From positions 43,762-107,761 of the forward strand of contig CACZZO010000010.1 in assembly GCA_902785755.1 (NCBI GenBank): 64,000 nucleotides of DNA, in the 5' to 3' direction. The stretch comes from an uncultured Bacteroidia bacterium (GTDB lineage: Bacteria > Bacteroidota > Bacteroidia > Bacteroidales > F082). This document shows positions 1-64,000 of this stretch, piece after piece (positions within the stretch are counted from its first letter, which is position 1; the number at the start of each line of letters is the position of its first letter). A program made the position numbers and the translations under genes. A model generated the notes under the pieces. That model made no database searches and was not told the origin of the DNA. It saw nothing but the letters and a program-made list of their open reading frames with translations.

Positions 1-1526
1 TTCCATTCAATCCATTGAGGTTCTGCTTCTTGTTTGTTTTTCGAGAAGTCGAAGGTGACCAAATAACCTTCATCCATACCGCGAGTGGCGAGATAGCCTG
101 AAAGCTGGTCGCGGCCAAGTTCCTCGTATTTGTCGCCATGCCAAATCTTCAATTCCACGATATACTCCTGCTTGTCGTAGGTCACCACCAAGTCCATGCG
201 GCGGTTGTCGCGGGTCTGCGGCTCCACGTAGTAGAACCCGATCCCGTTGATGATGGGTTTGAGGAAGGTAAGAAACAGCAGACGGCCTTCCTTTTCGAGG
301 AAAGGCTCGGTGCTTTCGCGGTACTCCTCGTGCATAAGGTCACGGAAACGGGTGACCACGTGCTCCATATTGAGTTTGCCATTTTGCACATAGTTCAGCA
401 CATACGGAGAGATTTTTGTCCCCTGTTCGCGCATGGTCTTGTTGCCGAAATACATGAACAAGGCCTCTTCGAAAATCAGGTTGTGGATTATTGTCTTGCC
501 ACGTTGGTTCTTGCGGATATAGGAGAACATATTGGCCAGCTTGACAATGGGATCCACCATTGTAAAAGAGTATTCCGCTCCGTTGACCACGATGGAAAAG
601 AGGAAATCTCTCAGTTCAATGTTGTTCTCGATGTTCTTTGAGAGGTCGTCAATAAGGGTGACATTTTCGCCTATCGCGATGATTTTCACGGCTTGCTGCA
701 CGTTGTCAAGCGTCCATTTCGCCTCCAAGCGTTCATCGATAATCTTACAAATCGCACTCACCAAATAAGGATAGCCCGTCGTGTATTTGTAGATCTCCTC
801 GCTGATGGCCTTAATGTCCATACCCGTATGCACATCGTTCTCGTAATCATTGAGCATCTGTGCGATTTCTTCGGGATGAAAAGTCATATCCACGTTGAAA
901 TCAGCGGCAATGTTCCAAGGTGAGTTGTATTTCTTTTCCGCGTCAGGACGGAGTTTCAGTTTGAGGTTCTTTATGTCGTAAACGCCGGCAAGAATGACGC
1001 TGTGGAAAGTATAGTTCATGCCCTCTTTATCACGTTCCAAGTATTTGTTGCGCAACATGCCCAAAAAATTCAGGAACAACTGATTGTCGCTACTCTTGTC
1101 CACTTCGTCGATGGTGACCACAACGGGTTTTGTACATGCCCTGCAAAAATCCGTGACAATCTCTGACAAATCATCTATTGATGAAGCATTGCCGTTTTGC
1201 CAAATCCCTATCAATGCCTCGTTTTGACGGAGTGAAACAAGATGCCTCGCCATTTGCCTTTTGAATGTGGTGACAAAAGTCGCAGGACTAGCAAAGGCCT
1301 CGTCTCCCAAACCTTCAAAACTCAGTGGGATGACCAAATATTTGTCCGATAATCTAAACCAAATCTTGTTCAGCATCGTCGTCTTCCCATACTGCCGCGC
1401 TCGGTTGATGGTGAAATATTCACCCATCTCTATCAATTCTTCCACGGCTTTGAATCGTTTTTCCGTATCCACCATATAGTGCCTTTCAGGGTTGCAACTG
1501 CCTGTAACATTGAATTTTTTTCTCAT
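1..1526 (-). CDS. AAA-ATPase-like / PD-(D/E)XK (PDDEXK_9-type) orphan family protein, 3' end cut by window edge
   Basis: Not in the ORF track because there is no stop inside the window. My translation of the minus strand from the ATG (complement of cat at 1524-1526) reads MRKKFNVTGSCNPERHYMVDTEKRFKAVEELIEMGEYFTINRARQYGKTT... It stays open to position 1 and passes ...RMDLVVTYDKQEYIVELKIWHGDKY, a nuclease-like D..E.K. Confidence 0.75.
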   Translation of the reverse strand, partial: MRKKFNVTGSCNPERHYMVDTEKRFKAVEELIEMGEYFTINRARQYGKTTMLNKIWFRLSDKYLVIPLSFEGLGDEAFASPATFVTTFKRQMARHLVSLRQNEALIGIWQNGNASSIDDLSEIVTDFCRACTKPVVVTIDEVDKSSDNQLFLNFLGMLRNKYLERDKEGMNYTFHSVILAGVYDIKNLKLKLRPDAEKKYNSPWNIAADFNVDMTFHPEEIAQMLNDYENDVHTGMDIKAISEEIYKYTTGYPYLVSAICKIIDERLEAKWTLDNVQQAVKIIAIGENVTLIDDLSKNIENNIELRDFLFSIVVNGAEYSFTMVDPIVKLANMFSYIRKNQRGKTIIHNLIFEEALFMYFGNKTMREQGTKISPYVLNYVQNGKLNMEHVVTRFRDLMHEEYRESTEPFLEKEGRLLFLTFLKPIINGIGFYYVEPQTRDNRRMDLVVTYDKQEYIVELKIWHGDKYEELGRDQLSGYLATRGMDEGYLVTFDFSKNKQEAEPQWIEW

Positions 1527-1548
1527 ATCAAATCCTTGATTAACTTTG

Positions 1549-1556
1549 CAAAAATA
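1549..1556 (-). promoter_or_regulatory. -7 box TATTTTTG for the AAA-ATPase-like gene
   Basis: CAAAAATA on the plus strand, 22 nt upstream of the ATG at 1526. Matches the Bacteroidota TAnnTTTG consensus. Confidence 0.5.
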
Positions 1557-1790
1557 CACATTTTCATCCTTCTTTCATCAAATCAATCTTTTTTCGCTAA
1601 CTTTGCGCCTAAATAGTAAACATGTCAAATCATGTCACAAAACCGACAAAACATACAAAACCATCCTTTGGCGTGGGCGGCTGCGCAACCGCGTCGCCGC
1701 CGGAAAGCCGCCGGTTGGCAGGCTTTCCTCAACCAAGAAAAAAGGTTTTGTCGGGTTTTGCAAGTTTTGTGATAAAAAAACACAACTGTT

Positions 1791-2543
1791 ATGAATAACG
1801 AAGAAAAAATCAAGCAAGCCGCCGAAATCCTCTCCAAGGCGAAAAACATCGTGGGCTTCACTGGCGCTGGCACTTCCGCCGAGAGCGGCATCCCGCCTTT
1901 CCGTGGCGAGGGCGGCATCTGGAATCAGTACGACCCCAACTCACTCGACATCGACTTCTACTATCGCCACACCAAGGAGTCGTGGAAGATCATCCGCGAG
2001 GTGTTCTATAACTTCTTCAGCAACAAGGACATCAAACCCAACCCAGGGCATCTCGTCTTGGCCAAATGGGAAAAGGAAGGCCGTTTGAGCAGCGTCATCA
2101 CGCAGAACATCGACGACCTGCACACCGTGGCAGGCAACAGCGTGGTGTATGAGTTCCACGGCAACATGTCGCGCTTCGTGTGCACCAAATGCGGTCATAA
2201 GGTCGATGCCAAGAGCCTGACACTCACAGAGGAACCGCCCCGTTGCGCCCAATGCGGCGGACTGATGAAGCCCGACTTCATCTTCTTCGGCGAGGGCATT
2301 CCAGAGGATGCCTATTACGGCTCGGTGAGGGCTGCCGAGAATTGCGACGCCTTCGTCATCATTGGCACTTCGGGGCAGGTTAGTCCAGCCAATATGATTC
2401 CCGGCATTGCCAAGCGCAACGGCGCGAAGATTATCGAAATCAACATGGAGCCTTCGACCTACACGAACTATATCACAGACGTTTATCTTGAAGGCAAGTC
2501 GGGTGAAATTCTGCCCGCGATTGATGCTTTGATGACGTCATAA
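1791..2543 (+). CDS. cobB: NAD-dependent protein deacylase, Sir2/CobB family
   Basis: 250 aa. Sirtuin motifs GAGTSAESGIPPFRG and TQNIDDLH, plus a CxxC...CxxC zinc module (CTKCGH...CAQCGG). No fused sensor or effector domain. Confidence 0.9.
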   Translation: MNNEEKIKQAAEILSKAKNIVGFTGAGTSAESGIPPFRGEGGIWNQYDPNSLDIDFYYRHTKESWKIIREVFYNFFSNKDIKPNPGHLVLAKWEKEGRLSSVITQNIDDLHTVAGNSVVYEFHGNMSRFVCTKCGHKVDAKSLTLTEEPPRCAQCGGLMKPDFIFFGEGIPEDAYYGSVRAAENCDAFVIIGTSGQVSPANMIPGIAKRNGAKIIEINMEPSTYTNYITDVYLEGKSGEILPAIDALMTS

Positions 2544-2549
2544 CCGTCG

Positions 2550-4010
2550 TTATTCAGCCATAAACGCGCCAACACGATTGATGCACAAAGTGCCCTTGAA
2601 CACCTTAAACCTAATTCTCAACTTATCTGCCCTAACGGTCTGAAAACGAACAAGTCGCTTGTAGCCGATGGTGGTTGTTGGCTCGTTCACTTCGATGGGA
2701 AGCCACTTCCCTTTGGCATAATAATCAAGGCAAAACGACTCAACATTTTGGCCTAAAGGAATATACTCTTGCAAAAGCAGTCGATTCAATGAGGTTTTTT
2801 CTGGGAAATCGAAGATGAGTTCGGCACGGGTCACGCCGTCTTCAGTCGCCCAATAGGTTGTGTAATCGTCATCCGTGACATATTTCGGATCAAAACGCCT
2901 TGAGCGGGTGTTGCTGGCGGTCACTTTGCTGCCTTTCAGGAGGTTGTTGGAAAAGTCCTTTTGTAACTTTTGATACCAATTCACGGCATTGGCCGAATCA
3001 ATCGAAGGAATCCTACCCTCTTGATTGACAGGAAAATTGAGCAACAGATTGGCGTTGTGGCCTACGCTGTTGAAATACAAATCCATCAATTGCTCCACGG
3101 TTCTCACTTGATTGTCCTCGCTCTCATGGTAGAACCAACCCGGACGAATCGAGACATCCACCTCGGCGGGCAGCCAAGCGTCGCCGTCCTTGAAGCCTCT
3201 GACAAGGCATTTTTCGTCGTTAAGCGACTGGAAATCTGTTTTATACATGCACCATTGTGTAGGCTCGGCAAAGCCTTTTTCGTTGCCGACCCAGCGCAAG
3301 GTGGGCATCGTGCCGCCGAAGATGGCCGCGTTGGGACTGTGGCTCCAAACGATGTCGCGGGCCTTTTCGTAGTCGTAATACTTCTCCGCCACGATGGAAC
3401 GCATCTCATCGGCACCGCCATACCAGCCCGTGCCGCCGTTGGCACCGTCGAACCAGAACTCGAACAACTCGCCATAGTTGCTCGTAAGTTCCTCTATCTG
3501 TTTGTGATAGATGTCCACATAGCCTTGATAGCCATACTCGGCTTGATGCCTATCCCAAGGCGAGACGTAAATCCCGAACTTCAAGTCGTGTTTCTTGCAA
3601 GCCTCCGAAAGTTCGCGCACCAAATCCCCTTGCCCATCTTTATAATAGGTGTTCTTGATGGAATAATCGGTGGTTTCGGTCGGCCAAAGGCAGAAGCCGT
3701 CGTGGTGCTTCGCGGTGAAGATAACGCCTTTCATGCCAGCGGCTTTCAAGGTCAAAACCCATTGCTCGCAGTCGATACTGTTCGGGTTGAAGGTGTATGA
3801 ATGTGAGTTGCCGTAGCCCCATTCCATGTCATTGAAGGTGTTCAGCCCGAAATGGATGAAGGCGTAGGTTTCAAGTTGCTGCCATTCAAGTTGTTGGGCA
3901 GTTGGGATGGGATAACTGGGTTCAGGGCGATGGGCGCACGAAACCAGAATCAGGAAACCAACAAACAAGGATGCCCTTTTTGGATTGAGTATCAAGTTTT
4001 TAAGGCTCAT
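2550..4010 (-). CDS. alpha-L-fucosidase (GH29), lipoprotein signal, C-terminal F5/8-type-C-like domain
   Basis: 486 aa. FTAKHHDGFCLWPT and YVSPWDRH are typical of GH29. N-terminal FLILVSC lipobox. Confidence 0.85.
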   Translation of the reverse strand: MSLKNLILNPKRASLFVGFLILVSCAHRPEPSYPIPTAQQLEWQQLETYAFIHFGLNTFNDMEWGYGNSHSYTFNPNSIDCEQWVLTLKAAGMKGVIFTAKHHDGFCLWPTETTDYSIKNTYYKDGQGDLVRELSEACKKHDLKFGIYVSPWDRHQAEYGYQGYVDIYHKQIEELTSNYGELFEFWFDGANGGTGWYGGADEMRSIVAEKYYDYEKARDIVWSHSPNAAIFGGTMPTLRWVGNEKGFAEPTQWCMYKTDFQSLNDEKCLVRGFKDGDAWLPAEVDVSIRPGWFYHESEDNQVRTVEQLMDLYFNSVGHNANLLLNFPVNQEGRIPSIDSANAVNWYQKLQKDFSNNLLKGSKVTASNTRSRRFDPKYVTDDDYTTYWATEDGVTRAELIFDFPEKTSLNRLLLQEYIPLGQNVESFCLDYYAKGKWLPIEVNEPTTTIGYKRLVRFQTVRADKLRIRFKVFKGTLCINRVGAFMAE

Positions 4011-4023
4011 TTCAAATGTATAT

Positions 4024-5553
4024 TTATTGTTTCAAAAACTTTCGCACCTCGCCATTCACACGAAGCATATACATACCCTTCGGCAAGCCGCTGATAGAGA
4101 TTCTGTTCTCCTTGTTTTTGAGTTGCAGGGTCATCACAGTCTTGCCGTTCAAGTCGAGGATTTCCGCTTGTCTATCTCCTTGGTTTACAAAGACATCGAT
4201 ATAGTCCGTGGCGGGATTGGGGCACACACGAAGCAAAGGTTCAGCCTGTATGTGCTCCGATTTCACCGAAACGGGAGCATCGGAATGTGCCTCAATCATG
4301 GCTTCAATCGTCCTGTTGCAGACGGCGCAGAAAGGCGCATAGTCGCGCATCATGCAGCGGCGTTGCGGCCGGTACATACCTTGCGTCAAGTAGCCGCCGC
4401 CCTCGAAAGCCCCTACCGTATTGTTATACTGATTGGTGTTGGGCGTGGGAATCGGGGTACCGGGCTGGACAAGGTCGGCCCATTTCGAGTCAAAATCCAC
4501 CAAGGTGGTTATGTTAGGCTCCCAAGGCTCCACATTCAAATTATATAGCAAGCCCATTGAATTGTCAGGCTCTTCGTATTCATCGGCCAAGCCTCCAAAA
4601 GCATGGCCAAACTCATGTACAATCACGCTGGAAGCCGACATGTTGCCCGCCGTGCTCATCGAATAGAAATTGTAGAACCCGCCGCCGCCATAAACATCGC
4701 TGTTCACCAAAATGTAGATTTGGTCGTAAGGCGCGTTGGCCGCCACGTCCTTCACCGCGAAATAGTTGCGTGTGGTGCAATAACGGTCGATATAAAAGGT
4801 GTAGAAATGCGAATTGAGGATGGTGCGCACCCAAGTGTGAGAGGCCGGAATGTCGACGCCGCTCTCCTCCGAAGGGGCAAGCACAGCGCGGAAATTGAAG
4901 TCGCTGATATGGCTTGCAAACGGCTCCGCTTGGGCGAACACATTGGCCAAATTCTGGCAATCTTGCACGAATTGCGACATTTCATCAGCGGTATAGCCTT
5001 CGGGCAAAATCACAACATCCACCTTGCTTTCGGGCGTTCCATTGACCATAATATCCTGAACGGGAAACACATAGCGCTGCTCCGTGGTGTTGAACATTTC
5101 GTTAGGCTCGTAGAGTTTCGAGAAAATTTCCTCAAACTCGCCGTCGAAATTCCTGATTTCGAGGATGATATAGGCCTCATTGCGCGGAAGGGGAGTGCTC
5201 ACGGATTCTTCATAGCAGCGTTCCATCACTCGGGCTTCGTCGGTGGTTTGCCATTCGCGGAACAAGGTGTTGTAACCTCTCGAATAAATGAGTGTATTGG
5301 TTTGTGCATCAATCACTTTCACTCGGTTGGTCCCGAAATTGAACGGGTCAACCAGATTGACTTTGGAGCCACCGAAATGAGGCTCTATGACGAAACGCTC
5401 AAACACATAATGCGAGCTGTCGGACGTGCCGCATTGGAAAACATCCATGCGCAACGAGCCTTCATCAAGGAAATACTGCCCGAAACTGATGTTTTGCGCC
5501 CACGAAAGCAGCGAAAACGCAATGGCAAACAGGAAAACAAGGGTCTTTTTCAT
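4024..5553 (-). CDS. M64 (IgA-peptidase-like) zinc metallopeptidase with T9SS C-terminal sorting domain
   Basis: 509 aa. Signal peptide, HEFGHAFGGLADEY zinc site, and a C-terminal VCPNPATDYIDVF...MYMLRVNG T9SS-type tail. Confidence 0.8.
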   Translation of the reverse strand: MKKTLVFLFAIAFSLLSWAQNISFGQYFLDEGSLRMDVFQCGTSDSSHYVFERFVIEPHFGGSKVNLVDPFNFGTNRVKVIDAQTNTLIYSRGYNTLFREWQTTDEARVMERCYEESVSTPLPRNEAYIILEIRNFDGEFEEIFSKLYEPNEMFNTTEQRYVFPVQDIMVNGTPESKVDVVILPEGYTADEMSQFVQDCQNLANVFAQAEPFASHISDFNFRAVLAPSEESGVDIPASHTWVRTILNSHFYTFYIDRYCTTRNYFAVKDVAANAPYDQIYILVNSDVYGGGGFYNFYSMSTAGNMSASSVIVHEFGHAFGGLADEYEEPDNSMGLLYNLNVEPWEPNITTLVDFDSKWADLVQPGTPIPTPNTNQYNNTVGAFEGGGYLTQGMYRPQRRCMMRDYAPFCAVCNRTIEAMIEAHSDAPVSVKSEHIQAEPLLRVCPNPATDYIDVFVNQGDRQAEILDLNGKTVMTLQLKNKENRISISGLPKGMYMLRVNGEVRKFLKQ

Positions 5554-5598
5554 CTCTAATTAGGTTTATTTTGTTAGGAATCTGAAAATTTGAAAGGG

Positions 5599-5606
5599 CA
5601 AAAATA
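5599..5606 (-). promoter_or_regulatory. -7 box TATTTTTG for the M64 peptidase gene
   Basis: CAAAAATA on the plus strand, 45 nt upstream of the ATG at 5553 and just downstream of the terminator of the preceding gene. Confidence 0.5.
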
Positions 5607-5684
5607 CAAAATTATCAGTCAGTTGAGGCGGGTTGTTGTTTTTTTTAATAACGCTCGTATTGAAACAATTGGGAAACGACCCAT

Positions 5685-5714
5685 AAAAAAAGCGGCCCCG
5701 GAATCTCCGAGGCC
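5685..5714 (-). terminator. rho-independent terminator after the BACON/LamG lipoprotein gene
   Basis: Hairpin GGCCcCGGA-atc-TCCGaGGCC (5694-5714). On the minus strand it is followed by a T7 run (A7 at 5685-5691 on plus). Confidence 0.65.
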
Positions 5715-5744
5715 ACCAGAAAAAATAGTCACAGATGTTTTCTT

Positions 5745-7613
5745 TTATTGCTTTGCGTTGAATAGCGTCTGAATCTCCGAGGCACTCAAAGCGCGGTTGT
5801 AGCTGCGGAAGTTGTCAAGCTTGCCGGTGTAGTATCCGAGGGTGTAATTTGTTATATCAGCACCGAAGAGAGTGGTGGTTACACTCGATCCCCATTCCAA
5901 TCTATCGCTTGAATGTGCCTCCAATACTGTACCGTCAACATAAACAATGCCAATAGTACCATTATAGGTTAAAGTCAACATGTGCCACTTGTTGTCGAGG
6001 TATGGCGAGATAACTTCGCCTGTCTGCCAATTGTAAGCAGATGAGTTCGGGTAATACCGGACGTTGTTGTTGGCGGTGATATACAATGCAGAGCACCTGT
6101 TGCCCCCTGAATGATTGTCGGAACCAATCAAGGCATGGTCGCCTTTACCAGTCTTAAACCAAATGTTGATTGTGTAGTTCTTTCCGCTGGGAACGATGCT
6201 GCCTTGAACAAGGACAGATGAAGATTGGCCATTGAATTGCAAGGACTTACCTTCGCCAGATGGTGTGTCGGTAGAGACTTCGGCACCACTATTGATACCC
6301 GTGTAGTTGCCATTATAGTCCACAATCTCATCGCCATCGAAGTTGAAGAAGCAGAACAGGCCATCGCCAATAACCACACTGTTGTCGACGTAAGAGGCCA
6401 TAACCGAAAGGCTCGCACTGTTGCCTCCGCCGTTTACGGTGACGTTGGTCGAAACATTGTCGTTGATTTTTGAGCGGTCGATGACGGCGGTCACAATGGT
6501 GCTGCTGCCTGCATTGGTACTGCCACTCATCGGATTGAAGGTAAGCCAATCCACATCCAAGGCACTGATGCTCCAGTCGAGCACCGTGCCAGCCGTGCCC
6601 ACATTCTTCACTTGGAAGGTCTTGGTGGTCTCAGTGTCGCCGAAGTTCAGCGTGTTTTCGCTCAGTTGCATCACTGCCGCGCCGCTGCCACCTGTCGAGG
6701 CGGTGAAAACGATGGTTGACGATGTGCCGCCACCACTCACCGTGACGGAAGTGGAGACGATGCCGTCGATTTTGGAGCGGTCAATAGTGGCCGTCACTTG
6801 GGTACTGCTGCCGCTGGCGGTGTTGCCCGAAGTGGGATTAAGCGTCAGCCAGTCCACGTTGATGTTGGAGCAAATCCAGTTGAGCGAGGTGCCGGCAGGA
6901 CCGACGTTCATCACCGAGAAGGTCAAGTTGGTGGCTGTGGTGCCAAAATCCAATGTGGTTTCGCTTAGTTGCAGTTGAGGTCCGTTGCTGCCCGAAACGC
7001 TTACGTTCACGGGAAGCACAACGCTTTGGTCGGCTGTGCGGACGGTGAGGTTGGCGGTGACGCTTTGCTCAATCAGCGAGCGGTCGATGTTCACCGTGAT
7101 GGTGGATTCTTGGCCCCCTTGCAGGTTGCCAGTGGAAGGCGTAACGGTCATCCAGTTCATGCTTTCCATGATTTCCCAACTCAGCGGCAGGGTTGCGCTG
7201 GCGTTGATGATCTTGAACTGCAATTGTGAGAAGTTGGTGCTGAAGTCGAGGTACTCCACATTGAGGCGGAAGCCGTTGACGACGGGGCGCAGTTGCATGT
7301 CGCCCGACGACACATTGCCCGCCGTGATGGTGATGTTCTTTGTGTTGCTCTCGAAACCGTTCTTTACACCTTGCACGGTGTAGTTGCCCGCTTCAAGGTT
7401 GGTGAACTCATAGCGTCCGTCGCTGCCGGTAACGGCTGAGGCACCCATTGGGCTGAGCGAGATGTTCACGCCTTGGATGGGTTCGTTAGTGTTGGCATTG
7501 GTCACAAGGCCCTGGATTTTGCCCACGGCCTTCTCCTTTTCGCATGAGGTCATCATGCACACTGCAAAGGCGAAAAACACGCCTAAAATCAGATTGAAAT
7601 TTACTTTTTTCAT
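5745..7613 (-). CDS. surface lipoprotein: CarboxypepD_reg-like domain + three BACON-like repeats + LamG/concanavalin-like C-terminal domain
   Basis: 622 aa. Lipobox MMTSC, and N-terminal GLVTNANTNEPIQGVNISL...YEFTNLEAGNYTV. Three ~100-aa internal repeats (L.FG....T.TF.V.NVG.AGT.L.W.....VDWLT.NP.SG......S..VTA.IDRSKI). C-terminal KLDNFRSYNRALSASEI is LamG-type. Confidence 0.65.
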   Translation of the reverse strand: MKKVNFNLILGVFFAFAVCMMTSCEKEKAVGKIQGLVTNANTNEPIQGVNISLSPMGASAVTGSDGRYEFTNLEAGNYTVQGVKNGFESNTKNITITAGNVSSGDMQLRPVVNGFRLNVEYLDFSTNFSQLQFKIINASATLPLSWEIMESMNWMTVTPSTGNLQGGQESTITVNIDRSLIEQSVTANLTVRTADQSVVLPVNVSVSGSNGPQLQLSETTLDFGTTATNLTFSVMNVGPAGTSLNWICSNINVDWLTLNPTSGNTASGSSTQVTATIDRSKIDGIVSTSVTVSGGGTSSTIVFTASTGGSGAAVMQLSENTLNFGDTETTKTFQVKNVGTAGTVLDWSISALDVDWLTFNPMSGSTNAGSSTIVTAVIDRSKINDNVSTNVTVNGGGNSASLSVMASYVDNSVVIGDGLFCFFNFDGDEIVDYNGNYTGINSGAEVSTDTPSGEGKSLQFNGQSSSVLVQGSIVPSGKNYTINIWFKTGKGDHALIGSDNHSGGNRCSALYITANNNVRYYPNSSAYNWQTGEVISPYLDNKWHMLTLTYNGTIGIVYVDGTVLEAHSSDRLEWGSSVTTTLFGADITNYTLGYYTGKLDNFRSYNRALSASEIQTLFNAKQ

Positions 7614-7632
7614 TGTTGTTTGATATTTGTAA

Positions 7633-8373
7633 TTAGGGTTTTACGAATTTGATTTTTGCAAAATTGGCAAAGCATGGTTCCAAAACAAACCAACCTTCTT
7701 TTTCTATAGTCTCTCCATTTTTTAGTTGCTTCTTTTCATTATAGGAGATGCCCAATACGTTGGTTTCTACTTCGTTGCCTTTGGAGTCAAGCAGAACATT
7801 CCCATTAGCATCAAGACATTTGTAAAGCCCAGACCTCATGCTATCGAGTTTTTCGATTATCTTTGCGTCCACTGGCTTCACTTTGTAATTAAAGGTGAGC
7901 GTCGTCCTATTGCAACTGCCCATGTGTTTGGTAATTCCTGAAATCTTGCACTCCACGACCTCAAAGCCCAAACCCTCTTCACACTCAAAAGGAATGTCCT
8001 TGCCGATGAGCGTTGCCATTTCCTTTTCCAAGGCTGCATTGGCATCTGCCACAATCTGTTTCCCTCTCTCCTTATGCTCCGCACTGATCTTTGCATAGTT
8101 TTGCTCTCTTTTGTCACTGTTGTCAGCGTACTTTTCCTTGTTTTTCTGTCTTGCTTCCTCATACTCCGCTTCACTTGCATTCCACTTGGCGGCATACTCA
8201 CATGAAATGTTCACCAAATCACCCAAAATCTCGTTCTTTGGAGTTCTTTGGAACTTCACGTCACTTTTAGTTTTTGCTTCGCCATCTCCACCGCCTCCAC
8301 AGGAAGCGAGAATGAGCGAGGTCGCGAAAATGCCTGCGCAAAACAGGGTTGCTAATACGCTTTTCTTTTTCAT
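7633..8373 (-). CDS. hypothetical lipoprotein, probably co-transcribed with 5745-7613
   Basis: 246 aa. MKKKSVLATLFCAGIFATSLILASCGGG lipoprotein signal. There is a 19-nt gap to the downstream gene. No family recognised. Confidence 0.6.
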   Translation of the reverse strand: MKKKSVLATLFCAGIFATSLILASCGGGGDGEAKTKSDVKFQRTPKNEILGDLVNISCEYAAKWNASEAEYEEARQKNKEKYADNSDKREQNYAKISAEHKERGKQIVADANAALEKEMATLIGKDIPFECEEGLGFEVVECKISGITKHMGSCNRTTLTFNYKVKPVDAKIIEKLDSMRSGLYKCLDANGNVLLDSKGNEVETNVLGISYNEKKQLKNGETIEKEGWFVLEPCFANFAKIKFVKP

Positions 8374-8497
8374 AGTTTAATGTGCCACGGTTATTACCCA
8401 TTATGGCTCGTCGGGGTTAATTGTTGGAATGAAATTAAATTGGAGCAAATGTCACCATAATTCCTTGCATCGGTCTTTCATTCGCCCAAAAATTGGT

Positions 8498-8566
8498 TTG
8501 CAATGCGTAAAAATCACAGCCAGTTTTCGTCATTGCGTAAAATTTTAGTTGCAATGCGTAAAAAAT
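8498..8566 (+). repeat. three direct copies of (TTGCA)ATGCGTAAAA(A)T upstream of the AraC-family gene
   Basis: Cores at 8503-8512 (ATGCGTAAAA), 8533-8542 (TTGCGTAAAA) and 8554-8563 (ATGCGTAAAA). The first and third copies share TTGCAATGCGTAAAAAT. Confidence 0.7.
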
Positions 8567-8610
8567 CCAGGTAAATGGCATCATTTGTTAAATAGAGGAG
8601 AGAAAAACCG

Positions 8611-8618
8611 TACCTTTG
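8611..8618 (+). promoter_or_regulatory. -7 box TACCTTTG upstream of the AraC-family gene
   Basis: Only 5 nt before ATG 8624. This implies either a leaderless mRNA or use of a downstream Met. Confidence 0.45.
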
Positions 8619-8623
8619 CCAAC

Positions 8624-9739
8624 ATGGATACCGACTTGTTTTACATATTGCTGCTCTGTTTCGTATCTGGCATGACGCAATGTTTGTTGACGTTATGCGG
8701 CATTTACATGCTCTTGAAACACCGTAACTACCAGTTTCAAAGGATTTTTGCTGTTGTCTTGATCTTGCATGGCGTCTGCTTTTTCAATAACTTCGTGGTA
8801 TTGGCTTGTCGCCATCAGCCTTACTCCGAGTTCCTCAACACCTTTTTGGTAATTTTCGACTACATCATCGTGGGCGGTTACATGATGTTCGCGGTCTCAT
8901 TGGTTTTTCCTAATCGATATAAGATTCATCAGCTTCTGCTTTTGGAAGTACCTTATATAATTGCCCTACTCTTGTTTGCTATTAGCCGAAATCCCATGGT
9001 TTTGGCAGTCATGCAAATATACACTTTGGCGGTTTCGATAGCCTTACTGGTGTATTTGGTCCGTTCCATCAAGAAACACACTCGGATGTTACTGGACAAT
9101 GTTGGAGACCTTGAGTATTTTGACCTGCGATGGAGCAACATTTTGATTGTCCTCTATTTCGCTTTCCAACTGCTATGGGCTATTGAAAGCCTATCGCAAC
9201 AGTCATGGTTTACAGAACCCTCTACTGGAAGCAACTTGATTTTCGACGCGCTTTATTGCCTCGTCTGCATCGGCATTGTTTTATACGTCATGCACAAACT
9301 GATACAACAGCAGGTGTTCACGCTCTCCCCCGCCGACGAATGTGAAAATGAGCCTCAAGAACCAGCCACTACCACGCCCCAACACAATGCAGGCAAACCC
9401 TTGATTGGTTATGACATCGACAAGGTCATGAGCGAAAAACAGTATTATCAGGACAATACACTGACAGTGCAGAAGTTGGCACATCATTTGGGCACCAACC
9501 GGCAATACCTCAGTAACCATATTAATCAAGAACTTCATACGACCTTCTACGACTACATCAACGATTTCCGTTTAGAGGATGCCAAAGCCATGTTAGATAG
9601 TCAAAACTCTGAAAACCAACATTCTTTGGAAGATATTGCCATGATGGCAGGCTTCAATTCCTACGCCACTTTCCTGCGCTCGTTCAAGAAAAAGTATGGG
9701 CAAACGCCGTCGCAATACCTTACGGAGAAAAAATCGTGA
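8624..9739 (+). CDS. membrane-anchored AraC-family (HTH_18) transcriptional regulator
   Basis: I trimmed the track ORF 8549-9739 to the first ATG at 8624 (MDTDLFYILLL). About 6 hydrophobic helices precede the C-terminal AraC HTH (LTVQKLAHHLGTNRQYLSNHI...IAMMAGFNSYATFLRSFKKKYGQTPSQY). Confidence 0.8.
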   Translation: MDTDLFYILLLCFVSGMTQCLLTLCGIYMLLKHRNYQFQRIFAVVLILHGVCFFNNFVVLACRHQPYSEFLNTFLVIFDYIIVGGYMMFAVSLVFPNRYKIHQLLLLEVPYIIALLLFAISRNPMVLAVMQIYTLAVSIALLVYLVRSIKKHTRMLLDNVGDLEYFDLRWSNILIVLYFAFQLLWAIESLSQQSWFTEPSTGSNLIFDALYCLVCIGIVLYVMHKLIQQQVFTLSPADECENEPQEPATTTPQHNAGKPLIGYDIDKVMSEKQYYQDNTLTVQKLAHHLGTNRQYLSNHINQELHTTFYDYINDFRLEDAKAMLDSQNSENQHSLEDIAMMAGFNSYATFLRSFKKKYGQTPSQYLTEKKS

Positions 9740-9801
9740 CCAAATCAAAAATTCAAGTCACATAAACGTTTTTTTTCCTATCTTGCGCCCAAATTAATCG
9801 A

Positions 9802-10962
9802 ATGTATATGACTACTGAAGAATTGAAATCTGTTTTCAAGCAACGCTTTGGTAATGAGGGCGTTGTCTACACTTCGCCTGGGCGTATCAACCTCATCGGC
9901 GAACACACTGACTACAACGGCGGCTTCGTTTTTCCGGGGGCTATTGATTCGGGCATCTACGCTTGCATCCGCCTCAACGGGACGGACAAGGTGCGTGCCT
10001 ACTCCATCGACAAGGAGGACTACCGCGAGTTTGGCCTGAACGAGGAAGACAACCCTCAAATCCACTGGGCCAACTACATCTTCGGCGTGTGCCGCGAAAT
10101 CATCAAGCGGGGCTACAAACTCGAAGGCTTCGACACGGTGTTTTATGGTAATGTGCCGATTGGCGCGGGAATGTCGTCGTCGGCAGCCTTGGAAAGCACT
10201 TTCGCCTTCGCACTCAATGAATTGCTGAACCTCGGCATCGACAAATTCGAGTTGGCGCGTATTGGTCAGGCCACTGAACACAATTATGTTGGCGTGAAGT
10301 GCGGCATTATGGACCAATTTGCCTCACTCTTTGGCAAGGCAGGTCACCTGATGCGCCTCAACTGCGCCACGATGGAGTTTGAGTATTTCCCCTTCAATCC
10401 CAAGGGCTACAAGGTTGTATTGCTTGATACCGTGGTGAAACACGAGTTGGCTTCATCGGCCTACAACAAGCGCCGCGAGTCGTGCGAGAATGCTTGCGCC
10501 CATATCGCTGCCAAGCATCCCGAAGTGAAATATTTGAGCGACGCAACGATGGAAATGCTCAATGAGGTGAAAAACGAGATTCCCGCCGAGGATTACATGC
10601 GCGCAGAATATGTAATAGGTGAAAAGCAGCGCGTCCTCGATGTGTGCAATGCCTTGGAAAAAGGTGATTATGAAACCGTTGGCGAGCGCATGTACGGCAC
10701 GCATTACGGCATGAGCAAGCTCTACGAGGTGAGTTGTGAGGAATTGGATTTCCTCAACGATATTGCCAAGGAATGTGGCGTGACAGGTTCGCGCGTGATG
10801 GGCGGCGGCTTCGGCGGTTGCACCATCAATTTGGTGAAAGAAGGTCTGTATGAGGCATTTATCGCCACGGCCAAGGAGAAATTCGCGGACAAATACGGAC
10901 ACGAACCGAAGGTTTATGATGTGGTGATTTCGGACGGCGCAAGAAGATTAAATAACGAATAA
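9802..10962 (+). CDS. galK: galactokinase
   Basis: 386 aa. GRINLIGEHTDYNGGFV galactokinase signature and the GHMP motif PIGAGMSSSAA. Confidence 0.95.
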   Translation: MYMTTEELKSVFKQRFGNEGVVYTSPGRINLIGEHTDYNGGFVFPGAIDSGIYACIRLNGTDKVRAYSIDKEDYREFGLNEEDNPQIHWANYIFGVCREIIKRGYKLEGFDTVFYGNVPIGAGMSSSAALESTFAFALNELLNLGIDKFELARIGQATEHNYVGVKCGIMDQFASLFGKAGHLMRLNCATMEFEYFPFNPKGYKVVLLDTVVKHELASSAYNKRRESCENACAHIAAKHPEVKYLSDATMEMLNEVKNEIPAEDYMRAEYVIGEKQRVLDVCNALEKGDYETVGERMYGTHYGMSKLYEVSCEELDFLNDIAKECGVTGSRVMGGGFGGCTINLVKEGLYEAFIATAKEKFADKYGHEPKVYDVVISDGARRLNNE

Positions 10963-11096
10963 ATTATGGTATGCCCTACGGGCAGAAATCATTCAAAATC
11001 TAATCAAAAATCTCACAAAATGTTTAAACATAAAGATATTGAAAGGATTTTTGAAAGATTTCTCGCCAAAGGCGATAAAAATAAAAACAACATACA

Positions 11097-12002
11097 ATGA
11101 AACCAACATTATTAGTTTTAGCAGCAGGCATGGGCTCGCGTTATGGTGCCCTGAAACAGATGGACGGTGTCGGTCCCAACAACGAAGCCATCCTTGATTA
11201 TTCCATTTACGACGCCAAGCGCGCCGGTTTCGGCAAGGTGGTCTTCGTCATCCGCGAGGACTTCGCCGAGGCCTTCAAGAAAGTGAACAACACGGAGAAA
11301 TTCGGCATCCCCGTGGAGTATGTGTACCAATCACTTGACAAATTGCCGGAAGGATTCAGCGTTCCCGAAGGGCGCGTGAAACCTTGGGGCACCTGCCACG
11401 CCGTGCTGATGGCCAAGGACGTGATTCACGAGCCCTTTGCCGCCATCAACGCAGACGATTTCTATGGCAAGGAAGCCTACGAGGTCTTGGCCAAGTATCT
11501 CATGGAATGTGATGGTAAAAAAGGCGCTTACAGCATGGTCGCCTACAAACTGCGCAACACCATGTCAGACTTCGGCACGGTGAGTCGCGGTATTTGCACT
11601 GCCGACGCGGAAGGCAACCTTCAGACCATCGTCGAGCGCACAGCCATCGGACACACCGAAGACGGTGGCGCGGCCTACACCGACGAAACTGGCTCGCATC
11701 CACTTGACATGGATTCCCTCGTTTCGATGAACTTCTTCGGCTTTACGCCCGACTTCTTTGAATATTCGGAGAAGGGTTTCGTCGAGTTCCTGAAAGGCCC
11801 TGCCCAAACCAACATCAAGGCGGAGTTTTTCATTCCGCTGATGGTGAACCAAAGCATCCACGACGGTTCGGCCAAACTGAAGGTGCTGTCGAGCAACGCT
11901 TCATGGTTCGGCGTGACCTACAAGGAAGACAAGCCCGAAGTGATGCGGAAGATTCGCGAACTGATTGAAAAGGGAGTTTACCCTAATAAGTTATGGAGTT
12001 AA
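11097..12002 (+). CDS. sugar-phosphate nucleotidyltransferase (NTP_transferase fold), specificity unknown
   Basis: 301 aa. N-terminal LVLAAGMGSRYG..K nucleotide-binding loop. It sits between galK and galM. Confidence 0.75.
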   Translation: MKPTLLVLAAGMGSRYGALKQMDGVGPNNEAILDYSIYDAKRAGFGKVVFVIREDFAEAFKKVNNTEKFGIPVEYVYQSLDKLPEGFSVPEGRVKPWGTCHAVLMAKDVIHEPFAAINADDFYGKEAYEVLAKYLMECDGKKGAYSMVAYKLRNTMSDFGTVSRGICTADAEGNLQTIVERTAIGHTEDGGAAYTDETGSHPLDMDSLVSMNFFGFTPDFFEYSEKGFVEFLKGPAQTNIKAEFFIPLMVNQSIHDGSAKLKVLSSNASWFGVTYKEDKPEVMRKIRELIEKGVYPNKLWS

Positions 12003-12003
12003 A

Positions 12004-12086
12004 AATGCGGAATTATGAATGCGGAATGCGGAATCCGCAATGCGACGCTGGGCTTCGCCCTATTCCGCATTCCGAATTCCGAATTA
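12004..12086. repeat. inverted array of GCGGAAT words forming a long hairpin between the nucleotidyltransferase gene and galM
   Basis: CGGAATGCGGAAT (12022-12034) pairs perfectly with ATTCCGCATTCCG (12062-12074). The outer AATGCGGAATT/AATTCCGAATT pairing extends the stem. Confidence 0.7.
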
Positions 12087-12096
12087 AACAAAAGCA

Positions 12097-13149
12097 ATGA
12101 ACATCGAAGTAAAAACTTGGGGAAAAACCCCTGACAATAAAGACATTAAACTTTACACCCTGACTAATGCCAACGGTGTGAAGGTGCAGTTGAGCGACAT
12201 CGGCGCGGGCATCGTGAGCATTGTCACGCCCGACCGCTACGGACACATGGAAGACATCGCCCTCGGCTATCCCCATCCGTGGGATTACTACAACGACGGT
12301 CCATGCGCGGGCAAAACTCCCGGACGCTTTGCCAACCGTATCGGCTACGGTCGCTTCAAGATCGACGACAAGGAATACCAGCTTGAGCAGAACAAAGACG
12401 GCAAACACCACCTCCACGGCGGCAGCATCGGATTTGCTAACCAGAAGTGGGCCAGCCGCATCAATGGCGAGAGCGTCGTTTTCACCTACCTTTCTGCCGA
12501 CGGCGAGGCTGGCTATCCCGCCGAGTTGGTGTCGAAAGTATACTACACCCTCAACGATGAGAACGAGTTGAACATCCGCTTGTGCGCCTATTCTTCGGCC
12601 ACAACCATCGTCAACCTGACCAACCACACCTATTTTAATTTAAAAGGCGAAGGCAACGGCGACATCCTCGACCATAAACTGCGCCTGAACGCCTCGCGCT
12701 TCCTACCTGCCACCGAGGAGCTCATCACCACAGGCGAAATGCGTCAAGTGGCTGACACCCCGATGGATTTCACCGAAGGCAAACTCATCGGGCGCGACAT
12801 CAAGGAGCCCTATCCCGACCTCATCAACGGCAAGGGCTACGACAGCTGCTGGGTCATCGACGGCATTGAGAAGGACAAACTCTGCCTTGCCGCCGAGTTG
12901 TCGCATGAAGATACAGGCCGCATGGTGAAGATTTACACCACACAGCCTGGCATTCAGGTCTATACAGGCAACTGGCTTTCGGGTTGTCCGAAGGGCAAGA
13001 ACGGCCATGTTTACGAGGACTATTCCGGCGTGGCCTTGGAGTGCCAAGCCCTCCCCGACTCACCCAACAAGCCCAACTTCCCGAACACCATTTTGCGCTC
13101 AGGCGAGGAATATTTGGAAACGATTATCTTTAAATTTTCAACGTTATAA
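12097..13149 (+). CDS. galM: aldose 1-epimerase (galactose mutarotase)
   Basis: 350 aa. GRFANRI...F..D...Y.L..N.....HLHGG motifs of the aldose-1-epimerase family. Confidence 0.9.
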   Translation: MNIEVKTWGKTPDNKDIKLYTLTNANGVKVQLSDIGAGIVSIVTPDRYGHMEDIALGYPHPWDYYNDGPCAGKTPGRFANRIGYGRFKIDDKEYQLEQNKDGKHHLHGGSIGFANQKWASRINGESVVFTYLSADGEAGYPAELVSKVYYTLNDENELNIRLCAYSSATTIVNLTNHTYFNLKGEGNGDILDHKLRLNASRFLPATEELITTGEMRQVADTPMDFTEGKLIGRDIKEPYPDLINGKGYDSCWVIDGIEKDKLCLAAELSHEDTGRMVKIYTTQPGIQVYTGNWLSGCPKGKNGHVYEDYSGVALECQALPDSPNKPNFPNTILRSGEEYLETIIFKFSTL

Positions 13150-13155
13150 TGAAAA

Positions 13156-13309
13156 GGAACTACGAATCAAACGAATTAAGCGAATATATTGTAATTATGG
13201 TTTAACAGATGAAGCTGCGTATTTTTACTAATTCGTACAAATCCGCAACAAAGTTGCAAAATCTATCTCAATCAATTCGTGTCATTCGTGAAACGTGAAA
13301 TTCGTAGTT
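13156..13309. repeat. inverted arrays of CGAAT / ATTCG words between galM and gluP
   Basis: Left array: ctACGAATcaaACGAATtaagCGAAT. Right array: caATTCGTgtcATTCGTgaaacgtgaaATTCGTAGtt. The terminal AACTACGAAT/ATTCGTAGTT pair perfectly. Confidence 0.6.
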
Positions 13310-13344
13310 AAGTAATTCATGTAAAATCTTTAAAATAAAAAATA

Positions 13345-14634
13345 ATGAGTACAAAAACGAAACAATGGGGCGCCATCATCGTCATGATCGCCCTGTTCGC
13401 CATGATCGCTTTCGTGACCAACCTCTGCTCACCGATGGCCGTCATCGTGAAAAACCAATTCGGCGCCAGCAACTTCCTGTCGCAAATCGGCAACTACGGC
13501 AACTTCATCGCCTACCTCGTCATGGGTATCCCTTCAGGTATGCTGATTAAGAAATTCGGCTACAAAAAGACCGCACTGATGGCCCTTGCCGTGGGCATTG
13601 TCGGTATCCTCGTGCAATGGGCCAGCGGCAGCATGGGCTTCGGTGTCTATCTCATCGGTGCCTTCATCGCCGGTTTCTGCATGTGTATGTTGAACACCGT
13701 CGTGAACCCGATGCTGAACCTCCTTGGCGGTGGCGGCAACAAGGGCAACCAACTCATCCAAATCGGCGGCGTGTTCAACTCGGCGGCTGCAGTGGCGGTT
13801 TACATTCTCATGGGTGCGCTCATCGGCGAGGCCACCAAGGCTAAGATTTCCGATGCCACTCCTGCCCTGCTGATTGCCTTGGCCATCTTTGTCATCGGCT
13901 TCATCGTCATCCTCTTTACCAAAATTGATGAGCCACAACAGCCTGTGGAAGTGAAATCGGAAGTGAAAGACAAATACAGTGCCTTCTCGTTCCGCCACTT
14001 CAAACTCGGCATTTTGGCCATCTTCCTTTATGGCGGCATCGAAGTGGGTACGCCGACCTACATCCTTCAGTATCTGACTTCTGAGCCGACAGCAGCCACA
14101 CCCGGCATCGGCATGAGTGGCACTATCGCGGGTCTTATTGTGGCCGTCTATTGGCTGATGATGCTCATCGGGCGTTTCATCGGGGGTGCTATCGGCGGAA
14201 AGGTTTCTTCCAAGGCTATGGTGACCACCGTTTCCATCGCGGCCATCGCCCTTGTGCTGTTTGGTATGCTTGCTCCGCAAACTTGGCAAGTCAAAGTCCC
14301 TGGCATCGACTGGGCCAATTTGAAGGTGATTTGGGCGCAAGTCCCCGTTGGCATCTTCGCCTTCATCCTCGTAGGTCTTTGCACCTCCGTGATGTGGGGC
14401 GCCATCTTCAACCTTGCTACCGAAGGCCTCGGTAAATACACAGCCATCGCCTCTGGTGCCTTTATGACTATGGTCTTCGGCTTCGCCATCATGGTGGGTC
14501 TGCAAGGCCTCGTCGCCGACTGGACGGGCAGCTACATGACCAGTTATGTGGTCGTTCTGTTCTGCGCCGCCTACATCCTCTTCTACGCCCTCGTGGGTTC
14601 GAAGAACGTGAACAAGGACATCCCAGTCGACTAA
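13345..14634 (+). CDS. gluP: MFS sugar:H+ symporter, glucose/galactose (GluP/FucP-type) transporter
   Basis: 429 aa with about 12 hydrophobic helices. The N-terminal region is typical of the FucP/GluP subfamily, and the gene lies in the gal cluster. Confidence 0.8.
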   Translation: MSTKTKQWGAIIVMIALFAMIAFVTNLCSPMAVIVKNQFGASNFLSQIGNYGNFIAYLVMGIPSGMLIKKFGYKKTALMALAVGIVGILVQWASGSMGFGVYLIGAFIAGFCMCMLNTVVNPMLNLLGGGGNKGNQLIQIGGVFNSAAAVAVYILMGALIGEATKAKISDATPALLIALAIFVIGFIVILFTKIDEPQQPVEVKSEVKDKYSAFSFRHFKLGILAIFLYGGIEVGTPTYILQYLTSEPTAATPGIGMSGTIAGLIVAVYWLMMLIGRFIGGAIGGKVSSKAMVTTVSIAAIALVLFGMLAPQTWQVKVPGIDWANLKVIWAQVPVGIFAFILVGLCTSVMWGAIFNLATEGLGKYTAIASGAFMTMVFGFAIMVGLQGLVADWTGSYMTSYVVVLFCAAYILFYALVGSKNVNKDIPVD

Positions 14635-14660
14635 TTGCTTTGTCCAAGTCCCACAAGAAG

Positions 14661-14691
14661 AAAGGGGATTGCCAACCAGCAGTCCCCTTTT
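14661..14691. terminator. bidirectional terminator between convergent gluP and the OMP gene
   Basis: AAAGGGGA-14 nt-TCCCCTTT. The A/T runs on both sides are part of the stem. Confidence 0.65.
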
Positions 14692-14714
14692 GTTGTTTAT
14701 GATAGATGTAATCC

Positions 14715-15434
14715 TCAGAAACTGAATCCGATGCGAGCCAGAATCATCATGGGTCTGATAGAAGAACCATTAGGCATTGGAGTTGTGATGATGTTGCCGG
14801 TTTTTTCTGCCTTCACAGTGGCTTTACCCAAGTTATAGAAACTGCAACCAATCACCAAGTTCTTCGCCACTTCCAAACCAGCACCCACTTGAAAAGCAAA
14901 ACTCAAAGCGGTTTCGTAATTGACATTTCCAGTGTGCTTTTCACCCAAAACATCCTTGTAGCTCTCGGAATAATTGGTGATGAAGCGGGCATCACCACCA
15001 GCACCGGCCTCGATAAACAAGCCCAAATTAGAGTTGAAGTGATGCATGTAATTCAAGCCCAACATCACGGGAACATTGAAATACTTAGGAGTGGATATTG
15101 TGACATTGTTTCCCAAAAGATCCAATGCGTTTTCCCTGTTTTTGTAGAAATTCTTCGCGCCATCATTAAGGCCATTATAAAAACCGTCTATTGAAAGCAG
15201 CACTCCCAAACCGGGAACTCCCATGTTGAAATACCATTTGACACCTGCATTGAATCCCAACGAGGCTGCGGCATCATCCTCGTCAGATATCAAAGCGAAT
15301 CCGTCATCATATTCTGCATAATCTTTCATCGGGAAAGCAGCACTCAGAAACATGGCACCACGTGTTTGTGCCACAGCCTGACCGCAAAACACCATCGCAG
15401 CGGCCAATGCGAAAACTTTTACTAATTTGTTCAT
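14715..15434 (-). CDS. outer-membrane beta-barrel protein (small porin/OmpW-like), hypothetical
   Basis: 239 aa. Signal peptide ...CGQAVAQ, alternating amphipathic strands, and a C-terminal aromatic residue (IGFSF). Confidence 0.6.
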   Translation of the reverse strand: MNKLVKVFALAAAMVFCGQAVAQTRGAMFLSAAFPMKDYAEYDDGFALISDEDDAAASLGFNAGVKWYFNMGVPGLGVLLSIDGFYNGLNDGAKNFYKNRENALDLLGNNVTISTPKYFNVPVMLGLNYMHHFNSNLGLFIEAGAGGDARFITNYSESYKDVLGEKHTGNVNYETALSFAFQVGAGLEVAKNLVIGCSFYNLGKATVKAEKTGNIITTPMPNGSSIRPMMILARIGFSF

Positions 15435-15505
15435 TTTTTAATAGTTTAAGATTATTTTAATATTCCAAATTGAGTTATAACGCGGCAAAATTACAAAAAC
15501 TTTCG

Positions 15506-15513
15506 TATTTTTG
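15506..15513 (+). promoter_or_regulatory. -7 box TATTTTTG
   Basis: 19 nt upstream of ATG 15533. Confidence 0.5.
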
Positions 15514-15532
15514 CGCTTCAAACAAAACAATT

Positions 15533-18306
<2,774 letters not shown>

Positions 18307-18327
18307 GTGCGTATCAAGAAAAAGTGC

Positions 18328-18335
18328 TATATTTG
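18328..18335 (+). promoter_or_regulatory. -7 box TATATTTG for the small TA-like pair
   Basis: 20 nt upstream of ATG 18356. Confidence 0.5.
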
Positions 18336-18355
18336 CGGAGTAATATAAGTGTATT

Positions 18356-18511
18356 ATGAGTTACGAATTAACTGAAAAAGAAACCGTTATGGTTGCTGAT
18401 ACCGAAAAGCCTTTGAGCCGAAAGGTGTTGGAAAGCAAGTGCTACTCTTTGGAGGAATCCAAAAGACTGCTGCTGAAAAAGGTTCACCACCATTACCACC
18501 CGGAGAAATGA
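18356..18511 (+). CDS. candidate antitoxin (51 aa), hypothetical
   Basis: My translation is MSYELTEKETVMVADTEKPLSRKVLESKCYSLEESKRLLLKKVHHHYHPEK. It starts 20 nt after a TATATTTG box, and its stop overlaps the next start (ATGA at 18508-18511). It is too short for the ORF track. Confidence 0.4.
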   Translation: MSYELTEKETVMVADTEKPLSRKVLESKCYSLEESKRLLLKKVHHHYHPEK

Positions 18512-18819
18512 GGGTCTTTATTGACAAAGAGGTACATCTTCAGATTGAAGCATTTTATGAGGCTGCAATGAGACATCATATTACTCTTGATGAAGCAACT
18601 GTCATCAAAAAGATTGACAGATTGTATGATGCAATGGAATCACTTGGCACATACGCAGAGATTTATCCTCTTGCTCGATTGAATAGTGACTGGATTTCAA
18701 AAGGCTATCAAGAGTTCATCTGCGAAGACTTCCATTTTGCATACAAAATCCACACTATGGACGACGGAGAAAGAATTGTATGGATACATGATGCCGTTCA
18801 TAGTTTGTTGTATCATTAA
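18508..18819 (+). CDS. candidate ParE/RelE-superfamily toxin (103 aa)
   Basis: Same frame as track ORF 18439-18819. Starting at ATG 18508 gives MRVFIDKEVHLQIEAFYEAA...YQEFICEDFHFAYKIHTMDDGERIVWIHDAVHSLL. The size and the C-terminal ..Y.I......I.I..I.H pattern resemble ParE/RelE toxins. Confidence 0.45.
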   Translation: MRVFIDKEVHLQIEAFYEAAMRHHITLDEATVIKKIDRLYDAMESLGTYAEIYPLARLNSDWISKGYQEFICEDFHFAYKIHTMDDGERIVWIHDAVHSLLYH

Positions 18820-18825
18820 ATTTAC

Positions 18826-18833
18826 TACCTTTG
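18826..18833 (+). promoter_or_regulatory. -7 box TACCTTTG for eno
   Basis: 58 nt upstream of ATG 18892. The predicted leader consists of the TTGAAAT tandem words. Confidence 0.55.
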
Positions 18834-18840
18834 CACCTCA

Positions 18841-20199
<1,359 letters not shown>

Positions 20200-20223
20200 A
20201 TAGTTTCTGACATTTATATTGAG

Positions 20224-20250
20224 CCCCGATATCCTTCACGACTATCGGGG
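20224..20250. terminator. hairpin between convergent eno and abiEii
   Basis: CCCCGATA-11 nt-TATCGGGG, with a T-rich tract after it on the plus strand. Confidence 0.55.
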
Positions 20251-20284
20251 TTCAATGTTTATAATTGATCGATTCAATCCATTC

Positions 20285-21079
20285 TTATTTCTGCAACCTA
20301 TCAATCAGAGTTTCCTTCACAACTTGGTAGGCAGTCAAAGGGTCAAATGGCAATTCCGGACGGAGCAAGCCTGTTGTATCGCCTAAAAACTCCTCGTCAT
20401 TCAGTTTGGCTTCCATATTATTGACAAACTGCTTGTAAGTGGGCGGCTTCTCTACCATGAATGTCATGTATCGGTTGTAGCATTGGATGATTTCATCAGC
20501 ATCATAATGCCCTTCGGTAAGCCCGACATACAAATCAAATAGGTCGCGGCCCTTCCTGCGCTGATACAATGCCCTCATTTTGGTGCCCAGCAATTCATTG
20601 AACTGATAGGTAGTCAGTTCGGCTTGCCCTGTGAACCAACTATTCTCAACCGAAAAAGGCTTCTTGACCAATCCCAACACATCAAAATGCTCATAGCAGT
20701 TGATTTCCACCTTCAGGCGAATGGGAACGGTAGGAGGTATCTCGGACTCCATGCGGAAAAGCATCGTGTTGTTGTAACGCTTGGGCTTGGTCACGCGGTC
20801 AGGCATAAAATCCAGAACTTCGCCAAGTCGAAACAGAATGTCCTTGATAGGCCCAGGACGAATTTGCACAAGGTCAATGTCCTCGCTATAGCGCGGCTGC
20901 GGCGAAAGATACAACTTGTGCAAGGCCGTTCCCCCGCGAAAGGCCAACTGCGAGGCGAGAAAATCGTCGTTATAAATGGCCACGAGTGAGCGACAGATGA
21001 GTAGGTCTTGCTCGACCTGTGCAATGCTATCCCAGGGCTTCTGCTTTCTCCATTGTGTAATTGCTGATTCGTCTATCAT
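20285..21079 (-). CDS. abiEii: AbiEii/AbiGii-family nucleotidyltransferase toxin (type IV TA, DUF1814)
   Basis: 264 aa. The FRGGTALHKLYL...RYSEDIDL motif pair is characteristic of AbiEii nucleotidyltransferases. It overlaps the upstream partner by 4 nt. Confidence 0.85.
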   Translation of the reverse strand: MIDESAITQWRKQKPWDSIAQVEQDLLICRSLVAIYNDDFLASQLAFRGGTALHKLYLSPQPRYSEDIDLVQIRPGPIKDILFRLGEVLDFMPDRVTKPKRYNNTMLFRMESEIPPTVPIRLKVEINCYEHFDVLGLVKKPFSVENSWFTGQAELTTYQFNELLGTKMRALYQRRKGRDLFDLYVGLTEGHYDADEIIQCYNRYMTFMVEKPPTYKQFVNNMEAKLNDEEFLGDTTGLLRPELPFDPLTAYQVVKETLIDRLQK

Positions 21080-21900
21080 AAGTCATCTACTTCTATTTGT
21101 GAATTAATAATGATTTTCCATCGCTTGTCGCGTTCTGCATCAGTGCCACAGGATGCAAAATGACTTAACGGCACATATCCAAACCGTTTGCCGGAACGAA
21201 CCAGCAAATCATAAAGGCCATCGGCCATTTTTTGTTCCAATATCACATGCTCCAATATGAAGCCAAGGCGTTGCATGGTTGAAACCGTAGTGTATTCCAG
21301 CATCTCTTCCGTGAATTTTGAAACATTCATTACCTCAACAAGTTCCATAAGAACCGTTGCCGCCCTTGATAGCCCTCCAATGCTTCGGGCAAATTGAACC
21401 AAATCGATAGCCGTCATTTCTGGATTGGAGAACTTTATCGTGCCCGTTTCCGTGTTTTTGTTTTGCAGAAACGAATGGGGGATTCTTTTTCTGAACTGCC
21501 AAACAAGAAGCGAATTCCTTTTTTGTGACGATTGGAAAGTGGGGAATTCCGTTGTAACATAAAACTTTTGTGGACGCTGGTGCGCCGCTCCCAACAACTC
21601 GCCGGCACTTAACAGGCTCATATAGTAGGGCTTGTTCAAATACCGCATCAAATGGTCAATGTAATAATAAGGTGGCACGACGCCCTTCGCCGCATAATGG
21701 GGCGGGATGATGACATAGAACCGCTTATAGGGCGATGTGATGACCTTTTGGCTCGCCAAACGGTACAACTCGTTGCTAATCACTTGCTCCGACAAGTTTG
21801 TATACGTGTTCCTCACTTCCTCATACGAGAAGGTTGAAAGCCCGCTTATTGACCGTTCATATATCCAATTCCTAATTGTCATTGCAGAAATTTTCTGCAA
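21076..21900 (-). CDS. abiEi: AbiEi-family antitoxin/transcriptional regulator (type IV TA)
   Basis: 274 aa. N-terminal wHTH-like region (TFSYEEVRNTYTNLSEQVISNELYRLASQKVITSPYKRFYVIIPP). It lies immediately upstream of abiEii with a 4-nt overlap. Confidence 0.8.
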   Translation of the reverse strand: MQKISAMTIRNWIYERSISGLSTFSYEEVRNTYTNLSEQVISNELYRLASQKVITSPYKRFYVIIPPHYAAKGVVPPYYYIDHLMRYLNKPYYMSLLSAGELLGAAHQRPQKFYVTTEFPTFQSSQKRNSLLVWQFRKRIPHSFLQNKNTETGTIKFSNPEMTAIDLVQFARSIGGLSRAATVLMELVEVMNVSKFTEEMLEYTTVSTMQRLGFILEHVILEQKMADGLYDLLVRSGKRFGYVPLSHFASCGTDAERDKRWKIIINSQIEVDDL

Positions 21901-22019
21901 AGATAATCATTTTTTGATTAGGTTTGCAATATTTTTTTTGCTGAATTGTGTATTTTTCTTCCTCTCCCCTTACAATTTCCAATTTCTTCGTATAGTTGCC
22001 CTGTTTAATACAAAAACGC

Positions 22020-22049
22020 AAAAAGCCTGCCCAAACGGACAGGCTTTTT
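22020..22049 (-). terminator. terminator after the 22068-22823 lipoprotein gene
   Basis: AAAAAGCCTG-cccaaacgga-CAGGCTTTTT, symmetrical with A and T runs. Confidence 0.65.
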
Positions 22050-22067
22050 GCATAGTACCAAAAACCT

Positions 22068-22823
22068 TTATTCAATCGTTTGCTCGATATACTGATAGAA
22101 AGTGGAGTCGTTTTCCTTCACTTTTGAAACCAACCTGCTCTTTTCATCATAGTTATAGATATAACCCTCCTCAAGAATATTGTGTGCAGCATGGCGTTCC
22201 ACCAAGAAATAAGCATCGCTTCCTCCAAGCATAAAGGCCAAGGGGAAACCCGTAAAGACCGAAGGTTTGCCATCATAAGCAATCGTGGAGGTCAAGGTGT
22301 CGGCTTGTTCGGCGGGGAAAATGACATATTTCGTCAATTGCGTGGCATCGCCATCCACCCAAGTCAAATGGTACTTGTTTATTGTGGATTCCAAATCATA
22401 AATCACTTCCTCCACTTTGCCGTCAGCGTTGTAAGAAGTAATTTCCCCACTATACAAAGTGTCGTTATTATTAATGTCAACGAAGGTCTTCAGCAAGCCA
22501 TCCTCGTAGGTGAAGTAATGCGTCCACTTTCCGCTAACTTCCTCAGTTCTCACGATGTTTCCGTTTTCATAAACATAGTTTTGCGCAGTAACTACAGTAA
22601 GCATTGGAGTGATTATGGAATCTTGCTCTTGGATTAGGTTGCCGTTTTCCCATGAGTAATTAGATACCATTCTCGTTTCCATTCCATTTGGCATGACATT
22701 CTTGTGGACAATGCTTGCCAAACGCGACACGGTTTGAGGTTCAGGAGTCGGCCCTGGTGTCGGCTCTGGTTGAGGATCCTTTTTGCACCCTGTGAGTGCC
22801 ATTGCAGCAACACATGCTGCCAA
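22068..22823 (-). CDS. hypothetical lipoprotein; start codon uncertain
   Basis: The track start is a TTG, which gives MAACVAAMALTGC. The in-frame upstream codons read I-T-K-K-L-L-L with no ATG/GTG/TTG, so the true start may be the ATA at 22839-22841. A TATTTTTG box lies on the minus strand at 22865-22872. Confidence 0.55.
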   Translation of the reverse strand: MAACVAAMALTGCKKDPQPEPTPGPTPEPQTVSRLASIVHKNVMPNGMETRMVSNYSWENGNLIQEQDSIITPMLTVVTAQNYVYENGNIVRTEEVSGKWTHYFTYEDGLLKTFVDINNNDTLYSGEITSYNADGKVEEVIYDLESTINKYHLTWVDGDATQLTKYVIFPAEQADTLTSTIAYDGKPSVFTGFPLAFMLGGSDAYFLVERHAAHNILEEGYIYNYDEKSRLVSKVKENDSTFYQYIEQTIE

Positions 22824-22901
22824 TAATAGTTTCTTTGTTATAAGAATAAATTTTAAAGTGGCGGCAAAAATACGGAATATTTCAATAGATTCGCCAACAA
22901 A

Positions 22902-24071
22902 TTAAAAATCAAACACCATTTTCAACCTTTTCATCGCCTCTTCCACCGTGCTTCGCGGGCAAGCCAAGTTGATGCGGAAAAAGCCGCTGCCTGCCTCTTT
23001 GCCAAAGTCTTTTCCACGATTAAGGCCAAGTTGCGCTTCTTGGGTCATTTTGTGCCAAAGTTCCTCTTCGGTCAAGCCATAGCCATTGAAATCGAGCCAC
23101 ATCATATAGGTGGCTTGCGGCTTGTGGAACTTCACCTTGGGCAGGTTTGTGGTCAGGAAATCGGAAACATAATCAATGTTGCCTTGCACATAATCAAGGA
23201 GTTGTACCAACCATTCATCGCCATAAATCATGGCGGCTTGGGTGGAAACCTTGCCGAAAATGTTGCCCAAATGCGCTTCGAGGGCTTCAACGTAGTCGAC
23301 ATACTTCTTTCGAGGTTCCTCGTTGGGGATGATGGCCGTCGAGGTGGCCAATCCCGCAAGGTTGAAGGTCTTTGAAGCTGCGTGGAAAGTGATGCTATTC
23401 ATGGCAAACTCTTGTTCCAAAGAAGCAAAAGGATGATGACGGAAGCCTGGCAACACCAAATCGCAATGGATTTCGTCGGAAATGACCAACACATTGTTTT
23501 TCAAGCAGATTTCGCCCAAAAGCAGCAGTTCGTTTCGCGTCCAGCAACGCCCAACGGGGTTGTGTGGATTGCAGAGAATCAGCATCTTGGCGGTCTTGGT
23601 TTGCTCTACAAGTTCATCGAAATTGAACTCGTAGCCGTCGCCCCTATTAATTAAGGTGTTGTAGACCAACTTTCGCCGGTGGCTCGAAACGGCACTATGG
23701 AAAGGCGGATAAACTGGCGGCTGAATGATGATTTCATCCCCAGGCTCGGTGAAAGCCAACACCGCCATATTGAAACCACACACCACGCCCGGCACGAATG
23801 ACATCCAATCCTTGTGAACGTTCCAATGGTGCCGACGGAGAATCCATTTCCTAATGGCCTCAAAATAAGCCTCATCCTTGAAATGATAGCCGTAAACGGG
23901 ATGTTCGGCCCGCTTCATCACTGCCTCTCGGACAAAGTCGGGGGTTTCAAAATCCATGTCGGCGACCCACATCGGCAAAACGTTGGGATTGCCAAACACC
24001 TGTTGGCGCAAATCATACTTAACGCAGTTAGTATCAGCGCGATTGATAATCTTGTCGAAATCGTATTTCAT
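22902..24071 (-). CDS. PLP-dependent C-S lyase / aminotransferase class I-II (PatB/MalY-type cystathionine beta-lyase)
   Basis: I trimmed the track ORF 22902-24254 to MKYDFDKIINRADTNCVKYD (ATG complement 24069-24071). The upstream extension is the antisense of tRNA-Tyr. The N-terminal motif is typical of MalY/PatB. Confidence 0.85.
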   Translation of the reverse strand: MKYDFDKIINRADTNCVKYDLRQQVFGNPNVLPMWVADMDFETPDFVREAVMKRAEHPVYGYHFKDEAYFEAIRKWILRRHHWNVHKDWMSFVPGVVCGFNMAVLAFTEPGDEIIIQPPVYPPFHSAVSSHRRKLVYNTLINRGDGYEFNFDELVEQTKTAKMLILCNPHNPVGRCWTRNELLLLGEICLKNNVLVISDEIHCDLVLPGFRHHPFASLEQEFAMNSITFHAASKTFNLAGLATSTAIIPNEEPRKKYVDYVEALEAHLGNIFGKVSTQAAMIYGDEWLVQLLDYVQGNIDYVSDFLTTNLPKVKFHKPQATYMMWLDFNGYGLTEEELWHKMTQEAQLGLNRGKDFGKEAGSGFFRINLACPRSTVEEAMKRLKMVFDF

Positions 24072-24143
24072 CACTTGTCGTTTTTGTGCCGCAAAGTTGC
24101 GAAAAAAATCTTTGGGTTTTGCGGCAGGTATGGAAAAAAGATG

Positions 24144-24151
24144 TACTTTTG
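24144..24151 (+). promoter_or_regulatory. -7 box TACTTTTG for tRNA-Tyr
   Basis: 30 nt upstream of the tRNA 5' end. Confidence 0.5.
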
Positions 24152-24181
24152 CCGCGTCAAACGACAACGTTCTTTGATTTC

Positions 24182-24263
24182 GGGGGAGTCGCATAGTGGC
24201 AATTGCAACAGACTGTAAATCTGTCCGGGTATCCGTTCGGTGGTTCGAGTCCACCCTCCCCCA
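24182..24263 (+). tRNA. tRNA-Tyr (anticodon GTA), long variable arm
   Basis: Hand-folded. Acceptor stem GGGGGAG/CTCCCCC, anticodon loop CTGTAAA, T arm GGTGG-TTCGAGT-CCACC, discriminator A. No encoded CCA. Confidence 0.9.
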
Positions 24264-24342
24264 CCCTAAAACAAAAAATCAGCCCCTAAAAAGTTTTTTT
24301 TGAAAAAACCTCGTTTTTTTCGTTCAGCATACAACAAATACC

Positions 24343-24350
24343 TATCTTTG
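24343..24350 (+). promoter_or_regulatory. -7 box TATCTTTG for the RRM protein gene
   Basis: 17 nt upstream of ATG 24368. Confidence 0.55.
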
Positions 24351-24367
24351 CATCAAATTTACACTTT

Positions 24368-24697
24368 ATGAAGATATTTGTCGCCAAATTAGCATTCAGA
24401 ACCACTACTGAAGATTTAAGATTATTGTTTGAGAAATACGGCAAGGTCGATACTTGCAAGGTCATTATGGATCACGAAACTGGACGGTCGAAATGCTATG
24501 GATTTGTTGAGATGCCCAACGACGACGAGGCATACAAAGCCATAGTTGAGACGGACGAAACGGTATTCATGGGTAACGAGTTGCAAGTCAAGAAGTCGAG
24601 ACCGCAGGCCAACGCAGACTCGAAGCCTGAAAAGCCGACACGCCCCAAGCGTCCGCACCATCCATACATTCCTCCCGTACAAGAAAACAACGCATAG
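24368..24697 (+). CDS. RNA-binding protein with RRM (RNP-1) domain
   Basis: 109 aa. RNP-2 IFVAKL and RNP-1 KCYGFVEM, with a basic/proline-rich tail. Confidence 0.85.
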   Translation: MKIFVAKLAFRTTTEDLRLLFEKYGKVDTCKVIMDHETGRSKCYGFVEMPNDDEAYKAIVETDETVFMGNELQVKKSRPQANADSKPEKPTRPKRPHHPYIPPVQENNA

Positions 24698-24755
24698 GAA
24701 TAAAGGTTTTTCGCTTTTTTTCGCGAAAGTAAGTCCAACGCATTGAAAAAAGTCG

Positions 24756-24763
24756 TACCTTTG
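24756..24763 (+). promoter_or_regulatory. -7 box TACCTTTG for tRNA-Arg
   Basis: 61 nt upstream of the tRNA 5' end. Confidence 0.45.
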
Positions 24764-24824
24764 CACCCGCAAATCGCAAGATTGGCTTTCGCCGAATCGG
24801 AGATTTCAACGCAGTTAAAGCGAT

Positions 24825-24898
24825 GGCCTGGTAGCTCAGCTGGATAGAGCAACAGCCTTCTAAGCTGTGGGTCTTGGGTTCGAATCCCAACCGGGTCA
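24825..24898 (+). tRNA. tRNA-Arg (anticodon TCT)
   Basis: Hand-folded. Acceptor stem GGCCTGG/CCGGGTC (two G-U pairs), D arm GCTC-AGCTGGATA-GAGC, anticodon loop CTTCTAA, T arm TTGGG-TTCGAAT-CCCAA. Confidence 0.9.
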
Positions 24899-24902
24899 CC
24901 TT

Positions 24903-24935
24903 CCCCTAATTGATTCTCAATCGGTTAGGGGTTTT
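24903..24935 (+). terminator. terminator after tRNA-Arg
   Basis: CCCCTAA...TTAGGGG stem (extended by ATTGA/TCAAT) followed by TTTT. Confidence 0.65.
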
Positions 24936-24967
24936 GTTTATTGATTAATCCTTGCTTTTAAATCAAA

Positions 24968-25840
24968 ATGGCAAACGATACCCAATCCAATACCACAACC
25001 ATCAAATGCCTCAACTGCGGCACAGAATTCCAAGGGAATTTCTGCCCCGAGTGCGGACAAGCCGCTGAAACCGGGCGGTTCACTATGAAGTTCATCTACG
25101 AAAACCTCCTTGCGGCTTTCATCAGCAAGGACGGCGGCATCTGGTTCACCCTCAAGAACTTGTTCATCCGACCAGGCGAGATGATCGTCGAAATCCTCAA
25201 GGGCAAGCGTAGAAGCTACTTCTCCCCTTTCCCGATGCTGTTTTTCACATTGACGGTTCTCATCTTATTGTTCTCAATTACAGGCAGTCGCGAAGATATC
25301 AAATCAATTGAACAAGAGATTATCAAGGCTGAGAAAGATGGGAAAACCGAACTTGTTGTGAATGGGTCATCGACAGAAAAAGGCAGATCCGAGTTTTTTA
25401 AGTTAATAGGCCATACTATCACTTTTTATAACAACCATTACACCGCCGTTACCATGCTGACCATCCCCTTGTTCCTTTTCGTCACAAGGGCATGGTATGG
25501 TAAAACCAACAGGAAACGCTATTATCGGGCAGAATATTTGATTGCCATCGCCTATTCTATGGTCATGGTGGTTCTCTATCGATGTTTAATCAGTCTGATG
25601 TATATGTTTTCCAGAAACGTTTCCGATTCCATGAGTAATTTTGTTCCTCTTGTCATTGTTGCAGCCCTAACCGCTTGTTTCCGAAAGATGTTGGGGTTCA
25701 GCATTACCAAAACCGCATGGCGAAGCATCTTGGCGTTAGTGTTGTATTACATCATTTTAGGAATTGTCCTATTGTCAATACTCATTCTTGTTTTCCTCAT
25801 CGTTTATGTTCCTATCATAAAGCAGAAAAACGGGGTATAG
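24968..25840 (+). CDS. DUF3667-like membrane protein with N-terminal zinc ribbon
   Basis: 290 aa. CLNCGTEFQGNFCPECGQ is followed by several TM helices. Confidence 0.7.
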   Translation: MANDTQSNTTTIKCLNCGTEFQGNFCPECGQAAETGRFTMKFIYENLLAAFISKDGGIWFTLKNLFIRPGEMIVEILKGKRRSYFSPFPMLFFTLTVLILLFSITGSREDIKSIEQEIIKAEKDGKTELVVNGSSTEKGRSEFFKLIGHTITFYNNHYTAVTMLTIPLFLFVTRAWYGKTNRKRYYRAEYLIAIAYSMVMVVLYRCLISLMYMFSRNVSDSMSNFVPLVIVAALTACFRKMLGFSITKTAWRSILALVLYYIILGIVLLSILILVFLIVYVPIIKQKNGV

Positions 25841-25851
25841 ACAAGGTTTTG

Positions 25852-27354
25852 TCACTTTGACCGCCAAAAACTCCGAGAGAACAACAGTAAGATGGTGAAG
25901 ATTTCCAAACGCCCGACGAGCATGTCGAACGAAAGGAGCCATTTGGCGGCATTGGGAATGGCGTCGAAATTGCCGCTCGGTCCTGTGATGCCTGAGCCGG
26001 GACCGTAGTTGCTGAAACAGGTCAGGAAGGAAATGCACGAGTCCTCCATCTTCATCCCTGTTGCAGTGAGTAGCGCGACATTGATAATGAACAAGATGAA
26101 GAACAACGAGAAAAACGAAACGACGCGCTTCACCGACATCTCCTCGACCCGCTGGTCGGAAATCTTGATTGTATAAACACTTGATGGGTGAATCAGCTCG
26201 TAAATGGACTTCCTGATGTACTTGAACAGCACAATAACACGTATCATTTTAATGCCACCGCTGGTGGAGCCTGCACAGCCGCCCACAATCATCATCGCGA
26301 CCGTCGGAATGAGGAAGAGGCGGCCCCAAAGGTCGTAGTCGTAGTTGCTGCCTTGGAAACCCGTGTTCGACAGCACTGCCACCACATGGAACAGCGAAGT
26401 GCGCACACGCTCGGCCTCGCTCTGTGGATGGGAAGCCAATTGTTCATCAGTAATCACATCAAAATGAGGGGCAAAATAGAATCGAGCCATGAAAATCACC
26501 GTGAAGCCGAGAATGGCAACCAAGTACCAATGCAGTTCCTCGTTGCGCCGAATCACATCGAAACGGTTGTTGAACAGGAAATGGTACATGGCAAAGTTGA
26601 TGCCCGCCAACAGCATGAAGAAGATGCAAACATACTCGACATAACTCGACTGGAAATAACCGATACTTGCCTGATGCGTGCTGAAACCGCCTGTGGCAAT
26701 GGTCGTCAGGGCGTGGCAAACGGCATCAAAAGTGTTCATCGGGCCAAGCCGGTAGGCTATGGCGCAAAGCAGCGTCAAAACTATGTAGATGATCCAAAGC
26801 AGGCGCGAAGTGGCACCCATCGTAGGCGCCAATTTCTCCACACTCAAGCCCGGCGCCTCGGCAGCGAAAAGCGACATTTTCTTGGAACCTTTTGCCACCG
26901 ACGGGATGAAGGCCAAAGTGAAAACCACAACTCCCAAACCACCCATCCACTGCATGATGCTACGCCAAAACAGGATGCCATGCGGCTGACTGTCAATGTT
27001 GTCGAGCACTGTGGCACCCGTGGTTGAAAACCCCGACATCGTCTCGAAAAACGCATCGGTGACATTGTCCATCGTGCCGTACATCAGGAAAGGCAGCATC
27101 CCGAAAATGGAAAACAGCACCCACGACAAAGCCACCACAAAAAAAGTGTCCCGAATCTGCAAAGTGCTCTTTTTTAGCATGTTGCCGATGTTGTAGAAAA
27201 GCAATCCCACTGCACCCGTAAGGCCTGCGGTAAGGAGGAAATAAGGGGCATCGCCCTCGCCCGCCGTGTGCTGATAGTGCAATGCCACCCCCGCCGTCAG
27301 CAGAAGTGCCGCAGCCTCAATCAGCAACAATACACCAAACAGCTTGCTTTTCAT
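25852..27354 (-). CDS. trkH: TrkH/KtrB-family potassium uptake protein
   Basis: 500 aa, polytopic. Repeated pore-loop-like segments (SGFSTTGATV, TIATGGFSTH, LSNTGFQG, SNYGPG) are typical of the Trk/Ktr family. Confidence 0.9.
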   Translation of the reverse strand: MKSKLFGVLLLIEAAALLLTAGVALHYQHTAGEGDAPYFLLTAGLTGAVGLLFYNIGNMLKKSTLQIRDTFFVVALSWVLFSIFGMLPFLMYGTMDNVTDAFFETMSGFSTTGATVLDNIDSQPHGILFWRSIMQWMGGLGVVVFTLAFIPSVAKGSKKMSLFAAEAPGLSVEKLAPTMGATSRLLWIIYIVLTLLCAIAYRLGPMNTFDAVCHALTTIATGGFSTHQASIGYFQSSYVEYVCIFFMLLAGINFAMYHFLFNNRFDVIRRNEELHWYLVAILGFTVIFMARFYFAPHFDVITDEQLASHPQSEAERVRTSLFHVVAVLSNTGFQGSNYDYDLWGRLFLIPTVAMMIVGGCAGSTSGGIKMIRVIVLFKYIRKSIYELIHPSSVYTIKISDQRVEEMSVKRVVSFFSLFFILFIINVALLTATGMKMEDSCISFLTCFSNYGPGSGITGPSGNFDAIPNAAKWLLSFDMLVGRLEIFTILLLFSRSFWRSK

Positions 27355-27504
27355 ATTGTTTCATTTATCCTCCCCGATGTTTTTGACCCTGACGTTTCAC
27401 ATCGGGTTTACTACCTTCGATGTTTCGCTCCGGATTTTTAACCCCGACGTTTCACGCTGGGTTGTGTTATTTCGCCCTTTCAGGGCTATGCCCTCCTCTC
27501 AAAC

Positions 27505-27545
27505 AACTCTAAACTCTACACTCTCAACTCTAAACTGTAAACTAA
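27505..27545 (-). repeat. tandem 7-8-nt GTTTAGAG-type words (read on the minus strand) at the start of the trkH leader
   Basis: The plus strand reads CAACTCTAAACTCTACACTCTCAACTCTAAACTGTAAACTAA. Confidence 0.75.
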
Positions 27546-27955
27546 CCCCACGGTTGCGCCCATCCCTCGCCATAGTCGAAGTCGTCGCCATCCTCCCCCT
27601 CATCCTTTTCCTTATAAGAATGGTCGTCGTAGGGCTTCAGCCATGTCCTGAACTTGTGCGAAGGTATCGCGGTTATCTCGCCGTCGGCCTCGGGCGAAAC
27701 GGCAATGTCAATCTCATCGTTGGCCAATTCCTTGAGCCAGTGGCTTAACTCCGAAAAGCCCATATCAGTCACGGTGTAGCCTTCCCAGTCGCCTTGCGCG
27801 GCTTTCGCGGCCAATTCCTCTGATTCCCAAAGCGGTATGTAGGGTTCACCGTCATTGTCCTCCAACATGGCGAAAAAGCCTTCCTTGGCCTCAAGCAGCC
27901 ACACCTTGCGCGTTTCAAGGATGGCGTCAATGAATCTTTTGAGTTTGTTTTCCAT
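27542..27955 (-). CDS. DUF2750-like small acidic protein
   Basis: 137 aa. VWLLEAKEGFFAMLEDNDGEPYIPLWESEELAAKAA matches my recollection of the DUF2750 pattern. It lies 2 nt downstream of yidC. Confidence 0.55.
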   Translation of the reverse strand: MENKLKRFIDAILETRKVWLLEAKEGFFAMLEDNDGEPYIPLWESEELAAKAAQGDWEGYTVTDMGFSELSHWLKELANDEIDIAVSPEADGEITAIPSHKFRTWLKPYDDHSYKEKDEGEDGDDFDYGEGWAQPWG

Positions 27956-27957
27956 CG

Positions 27958-29901
27958 TTAGCGTCTTTTTTGTTGTTGCTGCAATTTAGCCTGTTGCTTT
28001 TGGGCTTCTTCAAGGCGTTTCTGGAAATTCGACTTCTTCTGCGGCTTCTTCTTGTTTTCCTCGATGGTGGCACGCACCTTGTTCTCGTCAATCATCCTGC
28101 GGAAAATGAACATCTGGATAAAGGTGATGATATTCACCAACATATAGTAATAACTCAGGCCAGAGGAATAGTTGTTGAAGATGGCGAAGAACATGATGGG
28201 CATGAGATACATCATCCACTTCATGGGCTTCATTTGCGGGTTGCTCGTGTAGTCCATCTGCTTGTTGTTCACCCAAGTATAGATGAGTGTGGTGATGGTC
28301 ATCAGGATGGTGAACAAGCTGAGGTGGTCCATGCCGAGGAATTTCGGGAACTCAACGATGCTGTCGTAGGTCGAGAGGTCTTCGGCCCAAAGGAAGGGCT
28401 GCTGGCGCAACTCGATACTGGCCGGGAAGAAGCGGAAAATGGCGATAAGGATGGGGAATTGGAGCAAGGCGGGCAAGCATCCCGAAGCGGGACTCACTCC
28501 TGCCTGACGCTGCAAGTTCAGAATAGCTTGTTGCTTCTTCATGGCATCTTCTTCCTTGGGGTATTTCTCGTTGATGGCCTCCATTTCGGGCTTCAGCACG
28601 CGGGTAATGGCCGACGACTTGTAGGACTTGAACGCCAAGGGGAACAGCAAGGTTTTGATAAGGATGGTAAGGATCAGGATGACGATACCATAGTTCCAAC
28701 CATAACTGCTCAACCAATTGAACACGGCAATGACACCGTAGTTAATCCACCTGATTAAGAAGAAGTTACCCAAGTTGATTTGGTCTTGCAAACCGATGCC
28801 GTAACTGCGCAAGGTCTTGAAATGGTTGGGGCCGAAATAGAGTTGCATCGGGATAAGGTTGGTTTCCGACCGCGTGTCGTAAGGCACCTCGATATTGGCC
28901 GACATCGACTTGAAATAGCGCGGATTGTTCGACTTGCGGGTGCGCATGGCCATGTGAGCGTTCTCAAACTCTTCCTTGGCCACAATCACATTGCAGAAGA
29001 AACGCTGCTTGAACGACACCCATTTCAGTTTGCTGTTCACCGTCTGCTCGCCGTCCTTCTGCTCGTTGAGGTGGTCTACATCCTTGTCGGTCAACGACCT
29101 GTAATACACCGTTTCGCCTGCAAAGCGGTCGGTGCTCTTTTCTTGTTTCATCAGATCTACTTCCCAATCGATGGTCATGTAGTCGGCGTTAGTGGCAATC
29201 ACATCCCTCAGCCCGACCGTGCGGATGTCGAAGTCCAACATGTAGTTGTCGTCGTGGATGGTGTAGACATATTCAATGTATTTGCTGGCATCGTCGGTGG
29301 GCAAGCGCAAGGCAAAAACAATGCTGTCGCCCTCGGCTACGGTCATATCGCCACCCTTGTAAGGCCGTCCGTTCATGTAAGGCTGGAAATAGAACAAAGA
29401 GGTGTTCACAATGCGGTTTTGGGCAAAAAACGACAGGTCGAACTTCACCGTTTCGGGGTCAAAGGAAATCAGCGGCAGCGAGTCGTAGGTCTTGTAGTCC
29501 TTCAACTCAACCTGTTTCAAAAAGCCGCCTTTGTTGCTGAAAGTCAACTTTTGGAGTTTGTTCTCGATGGTCCAAGTCTTTTCCGCGCCTTCCGCTGCGA
29601 CGGCGAATATGCCGTATTTGTCGCGTAGGGTGTTTTGCACAAGTTGCGCTCTGCCAAGAGAATCCAAACCTTCCAACTGAATCGTGTCCGATTGCAGGAT
29701 AGCCAACTTGGCATCAGCTTGTCGGCGTTCAACTTCACGAATCGAGTCCAAAACCATTTCTTCGAACATTACGCGCCGAATGGAGTCTTGAATACGCTGT
29801 TGCTCAGCCAATTGCTCCTTCGATGGGGTCATAAAATACATCCAGCCAAAGAGAATGGCCGCGATGAGCACAAAACCAATTAATGTGTTTTTATTGTTCA
29901 T
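27958..29901 (-). CDS. yidC: membrane protein insertase YidC (long Bacteroidota form)
   Basis: 647 aa. N-terminal TM helix, large periplasmic domain, and a C-terminal 5-TM core with the ...GCLPALLQFPILIA... motif. Confidence 0.9.
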   Translation of the reverse strand: MNNKNTLIGFVLIAAILFGWMYFMTPSKEQLAEQQRIQDSIRRVMFEEMVLDSIREVERRQADAKLAILQSDTIQLEGLDSLGRAQLVQNTLRDKYGIFAVAAEGAEKTWTIENKLQKLTFSNKGGFLKQVELKDYKTYDSLPLISFDPETVKFDLSFFAQNRIVNTSLFYFQPYMNGRPYKGGDMTVAEGDSIVFALRLPTDDASKYIEYVYTIHDDNYMLDFDIRTVGLRDVIATNADYMTIDWEVDLMKQEKSTDRFAGETVYYRSLTDKDVDHLNEQKDGEQTVNSKLKWVSFKQRFFCNVIVAKEEFENAHMAMRTRKSNNPRYFKSMSANIEVPYDTRSETNLIPMQLYFGPNHFKTLRSYGIGLQDQINLGNFFLIRWINYGVIAVFNWLSSYGWNYGIVILILTILIKTLLFPLAFKSYKSSAITRVLKPEMEAINEKYPKEEDAMKKQQAILNLQRQAGVSPASGCLPALLQFPILIAIFRFFPASIELRQQPFLWAEDLSTYDSIVEFPKFLGMDHLSLFTILMTITTLIYTWVNNKQMDYTSNPQMKPMKWMMYLMPIMFFAIFNNYSSGLSYYYMLVNIITFIQMFIFRRMIDENKVRATIEENKKKPQKKSNFQKRLEEAQKQQAKLQQQQKRR

Positions 29902-29927
29902 TGGGTATGAATTTTCAAAATGAGCGG

Positions 29928-29935
29928 CAAAGATA
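29928..29935 (-). promoter_or_regulatory. -7 box TATCTTTG for yidC
   Basis: CAAAGATA on the plus strand, 26 nt upstream of the ATG at 29901. Confidence 0.5.
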
Positions 29936-30066
29936 CGAAAAAAAGAGCTTTGGCATCATGGTTTTCACTGAAAACGAAAAAAAAGGGCACGGAACCTTGG
30001 AATGTCCAAAGTCCCGAGCCTCATGTTTGATTGGGTCACTGAGCTTATCGAAGTGCCCTCTGTAGA

Positions 30067-31518
30067 TTAATAATACCTGTAGCTCTTCACCTGGCCGATG
30101 TGGCGGGCGAGGCGGACCACTTGGTTGCTGTAGCCGAACTCGTTGTCGTACCACAGATACAGGATCACGGTTTTGCCATCCGCGCTGACCTTGGTGGCCG
30201 GTGCGTCGAAGATGCAGGCGCAGCTGTCGCCGATGCCATCGCTGCTGACGAACTCGGTGTTATTGCTGAAACGAATCTGCTCAATAAGGTTGCCCTCAAG
30301 GCAAGCAACACGGAAGGCCTCGTTCACTTCCTCGACGGTGGTTTCGCGCTCAAGGTCGAGGGCGAGGACGGCCAAGGAAACATCAGGCGTAGGAACACGC
30401 ACGGCGTTGCTCGTCAGTTTGCCCTTCAATTCGGGGATAGCCTTGGCAGCGGCCTTGCCAGCACCAGTTTCGGTGATGACCATGTTCAACGGGGCTGAAC
30501 GGCCACGACGCTCTTTCTTGTGGTAGTTGTCCAGCAGGTTCTGGTCGTTGGTGTAGCTGTGGATGGTTTCGATGTGGCCTTTTGAGATGCCGAAGTTCTT
30601 CAACATGACTTGCAGGCCAGGCACGATGGCGTTGGTGGTGCAGGAAGCAGCCGAGAAGATGGTCTCGTTCTCGAGGTCGAGTGTGTCTTGGTTGACGCCG
30701 TAAACCACATTCGGGATGTCGCCCTTGCCGGGAGCAGTGAGCAGCACCTTGGCCACGCCCTTGGCTTGGAGGTGACGAGCCAACGACTCACGGTCGCGGA
30801 AAGCACCCGTGTTGTCGATGAGCAACGCATCGTTGATGCCATATTGCGTGTAGTCGAGGTCCTCGGGGTTCTTAGCTTCGAGGAAGAGGATCTTCTGTCC
30901 GTTGACCATCATGGCGTTTTCGCCTTCAATAGGCGTGCAAACACCATGGAAATAGCGGTGTACCGAGTCGGTGCGGAACAGGTTGATACGCTTCAGAATG
31001 TCCTCGGGTGAGTTCTTGCGGGTGACAATGGCGCGCACGCGGAGGGCATCACCACGGCCAGCCATCTCCGTCATTTCGCGGCAAAGGATACGGCCGATAC
31101 GGCCAAAACCATAAAGGATGACATCCTGAACCTTGTTGCTGCGCGGATTGGCATCGATGATGTAGTTGAGTTTGTCGCGGACAAAAGCAGTCACATTGTT
31201 GTTGTACTTGTCTTTCTCATCCGTCCACTCCGAATTGAGGCGACCGAGGTCGATACGGGCGGGAGCCAGATTTTCGGCCAACAATGCCTTGGCGATAAGT
31301 AGTGAGTCTTGCACGCGGACGGGCTTGCCCAAAACAGCCTCGGCGCGGAGGTGCTTGTTCAGAATTTTTCCCGAACCACGGTTGACCAACAAGGAACGCA
31401 ACATAATCAGTTCCACTGACTTGTCGTACCATAACCTGCCAACGATGTTAATCAACTCATTGGCAGCTTTTTCATTTTCATTCCATGCCTTCAAAGAGGT
31501 TTCGAAATTGTCATTCAT
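30067..31518 (-). CDS. gap: glyceraldehyde-3-phosphate dehydrogenase, long (~480 aa) form with N-terminal extension
   Basis: 483 aa. NAD-binding YGFGRIGR and the catalytic ASCTTNA motif follow a ~130-aa extension. Confidence 0.85.
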   Translation of the reverse strand: MNDNFETSLKAWNENEKAANELINIVGRLWYDKSVELIMLRSLLVNRGSGKILNKHLRAEAVLGKPVRVQDSLLIAKALLAENLAPARIDLGRLNSEWTDEKDKYNNNVTAFVRDKLNYIIDANPRSNKVQDVILYGFGRIGRILCREMTEMAGRGDALRVRAIVTRKNSPEDILKRINLFRTDSVHRYFHGVCTPIEGENAMMVNGQKILFLEAKNPEDLDYTQYGINDALLIDNTGAFRDRESLARHLQAKGVAKVLLTAPGKGDIPNVVYGVNQDTLDLENETIFSAASCTTNAIVPGLQVMLKNFGISKGHIETIHSYTNDQNLLDNYHKKERRGRSAPLNMVITETGAGKAAAKAIPELKGKLTSNAVRVPTPDVSLAVLALDLERETTVEEVNEAFRVACLEGNLIEQIRFSNNTEFVSSDGIGDSCACIFDAPATKVSADGKTVILYLWYDNEFGYSNQVVRLARHIGQVKSYRYY

Positions 31519-31565
31519 ACTTGTAATTTTTATTCAACATTGGGTTAATTCAACTTAATTTTTCG

Positions 31566-31573
31566 CAAAGGTA
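31566..31573 (-). promoter_or_regulatory. -7 box TACCTTTG for gap
   Basis: CAAAGGTA on the plus strand, 47 nt upstream of the ATG at 31518. Divergent from the 31616 box. Confidence 0.5.
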
Positions 31574-31615
31574 GGGAATTATTTTGACCGAACAAGGAAA
31601 AAAAAGTTTTTTTTG

Positions 31616-31623
31616 TACCTTTG
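31616..31623 (+). promoter_or_regulatory. -7 box TACCTTTG for the UPF0597 gene
   Basis: 19 nt upstream of ATG 31643. Confidence 0.55.
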
Positions 31624-31642
31624 CCGCAAATTTGCAATTGAT

Positions 31643-32914
31643 ATGGAAAAAAGCGATTGTCTTTACAGCTCTTATTTGAGCATCCTGAAGGAAGAACTTG
31701 TGCCCGCCATGGGCTGCACCGAACCGATTTGTTTGGCCTACGCCGCCGCGAAAGCCCACGAAATCTTGGGCACAATGCCAAAACGTGTGGAAATCAAGGC
31801 CAGCGGCAACATCATCAAGAATGTGAAAAGCGTCATAGTGCCCAACACCAAGGGCATGAAAGGCTTGAAAGCCTCCGTTGCGGCGGGCATCGTGGCCGGC
31901 AACCCCAAGAAAGCCCTTGAAGTGATTGCCGAAGTGACACCAGAACAGAAGAAGGAAATCGCTGATTTTCTTGACCATACACTAATGACCATTGTCCCGT
32001 TGAATGTCATTGCACAATTGGATGTGACGGTCACCTTATATAATGATGAGCACTCCGCCAGCGTGCGCATTGCGGGCTTCCACACCAACATCGTGCGTAT
32101 GGAAAAGGACGACCAAGTGCTGTTCGACTCAGGCTATGCCGACAGCGGCGCAACCCAACTTACTGACCGCAGTTGCCTTTGCATGAAAAACATCTTCGAC
32201 TTCGCCAACACGGTTGACATTGAGGATATTAGACCTATCATCAAGCCTCAAATCGACTGCAACAAGGCCATCTCGATGGAAGGCCTGAAGAACAATTGGG
32301 GTGCCAACATCGGCAGCACCATTATGAGTTTTGGCACCGATGTGCGCATCAAGGCAAGAGCATGGGCGGCAGCGGGTTCCGATGCACGAATGAGCGGCTG
32401 CGAAATGCCTGTCATCATCAACTCGGGCAGCGGCAACCAAGGCATGACCGTCAGTTTGCCCATATTGGCTTACGCTGAGGAATATGGCATCGACGAGGAA
32501 CGCACCCTGCGTGCTGTGGCTCTTTCCAATCTTGTAGCCATCCATCAAAAGACTGGAATTGGCAGACTTTCAGCCTATTGCGGTGCCGTCAGTGCAGGTT
32601 GCGCTTCGGGTTGCGGCATCGCCTACCTCATGGGCGAACCGCTCAACATCATCGAGCACACCCTTGAAAACGCTTTGGGCATGGCCGCTGGTATTGTTTG
32701 CGACGGTGCCAAACCTTCTTGCGCTGGCAAAATCGCCCTCTCCGTTGAGGCGGGCATCCTCGGCTACGAGATGAGCAAGCAAGGCGACTATCTCCTCGGC
32801 GGCGACGGCATCATCGGCAAGGATGTTGAAGAAACCATCGACCACATCGGCTGCCTTGGCCGTCTCGGCATGAAGGAAACCGATGTTGAGATTTTGAAAA
32901 TTATGGTAGAGTGA
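31643..32914 (+). CDS. UPF0597 / L-cysteine desulfidase (serine dehydratase alpha-like) family protein
   Basis: I trimmed the track ORF to MEKSDCLYSSYLSILKEELVPAMGCTEPICLAYAAAKA (ATG 31643), 19 nt after a TACCTTTG box. The GCTEPI motif is typical of the family. Confidence 0.8.
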   Translation: MEKSDCLYSSYLSILKEELVPAMGCTEPICLAYAAAKAHEILGTMPKRVEIKASGNIIKNVKSVIVPNTKGMKGLKASVAAGIVAGNPKKALEVIAEVTPEQKKEIADFLDHTLMTIVPLNVIAQLDVTVTLYNDEHSASVRIAGFHTNIVRMEKDDQVLFDSGYADSGATQLTDRSCLCMKNIFDFANTVDIEDIRPIIKPQIDCNKAISMEGLKNNWGANIGSTIMSFGTDVRIKARAWAAAGSDARMSGCEMPVIINSGSGNQGMTVSLPILAYAEEYGIDEERTLRAVALSNLVAIHQKTGIGRLSAYCGAVSAGCASGCGIAYLMGEPLNIIEHTLENALGMAAGIVCDGAKPSCAGKIALSVEAGILGYEMSKQGDYLLGGDGIIGKDVEETIDHIGCLGRLGMKETDVEILKIMVE

Positions 32915-32946
32915 GCGTGAAGAGGGGTTTCGTTTATTGAGGAGAA

Positions 32947-34257
32947 ATGTTCAAGAAAATCCTCGGAACGGGCGCGGCGCGGGCGGTCAATGTGCTGACG
33001 CAGTTGGCCACCCTCATCATGGGCACCAGATGTCTAGGTGCCGCAGAATGGGGTAAAGCCTTCATCGCCCAAACCGACATCACCTTTTTATTAATAGGCA
33101 TCGAGCTCATCGCTGGCAGTGGGCTGGTGTATTTCACGCCACGTAAGAAACTCGCTACGCTGATGAAGATTTCATACAGTTGGATTGCTTTCGTGATGCT
33201 GGTTTATCTACTGTTGTTCAATGTTTTACATTTCTTCCCCAATTTCTATCACACCATCGTTCCCGAAGGTTATGCCAAACTCGTATTGCTATTGACCTTC
33301 GTATATAGCCTGCACGAGTTCAACCTCAACCATTTCCTTGGCAAGGAGAAAGTGTCCACTTATAACTGGTTGTTTCTCATACAGATACTCACCCAAGTCG
33401 CAATGATGGCCGTGTTGATTTTCGTTTTGGACATCAGGACGGCAAAAGCCCTACTCTATTCACAATTAAGCGGTTACACATTGGCCACACTTGTCGGCTG
33501 GGTTTTGTTGTTCCCAAAGTTGAAGCAAGAAGGCCGCGAGCCATTGAAAAACAGCCTCAAGGAAATGCTGCACTATGGAGCGTTTCTGCAACTCTCCACT
33601 TTGGTCAGCACGCTCAACAAGCGCCTGAGCCTCTATCTTTTGCGCACAAACTGCACCGAATCACAGATTGGCGTTTACGCCTCCGGAACGCAAGTCACCG
33701 AGGGCGTGAACATCGTCGGGCAAAGCATCGGTTTGGTGGCGTTTTCCGCTTTGAGCAACACCGAAAACAAGAACCGAGCCTCACAACTCACCTTGCGCTT
33801 CATGAAACTCTCTATCTTGCTGACATTTACCGCTTTATTAGTGATTTGCCTGCTCCCGACGACCTTTTTTGAGTTGTTGTTTTCCGAAGAATTTGCCGAT
33901 ATTCGTCCCATCATTTTGCTAATCTCACCTGGAATTGTTTTCTTTTCAGCGCACACCATTTTGGCAAACTATTTTTCCGGCACAGGCAAGCCGAAATACA
34001 ATCTATACGCCTCGCTTATCGGATTGACTGTCACATTGATAGCCGCCTTTAGTTTGATTCCTACTTTAGGTATCCGAGGCGCGGCCATCACCACTTCGCT
34101 GACTTATACGGCTTTGTTTGTTTTCCAATGGGTAGTGTTCCATAAACAAACAGGAAGTCGATTGAGGCAGCTAATTCCTGAAAAAGAGGATTTTAGCTGG
34201 TTGAAAGCGGAGTTGCAAGGCATCTTTGGAAACAAATCTGATACAAATCTTTCGTAA
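32947..34257 (+). CDS. MOP-superfamily polysaccharide/oligosaccharide flippase (Wzx-like)
   Basis: 436 aa, about 12-14 TM helices, with a loop pattern typical of Polysacc_synt proteins. Confidence 0.7.
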   Translation: MFKKILGTGAARAVNVLTQLATLIMGTRCLGAAEWGKAFIAQTDITFLLIGIELIAGSGLVYFTPRKKLATLMKISYSWIAFVMLVYLLLFNVLHFFPNFYHTIVPEGYAKLVLLLTFVYSLHEFNLNHFLGKEKVSTYNWLFLIQILTQVAMMAVLIFVLDIRTAKALLYSQLSGYTLATLVGWVLLFPKLKQEGREPLKNSLKEMLHYGAFLQLSTLVSTLNKRLSLYLLRTNCTESQIGVYASGTQVTEGVNIVGQSIGLVAFSALSNTENKNRASQLTLRFMKLSILLTFTALLVICLLPTTFFELLFSEEFADIRPIILLISPGIVFFSAHTILANYFSGTGKPKYNLYASLIGLTVTLIAAFSLIPTLGIRGAAITTSLTYTALFVFQWVVFHKQTGSRLRQLIPEKEDFSWLKAELQGIFGNKSDTNLS

Positions 34258-34336
34258 ACCTCTTACTCATCCCAATTTTTCCCTATTTTTGCCAGTGGTT
34301 TTGGGACGTAATTCTCATTACCAAGACATAATGGAA

Positions 34337-34540
34337 AAGAAGCGTTATGCTTCGTGTTGCAAGAGGAAACCTAGGTAATTTCAACTGCGACATCGCTAAT
34401 CTGAAAGTGGAAAGCAAATATAACTATGCGAGCATAGCAGCTCCAAACGCTCAAAGCGTGGACTGCTATTAACATCTTGTTATATTGGGCTTTCCTAGGG
34501 CCTCCTCTTGAAGATGTGAGCATACAGGGCCACGCTTCTT
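34337..34540 (+). other. ~200-nt highly self-complementary element upstream of the DUF4249/TonB-receptor pair (candidate structured RNA or leader)
   Basis: Outer blocks pair as AAGAAGCGT(34337-45)/ACGCTTCTT(34532-40), TATGCT/AGCATA, CAAGAGGA(34360-67)/TCCTCTTG(34503-10) and CCTAGG(34370-75)/CCTAGG(34494-99). Inner 14-bp hairpin at 34435-34468. A TATTTTTG box lies at 34284-34291 on the plus strand. Confidence 0.4.
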
Positions 34541-34617
34541 GTATGAGAAAAGTCATTTTGATCACTGAAAGACAATAATAAACCCTATACAGTGTTATAT
34601 TTTCAAACCGAAATAAT

Positions 34618-35529
34618 ATGATGAGACAGTTTAAAGCCTTATTATTGTTGACTATCGTCTTGCTGTCAGTCGCTTGCAGCCGAATCGATGAAGTTGACAT
34701 CAACAGTTTCAATCAGCCGGATGGCGAGGTTTTGAACGGCACCGTAGCCGTGTTCGGCAATGTGACTACCGAGATGCGCCAGCACCGCGTCACCATTTCA
34801 CCTGTGCATCAATGGGGCGACAACCTGAATGATTTGCCCGAAATCAACCGCGTCTTCGTGCTTTGCGGCAATGACACGATTCCTTATATTGAGAAAGAAG
34901 CCGACCGCAACAAAATGATTTTTGTTTCGGAGCAACCCTTCAAAGGCGAGACGGGCAAGACATACAAACTCGTCATCGAGACCCCAACGGGCAACATCAC
35001 CGCCGAGGACTATCTGACGCCTTTGGGCGACACGGATTACCTTCCAATCATCAAAGATCACACAAAAGTGAGGAGTTATCAGATGCAATCGGGCAAGATG
35101 GCGCATGAATACCAGTTTGACAAACATATCTACACCGTTGGGGAACAACCTGTTATTTGCGGTCTGACCTTCCAACAGCCAGAGGATTTCCCCATCGACA
35201 GCATCGAAAGTGTTTCCTTCGTCCATAACGATATGTCGCTCTCGGCGCTGTTCACCGCAAGACTGTTTTGGTATTCCTATCATGTCACGGAAGATCATCT
35301 CGATCAAAGCGAGACCTTCATTACTTGTTCGGTCTCACCCGAATTCTACACCTTCCTGTTGGATGTCTTCAACGAAGACGACTGGAGTCTTGGCCTGTTC
35401 GCCACCATATCAGGCAACGTGCGAGGCAATGTCAAGAACGGCTACGGCTATTTCTTCGTCTCCGACGTGCAACGCAAACCTTTTACTTACCACGAAATCT
35501 ACGATGCCATCACCCCCGAAAACGAATAA
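34618..35529 (+). CDS. DUF4249-like lipoprotein, partner of the downstream TonB-dependent receptor
   Basis: 303 aa. Lipobox LLSVACS. It is 3 nt from the downstream receptor gene. A DUF4249 gene plus a CarboxypepD_reg TonB receptor is a recurrent Bacteroidota pair. Confidence 0.6.
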   Translation: MMRQFKALLLLTIVLLSVACSRIDEVDINSFNQPDGEVLNGTVAVFGNVTTEMRQHRVTISPVHQWGDNLNDLPEINRVFVLCGNDTIPYIEKEADRNKMIFVSEQPFKGETGKTYKLVIETPTGNITAEDYLTPLGDTDYLPIIKDHTKVRSYQMQSGKMAHEYQFDKHIYTVGEQPVICGLTFQQPEDFPIDSIESVSFVHNDMSLSALFTARLFWYSYHVTEDHLDQSETFITCSVSPEFYTFLLDVFNEDDWSLGLFATISGNVRGNVKNGYGYFFVSDVQRKPFTYHEIYDAITPENE

Positions 35530-35532
35530 GCC

Positions 35533-37773
35533 ATGAAACGTATCCTCATCACCATATTGTTCTTTGCCTCTATTATCGGCCTTCAGGCACAGACCTACAC
35601 TTTAAGCGGCCACATCACCGATGCCGCCACGGGCGAAACGCTTATTGGTGCCACATTATATGAGGCCTCCTCTCAAACAGGCACTTCGGCCAACGGCTAC
35701 GGCTTTTATTCGCTGCGTTTGCCCGCAGGAAAACACAAGTTGCAATGCGCCTATTTGGGCTACAGCACCAAAGAAATAGAAATTCAACTCAATGCCGACA
35801 AAACCGTGGAAATCAAGTTGGAGGAAAACGCTGTGGGTTTGGGTGAAATCACTGTTGAGGCGGCAGCTGTGGAGCGTCCGCAAAAGCAGAACGAGTTCCA
35901 TGCCGAAATGTTGACCATCAACTCGATACGTAAACTGCCGAGCGTGTTTGGCGAGGCCGACATCCTCAAGGCGGTGCAGATGCAGTCGGGCGTGAAGACC
36001 ATCGGCGACGCCTCGTCGGGATTGCTCGTGCGCGGCGGTACCAACGACCAGAACATCATCCTCATCGACGAGGCCCCCATCTACAACCCCTCGCACCTCT
36101 TCGGCATGATTTCCATCTTCAATCCCGAGGCGGTGAACCAAGTGACGCTCTACAAGAGCAACATGCCCGCACAATACGGCGGTCGTGTCTCTGCCGTCCT
36201 CGACTGCAAAATGAAGGAAGGCAACATGAACCACCATGATTTCTCGGTGGCGTTGAGTCCCTTTGCCGCCACTTTGACCGCCAACGGTCCCATCGTCAAG
36301 GAAAAGGCTTCCTATTTGGTATCGGCACGCAGGAGTTTCATCGACTTTTTCGTGAAACCCAACGTGGACATGCCGCTTGTGCCGAGGTTTTACGATTTGA
36401 ACGCGAAAATCAACACCAAAATCGGGCAGAACGACCGTATCTATCTCTCGTTTTACAGAGGTCACGATGTCATTGAGTCCATGGGCGGCATCTATCAAGC
36501 GCAAGGCATGTACAACACTTGGGGCAACACCTCGGGCACCCTGCGCTGGACGCACAACTTCGGCAGCCGATGGTTCCTCAACACAGCCTTTATCGTCAGC
36601 GATTACAGCAACGACATCGACTACAGTTTCAAAAGGCGTAAATTCAACTGGCGTACTGGCATTTCCGATCTCAACCTGAAAGCCGCTTTGAGCTATTATA
36701 TCGCTCCAGATTGTGAACTGCGCATTGGTGCGAGTGCCGTCCGCCATGCTTTCACCCCTGGCGAATCGGACAGCATCGGCATGAGCCTGCCGCATCACCA
36801 TGCGATGGAGTATTCCGTCTACGCGCTGAACGACTGGAAACCCTTGCGTTGGTTGGGCTTCAACTATGGCGTACACCTCTCGGCCTTCCAGCCCTTGAAC
36901 AGCGACGAGAAACTGATGATCTATCCCGAGCCTCGCGTGAGCATGAACGTCATGCTGAACGAAAACACCTCTCTGAAAGCCGGTTACGCGCGGAACGTGC
37001 AATATATCCAAGTGCTGCAAAACACCGCCTTGGACTATCAGTCATTGGAGACTTGGTTCCCGGCGGTCAATGGCTTGAAACCTGTCATTGCCGATGTGGT
37101 ATCGGGTGGCTGCTTCCTCGATTTCGGTGGGCAGTATTCCGCTTCGGCTGAACTCTATTACAAGAAAGGCCAAAACCAAATTGACTTCACCGACCATGCG
37201 CAGCTCATCAGCAACCCGAATGTTATTAACCAAGTGAGAAGCGGCAATTCCACGGCTTACGGTGTGGAGCTAAATCTTTCGAAGAATGTCGGAAAGTTCA
37301 CGGGAGCCATGAGTTACACCTATTCGCGAGTGATTTACACCATTGACGGCATCAACGACAGCAATCCCTATTCAGCCTTGTCAGACATCCCGCACGACTT
37401 CCGCATCAACGGCTGTTACCAGTTCACGCCGCGATGGAGTGCGAGTGCGGCATGGCAGTATTCGAGCGGACATCCCGTCACCTTGCCGGTGGGTTTCTAC
37501 GAATACATGGGGCAGACCGTCCCGGTTTACACCGAGCGCAATGCCAGCCGCACGCCTGCCTATCACCGCCTCGACCTTTCGTGTGCCTATCACTCGCCGA
37601 AATACAGAAACGGTTTCAACTGGAGCGCAAGTTTTGGCTTGTTTAATGCCTATAACCGCCTGAATCCGTTAGGTTATCAATTTGAGACTGATATAGAATC
37701 GGGCTTGATGCGGGCTTACGCCTATTCGATGTTTGGGATTTTGCCGAATATTTCAATTCGATTGGGTTGGTAA
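35533..37773 (+). CDS. TonB-dependent receptor with N-terminal carboxypeptidase-regulatory-like domain
   Basis: 746 aa. Signal peptide, SGHITDAATGETLIGATL (CarbopepD_reg), plug region (DILKAVQMQSGV...GGTNDQN.ILIDEAPIYN), and a beta-barrel ending in an aromatic residue (IRLGW). Confidence 0.85.
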   Translation: MKRILITILFFASIIGLQAQTYTLSGHITDAATGETLIGATLYEASSQTGTSANGYGFYSLRLPAGKHKLQCAYLGYSTKEIEIQLNADKTVEIKLEENAVGLGEITVEAAAVERPQKQNEFHAEMLTINSIRKLPSVFGEADILKAVQMQSGVKTIGDASSGLLVRGGTNDQNIILIDEAPIYNPSHLFGMISIFNPEAVNQVTLYKSNMPAQYGGRVSAVLDCKMKEGNMNHHDFSVALSPFAATLTANGPIVKEKASYLVSARRSFIDFFVKPNVDMPLVPRFYDLNAKINTKIGQNDRIYLSFYRGHDVIESMGGIYQAQGMYNTWGNTSGTLRWTHNFGSRWFLNTAFIVSDYSNDIDYSFKRRKFNWRTGISDLNLKAALSYYIAPDCELRIGASAVRHAFTPGESDSIGMSLPHHHAMEYSVYALNDWKPLRWLGFNYGVHLSAFQPLNSDEKLMIYPEPRVSMNVMLNENTSLKAGYARNVQYIQVLQNTALDYQSLETWFPAVNGLKPVIADVVSGGCFLDFGGQYSASAELYYKKGQNQIDFTDHAQLISNPNVINQVRSGNSTAYGVELNLSKNVGKFTGAMSYTYSRVIYTIDGINDSNPYSALSDIPHDFRINGCYQFTPRWSASAAWQYSSGHPVTLPVGFYEYMGQTVPVYTERNASRTPAYHRLDLSCAYHSPKYRNGFNWSASFGLFNAYNRLNPLGYQFETDIESGLMRAYAYSMFGILPNISIRLGW

Positions 37774-38037
37774 AACCTTCAATTATACTAATCCCTCCAT
37801 CAAGAACCTCCGCAAATGCAGGTGTGTGATGCCATTGTCGTCGTTGCGTGCGACGAGCAGGGTCGTTGAGTTTTGCCTTAATAGAAGCAATTTTCAGTAA
37901 AATCAACAGAAATTTCTTTTATGGAAGCAATTTTTCAACACGAGTTATCATCGATTTGCCACAAATTCCCCAAAAACAATTTTTGGAAATTCGAGTTTCA
38001 TTCAAAAACCGGGAATGCAACGCAATCGTTTTTTTTG

Positions 38038-38045
38038 TAATTTTG
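38038..38045 (+). promoter_or_regulatory. -7 box TAATTTTG for parE
   Basis: 17 nt upstream of ATG 38063. Confidence 0.5.
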
Positions 38046-38062
38046 CGCTCAAATAGGCTTTT

Positions 38063-40006
38063 ATGGACAACGAAATCATAGACGAACTGCAAGACGACAT
38101 CTTCACGCAGAGCGAAGACCCGGCACCAACCACCGAAAACTATAACGACGACAGCATCGTACACCTTGAGGATATGGAGCACATACGCCGCCGCCCTGGA
38201 ATGTACATCGGCAAACTCGGTGATGGTGCCTCGCAAGACGATGGCATCTATGTGCTTATCAAAGAGGTGATTGACAACTCCATCGACGAGTTCACTTCGG
38301 GCTTCGGAAAGAAAATCGAGGTGACGGTTAATAAGGCGGAAAAGAAAGTCAGTATCCGCGACTATGGACGGGGCATCCCGCTTGGCAAGCTGAAGGAAGC
38401 CGTTTCGCAACTCAACACGGGCGCAAAATACGACAGCAAGGTGTTCCAAAAGTCGGTCGGCTTGAACGGTGTCGGTACTAAGGCCGTCAACGCGCTTTCG
38501 TCTTATTTCAAGGTGCAGGCCATTCGCGAGGGCAAGACGAGAATTGTGGAGTTTTCACAAGGTAAATTGGTGAGTGATTCTGGCATCATCCCTTCCGATG
38601 GTGATACAGGCACTCTGACCGAGTTCATCCCTGATTCCGCTCTGTTCGGCAACTACCACTATGTGGATGAATACATCGAAAAGCGCGTGTGGAACTACGC
38701 CTACCTTAACCGTGGTTTGAGTCTGATTTACAACGATAAACGCTATTATTCCAAGAACGGACTTTTAGACCTTTTGCAAAACAATATGGAAGGCGAAGGC
38801 CTCTACCCCATCATCCACATCAAGGATGGCGACTTTGAGGCTGCTTTCACCCATGTGAACGGCCAGTCGAGCGACTATTTCTATTCCTTCGTCAACGGAC
38901 AACACACCACCGAAGGCGGCACACATCAGTCGGCCTTCCGCGAGGGTTATGCCCGCGTGGTGCGCGAGTTCTACCAAAAGGAATACGAACCCGCCGACAT
39001 CCGCCAAGGCTTGATTTGTGCCTTGTGCGTCCGCATACAAGAGCCTGTGTTTGAGGCACAAACCAAGACCAAACTCGGCTCCACCCACCTCGCGCCCAAC
39101 AATCCCGACGGTACCAACGACAGCCCTTTCCTCAAAACCTACGTCTTCGACATCCTGAAACGCCACTTGGACAACTACCTGCACAAAAACCCTGAAACGG
39201 TCAGTGTTTTGCAGGCGAAAATCCAAGCCAACGAGAAGGAACGCAAGGAGATTGCCGGCATCAAGAAGGCAGCCCGCGAGAGTGCAAAAAAAGTCAGTCT
39301 GAACAACCGCAAGCTCCGCGACTGCCGCATCCACCTCAACACCAACCACGAGAAACGCTTAGAAAGCACCATCTTCATCACCGAGGGCGACTCCGCATCG
39401 GGAAGCATCACCAAGAGCCGCGACGTGCAGACCCAAGCCGTGTTCAGCCTGCGCGGTAAGCCGCTCAACTGCTTGGGAATGACCAAGAAAGTGTGCTACG
39501 AGAACGAGGAGTTCAACCTCTTGCAAGCCGCCTTGAACATCGACGAAGACATCGAAAACCTGCGCTACAACAACATCGTCATCGCCACCGATGCCGATGT
39601 GGACGGTATGCACATCCGCCTGCTGATGCTCACCTTCTTCCTCCAGTTCTATCCTGACCTTGTGCGCAACGGTCACGTTTATATCCTGCAAACGCCCTTG
39701 TTTCGTGTGCGCAACAAAAAGGAAACCTATTACTGCTACAGCGACGAGGAACGCACAGCCGCCAAGGAGAAATGCGGCAAGCAGGCCGAAATCACCCGAT
39801 TCAAAGGCTTGGGCGAAATCTCCCCTGACGAGTTCCGTGGCTTCATCGGCCCCAACATGCGCCTTGAACCTGTCATTCTTCGCTATGACTTTGGCATTAA
39901 GGAACTGCTGGAATACTACATGGGCAAGAACACCATGGAACGCCAAAAGTTCATTATCGACAATCTGCGGATTGAGGACAATTCCAACATTGCGGATGCA
40001 GTTTGA
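38063..40006 (+). CDS. parE: DNA topoisomerase IV subunit B
   Basis: 647 aa. GHKL ATPase motifs ([24 protein letters not shown]) and Toprim ([14 protein letters not shown]). The size is that of a Bacteroidota ParE rather than GyrB. Confidence 0.85.
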
Positions 40007-40062
40007 TTGATAACAACAGCATGGCACAATGGCAAAAGACACAAATCCAGCGCGATAACCGC

Positions 40063-41082
40063 ATGATGGCGGAGGCGCAAGCCCCAGTCATCATTTCCGC
40101 AAGCCGGAGCACGGACATTCCCGCTTTCTATGCCGATTGGTTCTTCCATCGGCTAAAGGTGGGTTATTCTGCTTGGACCAATCCTTTTAATGGTATGAAG
40201 AGTTTCGTTTCATACGACAAATGCCGCTTCATCGTGTTTTGGTCGAAATACCCGAAGCCGTTGCTTGGGCATTTGGATGAACTGAAGGAAAGGAATATCG
40301 GCTGCTACATCCAATACACGCTCAATGATTACAAGAAAGAAGGCTTGGAAAAGGGCGTTCCGCCTTTGGAGGAAAGAATTGACACCTTCAAAAGACTTGT
40401 GGACCAATTAGGCCAAGGGCGTGTGATTTGGCGTTTCGACCCGCTGATTCTGACCGACCAAATCGGCATGGACGACCTTTTGCGTAAAGTGGAAAACATC
40501 GGCGACCAACTGAAGGGTTACACGGAAAAACTCGTTTTCAGTTATGCCGACATCGCATTATATAAAAAGGTGAAAGCCAACCTTGAGAAAAGCCATGTGA
40601 ACTATACGGAATGGACGACCGCCCAAATGGAAGAATTTGCCCAAAGGCTTTCAGAACTCAACCAGAAATGGCATTATCAATTGGCCACCTGTGGCGAGAA
40701 GATTGACATTGCGCAATACGGCATCCAGCACAACCGCTGCGTTGATGATGACTTGATGATTCGTTTTGCCCAACACGACAAGGCCTTGATGGATTTCCTC
40801 GGCGTGGAGATAAAGGCCATAGAAAACTCGTTGTTTGGCACAGAACCGATTCCTACAAATGCCATCATGCTGTGTGAAACACAATACGCCATCAAGAAGA
40901 AAGACAACCGCGACAAAGGCCAGAGACTGTTCTGTGGCTGCATGGTGAGCAAGGACATTGGTGAATACAACACCTGCCCGCATTTGTGCGAGTATTGCTA
41001 TGCTAATGCGAGCAAGGAAAAAGCGCAAGAGAACTATAATAAACACAAAATGAATCCTTTGGGAGAAACGATAACGGGATAA
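40063..41082 (+). CDS. DUF1848-family protein (cysteine-rich C-terminus, possible Fe-S/metal site)
   Basis: The track ORF starts at TTG 40003, overlapping the parE stop. I favour ATG 40063 (MMAEAQAPVIISASRSTDIPAFYADWF), and ATG 40021 is also possible. C-terminal motif CGC...CPHLCEYCYAN. Confidence 0.7.
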   Translation: MMAEAQAPVIISASRSTDIPAFYADWFFHRLKVGYSAWTNPFNGMKSFVSYDKCRFIVFWSKYPKPLLGHLDELKERNIGCYIQYTLNDYKKEGLEKGVPPLEERIDTFKRLVDQLGQGRVIWRFDPLILTDQIGMDDLLRKVENIGDQLKGYTEKLVFSYADIALYKKVKANLEKSHVNYTEWTTAQMEEFAQRLSELNQKWHYQLATCGEKIDIAQYGIQHNRCVDDDLMIRFAQHDKALMDFLGVEIKAIENSLFGTEPIPTNAIMLCETQYAIKKKDNRDKGQRLFCGCMVSKDIGEYNTCPHLCEYCYANASKEKAQENYNKHKMNPLGETITG

Positions 41083-41087
41083 TAATC

Positions 41088-41095
41088 TATATTTG
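41088..41095 (+). promoter_or_regulatory. -7 box TATATTTG for the yhcG-type gene
   Basis: 20 nt upstream of ATG 41116 and 5 nt after the DUF1848 stop. Confidence 0.5.
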
Positions 41096-41115
41096 CAGGA
41101 CAAAACAAGCAAGAT

Positions 41116-42327
41116 ATGAGCAAGTTAATCAAAACGGACACAAGTTATGCTGAATGGATAAAAAGCGTTAGCTTGCGATTCAGGCAAAGCCAAATCAAGG
41201 CTGCCGTCAAGGTAAACAGCGAACTCATCCGGTTTTATTGGGAATTGGGACGAGATATAGTGGAAATGAAAGCAGAGGAGCGTTGGACGGAAAACTTTTG
41301 GGAAAACTTGAGCCGAGATTTGCAAACCTATTTGCCAGGTGTAAAAGGATTCTCCATTACCAATCTTCAATACACGCGCAGGTTTTATCTGCTATATTCA
41401 ATGAAAGCAACCGAACACCCCCAAGTTGGGGGTGCTCTGGAAGAAGCCATAGTCAATGGTGAACACCCTCAAGTTGGGGGTGTCTCAAAATCAGGCAGTT
41501 ATCGAAATAGCAACGAGACAGCGTCACTATTGACGGACCAAATGTGTTGCGTGCCGTGGGGACACCACAAACTCATCATTGACAAACTGATGGGACAGCC
41601 CAAAAAAGCCTTTTTCTATGTGCAGCAAACACTAAAATACAACTGGTCGCGTTCCGTGTTGCTCAATTTTCTTGACACAGACCTGTTTGAAAGGCAGGGA
41701 AAAGCCATTACCAACTTTGAAATAACGCTGCCTGATGCACATGGCGACTTAGCCCAACAATTGCTCAAAGACCCCTATTGCTTTGATTTTGTGCAACTCA
41801 CCGAAAGATACAACGAAAAAGAGTTGAAAGACGAATTGGTGAAAAACGTTGAGCATTTCCTGCTTGAGATGGGGAACGGCTTTGCTTATATGGGGCGTGA
41901 GTACCGTATGTTGGTAGGTGAAACGGAATTGTTTTGCGACATGCTGTTTTACAACACTTTCATGCATTGCTATGTGGTGGTAGAAGTGAAAACCGAGAAG
42001 TTCGACAATGCTTTCCTTGGGCAATTGAGCGGTTATGTTTCCAGTGCAAATCATCTGTTGCGCCGCCAAGGCGACAATCCGACCATTGGCTTGCTCATTT
42101 GCAAAAGCAAGGACAATGTGCTGGCCCGATATGCGCTTGAAGGCTACAGCCAGCCGTTGGGCATTTCAGAATACGAGCTTTCAAAACTCTACCCTGCCGA
42201 GTTCAAAGGCACATTGCCAAGCATTGAAGAAATTGAACGGGAATTGAAGGACAACCATGGGCGTGGCCACATACAAAACCACAGCCGAAATGCCAGAGGA
42301 ACTGCGGAAAGCCATGCCAGATATTGA
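41116..42327 (+). CDS. YhcG-type PD-(D/E)XK nuclease (DUF1016 family); C-terminal ~25 aa probably read-through into a relic
   Basis: 403 aa. N-terminal DUF1016-like helical domain. Nuclease core ...FCDMLFYNTFMHCYVVVEVKTEKF (D...E.K). The family-typical tail LPSIEEIERELKD is followed by an atypical HGRGHIQNHSRNARGTAESHARY. Own TATATTTG box at 41088-41095. Confidence 0.75.
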   Translation: MSKLIKTDTSYAEWIKSVSLRFRQSQIKAAVKVNSELIRFYWELGRDIVEMKAEERWTENFWENLSRDLQTYLPGVKGFSITNLQYTRRFYLLYSMKATEHPQVGGALEEAIVNGEHPQVGGVSKSGSYRNSNETASLLTDQMCCVPWGHHKLIIDKLMGQPKKAFFYVQQTLKYNWSRSVLLNFLDTDLFERQGKAITNFEITLPDAHGDLAQQLLKDPYCFDFVQLTERYNEKELKDELVKNVEHFLLEMGNGFAYMGREYRMLVGETELFCDMLFYNTFMHCYVVVEVKTEKFDNAFLGQLSGYVSSANHLLRRQGDNPTIGLLICKSKDNVLARYALEGYSQPLGISEYELSKLYPAEFKGTLPSIEEIERELKDNHGRGHIQNHSRNARGTAESHARY

Positions 42328-42349
42328 GGAACTGAAGAAACTGCTGTAA
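42257..42349 (+). pseudogene. relic 3' end of a second, divergent yhcG allele (30 codons, +1 frame relative to 41116-42327)
   Basis: My translation is MGVATYKTTAEMPEELRKAMPDIEELKKLL*. It aligns with GISEYELSKLYPAEFKGTLPSIEEIERELKD at the end of the intact gene. Confidence 0.45.
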
Positions 42350-42412
42350 AAGAGGAACTACTATGATGATAGAACAAAACACCAACTACGCCTACAAGCT
42401 GAAATACAAGCC

Positions 42413-42532
42413 GACACCTGCCCGCATCTGTGCGAGTATTGCTATGCCAATGCGAGTAAGGATGTGGCGGCAAGGAACTATAACTATTACAAAAATAACC
42501 CGTGGAGTGAAACATTAACGGGAAAACAATAA
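42413..42532 (+). pseudogene. relic 3' end of a second, divergent DUF1848 allele (39 codons + stop)
   Basis: My translation is DTCPHLCEYCYANASKDVAARNYNYYKNNPWSETLTGKQ*. The intact gene end (40969-41082) reads NTCPHLCEYCYANASKEKAQENYNKHKMNPLGETITG*. The nucleotide alignment is clear from ACACCTGCCCGCAT onward, and there is no homology upstream of it. Confidence 0.7.
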
Positions 42533-42567
42533 TTAAATAGGTTATTCTGCAAATTCATTATAAAATT

Positions 42568-43353
42568 ATGACTGACAAAAAGATTATACTTATAGCATTT
42601 GGTGTGACATTTACCACAATAGTGTTTTATGCCATCTGTTTTTGGGGAACGGAGGTTTCTAAAAATACTACCGATTGGGGAGCATTTGGTAATTATTTAG
42701 CAGTAGGGGTTAGCATTTTTTCAGTAGCACTCATTTACATAACTTACCGAGAACAAAGAAAAACAAATGAGATCACTCGTTCAGAGCATCATATTGCAAC
42801 AATGCTAAAAACATTAGATGCATTATCTATGAAAAACCAATCAAGAATAGAAACTACATATTTTAACATATTAGAGCATTTCAAAGTGCCTTTTTATGAT
42901 TTATCCGAATATGAATACGAAAAGATTGTAAAAGTCTGCATATTCTATTACTCTTTAGCATTGGGAGAAAAAGAGGACTCAATAAAACTTAATTATTATT
43001 TTCAATATCTAAACTTGTGTATAGACAATATCATTCATAACAAAACATTATCCAAAGAGCAGATACAGCTTCATATAACAGAATTGTCATGCGTATTAAC
43101 AGAAGATTCAAGATTGCTGTTTTTCTTCTGGTTGTTGATTAGTGATCGTATTGTATTAGATTCATATTACAAGTACGGATTATTCATTATTAATGACGAG
43201 GCTTCACCTCTTTTAAAGGATATAGTTAGCTACATTTGTTCGGGTAAATGTCCAACAAAAAGTCAGACTCGGAATTTTAATGGAGAGGACATAATACTTG
43301 ATGATTATTCCAAGGAAAAATTCTCTGATTCATATTCAAGAATGTTTAAATGA
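42568..43353 (+). CDS. 2-TM membrane protein resembling the putative-AbiC abortive-infection family
   Basis: 261 aa and AT-rich. Two N-terminal helices, the second of which (DWGAFGNYLAVGVSIFSVALIYITYREQRKTNE) follows the AbiC-like pattern ...G.fG.......s...IY.[ST][FY].EQ.K.N as I recall it. The stop overlaps the next start. Confidence 0.5.
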   Translation: MTDKKIILIAFGVTFTTIVFYAICFWGTEVSKNTTDWGAFGNYLAVGVSIFSVALIYITYREQRKTNEITRSEHHIATMLKTLDALSMKNQSRIETTYFNILEHFKVPFYDLSEYEYEKIVKVCIFYYSLALGEKEDSIKLNYYFQYLNLCIDNIIHNKTLSKEQIQLHITELSCVLTEDSRLLFFFWLLISDRIVLDSYYKYGLFIINDEASPLLKDIVSYICSGKCPTKSQTRNFNGEDIILDDYSKEKFSDSYSRMFK

Positions 43354-46300
43354 CACGAATTATGAAACCGAATTCAAATTCTAAACGTTTTTTTGCCACA
43401 TTAGTGGCACTGGTCCTTCCTGTTTTACTATTGGGACAGACGCAATACGACTACTATGACGATGGTGCAGTTGCTGGAGGTGTGGACCGAGCATTAAAGG
43501 GTATTATTATCATTGGAGGAATTATAGCCGTAGTCATTGTTCTTGCGCTGATACTATATGTTGTAGCAAAGGTTTATTTGTGGTTTAATCCAGTGGCAAA
43601 CCCTGAACACAAAAGAACTATGGCTGCAACAGAGAAGGAAAGAGAAATGACTGTCGGAAAAGGAAATACGAAAGAAAAGGATAATCTCTCTGTTACCTCA
43701 AATGAAGAAAAGCCTATTTCCAAGAATGCAGACACGGTAGAATCAGAAGTAGTGAACCCTGCTTTCCCTGTTTCGAGATTGAGCAATGATGAATTAGAAT
43801 GTATTAAAAGCCTTATTAACCCATCAAAAGAAGAAACCGAAAAGACAAAGACTGACTTAAACTGCAAATATGGTTTTGCTTCTTATACACAGGACTATAA
43901 AAAGTTTGTATGTCTTAGTTTTAGCTACTGCTACATTGCAGAAGGAACAAAAGCGGTTCTAAAAATCTTAGATGGTACCGAGACAATCTGTTCAAATGCA
44001 ATAGATAGCGACTATCAACAACAAGTTATTCTACCTGATTCTCTCTTATACATTGGTGACAATTCAATTAAATGTAAATCCCTAAAGGAGATAATTTTAC
44101 CACAGTCATTAAAATTTATTGGAGACTTCGCGTTTTTTGGATGTGAGAATCTTCAGAAAATCACTATACCTTATGGCGTAAGTCATATAGGTATTGCTGC
44201 CTTTTCTAATACAGGAATAAAGGAAATCGTTTGTAATTCGCCCATTTTTTCCATTAAAGATCACTGTCTTTTTGACGACAGTGGGCATAGGATGATAAAA
44301 TACTTTGGGTCGGCGGACAAAGTAATAGTTCCTTCTGACGTAAATGACATTAATGGTGCATTCGCTGGCTGTAAGGATATTGAATATATAACACTTCCAC
44401 AAAGATTGCCTATTATAGGCGACCGAACTTTTATGAATTGTACTCGACTGAAAGAGATAATAATACAAAGTGGGCTTCAAGAAATAGGCCGCTGTGCATT
44501 TATGCAATGTCAAAGTTTGGATCACATTGTTATTCCGGAAGGTGTAACAATAATTGAGGAATTCTGTTTTTATTATTGCCAAAATCTCCGTTATATTGTA
44601 TTACCTAGTACTATAGAACAAATTGGCTCAAAAAATGCAGAGTTTTCTAATTTTGAAATCTTTGATGACAATTGTATTTCATTGAGACATATTTTTATTC
44701 CAGAAGGAACGAAAGAAAAATTTAAAAAGTTCTTCTCTGAAAAGATACTGGTTGAAGGTACTCCAGAGGAGTACTTTGCTAGAGTTCAAGAGATTGAAAC
44801 GACAACTGTTCCCGACGAAAAATTGATCACTACCACAACCAAACAAGATATTCAGGAAGGATGGACGGATGAATTTGGATACCGTTATAGCGCCGATGGA
44901 AGAAGGCTGTTAAGTCGAACAGGATTCTTTCAAGTAGTAAAAGACTATCAAGTAAAAGAAGGTACTGTTGTAATATGTGATGGCGTTTTTAAAGACAGCT
45001 CATTGGAAACTATCGACCTTCCCGATTCAGTAAAAAAAATAGGTGACAGTACCTTTTCTGGTTGCAAGCATCTTAAACGCATTAAAATACCATCAACTAT
45101 AAACTATTTCGGGACAGGGGTTTTTAGTGGGTGTTCATCTCTCCAAAGCATTTCACTTCCTCCTTCATTAGAAATGATAAGGAAATATATGTTCAATGGT
45201 TGCTCATCGCTTAAAGAAATAAACATCCCACTTGGTGTAAAAGAAATCCATGAACGAGTTTTTTATAATTGTAGTTCTTTAAGAGAATTGATTATCCCAG
45301 AAGGTGTTGAATTTATAGGTGATAATGCATTTGGTGGATGTAGTAAAGTTCAAGAAATTACACTTCCAACTACACTAAAAGAAATAGAAGGTAATCCATT
45401 TGGGGATACAATTTCATCAATAGGAGAAAAACAGTATTCCGTGGTTTGTAAATCACCACATTTTTCCAATGAGAACGGAGCTTTATACACTATTGACAAA
45501 AAAACACTGGTTTCTTGTCTTTCTAGTGAGACCAGATTTGAAGTTGTCGAAGGGACAATTAAAATTGGTGATGGTGCATTTTATGGAAATAGTTGTTTGG
45601 AATCAATCGTATTACCTTCAACAATAGTCGAAGTTGGGAACAATGCTTTCTGTGGTTGTTATTTCACACGCATTCTTTTACCGAACTCCATTAAAAAAAT
45701 AGGAGATTTCGCCTTTGGTAATTGCGAATACCTTTCAAAAATAGTTATTCCAGAAGGACTTGAGTATTTGGGAAAGGAGGCGTTTTGGGGGTGTGAACGG
45801 ATTTCGGAACTTGTATTACCGAAGACTCTTTGTACAATTGAGAAAGAGGTTTTTAGGGGGTGTGATTCATTAAGAAGTATTACAATACTCAATCCTAATA
45901 TCATTATTGACGATGAAGCTTTTAGTTTTACAGAACTACAACAGATAGAGTTTGCTGGAATCCCTTCTGTAGTCAATGGAGACCCTTTTTGTTGGGCAGA
46001 TAATCTCAAAGAGATTATTGTACCTTGGGGCACCAAGAAACAGTTCTGCTTGCTATTTCCTTCAAAAAAAGATATCATCAAGACAAAAAGCAAGGCAAAA
46101 GATGCAAACAAACAAGAGCAATTAGATTTATCAACTGAAATAACCGAACAATACAAAGCTGAAATCGAAGCATGTAAAGATGATAGCGATTTCATTTATT
46201 CTAAAGACGGCAGAAAACTATTATCTTGTGAGCGCAAAGAGACTTTAGATGAGCCTATGCCTTTTGAAGACGAGAATGGTCGATGGGTACTAATTTATAA

Positions 46301-47015
46301 CAATCGTATAATGGGCTATGATGAATACAATTCAAGGATGGACCTTTGGAATGACGAATTCTACTACGAGGTAACACCAGGAACACAAATAATATGCGAC
46401 AAAGCTTTTTCGCGATGCGAAAGTTTAGGAGAAATTCGCATACCTGAATCTGTTAAAGCCATTGGAATACGTGCGTTTGAGGACTGCAAATCATTGAAAC
46501 GGTTTACCTTCCCATCGGAAATAAAGGTTGTTAAGGAAAATTGCTTTATAGTCTGTACCAGTTTAATATCTGTCAAACTTCCAGATTCCTTGGAAATAAT
46601 AGAGAAAGGTGCTTTTGGAGCTTGTAATAAACTAAATAAAATAGAATTTCCAGAAACAGTCAAAACCATCGGTTTTGCGGCTTTTCAAGGTTGTCCACTG
46701 GAAGAAATCAATTTACCTAAAAACTTGGAAGAAATTGAAGCAATGGCGTTCTGTTATACAAAAATCAAAGAATTAAAAATTCCTAAAGAGGTTAAGGTTA
46801 TAGGCAGAAAAGCATTTCTTGATTGCTTTAATTTAAAGACGATAGAATTTGAGGGTGTTGATGTTGAATGCGACAATGCGGCTTTTGTTATCTCTACTGA
46901 TGCCGAAGGACATTATCGGAAAATGCAGTTAGACACGATTTATGTTCCTAATGGTACTAAGTCTATATTTGCATCCAAGTTTCCTGATTATCAAGAAATA
47001 ATTATAGAGAGATGA
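43350..47015 (+). CDS. 1221-aa membrane-anchored BspA-type leucine-rich-repeat (LRR_5) protein
   Basis: Signal-like FATLVALVLPVLLLGQ, then one TM helix (IIIIGGIIAVVIVLALILYVVAKVYLWF) and a charged linker. At least 4 blocks of ~23-aa LRR_5 repeats follow (LKEIILPQSLKFIGDFAFFGCENLQKITIP...). There is no T9SS C-terminal domain. Confidence 0.8.
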   Translation: MTRIMKPNSNSKRFFATLVALVLPVLLLGQTQYDYYDDGAVAGGVDRALKGIIIIGGIIAVVIVLALILYVVAKVYLWFNPVANPEHKRTMAATEKEREMTVGKGNTKEKDNLSVTSNEEKPISKNADTVESEVVNPAFPVSRLSNDELECIKSLINPSKEETEKTKTDLNCKYGFASYTQDYKKFVCLSFSYCYIAEGTKAVLKILDGTETICSNAIDSDYQQQVILPDSLLYIGDNSIKCKSLKEIILPQSLKFIGDFAFFGCENLQKITIPYGVSHIGIAAFSNTGIKEIVCNSPIFSIKDHCLFDDSGHRMIKYFGSADKVIVPSDVNDINGAFAGCKDIEYITLPQRLPIIGDRTFMNCTRLKEIIIQSGLQEIGRCAFMQCQSLDHIVIPEGVTIIEEFCFYYCQNLRYIVLPSTIEQIGSKNAEFSNFEIFDDNCISLRHIFIPEGTKEKFKKFFSEKILVEGTPEEYFARVQEIETTTVPDEKLITTTTKQDIQEGWTDEFGYRYSADGRRLLSRTGFFQVVKDYQVKEGTVVICDGVFKDSSLETIDLPDSVKKIGDSTFSGCKHLKRIKIPSTINYFGTGVFSGCSSLQSISLPPSLEMIRKYMFNGCSSLKEINIPLGVKEIHERVFYNCSSLRELIIPEGVEFIGDNAFGGCSKVQEITLPTTLKEIEGNPFGDTISSIGEKQYSVVCKSPHFSNENGALYTIDKKTLVSCLSSETRFEVVEGTIKIGDGAFYGNSCLESIVLPSTIVEVGNNAFCGCYFTRILLPNSIKKIGDFAFGNCEYLSKIVIPEGLEYLGKEAFWGCERISELVLPKTLCTIEKEVFRGCDSLRSITILNPNIIIDDEAFSFTELQQIEFAGIPSVVNGDPFCWADNLKEIIVPWGTKKQFCLLFPSKKDIIKTKSKAKDANKQEQLDLSTEITEQYKAEIEACKDDSDFIYSKDGRKLLSCERKETLDEPMPFEDENGRWVLIYNNRIMGYDEYNSRMDLWNDEFYYEVTPGTQIICDKAFSRCESLGEIRIPESVKAIGIRAFEDCKSLKRFTFPSEIKVVKENCFIVCTSLISVKLPDSLEIIEKGAFGACNKLNKIEFPETVKTIGFAAFQGCPLEEINLPKNLEEIEAMAFCYTKIKELKIPKEVKVIGRKAFLDCFNLKTIEFEGVDVECDNAAFVISTDAEGHYRKMQLDTIYVPNGTKSIFASKFPDYQEIIIER

Positions 47016-47479
47016 TTTAAAAGTATCATAGATACTGTAATGGATTTTATATATTTCCCCATTGGCAGCAGCAATCAGGCTTACCTTAACAATCGTGGAT
47101 TAGAATTAATTATGCCAGCATTTAATAGGGATTCATCAAAGCAATCATAAATTGTTGACACAACGAGGTTTAATTAAATTATTGTAAATTGCCGGTAATT
47201 TGTTTGGCGGTGGCATTATCACAAAAGACCATGCAAGAGAAACAATGGAGTTTATTATTGCCAAAATGAAGCGCGATATTGAAAGCAATCCAAATTTGCC
47301 ACGAGAGCAGAAAGGCCATGAAATAGCCATGCGAGAGTATTGTTTTAATGCGTTGAAAATGTCTATGGGGTTGTAGGTTTTAGTATTTTGCCATCTTTAC
47401 CCAACAATTGTTTATGTACAATAAGTTGTTATTGCCGATTAAGTTATCAACACCTCTTGCAAAGATGGATAATAGGCAG

Positions 47480-47487
47480 TAACTTTG
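47480..47487 (+). promoter_or_regulatory. -7 box TAACTTTG
   Basis: 22 nt upstream of ATG 47510. Confidence 0.5.
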
Positions 47488-47509
47488 CAAGGTCGCAAGA
47501 CAAACGAAC

Positions 47510-48724
47510 ATGTCATCATCCAAACCAGATATGAAACCACGGAAGAAATCCATGAAAGTCATTATCATTTGTTTGACTATCATAGTCGTGCCTATCATAA
47601 TAAAAGCCATCTGGGTCGGCATCGCCACAAGGCATAACGGCGACTTTGAAAGCGAGAAGGCAGTCATCATGGCGCGGCGGGATTTTTTGATAGAGAAGGT
47701 GATGACCAGCCCGCAAAAGCTTATCGATGAAATGCCCGCCATCGTCGGGCCTCAGTTCCAAGGGGAATGGGCGTTGTATTCATGCTCGATGCTGTCGGCG
47801 GCGTTGGTGAATACCACGTTGATATACGATGAGGATAGGGAAGCGAACATTGCCCGTATCGATAGCCTCATCCAGATTGTCATGTCGCCAGAACTACGGG
47901 CTTACGACCGAGAGCGATGGGGCGAAGACCCGCTGAAAACGTTGGATGGCAAAGAGAGCCACGTCTCTTATCTCAGTCATTTGGCTTGGATGATTGGCGG
48001 TTACAAGCGCATCGGCGGAGGCGACAAATACGATGAGCTTTATCATCGGCTATGCGAGACCATGAACCGCCGCATCCTTGATAGTCCAAACATGAATCTG
48101 CCGACTTATCCGGGCGAGTGTGTGTATGTGCCGGATATGCTGGTGGCCATCGTGGCACTTTCGGTTTATTCTCAGCAGTATGAAGGCAAGTATTACTCAA
48201 CCGTTTACCAATGGCTTTCTGAGGCCAAGCAGCATTGGCTTGATAAGGACACCGGGATGCTCGCATCGTTCTTGCCTGACGATAAAGAAGGGATGTATGA
48301 GGAAGCTCCCATCAAAGGCTCTTACTCGGCGTTGAGTTGCTATTACTTGACCTTCGTTGATGAGGAGTTTGCCCGTGACCAGTATGAGAGGCTGAAGGCG
48401 AACTTCTTGCAGAAGCGGCCTATCACGGGCTTCAAGGAGTACCACGACAGAAGATGTTGGCTTGGGATGGATATCGATGCTGGTCCCATCGTGTGTAACC
48501 TTAGCCCAACGGGAACAGCCTTTGCCGTTGGTAGTGTGACCTATTTCGAGGATTGGGCTATAAGGAAAAAGCTTTTGAAGACGGGAGAACTTGCGGGAAC
48601 TACCTGGCGCAGTGGAGGCAAGAGCCATTATCTGCTTGCCGATGTGGCCTTGGTAGGTGAGGCTATCATGCTGGCCATGAGGACGGCAGTTGGATGGGAG
48701 TTTACAACAACTCCAACGGATTGA
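47510..48724 (+). CDS. hypothetical N-terminally membrane-anchored protein
   Basis: 404 aa. One TM helix (VIIICLTIIVVPIIIKAIWVGIA), then a helical-looking domain. No family recognised. A TAACTTTG box lies 22 nt upstream. Confidence 0.6.
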   Translation: MSSSKPDMKPRKKSMKVIIICLTIIVVPIIIKAIWVGIATRHNGDFESEKAVIMARRDFLIEKVMTSPQKLIDEMPAIVGPQFQGEWALYSCSMLSAALVNTTLIYDEDREANIARIDSLIQIVMSPELRAYDRERWGEDPLKTLDGKESHVSYLSHLAWMIGGYKRIGGGDKYDELYHRLCETMNRRILDSPNMNLPTYPGECVYVPDMLVAIVALSVYSQQYEGKYYSTVYQWLSEAKQHWLDKDTGMLASFLPDDKEGMYEEAPIKGSYSALSCYYLTFVDEEFARDQYERLKANFLQKRPITGFKEYHDRRCWLGMDIDAGPIVCNLSPTGTAFAVGSVTYFEDWAIRKKLLKTGELAGTTWRSGGKSHYLLADVALVGEAIMLAMRTAVGWEFTTTPTD

Positions 48725-48861
48725 TTTGAAGGAAATTTCCTGCCTTGATACCGCCTTCTCTTTCTTGTTTTTGCCACTTCCACCCGACAATTTTCAACGA
48801 TTTTTGCAAAGTGTAGTTTGCAAATTTTACAATATTTTGTCGATTACATTCAACAATTTTG

Positions 48862-48869
48862 TATTTTTG
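48862..48869 (+). promoter_or_regulatory. -7 box TATTTTTG for the AAA_14 ATPase gene
   Basis: 35 nt upstream of ATG 48905. Confidence 0.5.
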
Positions 48870-48904
48870 CAGGCGAAAACTTTCCATAAATACACAAAAT
48901 AGAC

Positions 48905-50074
48905 ATGGATACCTTATTATTCAGATACCATAACCTGCTTAAGGAAACCGACACGAGTTTCTTGCGCTACCTGCACGACATCATTCCTTGGAACGATAGA
49001 ATGATTGCCATCGTGGGTAGCCGCGGCGTGGGAAAAACCACAATGCTGCTCCAACATATCAAACTGCATCTCCCCATGGAGAAAACGATGTATGTGTCGG
49101 CAGACGACCTCTATTTCTCCGATCATAGTCTGTTTGACTTAGCGCGGCAGTTCCACCAATTGGGTGGCGAACACCTTTTCATCGACGAGGTCCACAAATA
49201 CGCCAATTGGTCACAGGAGCTGAAAAACATCTACGACGCCGTTCCCCAACTGCAAGTGGTCTTCACTGGGTCGTCGATATTGGATATCTATCACGGAACC
49301 AGCGACTTGTCGCGCCGCGTACTGACTTTTACCTTGCACGGCATGTCGTTCCGCGAATACCTTTCCATGAAAAAAGGCATCCAAATCCCAGTCCACTCCT
49401 TGGACGACATCATGCAACACAAAGTGAATGTCGAGGGCTTGGATTATCCCTTGGCCGCCTTCCGGGATTACTTGCGGCAAGGCTACTATCCTTTTGCCGA
49501 CAGCACAGGCTTCGACATCCGCCTGATGAATGTGGTCAATCGCGTTATTGAGACCGACATCCCACTCTATGCAAAGCTCAATATCAGTTCCACAGTGAAG
49601 ATGAAACGGTTGCTCAGTGTGATTGCGGCCAGTGTGCCTTTCAAGCCCAACATCAGCAAATTGGCTGGCATTTTGGACCTCAGCCGAGAGACCTTGAATG
49701 ACTACCTTGAATACATGACTCGTGCTAAACTGCTCAACACCCTGCGCGACTCCACCCAAGGCATCAGAGGCTTGGGCAAAGTGGATAAAATGTATCTCGA
49801 AAACACCAACCTTGCCTACGCATTGACACTGCAGCCTGAAATTGGCAATATCCGTGAGACATTCTTCCTCAACCAGTTACAAGTGAATCATCAAGTGCAA
49901 ACCGCTGCAAAGTCCGATTTTCTGATTGATGGCACCTATACCTTTGAGATTGGCGGAGAAAACAAGCAACAGAAACAGATTACCGGAACAACCAATGCTT
50001 TCGTTGTAAAAGACAACATCGAATTTGGGGCGTTTAATGTATTACCACTTTGGCATTTCGGGTTGATGTATTGA
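48905..50074 (+). CDS. AAA_14 + DUF4143-type ATPase (orphan)
   Basis: 389 aa. Walker A GSRGVGKTT and Walker B LFIDEV, with a C-terminal region typical of DUF4143 proteins. Confidence 0.8.
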   Translation: MDTLLFRYHNLLKETDTSFLRYLHDIIPWNDRMIAIVGSRGVGKTTMLLQHIKLHLPMEKTMYVSADDLYFSDHSLFDLARQFHQLGGEHLFIDEVHKYANWSQELKNIYDAVPQLQVVFTGSSILDIYHGTSDLSRRVLTFTLHGMSFREYLSMKKGIQIPVHSLDDIMQHKVNVEGLDYPLAAFRDYLRQGYYPFADSTGFDIRLMNVVNRVIETDIPLYAKLNISSTVKMKRLLSVIAASVPFKPNISKLAGILDLSRETLNDYLEYMTRAKLLNTLRDSTQGIRGLGKVDKMYLENTNLAYALTLQPEIGNIRETFFLNQLQVNHQVQTAAKSDFLIDGTYTFEIGGENKQQKQITGTTNAFVVKDNIEFGAFNVLPLWHFGLMY

Positions 50075-50097
50075 TTTTTCAATATAATTTATATTTA

Positions 50098-50120
50098 TAA
50101 TGTGTATAAATTACACATTA
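50098..50120. promoter_or_regulatory. perfect palindrome TAATGTGTA-TAAAT-TACACATTA (candidate operator 1)
   Basis: 9-bp arms read directly from the sequence. The core is GTGTA-N5-TACAC. Confidence 0.5.
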
Positions 50121-50166
50121 CAACCATTTAAAAACCAACAAAATAGCATTATCACCACAAAATAAA

Positions 50167-50181
50167 GTGTAAATTTTACAC
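50167..50181. promoter_or_regulatory. perfect palindrome GTGTAAA-T-TTTACAC (candidate operator 2)
   Basis: Same GTGTA-N5-TACAC core, 32 nt upstream of the -7 box. A degenerate third copy, GCGTCAAATTTACAC, lies at 50220-50234. Confidence 0.5.
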
Positions 50182-50212
50182 ATTTTTCCATTGCGGGTAT
50201 CGGGAAAAGCTG

Positions 50213-50220
50213 TACTTTTG
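50213..50220 (+). promoter_or_regulatory. -7 box TACTTTTG for the Nudix/NrtR-like gene
   Basis: 17 nt upstream of ATG 50238, flanked by GTGTA-N5-TACAC palindromes. Confidence 0.55.
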
Positions 50221-50237
50221 CGTCAAATTTACACAAG

Positions 50238-51053
50238 ATGGAAAAGCAAAGCTACACTTACAAGTATCCCCGCCCCGCCGTGACCACAGACTGTGTGGTG
50301 TTCGGCTTCGACGGGCGCGACCTCAAAATCCTGCTCATCGAGCGCGGAATTGAGCCTTTCAAAGGCTGCTGGGCCTTCCCGGGCGGATTCCTCCAGATGG
50401 ACGAGACCGCCGAACAAGGCGCACTGCGCGAACTGAAAGAGGAAACAGGACTGGACTTGCGCTACATCAAACAGGTTGGGGCTTTCAGCGACGTGAACCG
50501 CGACCCGCGCTCCCGCGTCATCACCATCGCGTTCTACGCCTTGGCGAGGAAATCGGCGGTGCAAGGCGGCGACGATGCCGCACGTGCACAATGGTTTGCC
50601 CTCAACGACATACCGCACCTCGCTTTCGACCACGACTACATCCTGCGCAAGACCATGGACAAATTGAGGCACGACATCCATTTCGAGCCTATCGGATTCG
50701 GCCTTTTGGACGAACAATTCACCATCCCAGAGCTGCAACGCCTCTACGAAGCCATCCTCGGCGTACACTTCGACCGCCGCAACTTCCACAAGAAAATGCT
50801 GCAAACCGGCATCCTTGAAGAAGTGGATGACTTTGAAGAAGCCCCTCCCTCCTATTTTGGCGACCGCCGCGAGATGCGAAGCATGGACATCGGAGCCTTG
50901 TTTGGCGGCATGATGGCCTCCGAGCCGAAAGCCTCCTACGCTGCACGCGACGACGACAGCCGCTCGACCCGCAGATGGGGCACCAAATTCCGCTTCAACA
51001 AAAAACGCTACGACGAATTCAAGGAAGACAATAACTTTAAGTTGGAATTTTGA
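50238..51053 (+). CDS. Nudix hydrolase fold fused to an NrtR-like winged-helix domain (putative ADP-ribose-responsive regulator)
   Basis: 271 aa. Complete Nudix box GFLQMDETAEQGALRELKEETGL. The C-terminal DHDYILRKTMDKLRHDI...FTIPELQRLYEAILGVHFDRRNFHKKM resembles the NrtR DNA-binding domain. Confidence 0.7.
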   Translation: MEKQSYTYKYPRPAVTTDCVVFGFDGRDLKILLIERGIEPFKGCWAFPGGFLQMDETAEQGALRELKEETGLDLRYIKQVGAFSDVNRDPRSRVITIAFYALARKSAVQGGDDAARAQWFALNDIPHLAFDHDYILRKTMDKLRHDIHFEPIGFGLLDEQFTIPELQRLYEAILGVHFDRRNFHKKMLQTGILEEVDDFEEAPPSYFGDRREMRSMDIGALFGGMMASEPKASYAARDDDSRSTRRWGTKFRFNKKRYDEFKEDNNFKLEF

Positions 51054-51117
51054 TTAGTTTGGAGTTGAAAGTTGACAGTTAAAGGGCTGTTACACCGTGG
51101 CAGCCGACAATCCCGAT

Positions 51118-51176
51118 ATTTGAAATCCTGAAATCTTGAAATTTGAAATCCCGAAATTATTAAATATAAAATCTTA
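51118..51176 (+). repeat. tandem ~8-nt TGAAATC-type words upstream of the vWA-fusion gene
   Basis: TTTGAAATCCTGAAATCTTGAAATTTGAAATCCCGAAATTATTAAATATAAAATCTT. Confidence 0.8.
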
Positions 51177-51190
51177 AAAAACAAAAAGTT

Positions 51191-52285
51191 ATGGAAACAA
51201 AATCCACCTCAAAGACGCAGGTCTATAACCTGATTATCCTCGACAAGAGCGGCTCGATGGGCAGCATCGCCAACGCCGCCATCGCCGGATTCAACGAAAC
51301 CGTAGGCGGCATCCGCTCCGCCCAAGAACGCTTCAAGGACACGCAAGAGCATTTTGTCTCGCTGATGATTTTCTGCAATTGCGAGAAAACGTTGGTCTAC
51401 GACAAGGTACCCGTCGCCGAAGTCAAGGAACTGACAAGAAACGAATACCGTCCTTGCTGCGGAACGCCGCTGTATGACGCTATGGGATTGTCCATCAATG
51501 CCTTATACAACGACATCAAGGACAAGGAAGATGCCACCGCCGTGGTGACCGTCATCACCGACGGGCTTGAAAACGCATCGAAGGAATACAGCGGCGCGGC
51601 CATCAAAGCCCTCGTAGAGCGCATGAAGGACGAGGAAGGCTGGAACTTCGCCTACATCGGCACCAACCAAGACGTGCAGGCCACTTCCGCCTCGCTTTCC
51701 ATCGACAACCACATGGCCTTCGCCGACGACGATGCCGGAATGCGCGAGGCTTGGGCCAAAGAGCGCAAGTCGCGCACAATGATGTACAGCCGCCTCGAAG
51801 AAGAACGGGAAATGACTGCCGCCATGCCCAGTTTCGCCCGAAAACTGTTCCGCTCCAAGTCGAACCGCGAAAACCGCAACTATCGTGAAATGAGTGAGTT
51901 CAGCCATCGTGTTACGCCCGACAACATCAGAAGTCTCGGCAGAAACGAAATCTTCGTTTTCGGCAGCAACCTCGCTGGTGCTCACGCTGGCGGCGCGGCT
52001 CGAATTGCCCGAATGAACTTTGGAGCCATTTGGGGTCAAGGTGTTGGTTTGCAAGGCCAAAGCTATGCCATCCCCACGATGCAAGGTGGCGTGAACACCA
52101 TCAAGCCTTACGTGGACGAGTTCATCGCCTTCGCCTTGCAGCATCCCGAGATGACTTTCCTCGTCACCAAGATAGGCTGCGGCATCGCTGGCTTCACCCC
52201 TGCCGAGATTGCGCCGCTGTTTGCCGGTGCCGTCAATGTGGAAAACATTCATTTGCCGATGGATTTTTGGACGGAGTTGGTGTAA
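51191..52285 (+). CDS. vWA domain (intact MIDAS) fused to a ~125-aa domain of a small phage/bacterial family of unknown function
   Basis: 364 aa. MIDAS residues DKSGSM...GTPLYD...TDGLEN. The C-terminal IFVFGSNLAGAHAGGAARIA...GQSYAIPT...TKIGCGIAGFTPAEIAPLF matches a family I recall being named the A1S_2505 family phage non-structural protein. That name is from memory and unverified. Confidence 0.65.
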   Translation: METKSTSKTQVYNLIILDKSGSMGSIANAAIAGFNETVGGIRSAQERFKDTQEHFVSLMIFCNCEKTLVYDKVPVAEVKELTRNEYRPCCGTPLYDAMGLSINALYNDIKDKEDATAVVTVITDGLENASKEYSGAAIKALVERMKDEEGWNFAYIGTNQDVQATSASLSIDNHMAFADDDAGMREAWAKERKSRTMMYSRLEEEREMTAAMPSFARKLFRSKSNRENRNYREMSEFSHRVTPDNIRSLGRNEIFVFGSNLAGAHAGGAARIARMNFGAIWGQGVGLQGQSYAIPTMQGGVNTIKPYVDEFIAFALQHPEMTFLVTKIGCGIAGFTPAEIAPLFAGAVNVENIHLPMDFWTELV

Positions 52286-52287
52286 TT

Positions 52288-52320
52288 GGTTGAGAGTTTA
52301 GGGTTTAGAGTTTAGTGTTG
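52288..52320 (+). repeat. tandem 7-8-nt GTTTAGAG-type words upstream of the ARH gene
   Basis: GGTTGAGAGTTTAGGGTTTAGAGTTTAGTGTTG. The same word family occurs in reverse complement at 27505-27545. Confidence 0.75.
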
Positions 52321-52345
52321 AAATTCAAAATAGGAGATAATAATC

Positions 52346-53200
52346 ATGTTAGGAGCAATTATTGGAGATGCCGTTGGTTCGGTATATGAGTTCAACAACA
52401 TAAAAACTACAGAATTTCCGCTGTTTGGACCACGAAACAACTACACCGACGACAGCATCATGACCATAGCCGTGGCCGACTGGCTTTTGACCGACCCGCA
52501 GCATGGCATGGACACCTTGGAAGCCTCATTTTTAGGCTTCGCCAAGAAGTACCCTTGTCCTATGGGTGGCTATGGTGGTGGGTTCCATCGATGGCTGTTC
52601 CATCCCGAAGAGTTAGGTGATTATGGGAGTCGCGACTTCAAACTCGGGGCACGTCATCCTTACAATTCATTCGGCAACGGAGCCGCTATGCGTTGCAGCG
52701 CGAACGGCTGGATGTTCGACAGCTTGGAAGAAACGGAGCGTGTGGCTGGCCTTTCGGCAGCCATCACCCACAGCCATCCCGAGGGTATCAAAGGAGCGCA
52801 ATCAACGGCGGCAGCCATTTTCATGGCACGCAACGGCAAGAGCAAGGATGAGATAAGGGATTACATCTCAACGAAATACAGTTACAACCTCAACCGCACT
52901 TGCGACGAGATTCGTCCTGTCTATGACTGGGATTCTTCATGCCAAGGCACGGTTCCGGAAGCAATGGTGGCCTTTTTTGACAGCACCGATTTCGAGTCGG
53001 CCATCCGCCTCGCCGTCTCGTTGGGTGGCGACAGCGACACCCTTGCTTGCATCACTGGTGGCATCGCGGAGGCGTTCTACAAGGTGATTCCCAACGACAT
53101 CGCCTTGAAAATCTGGGCACTGCTCCCCGATGAATTCAAGGACATCTTGAAGAAGATGGAGGCTCAAACGAGCTATCAATTGCCGAACATTCTGAAATAA
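52346..53200 (+). CDS. ADP-ribosylglycohydrolase family protein
   Basis: 284 aa. N-terminal GAIIGDAVGSVYEF...TDDSIMT and C-terminal GGDSDTLACITGGIAEAFY are hallmark ARH/DraG motifs. Confidence 0.85.
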   Translation: MLGAIIGDAVGSVYEFNNIKTTEFPLFGPRNNYTDDSIMTIAVADWLLTDPQHGMDTLEASFLGFAKKYPCPMGGYGGGFHRWLFHPEELGDYGSRDFKLGARHPYNSFGNGAAMRCSANGWMFDSLEETERVAGLSAAITHSHPEGIKGAQSTAAAIFMARNGKSKDEIRDYISTKYSYNLNRTCDEIRPVYDWDSSCQGTVPEAMVAFFDSTDFESAIRLAVSLGGDSDTLACITGGIAEAFYKVIPNDIALKIWALLPDEFKDILKKMEAQTSYQLPNILK

Positions 53201-53229
53201 GGGGAAACCATATAAAGATTATGAGCGAA

Positions 53230-53261
53230 GCCGAGAAAAGTCCCCGCTTTTCTCGGCTTTT
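53230..53261 (+). terminator. terminator after the ADP-ribosylglycohydrolase gene
   Basis: GCCGAGAAAAG-tccccg-CTTTTCTCGGC (11-bp perfect stem) followed by TTTT. Confidence 0.75.
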
Positions 53262-53317
53262 CCATTTTGGAAACAGTTGCTGTTTTGAGTGGTAATTTCC
53301 ATTTTGGAAACAACTGC
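53260..53317 (+). repeat. two direct 21-nt copies TTCCATTTTGGAAACA(GT/AC)TGC separated by 16 nt
   Basis: Copies at 53260-53280 and 53297-53317, 19/21 identical. Each contains the mini-palindrome TTCCAttttGGAA. Confidence 0.8.
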
Positions 53318-53325
53318 ATACTACC

Positions 53326-55320
53326 TTAACCCATTGTTGAAATCAATTGACTCAATGTTGTATCTGTATATGTCCTCCATATTCTCAATCGGATAGGCTT
53401 ATAATCATCAAAAAGTTGCTTGATAAACCCAATCTCAAAGACAAGTCTCAAATCATTAGGATTATTTTCTGGTTGACCTTCTTTGCGAGTGCCAACACGA
53501 GCTTTTTTAATCAGATAAAGGTCACGGACACCTTTGCCCTTGATGTAAGGCATAAAATAAAACAGGCAGTTGAGTTCAACTGTTGATGGAAACTTTTTAC
53601 CTGTGTAATAAATCTTTGCCGATTGGCTAAGGAATTGTTCAATATTGTCGGATTTAACGTTGCAAATCAAAACATTATTTGTGTTCCTTGTGCCTTCACT
53701 TAATCCATAATTAGAAAAGCTTTCACTAGCAACACTATTATCAACAATAGAACTTGGAAATTGTTGGAGAATATCGAGAAAATCCAGCTGCTTATATTGC
53801 AGCCTCTCTGTTTTCACATCGTTATTATTTCCCATATACAGGTCATAAAAAATCTCATCTAACTCCTTTTGATCTATTTCGATATCAAATTTCCCTTGCT
53901 CTATCGTTGATATTATTCTCTCTACAATACTCTCAACTCTTATACGCACATTTTTACTTGGTTGAATAAACGGGATTTTTTTTATATAATTAGCCGAGTT
54001 GTTTGTTGAGGGATTAATGGTATTAATTAATTCAGAACAAATAGCAGAATTGAAAAAACCCAAAAGATAATTTGTCCATGTTTCATCGTTCGGAAATACT
54101 CCAACAATTGATTGATCAAACAACCTTTCTTCTATAAGGGCACCCGTTAAACTTGACGATCGTATCATGGGAATTCCGATACCTTTTTTAAAATAATAAC
54201 CAGAATTTTGGAACCTGCATTTCTTGCTATTATGGTACTCCATCAATGCTTGAACCGACCAATCCATAAACCACCGATCAGGTTTTACATATCGAACATT
54301 TCCTCCCTTTACTATTGGCACGAAACATTGATGAGTTTCTATGCCCCTTGTTTTTTCCATTTCTGTTAATGCCGTATATCTAATATCCTCCTTTTTCACA
54401 CAAATATATTTCTTCGCATTTTTTGATGATTCATCAAGTGGATGTAAATACTTTTTGTCGTTTCCAGAATAAAAACCTGTTACACAACTTGCAATATTCC
54501 CGATTTTTAGTAATGTTTTATTATTAATAAGCCGTGTTAATTGTTTTGTTGAATTAAACATAAATGCAGCTCCGACTCCTTCATAAACTGCTTTTTGGGA
54601 AACAAATCGAGTAATTCCTTTGCTTCTGTTTCCCAAATCTTCTATGAAATTAAAACCTGTTCTAATAGTTATGTTATTATATAAATTCTCATGAAGGTCA
54701 GATGATTTTACAAGTGTGATAATACACAGATTTGCATAACCGAAATTAACTCCAGGAAAAAAAGATGATGGAAACAGGGCAAGCTCGCGTATTTTTGTAT
54801 TGGTTAGCAAGTATTTTCTAATTGCAATGTGTCTGTGCAATGACAAAAAAGTATCTGGAATAATGAAACTTAACTCACCGTTTTCTCTTAAACACCGAGT
54901 ACACGCATATAAAAACAAAGTGTAACTCTCTTTTATATATAAGTCTGAATATAATCTATGAAGTAATGCTTTTTTCTCCTCATCAATTCTGGCACCATAA
55001 GGTGGGTTCCCGATTATCTTGTCAAAAAGATGACTACAAGTTGTTATCTCTTTATCAATAAGAGTGTCTGTCTCCTTAATATAAATGTTGCTTTGCTGCT
55101 TATATTTTTCACGGAGTAATTCAACCGCTTTGGGATTTAATTCATAAATACTTATATTTGAAAAAGAAGATTTCTCTAGAATCTTGTCTACAAAGACCCC
55201 ATCACCTCCACATGGTTCTAATATAGAATCTTGTGGTTGAAGATTAAGCATATCTGTCATATAACTTAAAATTGGGTCTGATTTTGTATAATAGGCCTGA
55301 AAAGTCAGTTTCTCATTCAT
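53326..55320 (-). CDS. N6-adenine DNA methyltransferase (gamma class, Eco57I-like) with unassigned ~150-aa C-terminal extension
   Basis: 664 aa and AT-rich. Motif I EPCGGDGVFV, motif IV IGNPPYGA. The long TRD-like middle region and the C-terminal domain are unassigned. Confidence 0.8.
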   Translation of the reverse strand: MNEKLTFQAYYTKSDPILSYMTDMLNLQPQDSILEPCGGDGVFVDKILEKSSFSNISIYELNPKAVELLREKYKQQSNIYIKETDTLIDKEITTCSHLFDKIIGNPPYGARIDEEKKALLHRLYSDLYIKESYTLFLYACTRCLRENGELSFIIPDTFLSLHRHIAIRKYLLTNTKIRELALFPSSFFPGVNFGYANLCIITLVKSSDLHENLYNNITIRTGFNFIEDLGNRSKGITRFVSQKAVYEGVGAAFMFNSTKQLTRLINNKTLLKIGNIASCVTGFYSGNDKKYLHPLDESSKNAKKYICVKKEDIRYTALTEMEKTRGIETHQCFVPIVKGGNVRYVKPDRWFMDWSVQALMEYHNSKKCRFQNSGYYFKKGIGIPMIRSSSLTGALIEERLFDQSIVGVFPNDETWTNYLLGFFNSAICSELINTINPSTNNSANYIKKIPFIQPSKNVRIRVESIVERIISTIEQGKFDIEIDQKELDEIFYDLYMGNNNDVKTERLQYKQLDFLDILQQFPSSIVDNSVASESFSNYGLSEGTRNTNNVLICNVKSDNIEQFLSQSAKIYYTGKKFPSTVELNCLFYFMPYIKGKGVRDLYLIKKARVGTRKEGQPENNPNDLRLVFEIGFIKQLFDDYKPIRLRIWRTYTDTTLSQLISTMG

Positions 55321-55323
55321 AAA

Positions 55324-56241
55324 TCACCAAATAAGATAGTTTTGCAAATTGTTGTTAATTACCACATTTCTCATTTCTGTAGTGAAATCATTCAACCAAT
55401 CAATGTTATTAGAAATCCAAGTATGAATGTCAAATCCTGTAAACTGATGGATTTTTTCATATGAATCAATTCCACAAAAAGTCTCCCATACGCCCGAGTT
55501 TTGAAGTGTGGTCAAATAATGATTGTTCTCGGTTGATCGAACAAAAATCAAACATTTGTATTCTTCTGTTTCAATGTTTTTATAAATACTACCTACCAAT
55601 AAAAGTCTATTGGTGTTTCCCTTCTCATTAGACCCAAAGCCACTTTTGAAGTCAACAATGTATTTATTTGATCCATCAGTAAAATGCAAGTCGCATTCCA
55701 ATTGGATTTCTCCAGAAGTCACAAGATTCCACACTTTATCATAGTATCTTTTCAACCTATCTTTGTCTTGAACATCAATTCCTAATCCGTCAATATATGT
55801 ATTAATTTCAGTGGTCAAATTCTGTTTTACTTCAGAAAATAGAGGTGGTATGAATAGCCTTATATTGTTTAATGGAAAGCTAAAACAAAGCTTACAAAAC
55901 GGCTCCCATAGTTCACCAACTCTTCGTGAGAATGCCATATATTCATATTCCCAAATAGAATTTCTACCTTCAAACATAACCACATCACATGTATAGGTTA
56001 TCATTAGAACACTTTCCAAGATTTCTTCATTTGACCAATTCTCGTTTCTGGCTCTTTCTAAAAGAATTGAAACTATAGAATCTTTGCTTCTGATTATTGA
56101 TTTATTAAAAGCTGATGCCTTTTTCTTGTAATCGTTTGCTGAGAATTGTATTTCAAGTTCACTTAATATTTCCTTCGAACGATTTCTGAAATAACTAAGC
56201 AACTCATTTTTTCTATATCTCAAACCATTATCAATATCCAT
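55324..56241 (-). CDS. candidate type II restriction endonuclease (PD-(D/E)XK-like), partner of the methyltransferase
   Basis: 305 aa and AT-rich. It lies 3 nt upstream of the MTase on the same strand. Candidate catalytic pattern ...ECDLHF...YIVDFKSG (D...D.K). No family recognised. Confidence 0.5.
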   Translation of the reverse strand: MDIDNGLRYRKNELLSYFRNRSKEILSELEIQFSANDYKKKASAFNKSIIRSKDSIVSILLERARNENWSNEEILESVLMITYTCDVVMFEGRNSIWEYEYMAFSRRVGELWEPFCKLCFSFPLNNIRLFIPPLFSEVKQNLTTEINTYIDGLGIDVQDKDRLKRYYDKVWNLVTSGEIQLECDLHFTDGSNKYIVDFKSGFGSNEKGNTNRLLLVGSIYKNIETEEYKCLIFVRSTENNHYLTTLQNSGVWETFCGIDSYEKIHQFTGFDIHTWISNNIDWLNDFTTEMRNVVINNNLQNYLIW

Positions 56242-56277
56242 CTTTCTATTCTATTTGTTATGACTATTATTTTTGTG

Positions 56278-56294
56278 CAAAAATAGCAAAAATA
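56278..56294 (-). promoter_or_regulatory. two tandem -7 boxes (TATTTTTG x2) for the R-M operon
   Basis: CAAAAATA at 56278-56285 and at 56287-56294 on the plus strand, 36 and 45 nt upstream of the REase ATG at 56241. Confidence 0.5.
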
Positions 56295-56355
56295 ACACAT
56301 AATTGTATATATTTGAAGAATTAAAAAAAACAGCATTACTTCTGAAAAAATACCG

Positions 56356-56363
56356 TATTTTTG
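56356..56363 (+). promoter_or_regulatory. -7 box TATTTTTG for the prolyl oligopeptidase gene
   Basis: 36 nt upstream of ATG 56400. Confidence 0.5.
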
Positions 56364-56399
56364 CGTCCAATTATCAATAAATTTCAAATCAACACAATA

Positions 56400-58550
56400 A
56401 TGAAAAAACTCACCTTATTAGTTATGGGCACCATCACCCTATTCGGCTGCAACCAACAACCTAAGCAGCCTGAACGCTATTCCGTCAAGGCTTACCCCGA
56501 GACGCGCATGGACGAAACCGTCGTTGACGACTACTTCGGAACCAAAGTCGCCGACCCGTACCGTTGGCTCGAAAACGACACCTCCGCCGAGACCGCGAAA
56601 TGGGTTAAGGCGCAGAACGAAGTCACGCAAGACTACCTGAGTCACATCCCTTTCCGCAACGCAATCAAGGACAGGCTTACGCAAATCGTTAATTACGAGC
56701 GTTATAGTATGCCATCGAAGAAGCATGGCCGCTACATCTACTCGAAGAACGACGGCCTCCAGAACCAAAGCGTCATCTACATGCAAGAGACGCTTGACGG
56801 CGAACCTACCGTCTTGTTAGACCCCAACAAACTCTCCGACGACGGCACCGTTTCCCTCGGCGGCATCAGTTTCTCCAACGATGGCAAATACATGGCCTAC
56901 ACCATACAACGCAGCGGCTCCGACTGGGTTGAAATCTATGTGAAGGACATGGCCACCCTCGAACTCCTCCCCGACCACATCGAATGGGCCAAGTTCACGG
57001 GCGCTTCGTGGTACAAGGACGGTTTCTTCTATGCCGCCTACGACCGCCCCGAAGCCGGCAAGGAGTTCAGCAATGTGAACGAAAACCACAAAATCTATTA
57101 CCACAAACTCGGCACGCCGCAGGAACAGGACGAACTCTTCTATTCCAATCCTAAACAACCACGTTACTTCCATCAAGTGGACCTCACCGAGGACGAGCAT
57201 TATATGTTCCTCTTCGAGAGCGGTCAAGGCGCGGGCAGCACGTTGTGGATCAGGGATATGCAAGACCCGAAAGGCAAGTTCGTGCAGATTGCCGACGACA
57301 TGGACTACCAATACAGTCCCATCGACGTGATTGACGGCACTTTGTACATCTTCACCAACTACAACGCGCCCAAGGGTCGCATTTGCAAGGTTTCGGCCAA
57401 GTCCCCGCAGATGGCGAATTGGGTGGATGTGATTCCCGAGTGCGAAAATGTGATTTCAGGCATCAACCTCGCCAAGGGCAAGATGATTGTCACCTACGAC
57501 AAGGATGCCGCCAACCACGCCTACGTTTACACCATGGATGGCCAGCAGCTCCACGAGATTGCCCTGCCCACCTACGGTTCGGTCGGCTTCAGCAGCGAAT
57601 ATAAGGAACCCGAAGTGTTCTATGCCTTCACCTCTTTCGTCTTCCCGACCACGATTTACCAGTACAACATCGACGACAACACCTCCACCGTGTTCCGCGC
57701 TCCCGCCATCGACTTCAAGTCGGACGACTACGTTACGGAGCAGGTCTTTGTCACCTCGAAGGATGGTACCAAAGTCCCGATGTTCCTGACCTATAAGAAA
57801 GGCTTGCAGAAAGACGGCAACAACCCGACCTTCCTGTACGGTTACGGCGGCTTCAACGTGACACTCAATCCTGGCTTCAGCACTTCGCGCCTGCCCTTCA
57901 TCGAGAACGGTGGCATTTATGCCCAGATGAACCTGCGCGGCGGCAACGAGTACGGCGAGGAATGGCACATTGCCGGCACCAAGTTGCAGAAACAGAATGT
58001 TTTTAACGATTGCATCGCTTGCGCCGAATACCTTATTAATAATAAATACACCTCGCCGAAATACTTGGCTCTGAACGGTGGTTCCAACGGCGGTCTGCTC
58101 GTCGGTGCAGTAGTGAACCAGCGCCCCGACCTTTTCGCTGTGGCAGTGCCGCAAGTCGGCGTGATGGACATGCTGCGCTACCACCTCTTCACCATCGGCT
58201 GGAACTGGGCCAGCGACTACGGCACCAGCGAGGACGACGAGGCCATGTTCAAGGCTTTGTACGCCTACTCGCCGCTGCACACCATCCAAAGCGGTGAAAA
58301 TGTACACTATCCCGCCATCATGGTCACCACTGCTGACCACGACGACCGCGTGGTGCCTGCCCACTCGTTCAAGTATGCAGCCGCATTGCAAGCAGCCCAA
58401 ACCGGCGACCAGCCCAAGATCATCCGCATCGACACCAAGGCCGGTCACGGTGGCGGCAAGCCCATCTCCAAAGTCCTTGAGGAACAGGCGGATATTTATT
58501 CGTTTGTGTTGTATAACATGGGATTGACATATCCGAAGGAGGCGAAATAA
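56400..58550 (+). CDS. prolyl oligopeptidase (S9A family), lipoprotein signal
   Basis: I trimmed the track ORF to MKKLTLLVMGTITLFGC (ATG 56400). N-terminal DDYFGTKVADPYRWLE, catalytic GGSNGGLL, and ...DDRV...H near the C-terminus. Confidence 0.9.
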   Translation: MKKLTLLVMGTITLFGCNQQPKQPERYSVKAYPETRMDETVVDDYFGTKVADPYRWLENDTSAETAKWVKAQNEVTQDYLSHIPFRNAIKDRLTQIVNYERYSMPSKKHGRYIYSKNDGLQNQSVIYMQETLDGEPTVLLDPNKLSDDGTVSLGGISFSNDGKYMAYTIQRSGSDWVEIYVKDMATLELLPDHIEWAKFTGASWYKDGFFYAAYDRPEAGKEFSNVNENHKIYYHKLGTPQEQDELFYSNPKQPRYFHQVDLTEDEHYMFLFESGQGAGSTLWIRDMQDPKGKFVQIADDMDYQYSPIDVIDGTLYIFTNYNAPKGRICKVSAKSPQMANWVDVIPECENVISGINLAKGKMIVTYDKDAANHAYVYTMDGQQLHEIALPTYGSVGFSSEYKEPEVFYAFTSFVFPTTIYQYNIDDNTSTVFRAPAIDFKSDDYVTEQVFVTSKDGTKVPMFLTYKKGLQKDGNNPTFLYGYGGFNVTLNPGFSTSRLPFIENGGIYAQMNLRGGNEYGEEWHIAGTKLQKQNVFNDCIACAEYLINNKYTSPKYLALNGGSNGGLLVGAVVNQRPDLFAVAVPQVGVMDMLRYHLFTIGWNWASDYGTSEDDEAMFKALYAYSPLHTIQSGENVHYPAIMVTTADHDDRVVPAHSFKYAAALQAAQTGDQPKIIRIDTKAGHGGGKPISKVLEEQADIYSFVLYNMGLTYPKEAK

Positions 58551-58573
58551 TTGCCGACTTTCAGGTACAAAAT

Positions 58574-58607
58574 CGCCCGTTGGAAAGTTTTCCGGCGGGC
58601 GGTTTTT
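58574..58607 (+). terminator. terminator after the prolyl oligopeptidase gene
   Basis: CGCCCG...CGGGCG stem followed by TTTTT. Confidence 0.65.
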
Positions 58608-58670
58608 CCGTTCATAGCGTGCTTTAAACCACAAAAAAACATGTTCTAAGCACGCTATAAACGGATTTTT
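58603..58670 (+). repeat. 65-nt hairpin repeat, copy A (left flank of the ATPase cassette)
   Basis: TTTTCCGTTCATAGCGTGCTTTAAACCACAAAAAAACATGTTCTAAGCACGCTATAAACGGATTTT. It contains an internal ~20-bp inverted repeat, CCGTTCATAGCGTGCTT/AAGCACGCTATAAACGG. Confidence 0.85.
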
Positions 58671-58672
58671 TA

Positions 58673-58680
58673 TAAATTTG
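58673..58680 (+). promoter_or_regulatory. -7 box TAAATTTG for the ATPase cassette
   Basis: 26 nt upstream of ATG 58707 and immediately after hairpin repeat A. Confidence 0.5.
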
Positions 58681-58706
58681 CAGCCGAAAACATACACATT
58701 TTAATC

Positions 58707-60128
58707 ATGTTAATAGGCAGAAAATCAGAGATAAACGAATTAATGAAAGCGTATGATTCCGAATATTCTGAATTTGTCGCTATAATGGGTCGTAGGCGCG
58801 TGGGAAAGACTTTCTTGGTTAGGGAGACTTTCAAGTATAAATTTGCCTTCCAACACTCAGGTTTGGCCAACCAAAAAACGAAGGAACAACTGAAGGAATT
58901 CAGGCTGTCGCTCATCAAAAGCGGCATGAAGAAATGTCGCATTCCCACCGACTGGTTCGATGCTTTTTTTCTCCTCTCGGAGTTTCTTGACCAAAAAAAG
59001 AAGGGCAAAAAAGTGATTTTCATTGATGAACTACCGTGGATGGACGCACCTCGCTCCAATTTCGTTTCAGCACTCGAACACTTTTGGAATGCCTATGCCA
59101 CAGCCCGCAAAGACATCCTGCTCATCATCTGCGGCTCGGCCACCTCATGGATTATCAACAATGTTTTCCGCAACCACGGCGGCCTGCACAATCGTGTGAC
59201 TTACCGCATTCACCTACAACCTTTTACGCTCAATGAATGTGAACAATATGCCCAAAGTCGCCACCTGAAAATGAGCCGATTTGAAATTTTGGAAACCTAT
59301 ATGGTGATGGGTGGCGTTCCTTATTATTGGTCGCTGTTAGAACAAGGGAAAAGTGCTGCTCAAAACATTGACAATCTGTTTTTTTCGTCTCGCGGTAAAC
59401 TGCATTACGAATACAAGGAACTATACGATTCGCTGTTCAAAAATTCCGAACCATACCTGAAAGTGGTTTCCATTTTAGGCACTAAGCGTATGGGGCTGAC
59501 CCGCGAGGAACTCATCAGCGAAGGGAATATCGACAACAATGGCCAACTGACGCGGGTGTTGCAGGATTTGGAAGCCTGTGGTTTCATCAGAAAATACAGT
59601 TACAAAGGCATCAAGCGGAACAACGCCATTTTCCAACTCATTGACAATTACACTTTGTTTTATTACCAATTCCTGCGCGACACGGCGGGAACGGATGAAG
59701 CCTTTTGGAGTGTCAACACCAACACGCCCGTCCGCAACACTTGGGAGGGCTTGGCCTTTGAGCGAGTCTGCTTCGAGCATCTCAAGCAAATCAAACAAGC
59801 GTTGGGCATTGCAGGCGTTTCCACTCAGGTGTTTTCGTGGCGAGTGTTGAAAGACCCTGTCTATGGTGCTGGAGCACAGATCGATATGGTCATCGACCGC
59901 TCCGACCAAGTGACCAACCTCTGCGAAATGAAGTTTTCGACAAAAGAATATGCCATCAACAACGAAGACGATGCCGACTTCCGTCACAAAACCGGTCGAT
60001 TTATCGAATCGCAAAAGACCCACAAATCCATCCATCTGACATTGATAACACCATTCGGAGTAAAACAGAATGTGTATCAACATAGCGTTCAAAGCGCAAT
60101 TACAATAGAAGACCTTTTTAAGGAATAA
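58707..60128 (+). CDS. ATPase (archaeal-type ATPase_2 / DUF234-like), orphan cassette
   Basis: 473 aa. LIGRKSEINEL...AIMGRRRVGKTFL Walker A, IFIDELPW Walker B, and a C-terminal DUF234-like/nuclease-like region (QIDMVIDR...LCEMKF). Confidence 0.8.
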   Translation: MLIGRKSEINELMKAYDSEYSEFVAIMGRRRVGKTFLVRETFKYKFAFQHSGLANQKTKEQLKEFRLSLIKSGMKKCRIPTDWFDAFFLLSEFLDQKKKGKKVIFIDELPWMDAPRSNFVSALEHFWNAYATARKDILLIICGSATSWIINNVFRNHGGLHNRVTYRIHLQPFTLNECEQYAQSRHLKMSRFEILETYMVMGGVPYYWSLLEQGKSAAQNIDNLFFSSRGKLHYEYKELYDSLFKNSEPYLKVVSILGTKRMGLTREELISEGNIDNNGQLTRVLQDLEACGFIRKYSYKGIKRNNAIFQLIDNYTLFYYQFLRDTAGTDEAFWSVNTNTPVRNTWEGLAFERVCFEHLKQIKQALGIAGVSTQVFSWRVLKDPVYGAGAQIDMVIDRSDQVTNLCEMKFSTKEYAINNEDDADFRHKTGRFIESQKTHKSIHLTLITPFGVKQNVYQHSVQSAITIEDLFKE

Positions 60129-60131
60129 AAT

Positions 60132-60163
60132 AATTGATTTTCAATTTATTAAATCAATTTTTT
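60132..60163 (+). terminator. terminator after the ATPase cassette gene
   Basis: AATTGATTT-tcaatttatt-AAATCAATT followed by TTTT. Confidence 0.55.
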
Positions 60164-60182
60164 CAGGTGTTTATCACAATAA

Positions 60183-60247
60183 TTTTCCGTTTATAGCGTG
60201 CTTAAAACCATAAAAAATCATGTTCTAAGCACGCTATGGACGGATTT
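60183..60247 (+). repeat. 65-nt hairpin repeat, copy B (right flank of the ATPase cassette)
   Basis: TTTTCCGTTTATAGCGTGCTTAAAACCATAAAAAATCATGTTCTAAGCACGCTATGGACGGATTTT. It is roughly 90 percent identical to copy A by hand alignment. Confidence 0.85.
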
Positions 60248-60289
60248 TCACATTCAATTGCTGACATATCGCATATTGCAAAAAATACT

Positions 60290-60297
60290 TACCTTTG
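60290..60297 (+). promoter_or_regulatory. -7 box TACCTTTG
   Basis: 17 nt upstream of ATG 60315. Confidence 0.55.
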
Positions 60298-60314
60298 CGC
60301 CAAATTCCACACCA

Positions 60315-61448
60315 ATGAAAAGACTCATAGTCATCACAGCCCTGTTTTTTTGCTTCGCTTCCCTGCAAGCCCAAGAAACCACCTTTTGGGGAAAGGTCAA
60401 CCGTTTTCTGACTAAGCCCGCTGTGGTTGACTCGTCGCACATTTACCAACCGAAACCCGGTTTTTCTTTGGGTTTGTTCACCACTGGACAAAAAGCGGGC
60501 TTCGATGTGGGTGTGGACTTCGACCTCGAATTAGACGAAACACACTCGCTCAAAGGCATTTCGACCTACGGACTTAGGGAAAGCCTTTGCAAGAAAATTG
60601 GCCTTGAAGTCGGCTATGGCAATGTTGTTTTAGGCTATGGCCTCGAAGTGGGGCCTCGAAGCGCAGAGAAAAAGAGTGCCTTCGCTTTCAATATCCTCGG
60701 CAAATCTTGGGGCGTGCGTCTGAATTACTTCAAAATCAGCAACCCTTTCGTTTCGGGAATCGTTATTTTTGACGAAGATGGCAAGGTTTCCTCTGAAGAC
60801 GAGTTCACCAAAGAAGAAAAAGCATCACTGCGAAGCCTTTCCATCGATGGCTATTACGTCTTCAATAACAAGCGTTTTGCCTTTCCGGCTGCCTACAAGA
60901 AGAGTTTGGTGCAACGCCGCACGGCCGGTTCGTGGATGCTGACGGCACGTTTCATGCAAGGCAATCTCTATAACTCGCCCGAAGCCTCATGGAACACTTA
61001 CAACCTCTTGGACTGTTTCGCCACGATGCAAGCCTCGGTGGGTGGCGGCTATTCGGTCAACTTTGTGCCTTGGCATAAAGACCCCGTCGATGCTCGCGAC
61101 AAAGGGCTTCGCAACCTTACCATCAACTTGACCGCCATGCCCGTGCTGACGGTATTCAACTACCTGAAAACCACTGCCTACGAAATGAACAACGACGGGC
61201 AAAAAACCGGCGAAAAAGTCACCAAGATTTTGTGTTATCCCATGCCCAATTACATCGGCAGTGCGGCAATCAGCCTCACTTTGAACCGTTTCTATTTCTC
61301 GACGCAATTCACCTACAACTGGTTCTATTTCCGCAGCCGCGATGCCTTCGATGACCAACCATACACCCAATATGAGGCAGACAACATCGCTTTTCGCGGT
61401 GCCTTCCACGATTGGACGGTGAGAGGGTTGCTCGTCTATAGGTTTTAA
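60315..61448 (+). CDS. hypothetical outer-membrane-type protein (possibly DUF4421)
   Basis: I trimmed the track ORF to MKRLIVITALFFCFASLQAQ (ATG 60315), 17 nt after a TACCTTTG box. It is beta-strand-rich and ends in an aromatic residue (LLVYRF). Confidence 0.55.
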   Translation: MKRLIVITALFFCFASLQAQETTFWGKVNRFLTKPAVVDSSHIYQPKPGFSLGLFTTGQKAGFDVGVDFDLELDETHSLKGISTYGLRESLCKKIGLEVGYGNVVLGYGLEVGPRSAEKKSAFAFNILGKSWGVRLNYFKISNPFVSGIVIFDEDGKVSSEDEFTKEEKASLRSLSIDGYYVFNNKRFAFPAAYKKSLVQRRTAGSWMLTARFMQGNLYNSPEASWNTYNLLDCFATMQASVGGGYSVNFVPWHKDPVDARDKGLRNLTINLTAMPVLTVFNYLKTTAYEMNNDGQKTGEKVTKILCYPMPNYIGSAAISLTLNRFYFSTQFTYNWFYFRSRDAFDDQPYTQYEADNIAFRGAFHDWTVRGLLVYRF

Positions 61449-62350
61449 TCCATATCCAATTCCTCATACTCGTAAGTAACCTTCTCCCCGACCGTTAGCA
61501 CCAAATAGCTCGGTTTCCCGCCATCGTTGAGGTTGTCGGTCATCACGTATTGCACGCCGCCAAACTGACGCTGCTCGCGCATGTGGAAGTGCCCCATCAG
61601 CACCATGTCGACATTGCTGCGGCTCATCAAGTCCATGAAAGCGTATTGCTCGTCTTGCGGAAGGTTGGCTGCCGGAGTGGTTGTATAATTGTACGAAGTG
61701 CGGAACAGCCAGTTGTGACTAATGACAAAGCAATGACGATAGTCGGCACGATGCACCAGTTGCTCCTCAAGCCACTTGGTCTGGCGCTGGCCGAAGGTGC
61801 CGTTGCCCGAATCCAAAAGGATGTACAAATCCTTATGGCCGCTTACAGTCTTCACCGTCACAGTATAGGTCGAGGTGTGGAAGTATTGCTTGTAGAATTT
61901 GGCGCAATCGAAATACAAATCGTGGTTGCCAAGGACAGTAAAACATGGGTCGTTCTTGGCTTGGGTCTCGGAATTGAAACGCATGGAGGTCTCTACCCGT
62001 TGATAACCCGATTCTCCGCTTGAGTTGACCAAGTCGCCCACGAGAAAGGAAAAGATGGCCTTCGGGTCGTTGCGCTCGGCGGTCACGTATTTATACAATC
62101 TGTCCTTCGGTCCCTGCAACTCAAAGCCATCGCGGTTGGAATAGTGCGAATCGGAAGTGGAATAGATACAGTATTCGTCAGGAACGTTTTCAATGACGGG
62201 CATACTGTTTTGTGCATTGTAGTCGAGCCAATCGGCCACGCGCTCCTCAGTGTCGCTGCGGTTGATGACCATTGCAGCGATGTCCAAACGGTCGCAGCCA
62301 GTGGCCAACATCGCGGCAGCTGCCATTAATATAAGGTGTAGCTTTTTCAT
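61445..62350 (-). CDS. calcineurin-like metallophosphoesterase, lipoprotein
   Basis: 301 aa. Lipobox LATGC and metallophosphoesterase motifs GDLV, GNHD and GHFH. Confidence 0.8.
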   Translation of the reverse strand: MKKLHLILMAAAAMLATGCDRLDIAAMVINRSDTEERVADWLDYNAQNSMPVIENVPDEYCIYSTSDSHYSNRDGFELQGPKDRLYKYVTAERNDPKAIFSFLVGDLVNSSGESGYQRVETSMRFNSETQAKNDPCFTVLGNHDLYFDCAKFYKQYFHTSTYTVTVKTVSGHKDLYILLDSGNGTFGQRQTKWLEEQLVHRADYRHCFVISHNWLFRTSYNYTTTPAANLPQDEQYAFMDLMSRSNVDMVLMGHFHMREQRQFGGVQYVMTDNLNDGGKPSYLVLTVGEKVTYEYEELDMD

Positions 62351-62362
62351 AGTATGTAGTTT

Positions 62363-63055
62363 TTATGGTTTCCAAATCAGTCCAACATTGCCAAACCAGC
62401 CGTTGTATTGCGCCGAAAGGTTGAGCGGGCCACACGGATGAAGTCCAGCCTCGGCGGTGAGCCTTAGTCCGTCGCCAAGTTCATAATAACCGCTCAAACT
62501 ATAGAAAAACAGCGTGACACGCTCGATGACGAAATCTCTGTAGTTGGAGAATCGTGCGCCCACGTTCCACGGGTGCTTTTGGTCGAAAATGTAGCCTTCA
62601 AGACAGAAAGTGACATTCATCGGCTCGAAAACCACCTCCATGCCGCCGTTTTTGCGCAAAGGGATGGGAGCAGTGTAGCGGTTGGCCAAGCCCAGCTGGA
62701 AATTGATGTGTCGGGCGCGCCAGCCTAAATCCAACATGGCATTGAATTCCTGCAAGTTGTATTTGGGGAACAACCGATACAGATAGCGGTTCTCCAAATA
62801 GAGCGTGCCGCATTTCGACTTGAGCAAATCAACCTGATACTGCAAATTCAATGAATAGCGGCCCAAAGTTGTGGCTTGAAAGCCCACTCCGATGTTGAAA
62901 TTGTTGGCCAATTGGTAATTGCCTTTCAAGGCTAACGATGCGCTACTGCCCGAAGTGCGGGTGTAGTCGTACTCGCCGTAGGTTTGCAAAGTCCACTGCG
63001 CTCTCGCGGCAAAGGCGAAGAGCAGCAGACCGAGAGTGATTAAAACTTTCTTCAT
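62363..63055 (-). CDS. hypothetical outer-membrane beta-barrel protein
   Basis: 230 aa. Signal peptide ...AFAARAQ and alternating beta-strand pattern. It is 12 nt from the downstream phosphoesterase gene. Confidence 0.55.
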   Translation of the reverse strand: MKKVLITLGLLLFAFAARAQWTLQTYGEYDYTRTSGSSASLALKGNYQLANNFNIGVGFQATTLGRYSLNLQYQVDLLKSKCGTLYLENRYLYRLFPKYNLQEFNAMLDLGWRARHINFQLGLANRYTAPIPLRKNGGMEVVFEPMNVTFCLEGYIFDQKHPWNVGARFSNYRDFVIERVTLFFYSLSGYYELGDGLRLTAEAGLHPCGPLNLSAQYNGWFGNVGLIWKP

Positions 63056-63121
63056 AGATGATAATTTTTGCGCAAAAGTACGGAAAAGTCACCAAATAAT
63101 TCATCAAATGTCATTTTTCCG

Positions 63122-63129
63122 TATTTTTG
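63122..63129 (+). promoter_or_regulatory. -7 box TATTTTTG
   Basis: 27 nt upstream of ATG 63157. Confidence 0.5.
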
Positions 63130-63156
63130 CCGCACTATTTTAATTCGACCAGAGTT

Positions 63157-64000
63157 ATGAAACACATTGTCAACAGTATTCTTACTTTATTCTTTTTCAG
63201 TTTGTTAAGCCTTAACCTTTCTGCCCAATACGGCCCCCAATTCGAGAATCGGGGCTTTGAGCAATGGACCACACGCGAAGCGACATCAGTCAACGAGCCA
63301 ACGCATTGGCATTCGGGTGGCACTGCTACGGGTACTTGGGCGGGTTTCTTGTCGAACCAAATCGAGCAGTCTTCGCAAACGCGACCCGGTTCCAACGGGA
63401 GCAAAAGTGTTCGCGTCTTTCCCAACAGCATTTTGGGCATTACCGCCAACGGCACGCTGACCAACGGGCGCATCAATGCCGGTAGCATGTCGGCCTCTGG
63501 CTCAGACAATTACAACTATACGCAACGCGCCGAAAGTTCCTTCAACACCCCCATCAGCCAACTTCCGGATTCGCTTTCCGTTTGGGTGTGTTTCCGCAGC
63601 CAAAGCACCACCGATAAAGCTCAAGTGAAAGCCGTCGTCCACGGCGATGCCGATTACAAAATCATTGCCGACGGCACCGAAGAACCTGCCGATAAGCATG
63701 TTGCCACTGCGGTTTCGTCTTTCACACGAACTTCAACCGCGAATGGTGACTACACTTGGCATCGACTGAGCCATAGAGTTAGGTCGCGTCAACACCAACG
63801 CGAGTGGTAGCATTATTGCGCTAATTCCCAATGTTGCCGAAAGCCAACATTATAAAATCCGTGTGGTTTCCACCAACTATCCCATGATTGGCGGCAACAT
63901 ACAGGAAGTCAGCATTATCAATACTTCCTCCATCGAGAATTATGTTTCTTCTTGCCAAGTCTTCCCTAACCCATTCCATTCGACATTGAGCATTACGACA
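63157..64000 (+). pseudogene. PCMD-like secreted protein with T9SS-type C-terminal tail, apparently frameshifted near 63765-63775; 3' end beyond the window
   Basis: The frame-1 ORF (ATG 63157, MKHIVNSILTLFFFSLLSLNLSAQ) stops at 63808-63810 after an unnatural tail, HRVRSRQHQREW. Frame 2 opens at 63770 and reads AIELGRVNTNASGSIIALIPN...CQVFPNPFHSTLSITT (T9SS CTD start) to the window end. Confidence 0.5.

Follow-up and report, generated by a model that had tools for sequence, protein, structure and literature searches.

A 4.46-kb AT-rich two-gene cassette in the window (the whole 64,000-nucleotide stretch of DNA that was analysed) is horizontally exchanged among rumen and gut Prevotellaceae (Prevotella-type genomes). 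The first gene (gene 1) encodes a small membrane protein that, judging from profile comparisons, is a divergent, full-length remote homolog within the AbiC/AbiP (putAbiC) superfamily; the second (gene 2) encodes a large membrane-anchored protein composed mostly of LRR_5 repeats. The two together may constitute an undescribed LRR-based bacterial immune module (Table 1).

Table 1. Coordinates of the cassette and of its observed and predicted features
Feature	Position (nt)	Strand	Basis or remark
Cassette left edge, 20-bp leader 5' of the gene 1 ATG	42548..42567	+	blastn
Gene 1, 261-aa 2-TM protein	42568..43353	+	ORF; divergent full-length putAbiC/AbiC/P superfamily member by profile comparison
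Gene 1 TM helix 1, aa 4-27	42577..42648	+	Hydropathy; AlphaFold model helix 3-24
Gene 1 short extracytoplasmic loop (predicted), aa 28-43	42649..42696	+	S..T(S/T)DWGAFGNY motif near-invariant
Gene 1 TM helix 2, aa 44-60	42697..42747	+	Ends IYITY, then REQRKTNE
Gene 1 counterpart of the 80-position Pfam putAbiC domain, aa ~141-206	42988..43185	+	Via P0129
ATGA overlap, gene 1 stop/gene 2 start	43350..43353	+	Alternative gene 2 start 43362
Gene 2, 1221-aa membrane-anchored LRR_5 protein	43350..47015	+	ORF; Pfam LRR_5 1e-164; dN/dS 0.06-0.5
Gene 2 Sec-type signal peptide, aa 1-29	43350..43436	+	Predicted cleavage before Q30
Gene 2 conserved 22-aa acidic ecto-peptide QTQYDYYDDGAVAGGVDRALKG, aa 30-51	43437..43502	+	
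Gene 2 stop-transfer TM helix and YLWFNP juxtamembrane motif, aa 52-80	43503..43589	+	Hydropathy, alignments
Gene 2 K/R/E-rich linker, aa 81-200	43590..43949	+	Predicted cytoplasmic
Gene 2 LRR_5 mass	43950..47012	+	~Five arrays with cap/linker segments between
Cassette right edge, gene 2 stop codon	47012..47015	+	L013/L024 similarity ends at 47012

A horizontally exchanged two-gene cassette

The edges of the cassette come from blastn comparison with loci L013 and L024, in which similarity to the window (81% and 92%, respectively) begins and ends at the same positions; the flanks of these loci are otherwise unrelated to the window, and the common segment is exactly 42548-47012. The two open reading frames and their overlap are present as the earlier note had described them, and the same gap of -4 between the genes recurs in L008, L010-L015, and L021-L024. 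Translational coupling, though plausible, cannot be taken as certain, because public gene callers place the gene 2 start at the next ATG (MKPNS...), 8 nt past the gene 1 stop. Both are real genes, not chance ORFs, since a 1221-codon frame is maintained at 35% GC, each gene has many homologs, and dN/dS values of 0.06-0.5 in every segment (0.16-0.17 for gene 1) indicate purifying selection; dN/dS at the segment level gave no sign of diversifying selection in either gene. The AT richness previously judged by eye is borne out by a GC content of 0.35-0.36 at 43-47 kb versus ~0.48-0.49 in the window flanks, and at each of the 16 loci measured the cassette is richer in AT than its surroundings (28-36% GC versus 37-54% in the flanks).

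Separation of the two genes in other genomes had been named beforehand as an outcome that would refute the proposal of a functional pair; they were instead found as neighbours in ~28 independent loci, with exact cassette boundaries, gene 1 identity of 41-100%, and spacings of -4 to +197 bp. Recombination reshuffles the alleles of gene 1, the anchor, and the LRR part independently of one another: between the window and L013, identity is 57% in gene 1, 96% in the anchor, and 79% in the LRR part, and between the window and L023 the respective values are 89%, 72%, and 35%. Jumps in dS along the LRR part of gene 2 likewise mark recombination tracts.

The genomic context is that of a variable hotspot or mobile element. 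The nucleases, ATPases, and restriction-modification genes reported nearby include a YhcG PD-(D/E)xK nuclease, an ATPase of the AAA_14/DUF4143 type, and a methylase of the Eco57I type, accompanied by a DUF1848 protein. YhcG and AAA_14/DUF4143 are PADLOC candidate families, and DUF1848 matches a DRT-associated PADLOC model; a PADLOC scan of the pooled neighbours, run with no background control, returned candidate families only (PDC-S01 and PDC-S02, 3 of 126 each). At other loci, AbiEii, Mob_Pre, HTH_17, VapE, and SLFN_AlbA_2 genes are found nearby, and some cassettes or related blocks adjoin genes for relaxase, excisionase, integrase, or VapE/Bro-N proteins. These last associations, the AT-rich and mosaic nature of the cassettes, and their absence from the phage and plasmid collections would suit a function in the biology of mobile elements (entry exclusion, maintenance by addiction, or inter-element competition), with the tethered cytoplasmic LRR protein recognizing transfer proteins as they enter and the 2-TM protein blocking entry or killing the cell. 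Such a function is nevertheless very unlikely, as no mobility genes adjoin the pair in the window and in L013-L015 and searches of Pfam, NCBIfam, and PADLOC gave no match to any known exclusion protein.

The two genes do not always occur together. Downstream of gene 1, at least three or four kinds of partner are found among its clades, one of them a large soluble protein of ~1130 aa without a signal peptide, which fits a pattern of a constant membrane module with a variable cytoplasmic partner. Gene 2-type genes that are broken exist without any gene 1 relative, and one gene 2-type gene, with 259-aa/SLFN_AlbA_2/HTH neighbours, resides on a Mob_Pre/AbiEii element that carries no gene 1. Together with the independent recombination of alleles, these cases could mean that two unrelated cargo genes, a stand-alone AbiC/P-type defence gene and a hitch-hiker, travel together through mobilizable elements and integration hotspots with no sensor-effector link between them. 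AbiC and AbiP each function as single genes (PMC13064643), so by precedent a partner is not needed. This reading is unlikely all the same: same-orientation adjacency persists over the whole range of gene 1 identity, often with the 4-nt overlap; the segment common to unrelated genomes runs from 20 bp 5' of gene 1 to the gene 2 stop; the deviant GC content is common to both genes; and the gene 1-less copies inspected in detail (L080, L083, and L084) are all broken, in a sample biased towards fragments.

Gene 1 and the AbiC/AbiP superfamily

The gene 1 product is predicted to cross the membrane twice as an N-in hairpin, exposing its DWGAFGNY loop to the periplasm, and to have an all-helical domain of ~200 aa in the cytoplasm. 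Its two N-terminal hydrophobic helices, already pointed out in the earlier note, are seen both by hydropathy, which places the second at aa 38-59 (terminating ...SVALIYITYREQRKTNE), and in the AlphaFold model, where a helix spanning residues 34-89 runs on from TM2 into the cytoplasm. The loop between them (net charge -1) has invariant columns S31, D36, W37, G38, F40, G41, and Y43. The AF2 model is all-alpha (pLDDT 78), and it yielded no structural analog pointing to an activity.

When clustered at 90% identity, the gene 1 family comprises 81 clusters; it has 556 representatives at E<=1e-3 and is Bacteroidales-specific. The suggestion that it is AbiC-like holds at the superfamily level by profile comparison but not in direct searches, in which gene 1 and 27 close relatives gave no match to PF16872 even at E<=1, gene 1 matched no Pfam model, and neither gene 1 nor gene 2 matched any PADLOC model. 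The gene 1 family profile retrieved 80 remote relatives, 27 of which are PF16872 members. Comparison of the family with 20 putAbiC-positive proteins by hhalign gave a probability of 99.9% (E 7e-37) over 261 columns, and a profile made from those 20 proteins alone matched gene 1 at E 6.6e-35, its sole match among the 260 ORFs of the window. In PADLOC, 9 of these 20 relatives are recognized as AbiP (8e-11) and 8 as AbiC (3e-7); SLATT_6 matches in two gene 1 relatives are weak and below threshold (6.5e-4). The layout at the end of TM2, previously taken as the AbiC signature, is not where the Pfam domain lies: PF16872 covers aa 133-208 of P0129, a protein that aligns with gene 1 over its full length, and thus corresponds to aa ~141-206 of gene 1. 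The 2TM head with its DWGxFGxY and YxTYxEQ motifs is, however, also kept in putAbiC-positive relatives. Remote 2TM-head relatives lie beside genes that, from the look of their N-terminal sequences, appear SIR2/TIR-like and UvrD-like.

Characterized members of the superfamily offer two precedents for the activity of such a protein. AbiC carries 2 TM helices, and AbiP requires its own TM anchor, binds RNA and single-stranded DNA, and has a phage major tail protein as its trigger (PMC13064643). In the case of PdpSau, an AbiP-like protein of S. aureus, membrane potential and permeability are affected on infection (PMC10127798).

The membrane-anchored LRR protein and the possible role of the cassette

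The Pfam match confirms the LRR_5 identity assigned to gene 2, and hydropathy, composition, and repeat units reproduce the layout given in the earlier note (a signal-like segment, an acidic stretch, a TM helix, a K/R/E-rich linker, and LRR blocks). There are 21 recognizable LRR units of 22-23 aa in ~five arrays (44082-44654, 45003-45416, 45597-45869, and 46425-46832); Pfam gives 8 LRR_5 stretches. All type A partners of gene 1 have a basic n-region, an h-region, and a cleavage site between G, A, or S and Q, obeying the Bacteroidetes Q-rule for signal peptide cleavage (PMC5837995). The ecto-peptide that follows is invariant at Q30, Q32, Y33, D34, Y35, D37, G43, G44, A48, and G51 in 9 diverse partners, has a net charge of -1 to -4, and shows the lowest dN/dS of all segments (0.06). 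The hydrophobic stop-transfer helix is 22-30 residues long in the partners examined, with an acidic N-flank and a mostly basic C-flank (over the 40 aa past the helix, the window protein has a net charge of +2, and 11 of the 12 partners have 0 to +4); the linker contains 17 K+R and 20 D+E in 115 aa. Because of this charge pattern, which agrees with the positive-inside argument made earlier, the LRR mass is predicted to lie on the cytoplasmic face of the membrane. Gene 2 gave no Por_Secre_tail match at E<=0.1, as expected from the reported absence of a T9SS C-terminal domain, and has no lipobox Cys; no known pathway would therefore carry it through the outer membrane.

An alternative, already raised as a surface locus, is that the cassette is an envelope module, in which gene 2 would be a BspA-type LRR protein at or beyond the inner membrane, serving adhesion, envelope architecture, or cell-cell interaction, and gene 1 a membrane-resident helper in inserting it, anchoring it, or signalling; the variability of the cassette would then be surface or antigenic variation, not immunity. 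This alternative stays alive because gene 1 homologs occur in envelope-type operons: clades at 37-41% identity lie in tightly packed ones, the more distant homologs being flanked by a Big_2 protein and a secreted LRR_5 protein or embedded in a PEGA-BACON-FGE_sulfatase operon that also encodes several signal-peptide proteins. The LRR_5 repeats and the Lcl_C/DUF1566-like domain found in most type A partners are typical of extracellular, exported proteins, which counts against the defence reading; the Sec signal peptide obeying the Q-rule also suits an envelope role. In NCBIfam, gene 2 scores best with the HupY/LrrG adhesin model, though at 225 bits versus a cut-off of 1250. In L084, the position of gene 1 is occupied by a NusG/UpxY-like gene, of a kind that typically heads Bacteroides surface-polysaccharide loci. 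An envelope role still appears rather unlikely in view of the predicted C-in orientation, the missing T9SS and lipoprotein signals, the homology of gene 1 to proven abortive-infection proteins, and the soluble partner, devoid of a signal peptide, in one gene 1 clade.

The reading that we tentatively favor, possible though short of probable, is that the cassette is a mobile abortive-infection-type defence against phages or other invaders, in which the LRR protein would act as sensor and the AbiC/P-like protein as effector. Gene 2 would be inserted via Sec and its signal peptide cut off before Q30, leaving the acidic 22-aa peptide outside, one TM helix in the membrane, and, beneath it, a flexible K/E-rich linker with ~1000 aa of LRR_5 solenoids. 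The exchangeable LRR arrays could then bind an invader protein that reaches or builds up at the membrane and relay this binding to the AbiC/P-like protein anchored beside it, which might stop the infection either by membrane depolarisation, as has been demonstrated for PdpSau, or by binding nucleic acids and blocking replication or transcription switching, as has been demonstrated for AbiP. Weighing against this reading are the missing PADLOC matches of both genes and the missing Pfam match of gene 1, the single-gene action of AbiC and AbiP, the partners other than gene 2 in some gene 1 clades, the broken gene 2-type genes without gene 1, the candidate families as sole result of the neighbour scan, the dN/dS values free of any diversifying signal, and the gene 1 model without a structural analog. 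The topology, any physical contact between the two proteins, and the defence function are here what we infer from the sequences.

Comparison with known systems

Gene 1 has the N-terminal membrane anchor in common with lactococcal AbiC and AbiP, PF16872 proteins, and PdpSau, with 2 TM helices as in AbiC. It shares with putAbiC-positive proteins the DWGxFGxY loop, the YxTYxEQ motif past TM2, a C-terminal Y.DT(Y/L).RL tail, and a helical extramembrane domain with the putAbiC region; the AbiC/AbiP group, like gene 1, lacks a structural analog of known function. Gene 1 falls below the Pfam and PADLOC models, is confined to Bacteroidales, comes with a large dedicated partner where AbiC and AbiP are encoded alone, and is a candidate rather than a proven phage-resistance protein.

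Gene 2 has the same 22-23-aa LRR_5 repeats in multiple arrays as BspA-type surface proteins (Tannerella BspA, HupY/LrrG adhesins, and Trichomonas BspA-like proteins). It differs from them in its N-terminal combination of signal peptide, 22-aa ecto-peptide, and stop-transfer helix, in the absence of a T9SS C-terminal domain, lipobox, and Ig-like domains, in its predicted cytoplasm-facing orientation, and in scoring far under the HupY cut-off. Its anchor can be likened topologically, with no homology, to M13 procoat, which inserts as a helical hairpin with two hydrophobic segments around a short translocated acidic loop and a basic region inside; the predicted cytoplasmic part of gene 2 exceeds 1100 aa.

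Defence systems that combine a small TM effector with a large sensor include those with 2TM/SLATT effectors (CBASS-like) and the NLR-like Avs and bNACHT sensors with repeat domains. The cassette has neither a nucleotide-signalling enzyme nor a STAND NTPase, and its candidate sensor is membrane-tethered and made of LRR_5 repeats, but the logic would match: a constant membrane module joined to an exchangeable repeat module that confers specificity, carried on mobile, AT-rich DNA.

The gene pair and its surroundings

Both ORFs reported in the earlier note, the upstream one for a protein with two TM helices (gene 1) and the downstream one for an LRR protein (gene 2), are present and overlap in an ATGA. 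The next ATG (43362), 8 nt past the gene 1 stop, is taken as the gene 2 start elsewhere (gene callers, near-identical public contigs), so that the linkage of the two genes is tight and coupling by overlap is not certain. The AT-richness that the note ascribed to the pair is evident from GC values of 0.35-0.36 over 43-47 kb against about 0.48-0.49 in both flanks. In every segment of gene 1 and gene 2, dN/dS lies between 0.06 and 0.5; such purifying selection throughout marks both as genuine genes. No Bacteroidetes-type TTTG...TAnnTTTG motif was found directly upstream of gene 1, sigma-70 and terminator scans stayed near shuffle expectation, and the pair may be transcribed by read-through from upstream genes.

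Gene 1 and gene 2 together (the cassette) are preceded by a parE/gyrB-like gene, a DUF1848 gene and a YhcG PD-(D/E)xK nuclease gene, and are followed by genes for a 404-aa TM protein, an AAA_14/DUF4143 protein, NUDIX-NrtR, a 364-aa protein, an ADP-ribosylglycohydrolase, and an Eco57I-type methylase with a 305-aa ORF. The duplicated end of DUF1848, together with the gap that close relatives have in front of it, indicates that the YhcG/DUF1016 nuclease gene is a separate insertion, which carried or recreated the DUF1848 terminus, and that in the ancestral layout DUF1848 was followed by gene 1 about 35 bp on. On the other side, the 404-aa protein has no family in Pfam, NCBIfam, PADLOC or PHROG, and DNA homology to two comparison loci, L013 and L024, stops before its gene, which is therefore host context outside the cassette. 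In loci L069-L072 its position is held by a 414-aa gene, followed by rpsO-pnp and not by AAA_14 and the onward genes; this replacement and the YhcG insertion identify the site as an integration hotspot.

The YhcG and AAA_14/DUF4143 proteins belong to the PADLOC candidate families PDC-S02 and PDC-S01, which are not proven systems. When 126 neighbours were pooled for a PADLOC scan with no background control, the rows displayed were redundant ones for these two families, three of each, which is weak support for a defence context. The second AT-rich island (GC 0.33), encoding a 664-aa Eco57I/N6_Mtase-type protein and the 305-aa ORF, which has no Pfam family, resembles a type IIG-like restriction-modification module gained by horizontal transfer. 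The NUDIX and 364-aa genes are found upstream of DUF1848 in locus L008, which shows rearrangement of the region between relatives. Two tRNA genes are located about 18 kb upstream of the cassette, with no evident relation to it.

Coordinates of features in the window and in comparison loci (L numbers) from other genomes and metagenomes
Sequence	Coordinates	Strand	Feature
Window	24182-24265		tRNA-Tyr(GTA)
Window	24825-24900		tRNA-Arg(TCT)
Window	38063-40006		parE/gyrB-like gene
Window	40003-41082		DUF1848 gene
Window	41087-42413		Segment missing in close relatives L022, L023 and L063
Window	42414-42530		Duplicate of the DUF1848 3' end (~117 bp, encodes ...TCPHLCEYCYANASK...)
Window	42548-47012		Segment common with L013 and L024
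Window	42568-43353	+	Gene 1, 261-aa ORF
Window	43350-43353		ATGA overlap of gene 1 and gene 2
Window	43350-47015	+	Gene 2, 1221-aa ORF
Window	47510-48724		404-aa protein, one N-terminal TM helix
Window	50238-53200		NUDIX-NrtR regulator, 364-aa protein without a family, ADP-ribosylglycohydrolase (NAD/ADP-ribose metabolism)
Window	53326-56241	-	Second AT-rich island
L001	8956-12290		Type B partner
L004	9051-12482		Type B partner
L009	10955-14338		Type B partner
L008	671-2826		NUDIX and 364-aa genes
L008	6006-9670		Gene 2 split, 563 + 613 aa
L010, L011, L015	13688-16192		Recurrent block
L073	7960-10331		Recurrent block
L084	1-11831		Recurrent block
L018	4349-13947		Remote 2TM-head locus
L019	6665-8752		Remote 2TM-head locus
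L020			Remote 2TM-head locus
L024	8001-8787		Gene 1 split into two ORFs
L077	830-12709		Operon with gene 1 homolog
L081	6001-8449		Gene 2 linker deleted

Relationship of gene 1 to the AbiC/P superfamily

AbiC and AbiP were among the earliest abortive-infection genes found. AbiC, with two TM helices, and AbiP, with one, have been grouped as AbiC/P, which has no structural analog of known function, and neither protein has a known activity (PMC13064643). AbiP depends on its membrane anchor and binds RNA/ssDNA, and a phage major tail protein triggers it (PMC13064643); on infection, the AbiP-like PdpSau of Staphylococcus aureus changes the potential and permeability of the membrane (PMC10127798). 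Gene 1 does carry the two N-terminal hydrophobic helices noted earlier (aa 4-27 and 38-59 by hydropathy), and its AF2 model (pLDDT 78), all-alpha including the C-terminal domain, starts with helices at 3-24 and 34-89. By hydropathy and AF2, this layout agrees with the N-terminal membrane anchor plus helical extramembrane domain of AbiC/P proteins.

The proposal that gene 1 is AbiC-like found no direct match to a model and stood by way of profile-based homology to bona fide PF16872 (putAbiC) members. Direct searches of Pfam, NCBIfam and PADLOC gave nothing significant for gene 1, which matched neither PF16872 (gathering threshold, 22 bits) nor any PADLOC model, those for AbiC and AbiP included, at E ≤ 0.1. 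None of 28 gene 1 family members matched PF16872 even at E ≤ 1, and neither did five relatives from other phyla that share the 2TM head. The only PHROGs match was phrog_8999 (4e-9), a family of unknown function, and SLATT_6, from the SLATT group of 2-TM effector domains, gave weak matches to 2 of the 28 family members (best E, 6.5e-4) and none to gene 1 itself. The gene 1 model had no significant structural neighbour in the PDB (best E, 0.15) or BFVD (best E, 0.32), and sequence searches of the PDB with the gene 1 family came back empty.

The family comprises 81 clusters at 90% identity, found only in Prevotellaceae/Bacteroidales MAGs from rumen and gut, with near-invariant motifs between the TM helices (S..TSDWGAFGNY) and past TM2 (IYITYREQR.TNE). 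The putAbiC link, for which close relatives give no match, emerged only with an exhaustive profile search (556 representatives): PF16872 members account for 27 of 80 distant full-length relatives (best E, 1.5e-21). The 80-position model covers aa 133-208 of protein P0129, corresponding to gene 1 aa ~141-206, and the putAbiC-positive proteins have the whole gene 1 layout, from the 2TM head motifs to a C-terminal Y.DT..RL tail. Aligned by hhalign with 20 of them, the gene 1 family scored 99.9% probability over 261 columns, a test in which only the Pfam label counts as independent evidence, since the 20 were taken from matches to gene 1's own profile. An HMM built from these 20 alone recovered gene 1 at E 6.6e-35 (aa 3-194), its single match among 260 window ORFs; the same proteins matched the PADLOC models for AbiP (9 of 20; 8e-11) and AbiC (8 of 20; 3e-7). 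From these profile comparisons we conclude that gene 1 belongs, over its full length, to the AbiC/P superfamily, as a divergent member scoring under the curated models; having failed their thresholds, it is filed as such and not as a PF16872 member.

More remote relatives, sharing only the DWG.FG motif of the 2TM head, stand alone in Marinifilaceae, Salinimonas and Pseudoalteromonas. Their neighbours, which by N-termini and by eye we take to be SIR2-like, TIR-like (FFSFHYQD...), UvrD-like helicase and integrase proteins, make the surroundings read like defence islands or prophages.

Partners of gene 1 and exchange of the cassette

About 60 loci were examined, all reached via gene 1 homologs (genome and metagenome scans, contig look-ups), and were classed by the downstream partner.

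Classes of gene 1 loci
Class	Partner or neighbours	Loci	Gene 1 identity	Gap
Type A	Gene 2-like: anchor module and variable C-terminal mass	about 28	41-100%	-4 to +197 bp
Type B	Soluble ~1130-aa protein, no known family, small HTH gene before it	10	50-66%	141-163 bp (about 150 bp)
Type D	214-aa and 605-aa signal-peptide proteins, PEGA-BACON-FGE_sulfatase operon	about 12	33-41%	-4 or more
L007	Big_2 protein upstream, secreted LRR_5 protein downstream	1	37%	14 bp

The idea that the two genes are conserved neighbours thus held for the type A loci, where adjacency and orientation are kept, but other partners and copies lacking gene 1 occur as well. Evidence for the type A pair as a unit is strong. 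L013 and L024, whose flanks are unrelated to those of the window, have exactly one segment in common with it, from 20 bp before the gene 1 ATG through the gene 2 stop, and in 16 of 16 loci the pair has a GC content of 28-36% against 37-54% in the flanks. The cassette itself is mosaic. Window and L013 are 57% identical in gene 1, 96% in the anchor (the N-terminal module of gene 2: signal peptide, acidic ecto-peptide, TM helix and basic linker) and 79% in the LRR mass; the corresponding values for L023 are 89%, 72% and 35%. Such alleles, and the abrupt changes of dS along gene 2, indicate that the modules recombine yet remain adjacent. Diversifying selection on the gene 2 LRRs had no support (segment-level dN/dS, 0.12-0.35), and their variation arises by recombination instead. 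Some otherwise close copies are interrupted, in gene 1 (L024) or in gene 2 (L008 and L081), which could reflect decay or assembly errors.

From the gene 2 side, pairing is not obligate: anchor-bearing ORFs without any gene 1 relative were found in L080, L082, L083, L084 and L086. The gene 1-less copies inspected in detail are all broken, into three ORFs in L080, by a nonsense codon in L083 and by a frameshift in L084, and in the last two the cause seems to be decay or sequencing error. Searched as a single sequence, the anchor yielded 6 fragments only, and the profile search only short, broken ORFs, so that the gene 1-less sample is biased towards fragments and gives no frequency for intact gene 2-type genes. 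Phase variation by homopolymer slippage was also considered and rejected; the A-rich linker in the window contains no run of at least six A. With adjacency, common borders and low GC on one side and alternative partners and gene 1-less copies on the other, it is quite unlikely that gene 1 and gene 2 are independent, merely co-carried genes.

One block recurs: an anchor-LRR gene is joined by genes for a 259- or 277-aa protein and a 555-567-aa SLFN_AlbA_2(+HATPase_c_4) protein, and by an HTH_3 gene. The L084 copy belongs to an element that also carries AbiEii, a Mob_Pre relaxase and an HTH_17 excisionase-like gene, and there a NusG/UpxY-like gene takes the position of gene 1. The downstream part of this block is also found past the pair in L010, L011, L015 and L073, and a SLFN_AlbA_2 gene past type B pairs in L001 and L004. 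A phage or plasmid origin of the cassette was rejected, as tblastn matched none of 72,556 plasmids and none of 50,697 phage records; viral contigs contained a single remote match. A role in exclusion by, or maintenance of, a mobile element appears improbable.

The type B partner starts with MKKIGYIYKYNPSEGMGILVFG and, in L004, has a Cys-rich segment at its end with a tail of extreme acidity; sequence searches gave neither a Pfam family nor a PDB relative for it. The small HTH_3/26 gene before it is fused to gene 1 in L004, and near the L009 pair lies an ORF that, by eye, is presumably a tyrosine integrase. In L077 (also L078 and L079), a gene 1 homolog of about 39% identity sits in a tightly packed co-directional operon, preceded by PEGA/CarboxypepD_reg, BACON-repeat and FGE-sulfatase proteins; after it come a K-rich signal-peptide protein of 214 aa and then three proteins without a family (605, 484 and 620 aa). 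It looks like an envelope operon.

Topology of gene 2 and proposed function

Gene 2 has the order described in the earlier note: a signal-like segment leads into the acidic stretch QTQYDYYDDGAVAGGVDRALKG, next comes a strong TM helix, and a linker rich in K/R/E connects it to the repeats. The repeats are of the LRR_5 type named there (PF13306; 1e-164, 539.8 bits, 8 stretches), with 21 recognisable units of 22-23 aa in about five arrays. The T9SS CTD is absent, as claimed (no Por_Secre_tail match at E ≤ 0.1), and there is neither a lipobox nor a Cys at the signal-peptide cleavage site, which leaves the protein without a known route to the cell surface. Its score with the adhesin model HupY/LrrG (NCBIfam NF047961; 225.4 bits, under the curated cut-off of 1250 bits) reflects repeat-level similarity only. 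PDC-M11B (E, 0.012) was its sole match in PADLOC-DB v2, where neither protein of the pair matched a system model.

The anchor recurs in the partners of many loci. A basic n-region and an h-region lead to cleavage at [G/A/S]|Q, in agreement with the documented Bacteroidetes Q-rule, Gln at +1 of signal peptidase I substrates (PMC5837995). Then come a net-acidic ecto-peptide of 21-22 aa, Q(T/S/R)QYDY(Y/M)DD.AVAGG.DRAL.G (22 aa in gene 2, directly before a stop-transfer helix), a TM helix of 22-30 aa, and YWFNP.A.PEYKR with a stretch of net positive charge in most partners. Across the 12 partners examined, the charge bias and the features of the signal peptide agree. By standard sequence rules we infer that gene 2 is a type I membrane protein, N-out/C-in, with the linker and all LRRs predicted to be cytoplasmic.

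LRR_5 and Lcl_C/DUF1566-like domains are usually extracellular, which sits uneasily with this prediction, and an Lcl_C/DUF1566-like domain is found in many type A partners. These domain types, and the envelope-type operons of distant gene 1 homologs, would suit an envelope or surface module with the LRRs outside; against it, gene 2 has a stop-transfer anchor and no export signals, and we regard such a module as unlikely.

Our tentative reading, held at well short of even confidence, is that the pair is an abortive-infection-type module of an LRR sensor and an AbiC/P-like effector, for which we infer interaction, trigger and output. Kept beneath the membrane by the anchor, the exchangeable LRR arrays of gene 2 would bind a protein of the invader, and the block itself would be carried out by the AbiC/P-like gene 1 protein within that membrane. 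This reading is preferred because of the homology of gene 1 to proven Abi proteins, the mobile and unit-like cassette, the topology signals of gene 2, and the large soluble partner of one gene 1 clade. More specifically, and rather doubtfully, the pair could be a bacterial innate-immune module in which an inner-face, membrane-tethered LRR receptor, its arrays swapped by recombination, recognises invader proteins and switches on the upstream AbiC/P-family effector.

If true, this would be the first anti-phage system built on LRRs, would bring a counterpart of TLR/NLR LRR logic to prokaryotes, and would provide the first defined sensor partner for the enigmatic AbiC/P family; a literature search returned no description of putAbiC by name, nor of an AbiC-LRR pairing. 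An AbiC/P branch hard-wired to an exchangeable LRR protein would offer a handle on the triggering of such proteins. Pattern recognition by LRRs is characteristic of immunity in animals and plants; should the LRR mass be cytoplasmic and act as a sensor, this principle would extend to bacterial antiviral defence, and BspA-type repeats would have a role besides adhesion. The cassette occurs only in Prevotellaceae of rumen and gut, which are abundant there and poorly tractable and whose phage defences are mostly unmapped. Should the LRRs face outward instead, the cassette would represent an envelope-protein locus of a new kind, mobile, recombining and unusually anchored.

Among known systems, gene 1 is closest to AbiC/P, to which it is homologous and may be likened in action, although it remains under the curated model thresholds. 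AbiC/P proteins are sufficient as single genes, whereas gene 1 has a downstream partner of some kind at every gene 1 locus examined. Gene 2, in turn, has LRR_5 arrays like those of BspA-type surface adhesins, but lacks the T9SS CTD or lipoprotein signal that those adhesins carry.

Follow-up and report, generated by a model that had tools for sequence, protein, structure and literature searches.

A predicted ADP-ribose-processing operon of Bacteroidales combining an NrtR-family regulator, a vWA fusion protein and an ADP-ribosylglycohydrolase

The 'ARG-centric' systems were predicted by Iyer, Burroughs, Anand, de Souza and Aravind in 2022 (Viruses 14:1977) to counter viral ADP-ribosylation (PMC9503650, section 3.8). 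Their component types include Nudix-HTH, ARG, vWA, and Macro, and a phosphatase is coupled in about 55% of the systems (PMC9503650). Enzymes that act on soluble ADPr derivatives occur in each of the Macro, ARH, and Nudix families (PMC9503650, sections 3.4 and 3.7.4). The class is a computational prediction, and we found no experimental test of it in the literature. The NrtR proteins that have been characterised are metabolic regulators (Rodionov et al. 2008, cited in PMC9503650). The ARG-centric class is the closest described relative of the operon presented here, which is a Bacteroidales variant of it.

The operon lies in a window of 64 kb, which is the whole stretch of DNA that was analysed. 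Three genes on the + strand fill positions 50238-53200: an NrtR-family regulator (50238-51053), a vWA fusion protein (51191-52285), and an ADP-ribosylglycohydrolase (ARH; 52346-53200). The open reading frames were found exactly where the original prediction had placed three co-directional genes. The strong terminator that it gave at 53230-53261 is also present, as an intrinsic terminator on the + strand (53227-53260) with a 15-pair stem, a 4-nt loop, and a T-run, common to the operon. In the related locus L035, the orthologous terminator hairpin has an inverted loop and directly follows the stop codon of the vWA-macro gene. In several loci (L001, L006, L008, and L009), a spacer of about 23-25 nt separates nrtR from the vWA gene. 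In the gene-neighbourhood census, nrtR adjoins the vWA gene in all 40 related loci that have upstream sequence, and ARH comes next in 27 of 39 informative loci. The gene set and its palindromes recur in about 40 related genomes and thus exceed chance. The operon is abundant in rumen and gut Bacteroidales.

Several features are shared with the ARG-centric class. The ARG/ARH is encoded without a coupled transferase or sirtuin in the region covered by the Pfam scan (34.6-63.8 kb of the window), an NrtR-like gene of the one-component Nudix-HTH repressor type heads the operon, and a vWA domain of the 'peptide-binding chaperone' type is accompanied by what is predicted to be an accessory macro-type ADPr-processing domain. 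Modules are gained and lost in both, as seen here in the loss of ARH and the movement of the A1S domain. A YbjN-family protein and a kinase-AAA protein just upstream of the operon in four related loci echo the TY-chaperones of PMC9503650. The differences are also clear. ARH is dispensable here, and the invariant core consists of NrtR and vWA, the latter usually joined to the macro-like domain. The window contains no coupled phosphatase, be it of the rhodanese, HD, or calcineurin type; only L001 and L011 among the relatives have a low-molecular-weight phosphatase (LMWPc) directly after the operon. The window also lacks an REase or ARPP effector. Core-genome synteny and an ordinary evolutionary rate contrast with the rapid evolution of the class, and the phylum is Bacteroidota. 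The original prediction knew of no described system with this vWA fusion. This stands for the fusion itself, as we found no mention of a vWA-macro fusion, or of Bacteroidetes/Bacteroidota, in the text of PMC9503650; it does not stand for the component types, which are described there.

The regulator gene encodes 271 amino acids, with a Nudix domain at about residues 14-135 and a winged helix from residue 153. Pfam recovers both the Nudix box and the NrtR-like winged helix claimed for it (NUDIX, 2.6e-21, residues 14-135; PF21906 NrtR_WHD, 1.9e-18, above the NrtR_WHD cut-off). The box GFLQMDETAEQGALRELKEETGL conforms to GX5EX7REUXEEXGU, and 40 orthologues show no change in its catalytic E/RE/EE residues. 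The closest PDB relatives are BtAraR (5bs6, 1.4e-44) and Shewanella NrtR (1.9e-27), and both domains align. A DNA-binding fold is thus present in the Nudix protein, its best solved relative being the DNA-bound BtAraR.

As in NrtR of Shewanella (3GZ5/3GZ6; Rodionov et al. 2008; Huang et al. 2009) and AraR of Bacteroides (5BS6), the regulator has a two-domain Nudix and winged-helix organization, tandem palindromic operators (putative here) at the promoter and, by analogy, probably the role of an autoregulated repressor. Unlike these proteins, it has a complete, invariant Nudix catalytic box, and its winged helix is split by a lineage-specific insertion of ~45 aa that precedes the wing. The L046 homologue lacks this insertion and ends in the same FKLEF motif. 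BtAraR is without the catalytic Nudix glutamates (RVLAEL), whereas the regulator keeps REL-K-EE in the pairwise alignment. The regulator also falls below the NCBIfam NrtR equivalog cut-off (NF050029; 127 bits vs 400). The genes under its putative control are neither NAD biosynthesis or salvage genes nor arabinose genes: the operon holds only vWA-macro and ARH besides nrtR, and no further exact operators occur in the 64-kb window. In P0142, the same NrtR-type Nudix clade has the A1S domain fused to it where the wHTH would otherwise stand.

Palindromes had been noted within 50098-50234. Two exact copies of GTGTA-N5-TACAC are found there, and they are the only exact matches in the window. The distal putative operator GTGTATAAATTACAC (50102-50116) lies at about -136 from the nrtR ATG and is kept at -124 to -137 in most related loci. 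The proximal one, GTGTAAATTTTACAC (50167-50181), lies at -71, directly upstream of a -33-like TTG, and is conserved at about -70 to -82; its core bases are invariant in a 12-locus upstream alignment. A putative Bacteroidetes-type promoter on the + strand (50191-50220) consists of TTG (50191-50193), 19 nt, and TACTTTTG (50213-50220), which fits TAnnTTTG. Both elements are invariant or nearly so in the same alignment. We take this promoter to resemble the Bacteroides -33/-7 consensus. The block GCGTCAAATTTACAC (50220-50234), which overlaps the predicted transcription start just before the ATG, is invariant in 12 of 12 aligned loci and may be a third, degenerate operator-like site. In 457 kb of related loci, all 54 exact palindromes are upstream of nrtR, which points to autoregulation of nrtR through these putative operators.

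The second gene encodes a protein of 364 aa with no Pfam match at E<=0.01, VWA and Macro included. In its full-length AlphaFold2 model (pLDDT 87), a vWA domain (residues 9-176, nt 51215-51718) is followed by a helical linker (residues 181-240) and the A1S_2505 domain (residues 253-363, nt 51947-52279). Foldseek gives 150 PDB matches at E<=1e-3 for this model, and among the matches listed all 50 belong to vWA or integrin I domains. The MIDAS, which had been described as intact, is preserved: D18, S20, S22, T92, and D124 do not vary among 33-35 homologues with identities as low as 50%. Within the fusion, conservation is highest in the vWA domain (90% identity).

The C-terminal ~125 aa had been assigned to a stand-alone phage and bacterial family. 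This family is real because residues 254-359 match both NCBIfam NF049995, 'A1S_2505 family phage non-structural protein' (8.5e-43, 145 bits against a cut-off of 45, profile positions 1-109 of 109), and phrog_2072 (6.8e-35). Pfam offers no model for the family, whose only name at NCBI is 'phage non-structural protein'. It comprises 4,866 clusters at 50% identity and occurs in several hundred phage genomes. The domain-only AlphaFold2 model (pLDDT 95) was compared with known and predicted structures by Foldseek. The best 50 PDB matches are all macro domains, at weak E-values (0.05-0.4; TMq <=0.68, probability <=0.97), and the listed structure matches include no SLOG or NADAR. BFVD matches beyond the A1S_2505 family itself include many viral macro domains. 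A macro fold is therefore predicted for A1S_2505, with the weakness of these E-values in mind.

Compared with small macro domains of the TARG1/C6orf130 and Poa1p type, the model has the same order of secondary-structure elements, and its best similarity is to 2L8R (TMq 0.68, probability 0.97). Two Gly-rich loops of the model, FGSN..G.H.GGAA and IGCGIAGF, coincide in position with the ADP-ribose-binding site of macro domains. The A1S_2505 core differs in having only about 110-125 aa and its own invariant residues (Ser, His, and Cys). Sequence profiles detect no kinship: the domain has no match to Pfam Macro, Macro_2, or PARG at E<=0.01, and the family profile matched no macro chain, nor any other chain, in the PDB. 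Macro domains also differ from A1S_2505 in that no member of the latter family has had its structure solved or its activity assayed. Among 142 scanned of the best 150 representatives, A1S_2505 is fused to ARH (18), microbial PARG (7), DSP phosphatases (3), NADAR (1), and Nudix (1). With its predicted macro fold and these partners, the domain does not map to a housekeeping enzyme, and its fusions to ARH, PARG, NADAR, and Nudix suggest ADP-ribose binding or hydrolysis as a candidate function. The domain remains 60-75% identical across unrelated architectures.

The third gene encodes an ARH of 284 aa (PF03747, 2.2e-35). The metal-binding motifs YTDDS and GGDSDT align to ARH3, the closest solved relative (6e-16), in keeping with the canonical ARH that had been recognized. 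ARH is an optional cassette in the operon, missing in 12 of the 39 informative loci, the closest relative included. In L039, L041, and L042, a stand-alone vWA protein is found with an ARH::A1S fusion in one frame, so that the macro-like domain is on ARH instead. As in DraT/DraG and DarT/DarG, a hydrolase of the ARH or macro family is predicted here to take ADP-ribose off a macromolecule. In contrast to them, no transferase partner is encoded, and control by a Nudix-wHTH repressor and a vWA module are added.

In most relatives, the operon is set between a porin (PF14121) and Na/H exchanger on one side and PNPase and rpoD on the other. The operon proteins are 79-87% identical, compared with 76-84% for the porin and the exchanger, and thus diverge no faster than their neighbours. 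This ordinary divergence and the housekeeping synteny argue against an arms-race system, and in this lineage the module behaves like a core-genome function passed on by vertical descent. The hint of defence that the original prediction drew from a position between orphan ATPases and an R-M system proved weak, as the flanking R-M system and AAA_14 ATPase are strain-specific insertions that the closest relative lacks. Among the neighbours, the Pfam scan revealed no ADP-ribosyltransferase, sirtuin, or TIR, and PADLOC gave no match for the vWA-macro or ARH protein. Elsewhere, vWA-A1S fusions of about 50% identity retain an NrtR or ARH neighbour. ARH, Nudix, vWA, and A1S also recur in rearranged order on predicted viral or mobile contigs, beside Mrr and methylases. 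All four domain families of the operon are common in phages, with PHROG matches and 632 phage records.

With a probability of about 0.55, we read the locus as an autorepressed, ADP-ribose-responsive operon that reads and removes ADP-ribose adducts or derivatives. A dimer of the NrtR-family protein would bind the GTGTA-N5-TACAC operators that bracket the promoter, keeping nrtR, vWA-macro and, in loci that have it, ARH low; this repression is proposed because of the family, and the operators and the wHTH are seen in the sequence. Free ADP-ribose or a close derivative would arise from the use of NAD+ by ADP-ribosyltransferases or NADases, or from adduct cleavage. Its binding to the Nudix domain would release the regulator from DNA, as with characterised NrtR. 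In the induced vWA-macro protein, the macro-like domain may bind or hydrolyse the ADP-ribosyl group, and the MIDAS face may hold the modified, acidic protein partner, as their folds suggest. The ARH3-like glycohydrolase would take off other linkage types. Because its catalytic box is complete and invariant, the regulator probably also hydrolyses ADP-ribose to AMP and ribose-5-phosphate, which would reset the switch. The trigger could be phage- or toxin-imposed ADP-ribosylation, in line with the proposal of Iyer et al. 2022 for ARG-centric systems. Functional linkage is favoured by the nrtR-vWA adjacency, the domain shuffling between genomes, and the NrtR or ARH neighbours at ~50% identity. The missing ARH in 12 of 39 loci and the lack of an ADP-ribosyltransferase among the scanned neighbours count against this reading. 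The earlier view of a regulated ADP-ribose-processing module, a predicted function, came through the checks of synteny, C-terminal fold, and winged helix.

The operon could instead serve housekeeping control of ADP-ribose or NAD turnover, or a DraT/DraG-like reversal of the cell's own regulatory ADP-ribosylation, with no role in phage or toxin conflict. The core-chromosome synteny from porin to rpoD, the neighbour-like divergence, the absence of PADLOC matches, the R-M and AAA_14 insertions missing in the nearest relative, and the metabolic role of characterised NrtR proteins all fit this possibility. We nevertheless regard it as rather unlikely: the operon has no NAD biosynthesis or salvage gene, and a cognate ADP-ribosyltransferase is absent among the scanned neighbours. 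Moreover, its four domains are common in phages and cluster on predicted mobile or viral DNA, and a variable ARH with shuffled domains is typical of conflict modules.

Degradation of soluble NAD-derived signals or toxic metabolites, such as cyclic ADPR isomers, ADPr-1''-phosphate, or O-acetyl-ADPr, is distinctly improbable. Macromolecular adducts would then be untouched, with vWA as a scaffold or regulator only. The relation to ARH3 is compatible with this, as ARH3 is reported to cleave O-acetyl-ADPr as well. The same holds for the soluble-derivative enzymes of the Macro, ARH, and Nudix families (PMC9503650) and for the 60-75% identity of A1S_2505 across architectures, which fits an invariant small-molecule ligand. 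However, the MIDAS-bearing vWA is more conserved than the rest of the fusion and the ligands of MIDAS domains are proteins, and the scanned neighbours include no signal-making TIR, SLOG, or sirtuin gene. It is very unlikely that the regulator senses a sugar in the manner of AraR, or has some other function without a link to ADP-ribose, in a cluster co-regulated for another reason. The closest solved regulator is indeed the L-arabinose-responsive BtAraR rather than the ADPr-sensing NrtR, which counts against ADP-ribose sensing, and the NrtR equivalog cut-off is missed by a wide score. Yet the Nudix glutamates lost in BtAraR are invariant in 40 orthologues, NrtR_WHD matches far better than AraR_C (2.1e-6), the operon holds only ADPr-related domains and no sugar-utilisation genes, and in P0142 the same Nudix clade is joined directly to A1S.

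A more specific version of the adduct-removing, ADP-ribose-responsive operon is doubtful when its four parts are taken jointly. A1S_2505 would be an unrecognised, catalytically distinct minimal macro clade, marked by an invariant Ser, a GxH histidine, and a GCG cysteine. The vWA-A1S protein would act as a two-handed reader/eraser, with the ADP-ribosyl group in the macro pocket and an acidic residue of the modified protein at the MIDAS. The regulator, with its intact Nudix box, would both sense and destroy ADP-ribose, so that the repair circuit resets itself. The circuit would derive from a mobile-element module that rumen Bacteroidales domesticated against ADP-ribosylation by ART-bearing polyvalent proteins of crAss-like phages.

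The new element of this analysis is the predicted macro-fold placement of the unannotated A1S_2505 domain by AlphaFold2 and Foldseek, at weak E-values. Host reversal of ADP-ribosylation imposed by phages or toxins has so far only been predicted from genomes. A three-gene operon with a clearly defined regulator and putative operators is a practical experimental entry point. If the macro-fold ADP-ribose assignment holds, thousands of A1S_2505 proteins would be re-annotated, and a new clade would be added to the ADP-ribose erasers and readers of phage-host conflict.

The three open reading frames of the operon lie on the forward strand exactly where the original prediction placed them, and database searches confirmed the domains proposed for them. 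The first gene (50238-51053) encodes an NrtR-like protein of 271 aa with a Nudix domain (Pfam NUDIX, 2.6e-21) and an NrtR-type winged helix (NrtR_WHD, 1.9e-18). Its Nudix box matches the catalytic consensus, and the key Glu and Arg residues are invariant in 40 orthologues. The second gene (51191-52285) encodes the vWA fusion protein, whose C-terminal domain had been regarded as a phage/bacterial family. Residues 254-359 indeed match NCBIfam NF049995 (8.5e-43), named 'A1S_2505 family phage non-structural protein', and the two halves of the protein each match a phage family of their own, phrog_7371 and phrog_2072. A Pfam scan of the same protein gave no match. The third gene (52346-53200) encodes the expected canonical ADP-ribosylglycohydrolase (ARH; PF03747, 2.2e-35), and ARH3 is its nearest solved relative. 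A 15-pair hairpin with a T-run on the same strand (53227-53260) forms the strong terminator. The terminator stem is identical in L035, a locus of the closest relative, and the hairpin center is reverse-complemented between the two (TCCCCG at 53241-53246 in the window and CGGGGA at about 622-627 in L035), which looks like a small inversion of the hairpin loop.

In the full-length AlphaFold2 model of the fusion protein (pLDDT 87), a helical linker joins a vWA domain (residues 9-176) to a compact alpha/beta domain. Foldseek returned 150 PDB matches for this model at E<=1e-3, and vWA or integrin I domains account for all 50 of those listed. In agreement with the intact MIDAS proposed earlier, its residues do not vary among homologues down to 50% identity. 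The C-terminal domain was modeled alone with 22 diverse homologues (pLDDT 95). The best 50 PDB matches of this model are all macro domains with weak E-values (0.05-0.4), including TARG1/C6orf130 (TMq 0.68, probability 0.97), Poa1p, YmdB, MacroD2, and viral nsP3, and the order of its secondary-structure elements agrees with macro. In the viral library BFVD, the top seven matches are the A1S_2505 family itself, including giant crAss-like phage proteins, and many coronavirus and alphavirus macro domains follow below them. Neither Pfam nor the family profile against PDB sequences provided a sequence-level link to macro, and PDB sequence searches with the fusion protein and with the profile returned nothing meaningful. 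Given the macro matches, their weak E-values, and the missing profile link, we call the A1S_2505 domain macro-fold by prediction, which is probably correct, and stop short of listing it as a proven Macro family member. The SLOG and NADAR folds suggested originally were rejected, as macro domains make up the 50 best PDB matches of Foldseek and many of the listed BFVD matches beyond the family.

Searched exhaustively with HMMER, a set of 1.84 billion representatives contains A1S_2505 in 4,866 clusters (E<=1e-3). The domain is 60-75% identical despite very different architectures. Among 142 proteins scanned out of the 150 best representatives, the fusion partner is ARH in 18, microbial PARG in 7, DUF1810 in 6, DSP-type phosphatases in 3, and NADAR and Nudix in 1 each. 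Local searches yielded five more vWA::A1S fusions. In the fusion protein P0142, a Nudix domain very near the regulator's own is joined to A1S where the winged helix would be. The fold also occurs inside proteins of >1,100 aa (A0A7M1RZQ7 and A0A7M1RUN7, BFVD) from the uncultured crAss-like phages cr116_1 and cr50_1, and one of these proteins is annotated as 'ART-PolyVal-like domain-containing protein'. The crAss-like phages infect Bacteroidales, the same host group as that of the operon. A literature search on A1S_2505 found no functional study.

A gene-neighborhood census that sampled each species by a single genome yielded 42 loci; almost all are labeled as uncultured Bacteroidales or Bacteroidia MAGs, and many of them are ruminant-derived. 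The predicted synteny holds: nrtR adjoins the vWA gene in 40/40 loci with upstream sequence, ARH comes next in 27 of 39 informative loci, and linkage is retained even in fusions of about 50% identity, where the NrtR gene is divergent or upstream (L044, L046) or an overlapping ARH gene lies downstream (L045). The arrangement of the other parts varies. L040 contains NrtR and vWA only, and L001 has an additional stand-alone A1S gene. In L039, L041, and L042, the vWA protein is alone and A1S forms an in-frame C-terminal extension of ARH. In L035/L036, the closest relative (96-98% identity), the same terminator directly follows the stop codon of the vWA-macro gene on its 3' side, so ARH is a cassette within the transcription unit.

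The nrtR ATG is preceded by two perfect GTGTA-N5-TACAC palindromes, at distances of about 136 and 71 bp, and an invariant block, GCGTCAAATTTACACAA, adjoins a TAnnTTTG element. The palindromes stay at nearly constant positions even between genomes with protein identities of only 62-97%. Related loci totaling 457 kb contain 54 exact matches, all of them upstream of nrtR, and these two sites are the only exact ones in the 64-kb window. These comparative data argue strongly for autoregulation through putative protein binding at the palindromes. A lineage-specific insertion of ~45 aa (residues about 200-250; 50835-50990) with a conserved EM(R/K)S..IG.LF motif separates the recognition helix of NrtR from the wing. 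The conserved C-terminal 'tail' of NrtR, which ends in FKLEF, had been considered as a peptide that docks onto the vWA MIDAS; this idea was dropped because the L046 homologue, which lacks the insertion, shows that the motif is the wing of the winged helix shifted by the insertion. Among relatives, the length of the nrtR-vWA spacer varies between about 23 and about 190 nt. The operon spacers contain tandem repeats (TTGAAATC, 4-5 copies, 51118-51173; GTTTAGA, 4 copies, 52288-52321), and similar A/T-rich repeats are found 5' of the oligopeptidase gene in L035. An Rfam search of the spacers for a riboswitch or other known RNA matched no family.

From the parts, their predicted folds, the conserved linkage, and the operators, we infer, with a probability of about 0.55, an ADP-ribose-inducible operon that represses itself. 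ADP-ribose, the putative ligand, would induce the operon upon the presumed biological trigger and relieve its presumed self-repression. The vWA-macro protein would capture ADP-ribosylated targets, and the predicted enzyme activities of the macro domain or ARH would de-modify them. The regulator's intact Nudix site would use up the inducer. The operon may instead serve housekeeping or the control of endogenous ADP-ribosylation, which we consider rather unlikely; in most relatives, a porin and an Na/H exchanger lie on one side of the operon and PNPase with rpoD or other housekeeping genes on the other. Clearance of soluble NAD-derived signals by the operon is improbable, and an effector other than ADPr, as in AraR, is very improbable.

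Mean pairwise identity is 79% for NrtR, 83% for the whole vWA-macro fusion (vWA half 90%, linker 63%, macro half 83%), and 87% for ARH, against 76% for the porin and 84% for the exchanger beside the operon; this comparison gave no sign of accelerated evolution. Strain-specific insertions aside, the operon has no island-like context. One such insertion is a type II R-M pair on the reverse strand (53326-56241), an Eco57I/N6-type methyltransferase (664 aa) and an REase (PADLOC REase_II, 3.6e-86), which separates the operon terminator from the prolyl oligopeptidase gene. The GC content of the pair is about 0.33 versus about 0.48-0.51 around it, and its absence from the closest relative L035 marks it as a recent insertion. 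An orphan AAA_14/DUF4143 ATPase (48905-50074; PADLOC candidate defense family PDC-S01, 2.3e-26) is an insertion relative to L036. A second orphan, ATPase_2, lies at 58707-60128 (PDC-S27, 3.9e-201). PADLOC left the vWA-macro and ARH proteins unmatched and matched the Nudix protein only weakly, to PDC-S07. The original prediction took the place between orphan ATPases and an R-M system as a hint of defense. Since the AAA_14 ATPase and the R-M pair are insertions and other relatives have housekeeping neighbors, a defense island was rejected and the genomic context lends defense no support; the ADP-ribose reading of the module stands with caveats.

Two further observations concern flanking genes. 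In four related genomes, a protein kinase-AAA+ ATPase fusion (about 600 aa) and a YbjN-family protein (125-153 aa) are inserted directly 5' of nrtR (L006 2667-4565; same position in L017, L019, and L037). A BspA-type LRR gene of the window (43350-47015, 1221 aa, GC about 0.35-0.37) encodes a protein whose first 939 residues are 100% identical to a gene of MAG L032 (6006-8821), where the L032 locus ends. The operon proteins of this MAG are only 78% identical to those of the window, which suggests recent horizontal transfer or a binning/assembly chimera.

The ARH, Nudix, vWA, and A1S domain types recur, rearranged, on predicted viral/mobile contigs. The mobile/viral-labeled island of L128 (IMG/VR UViG_2558860122_000003, 3162-14837; also L061, L064-L066, and L129-L133) encodes, in order, an Mrr REase, a pair of C5 methylases, an unknown protein of 487 aa, ARH, a stand-alone Nudix that shares 55-59% identity with the Nudix half of NrtR, vWA (opposite strand), a sigma70-r4-like HTH::A1S fusion, and a 1266-aa SNF2/ResIII helicase. 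The version in L066 had no near match in phage or plasmid collections. In the Xanthomonas jumbo phage XacN1 (L052, AP018399.1, 1672-3603), a vWA homologue (37% identity to the window protein, 4e-25) lies directly downstream of an annotated poly(ADP-ribose) polymerase gene. The neighbors of four other phage vWA homologues are uninformative, so no general rule is drawn from this single case.

Iyer et al. (2022; PMC9503650, section 3.8) predicted 'ARG-centric' systems by which hosts would counter viral ADP-ribosylation, and reported them in actinobacteria, planctomycetes, and proteobacteria. These comprise an ARG, a Nudix-HTH or WYL repressor, phosphatases, and peptide-binding chaperones including vWA, with Macro/NADAR as optional parts. 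The kinase-AAA+/YbjN insertion recalls their 'TY-chaperones', and the A1S_2505 family may have been counted there under another name. Our literature search found no experimental work on systems of this type or on A1S_2505. The operon shares the component logic of these systems. However, its constant core is NrtR and vWA, usually joined to the macro-like domain, ARH is optional, and phosphatase and nuclease are both missing. In addition, it occupies a stable core-genome locus in Bacteroidota, a phylum unmentioned in the text of PMC9503650. The operon is thus a variant of a class known from computational prediction.
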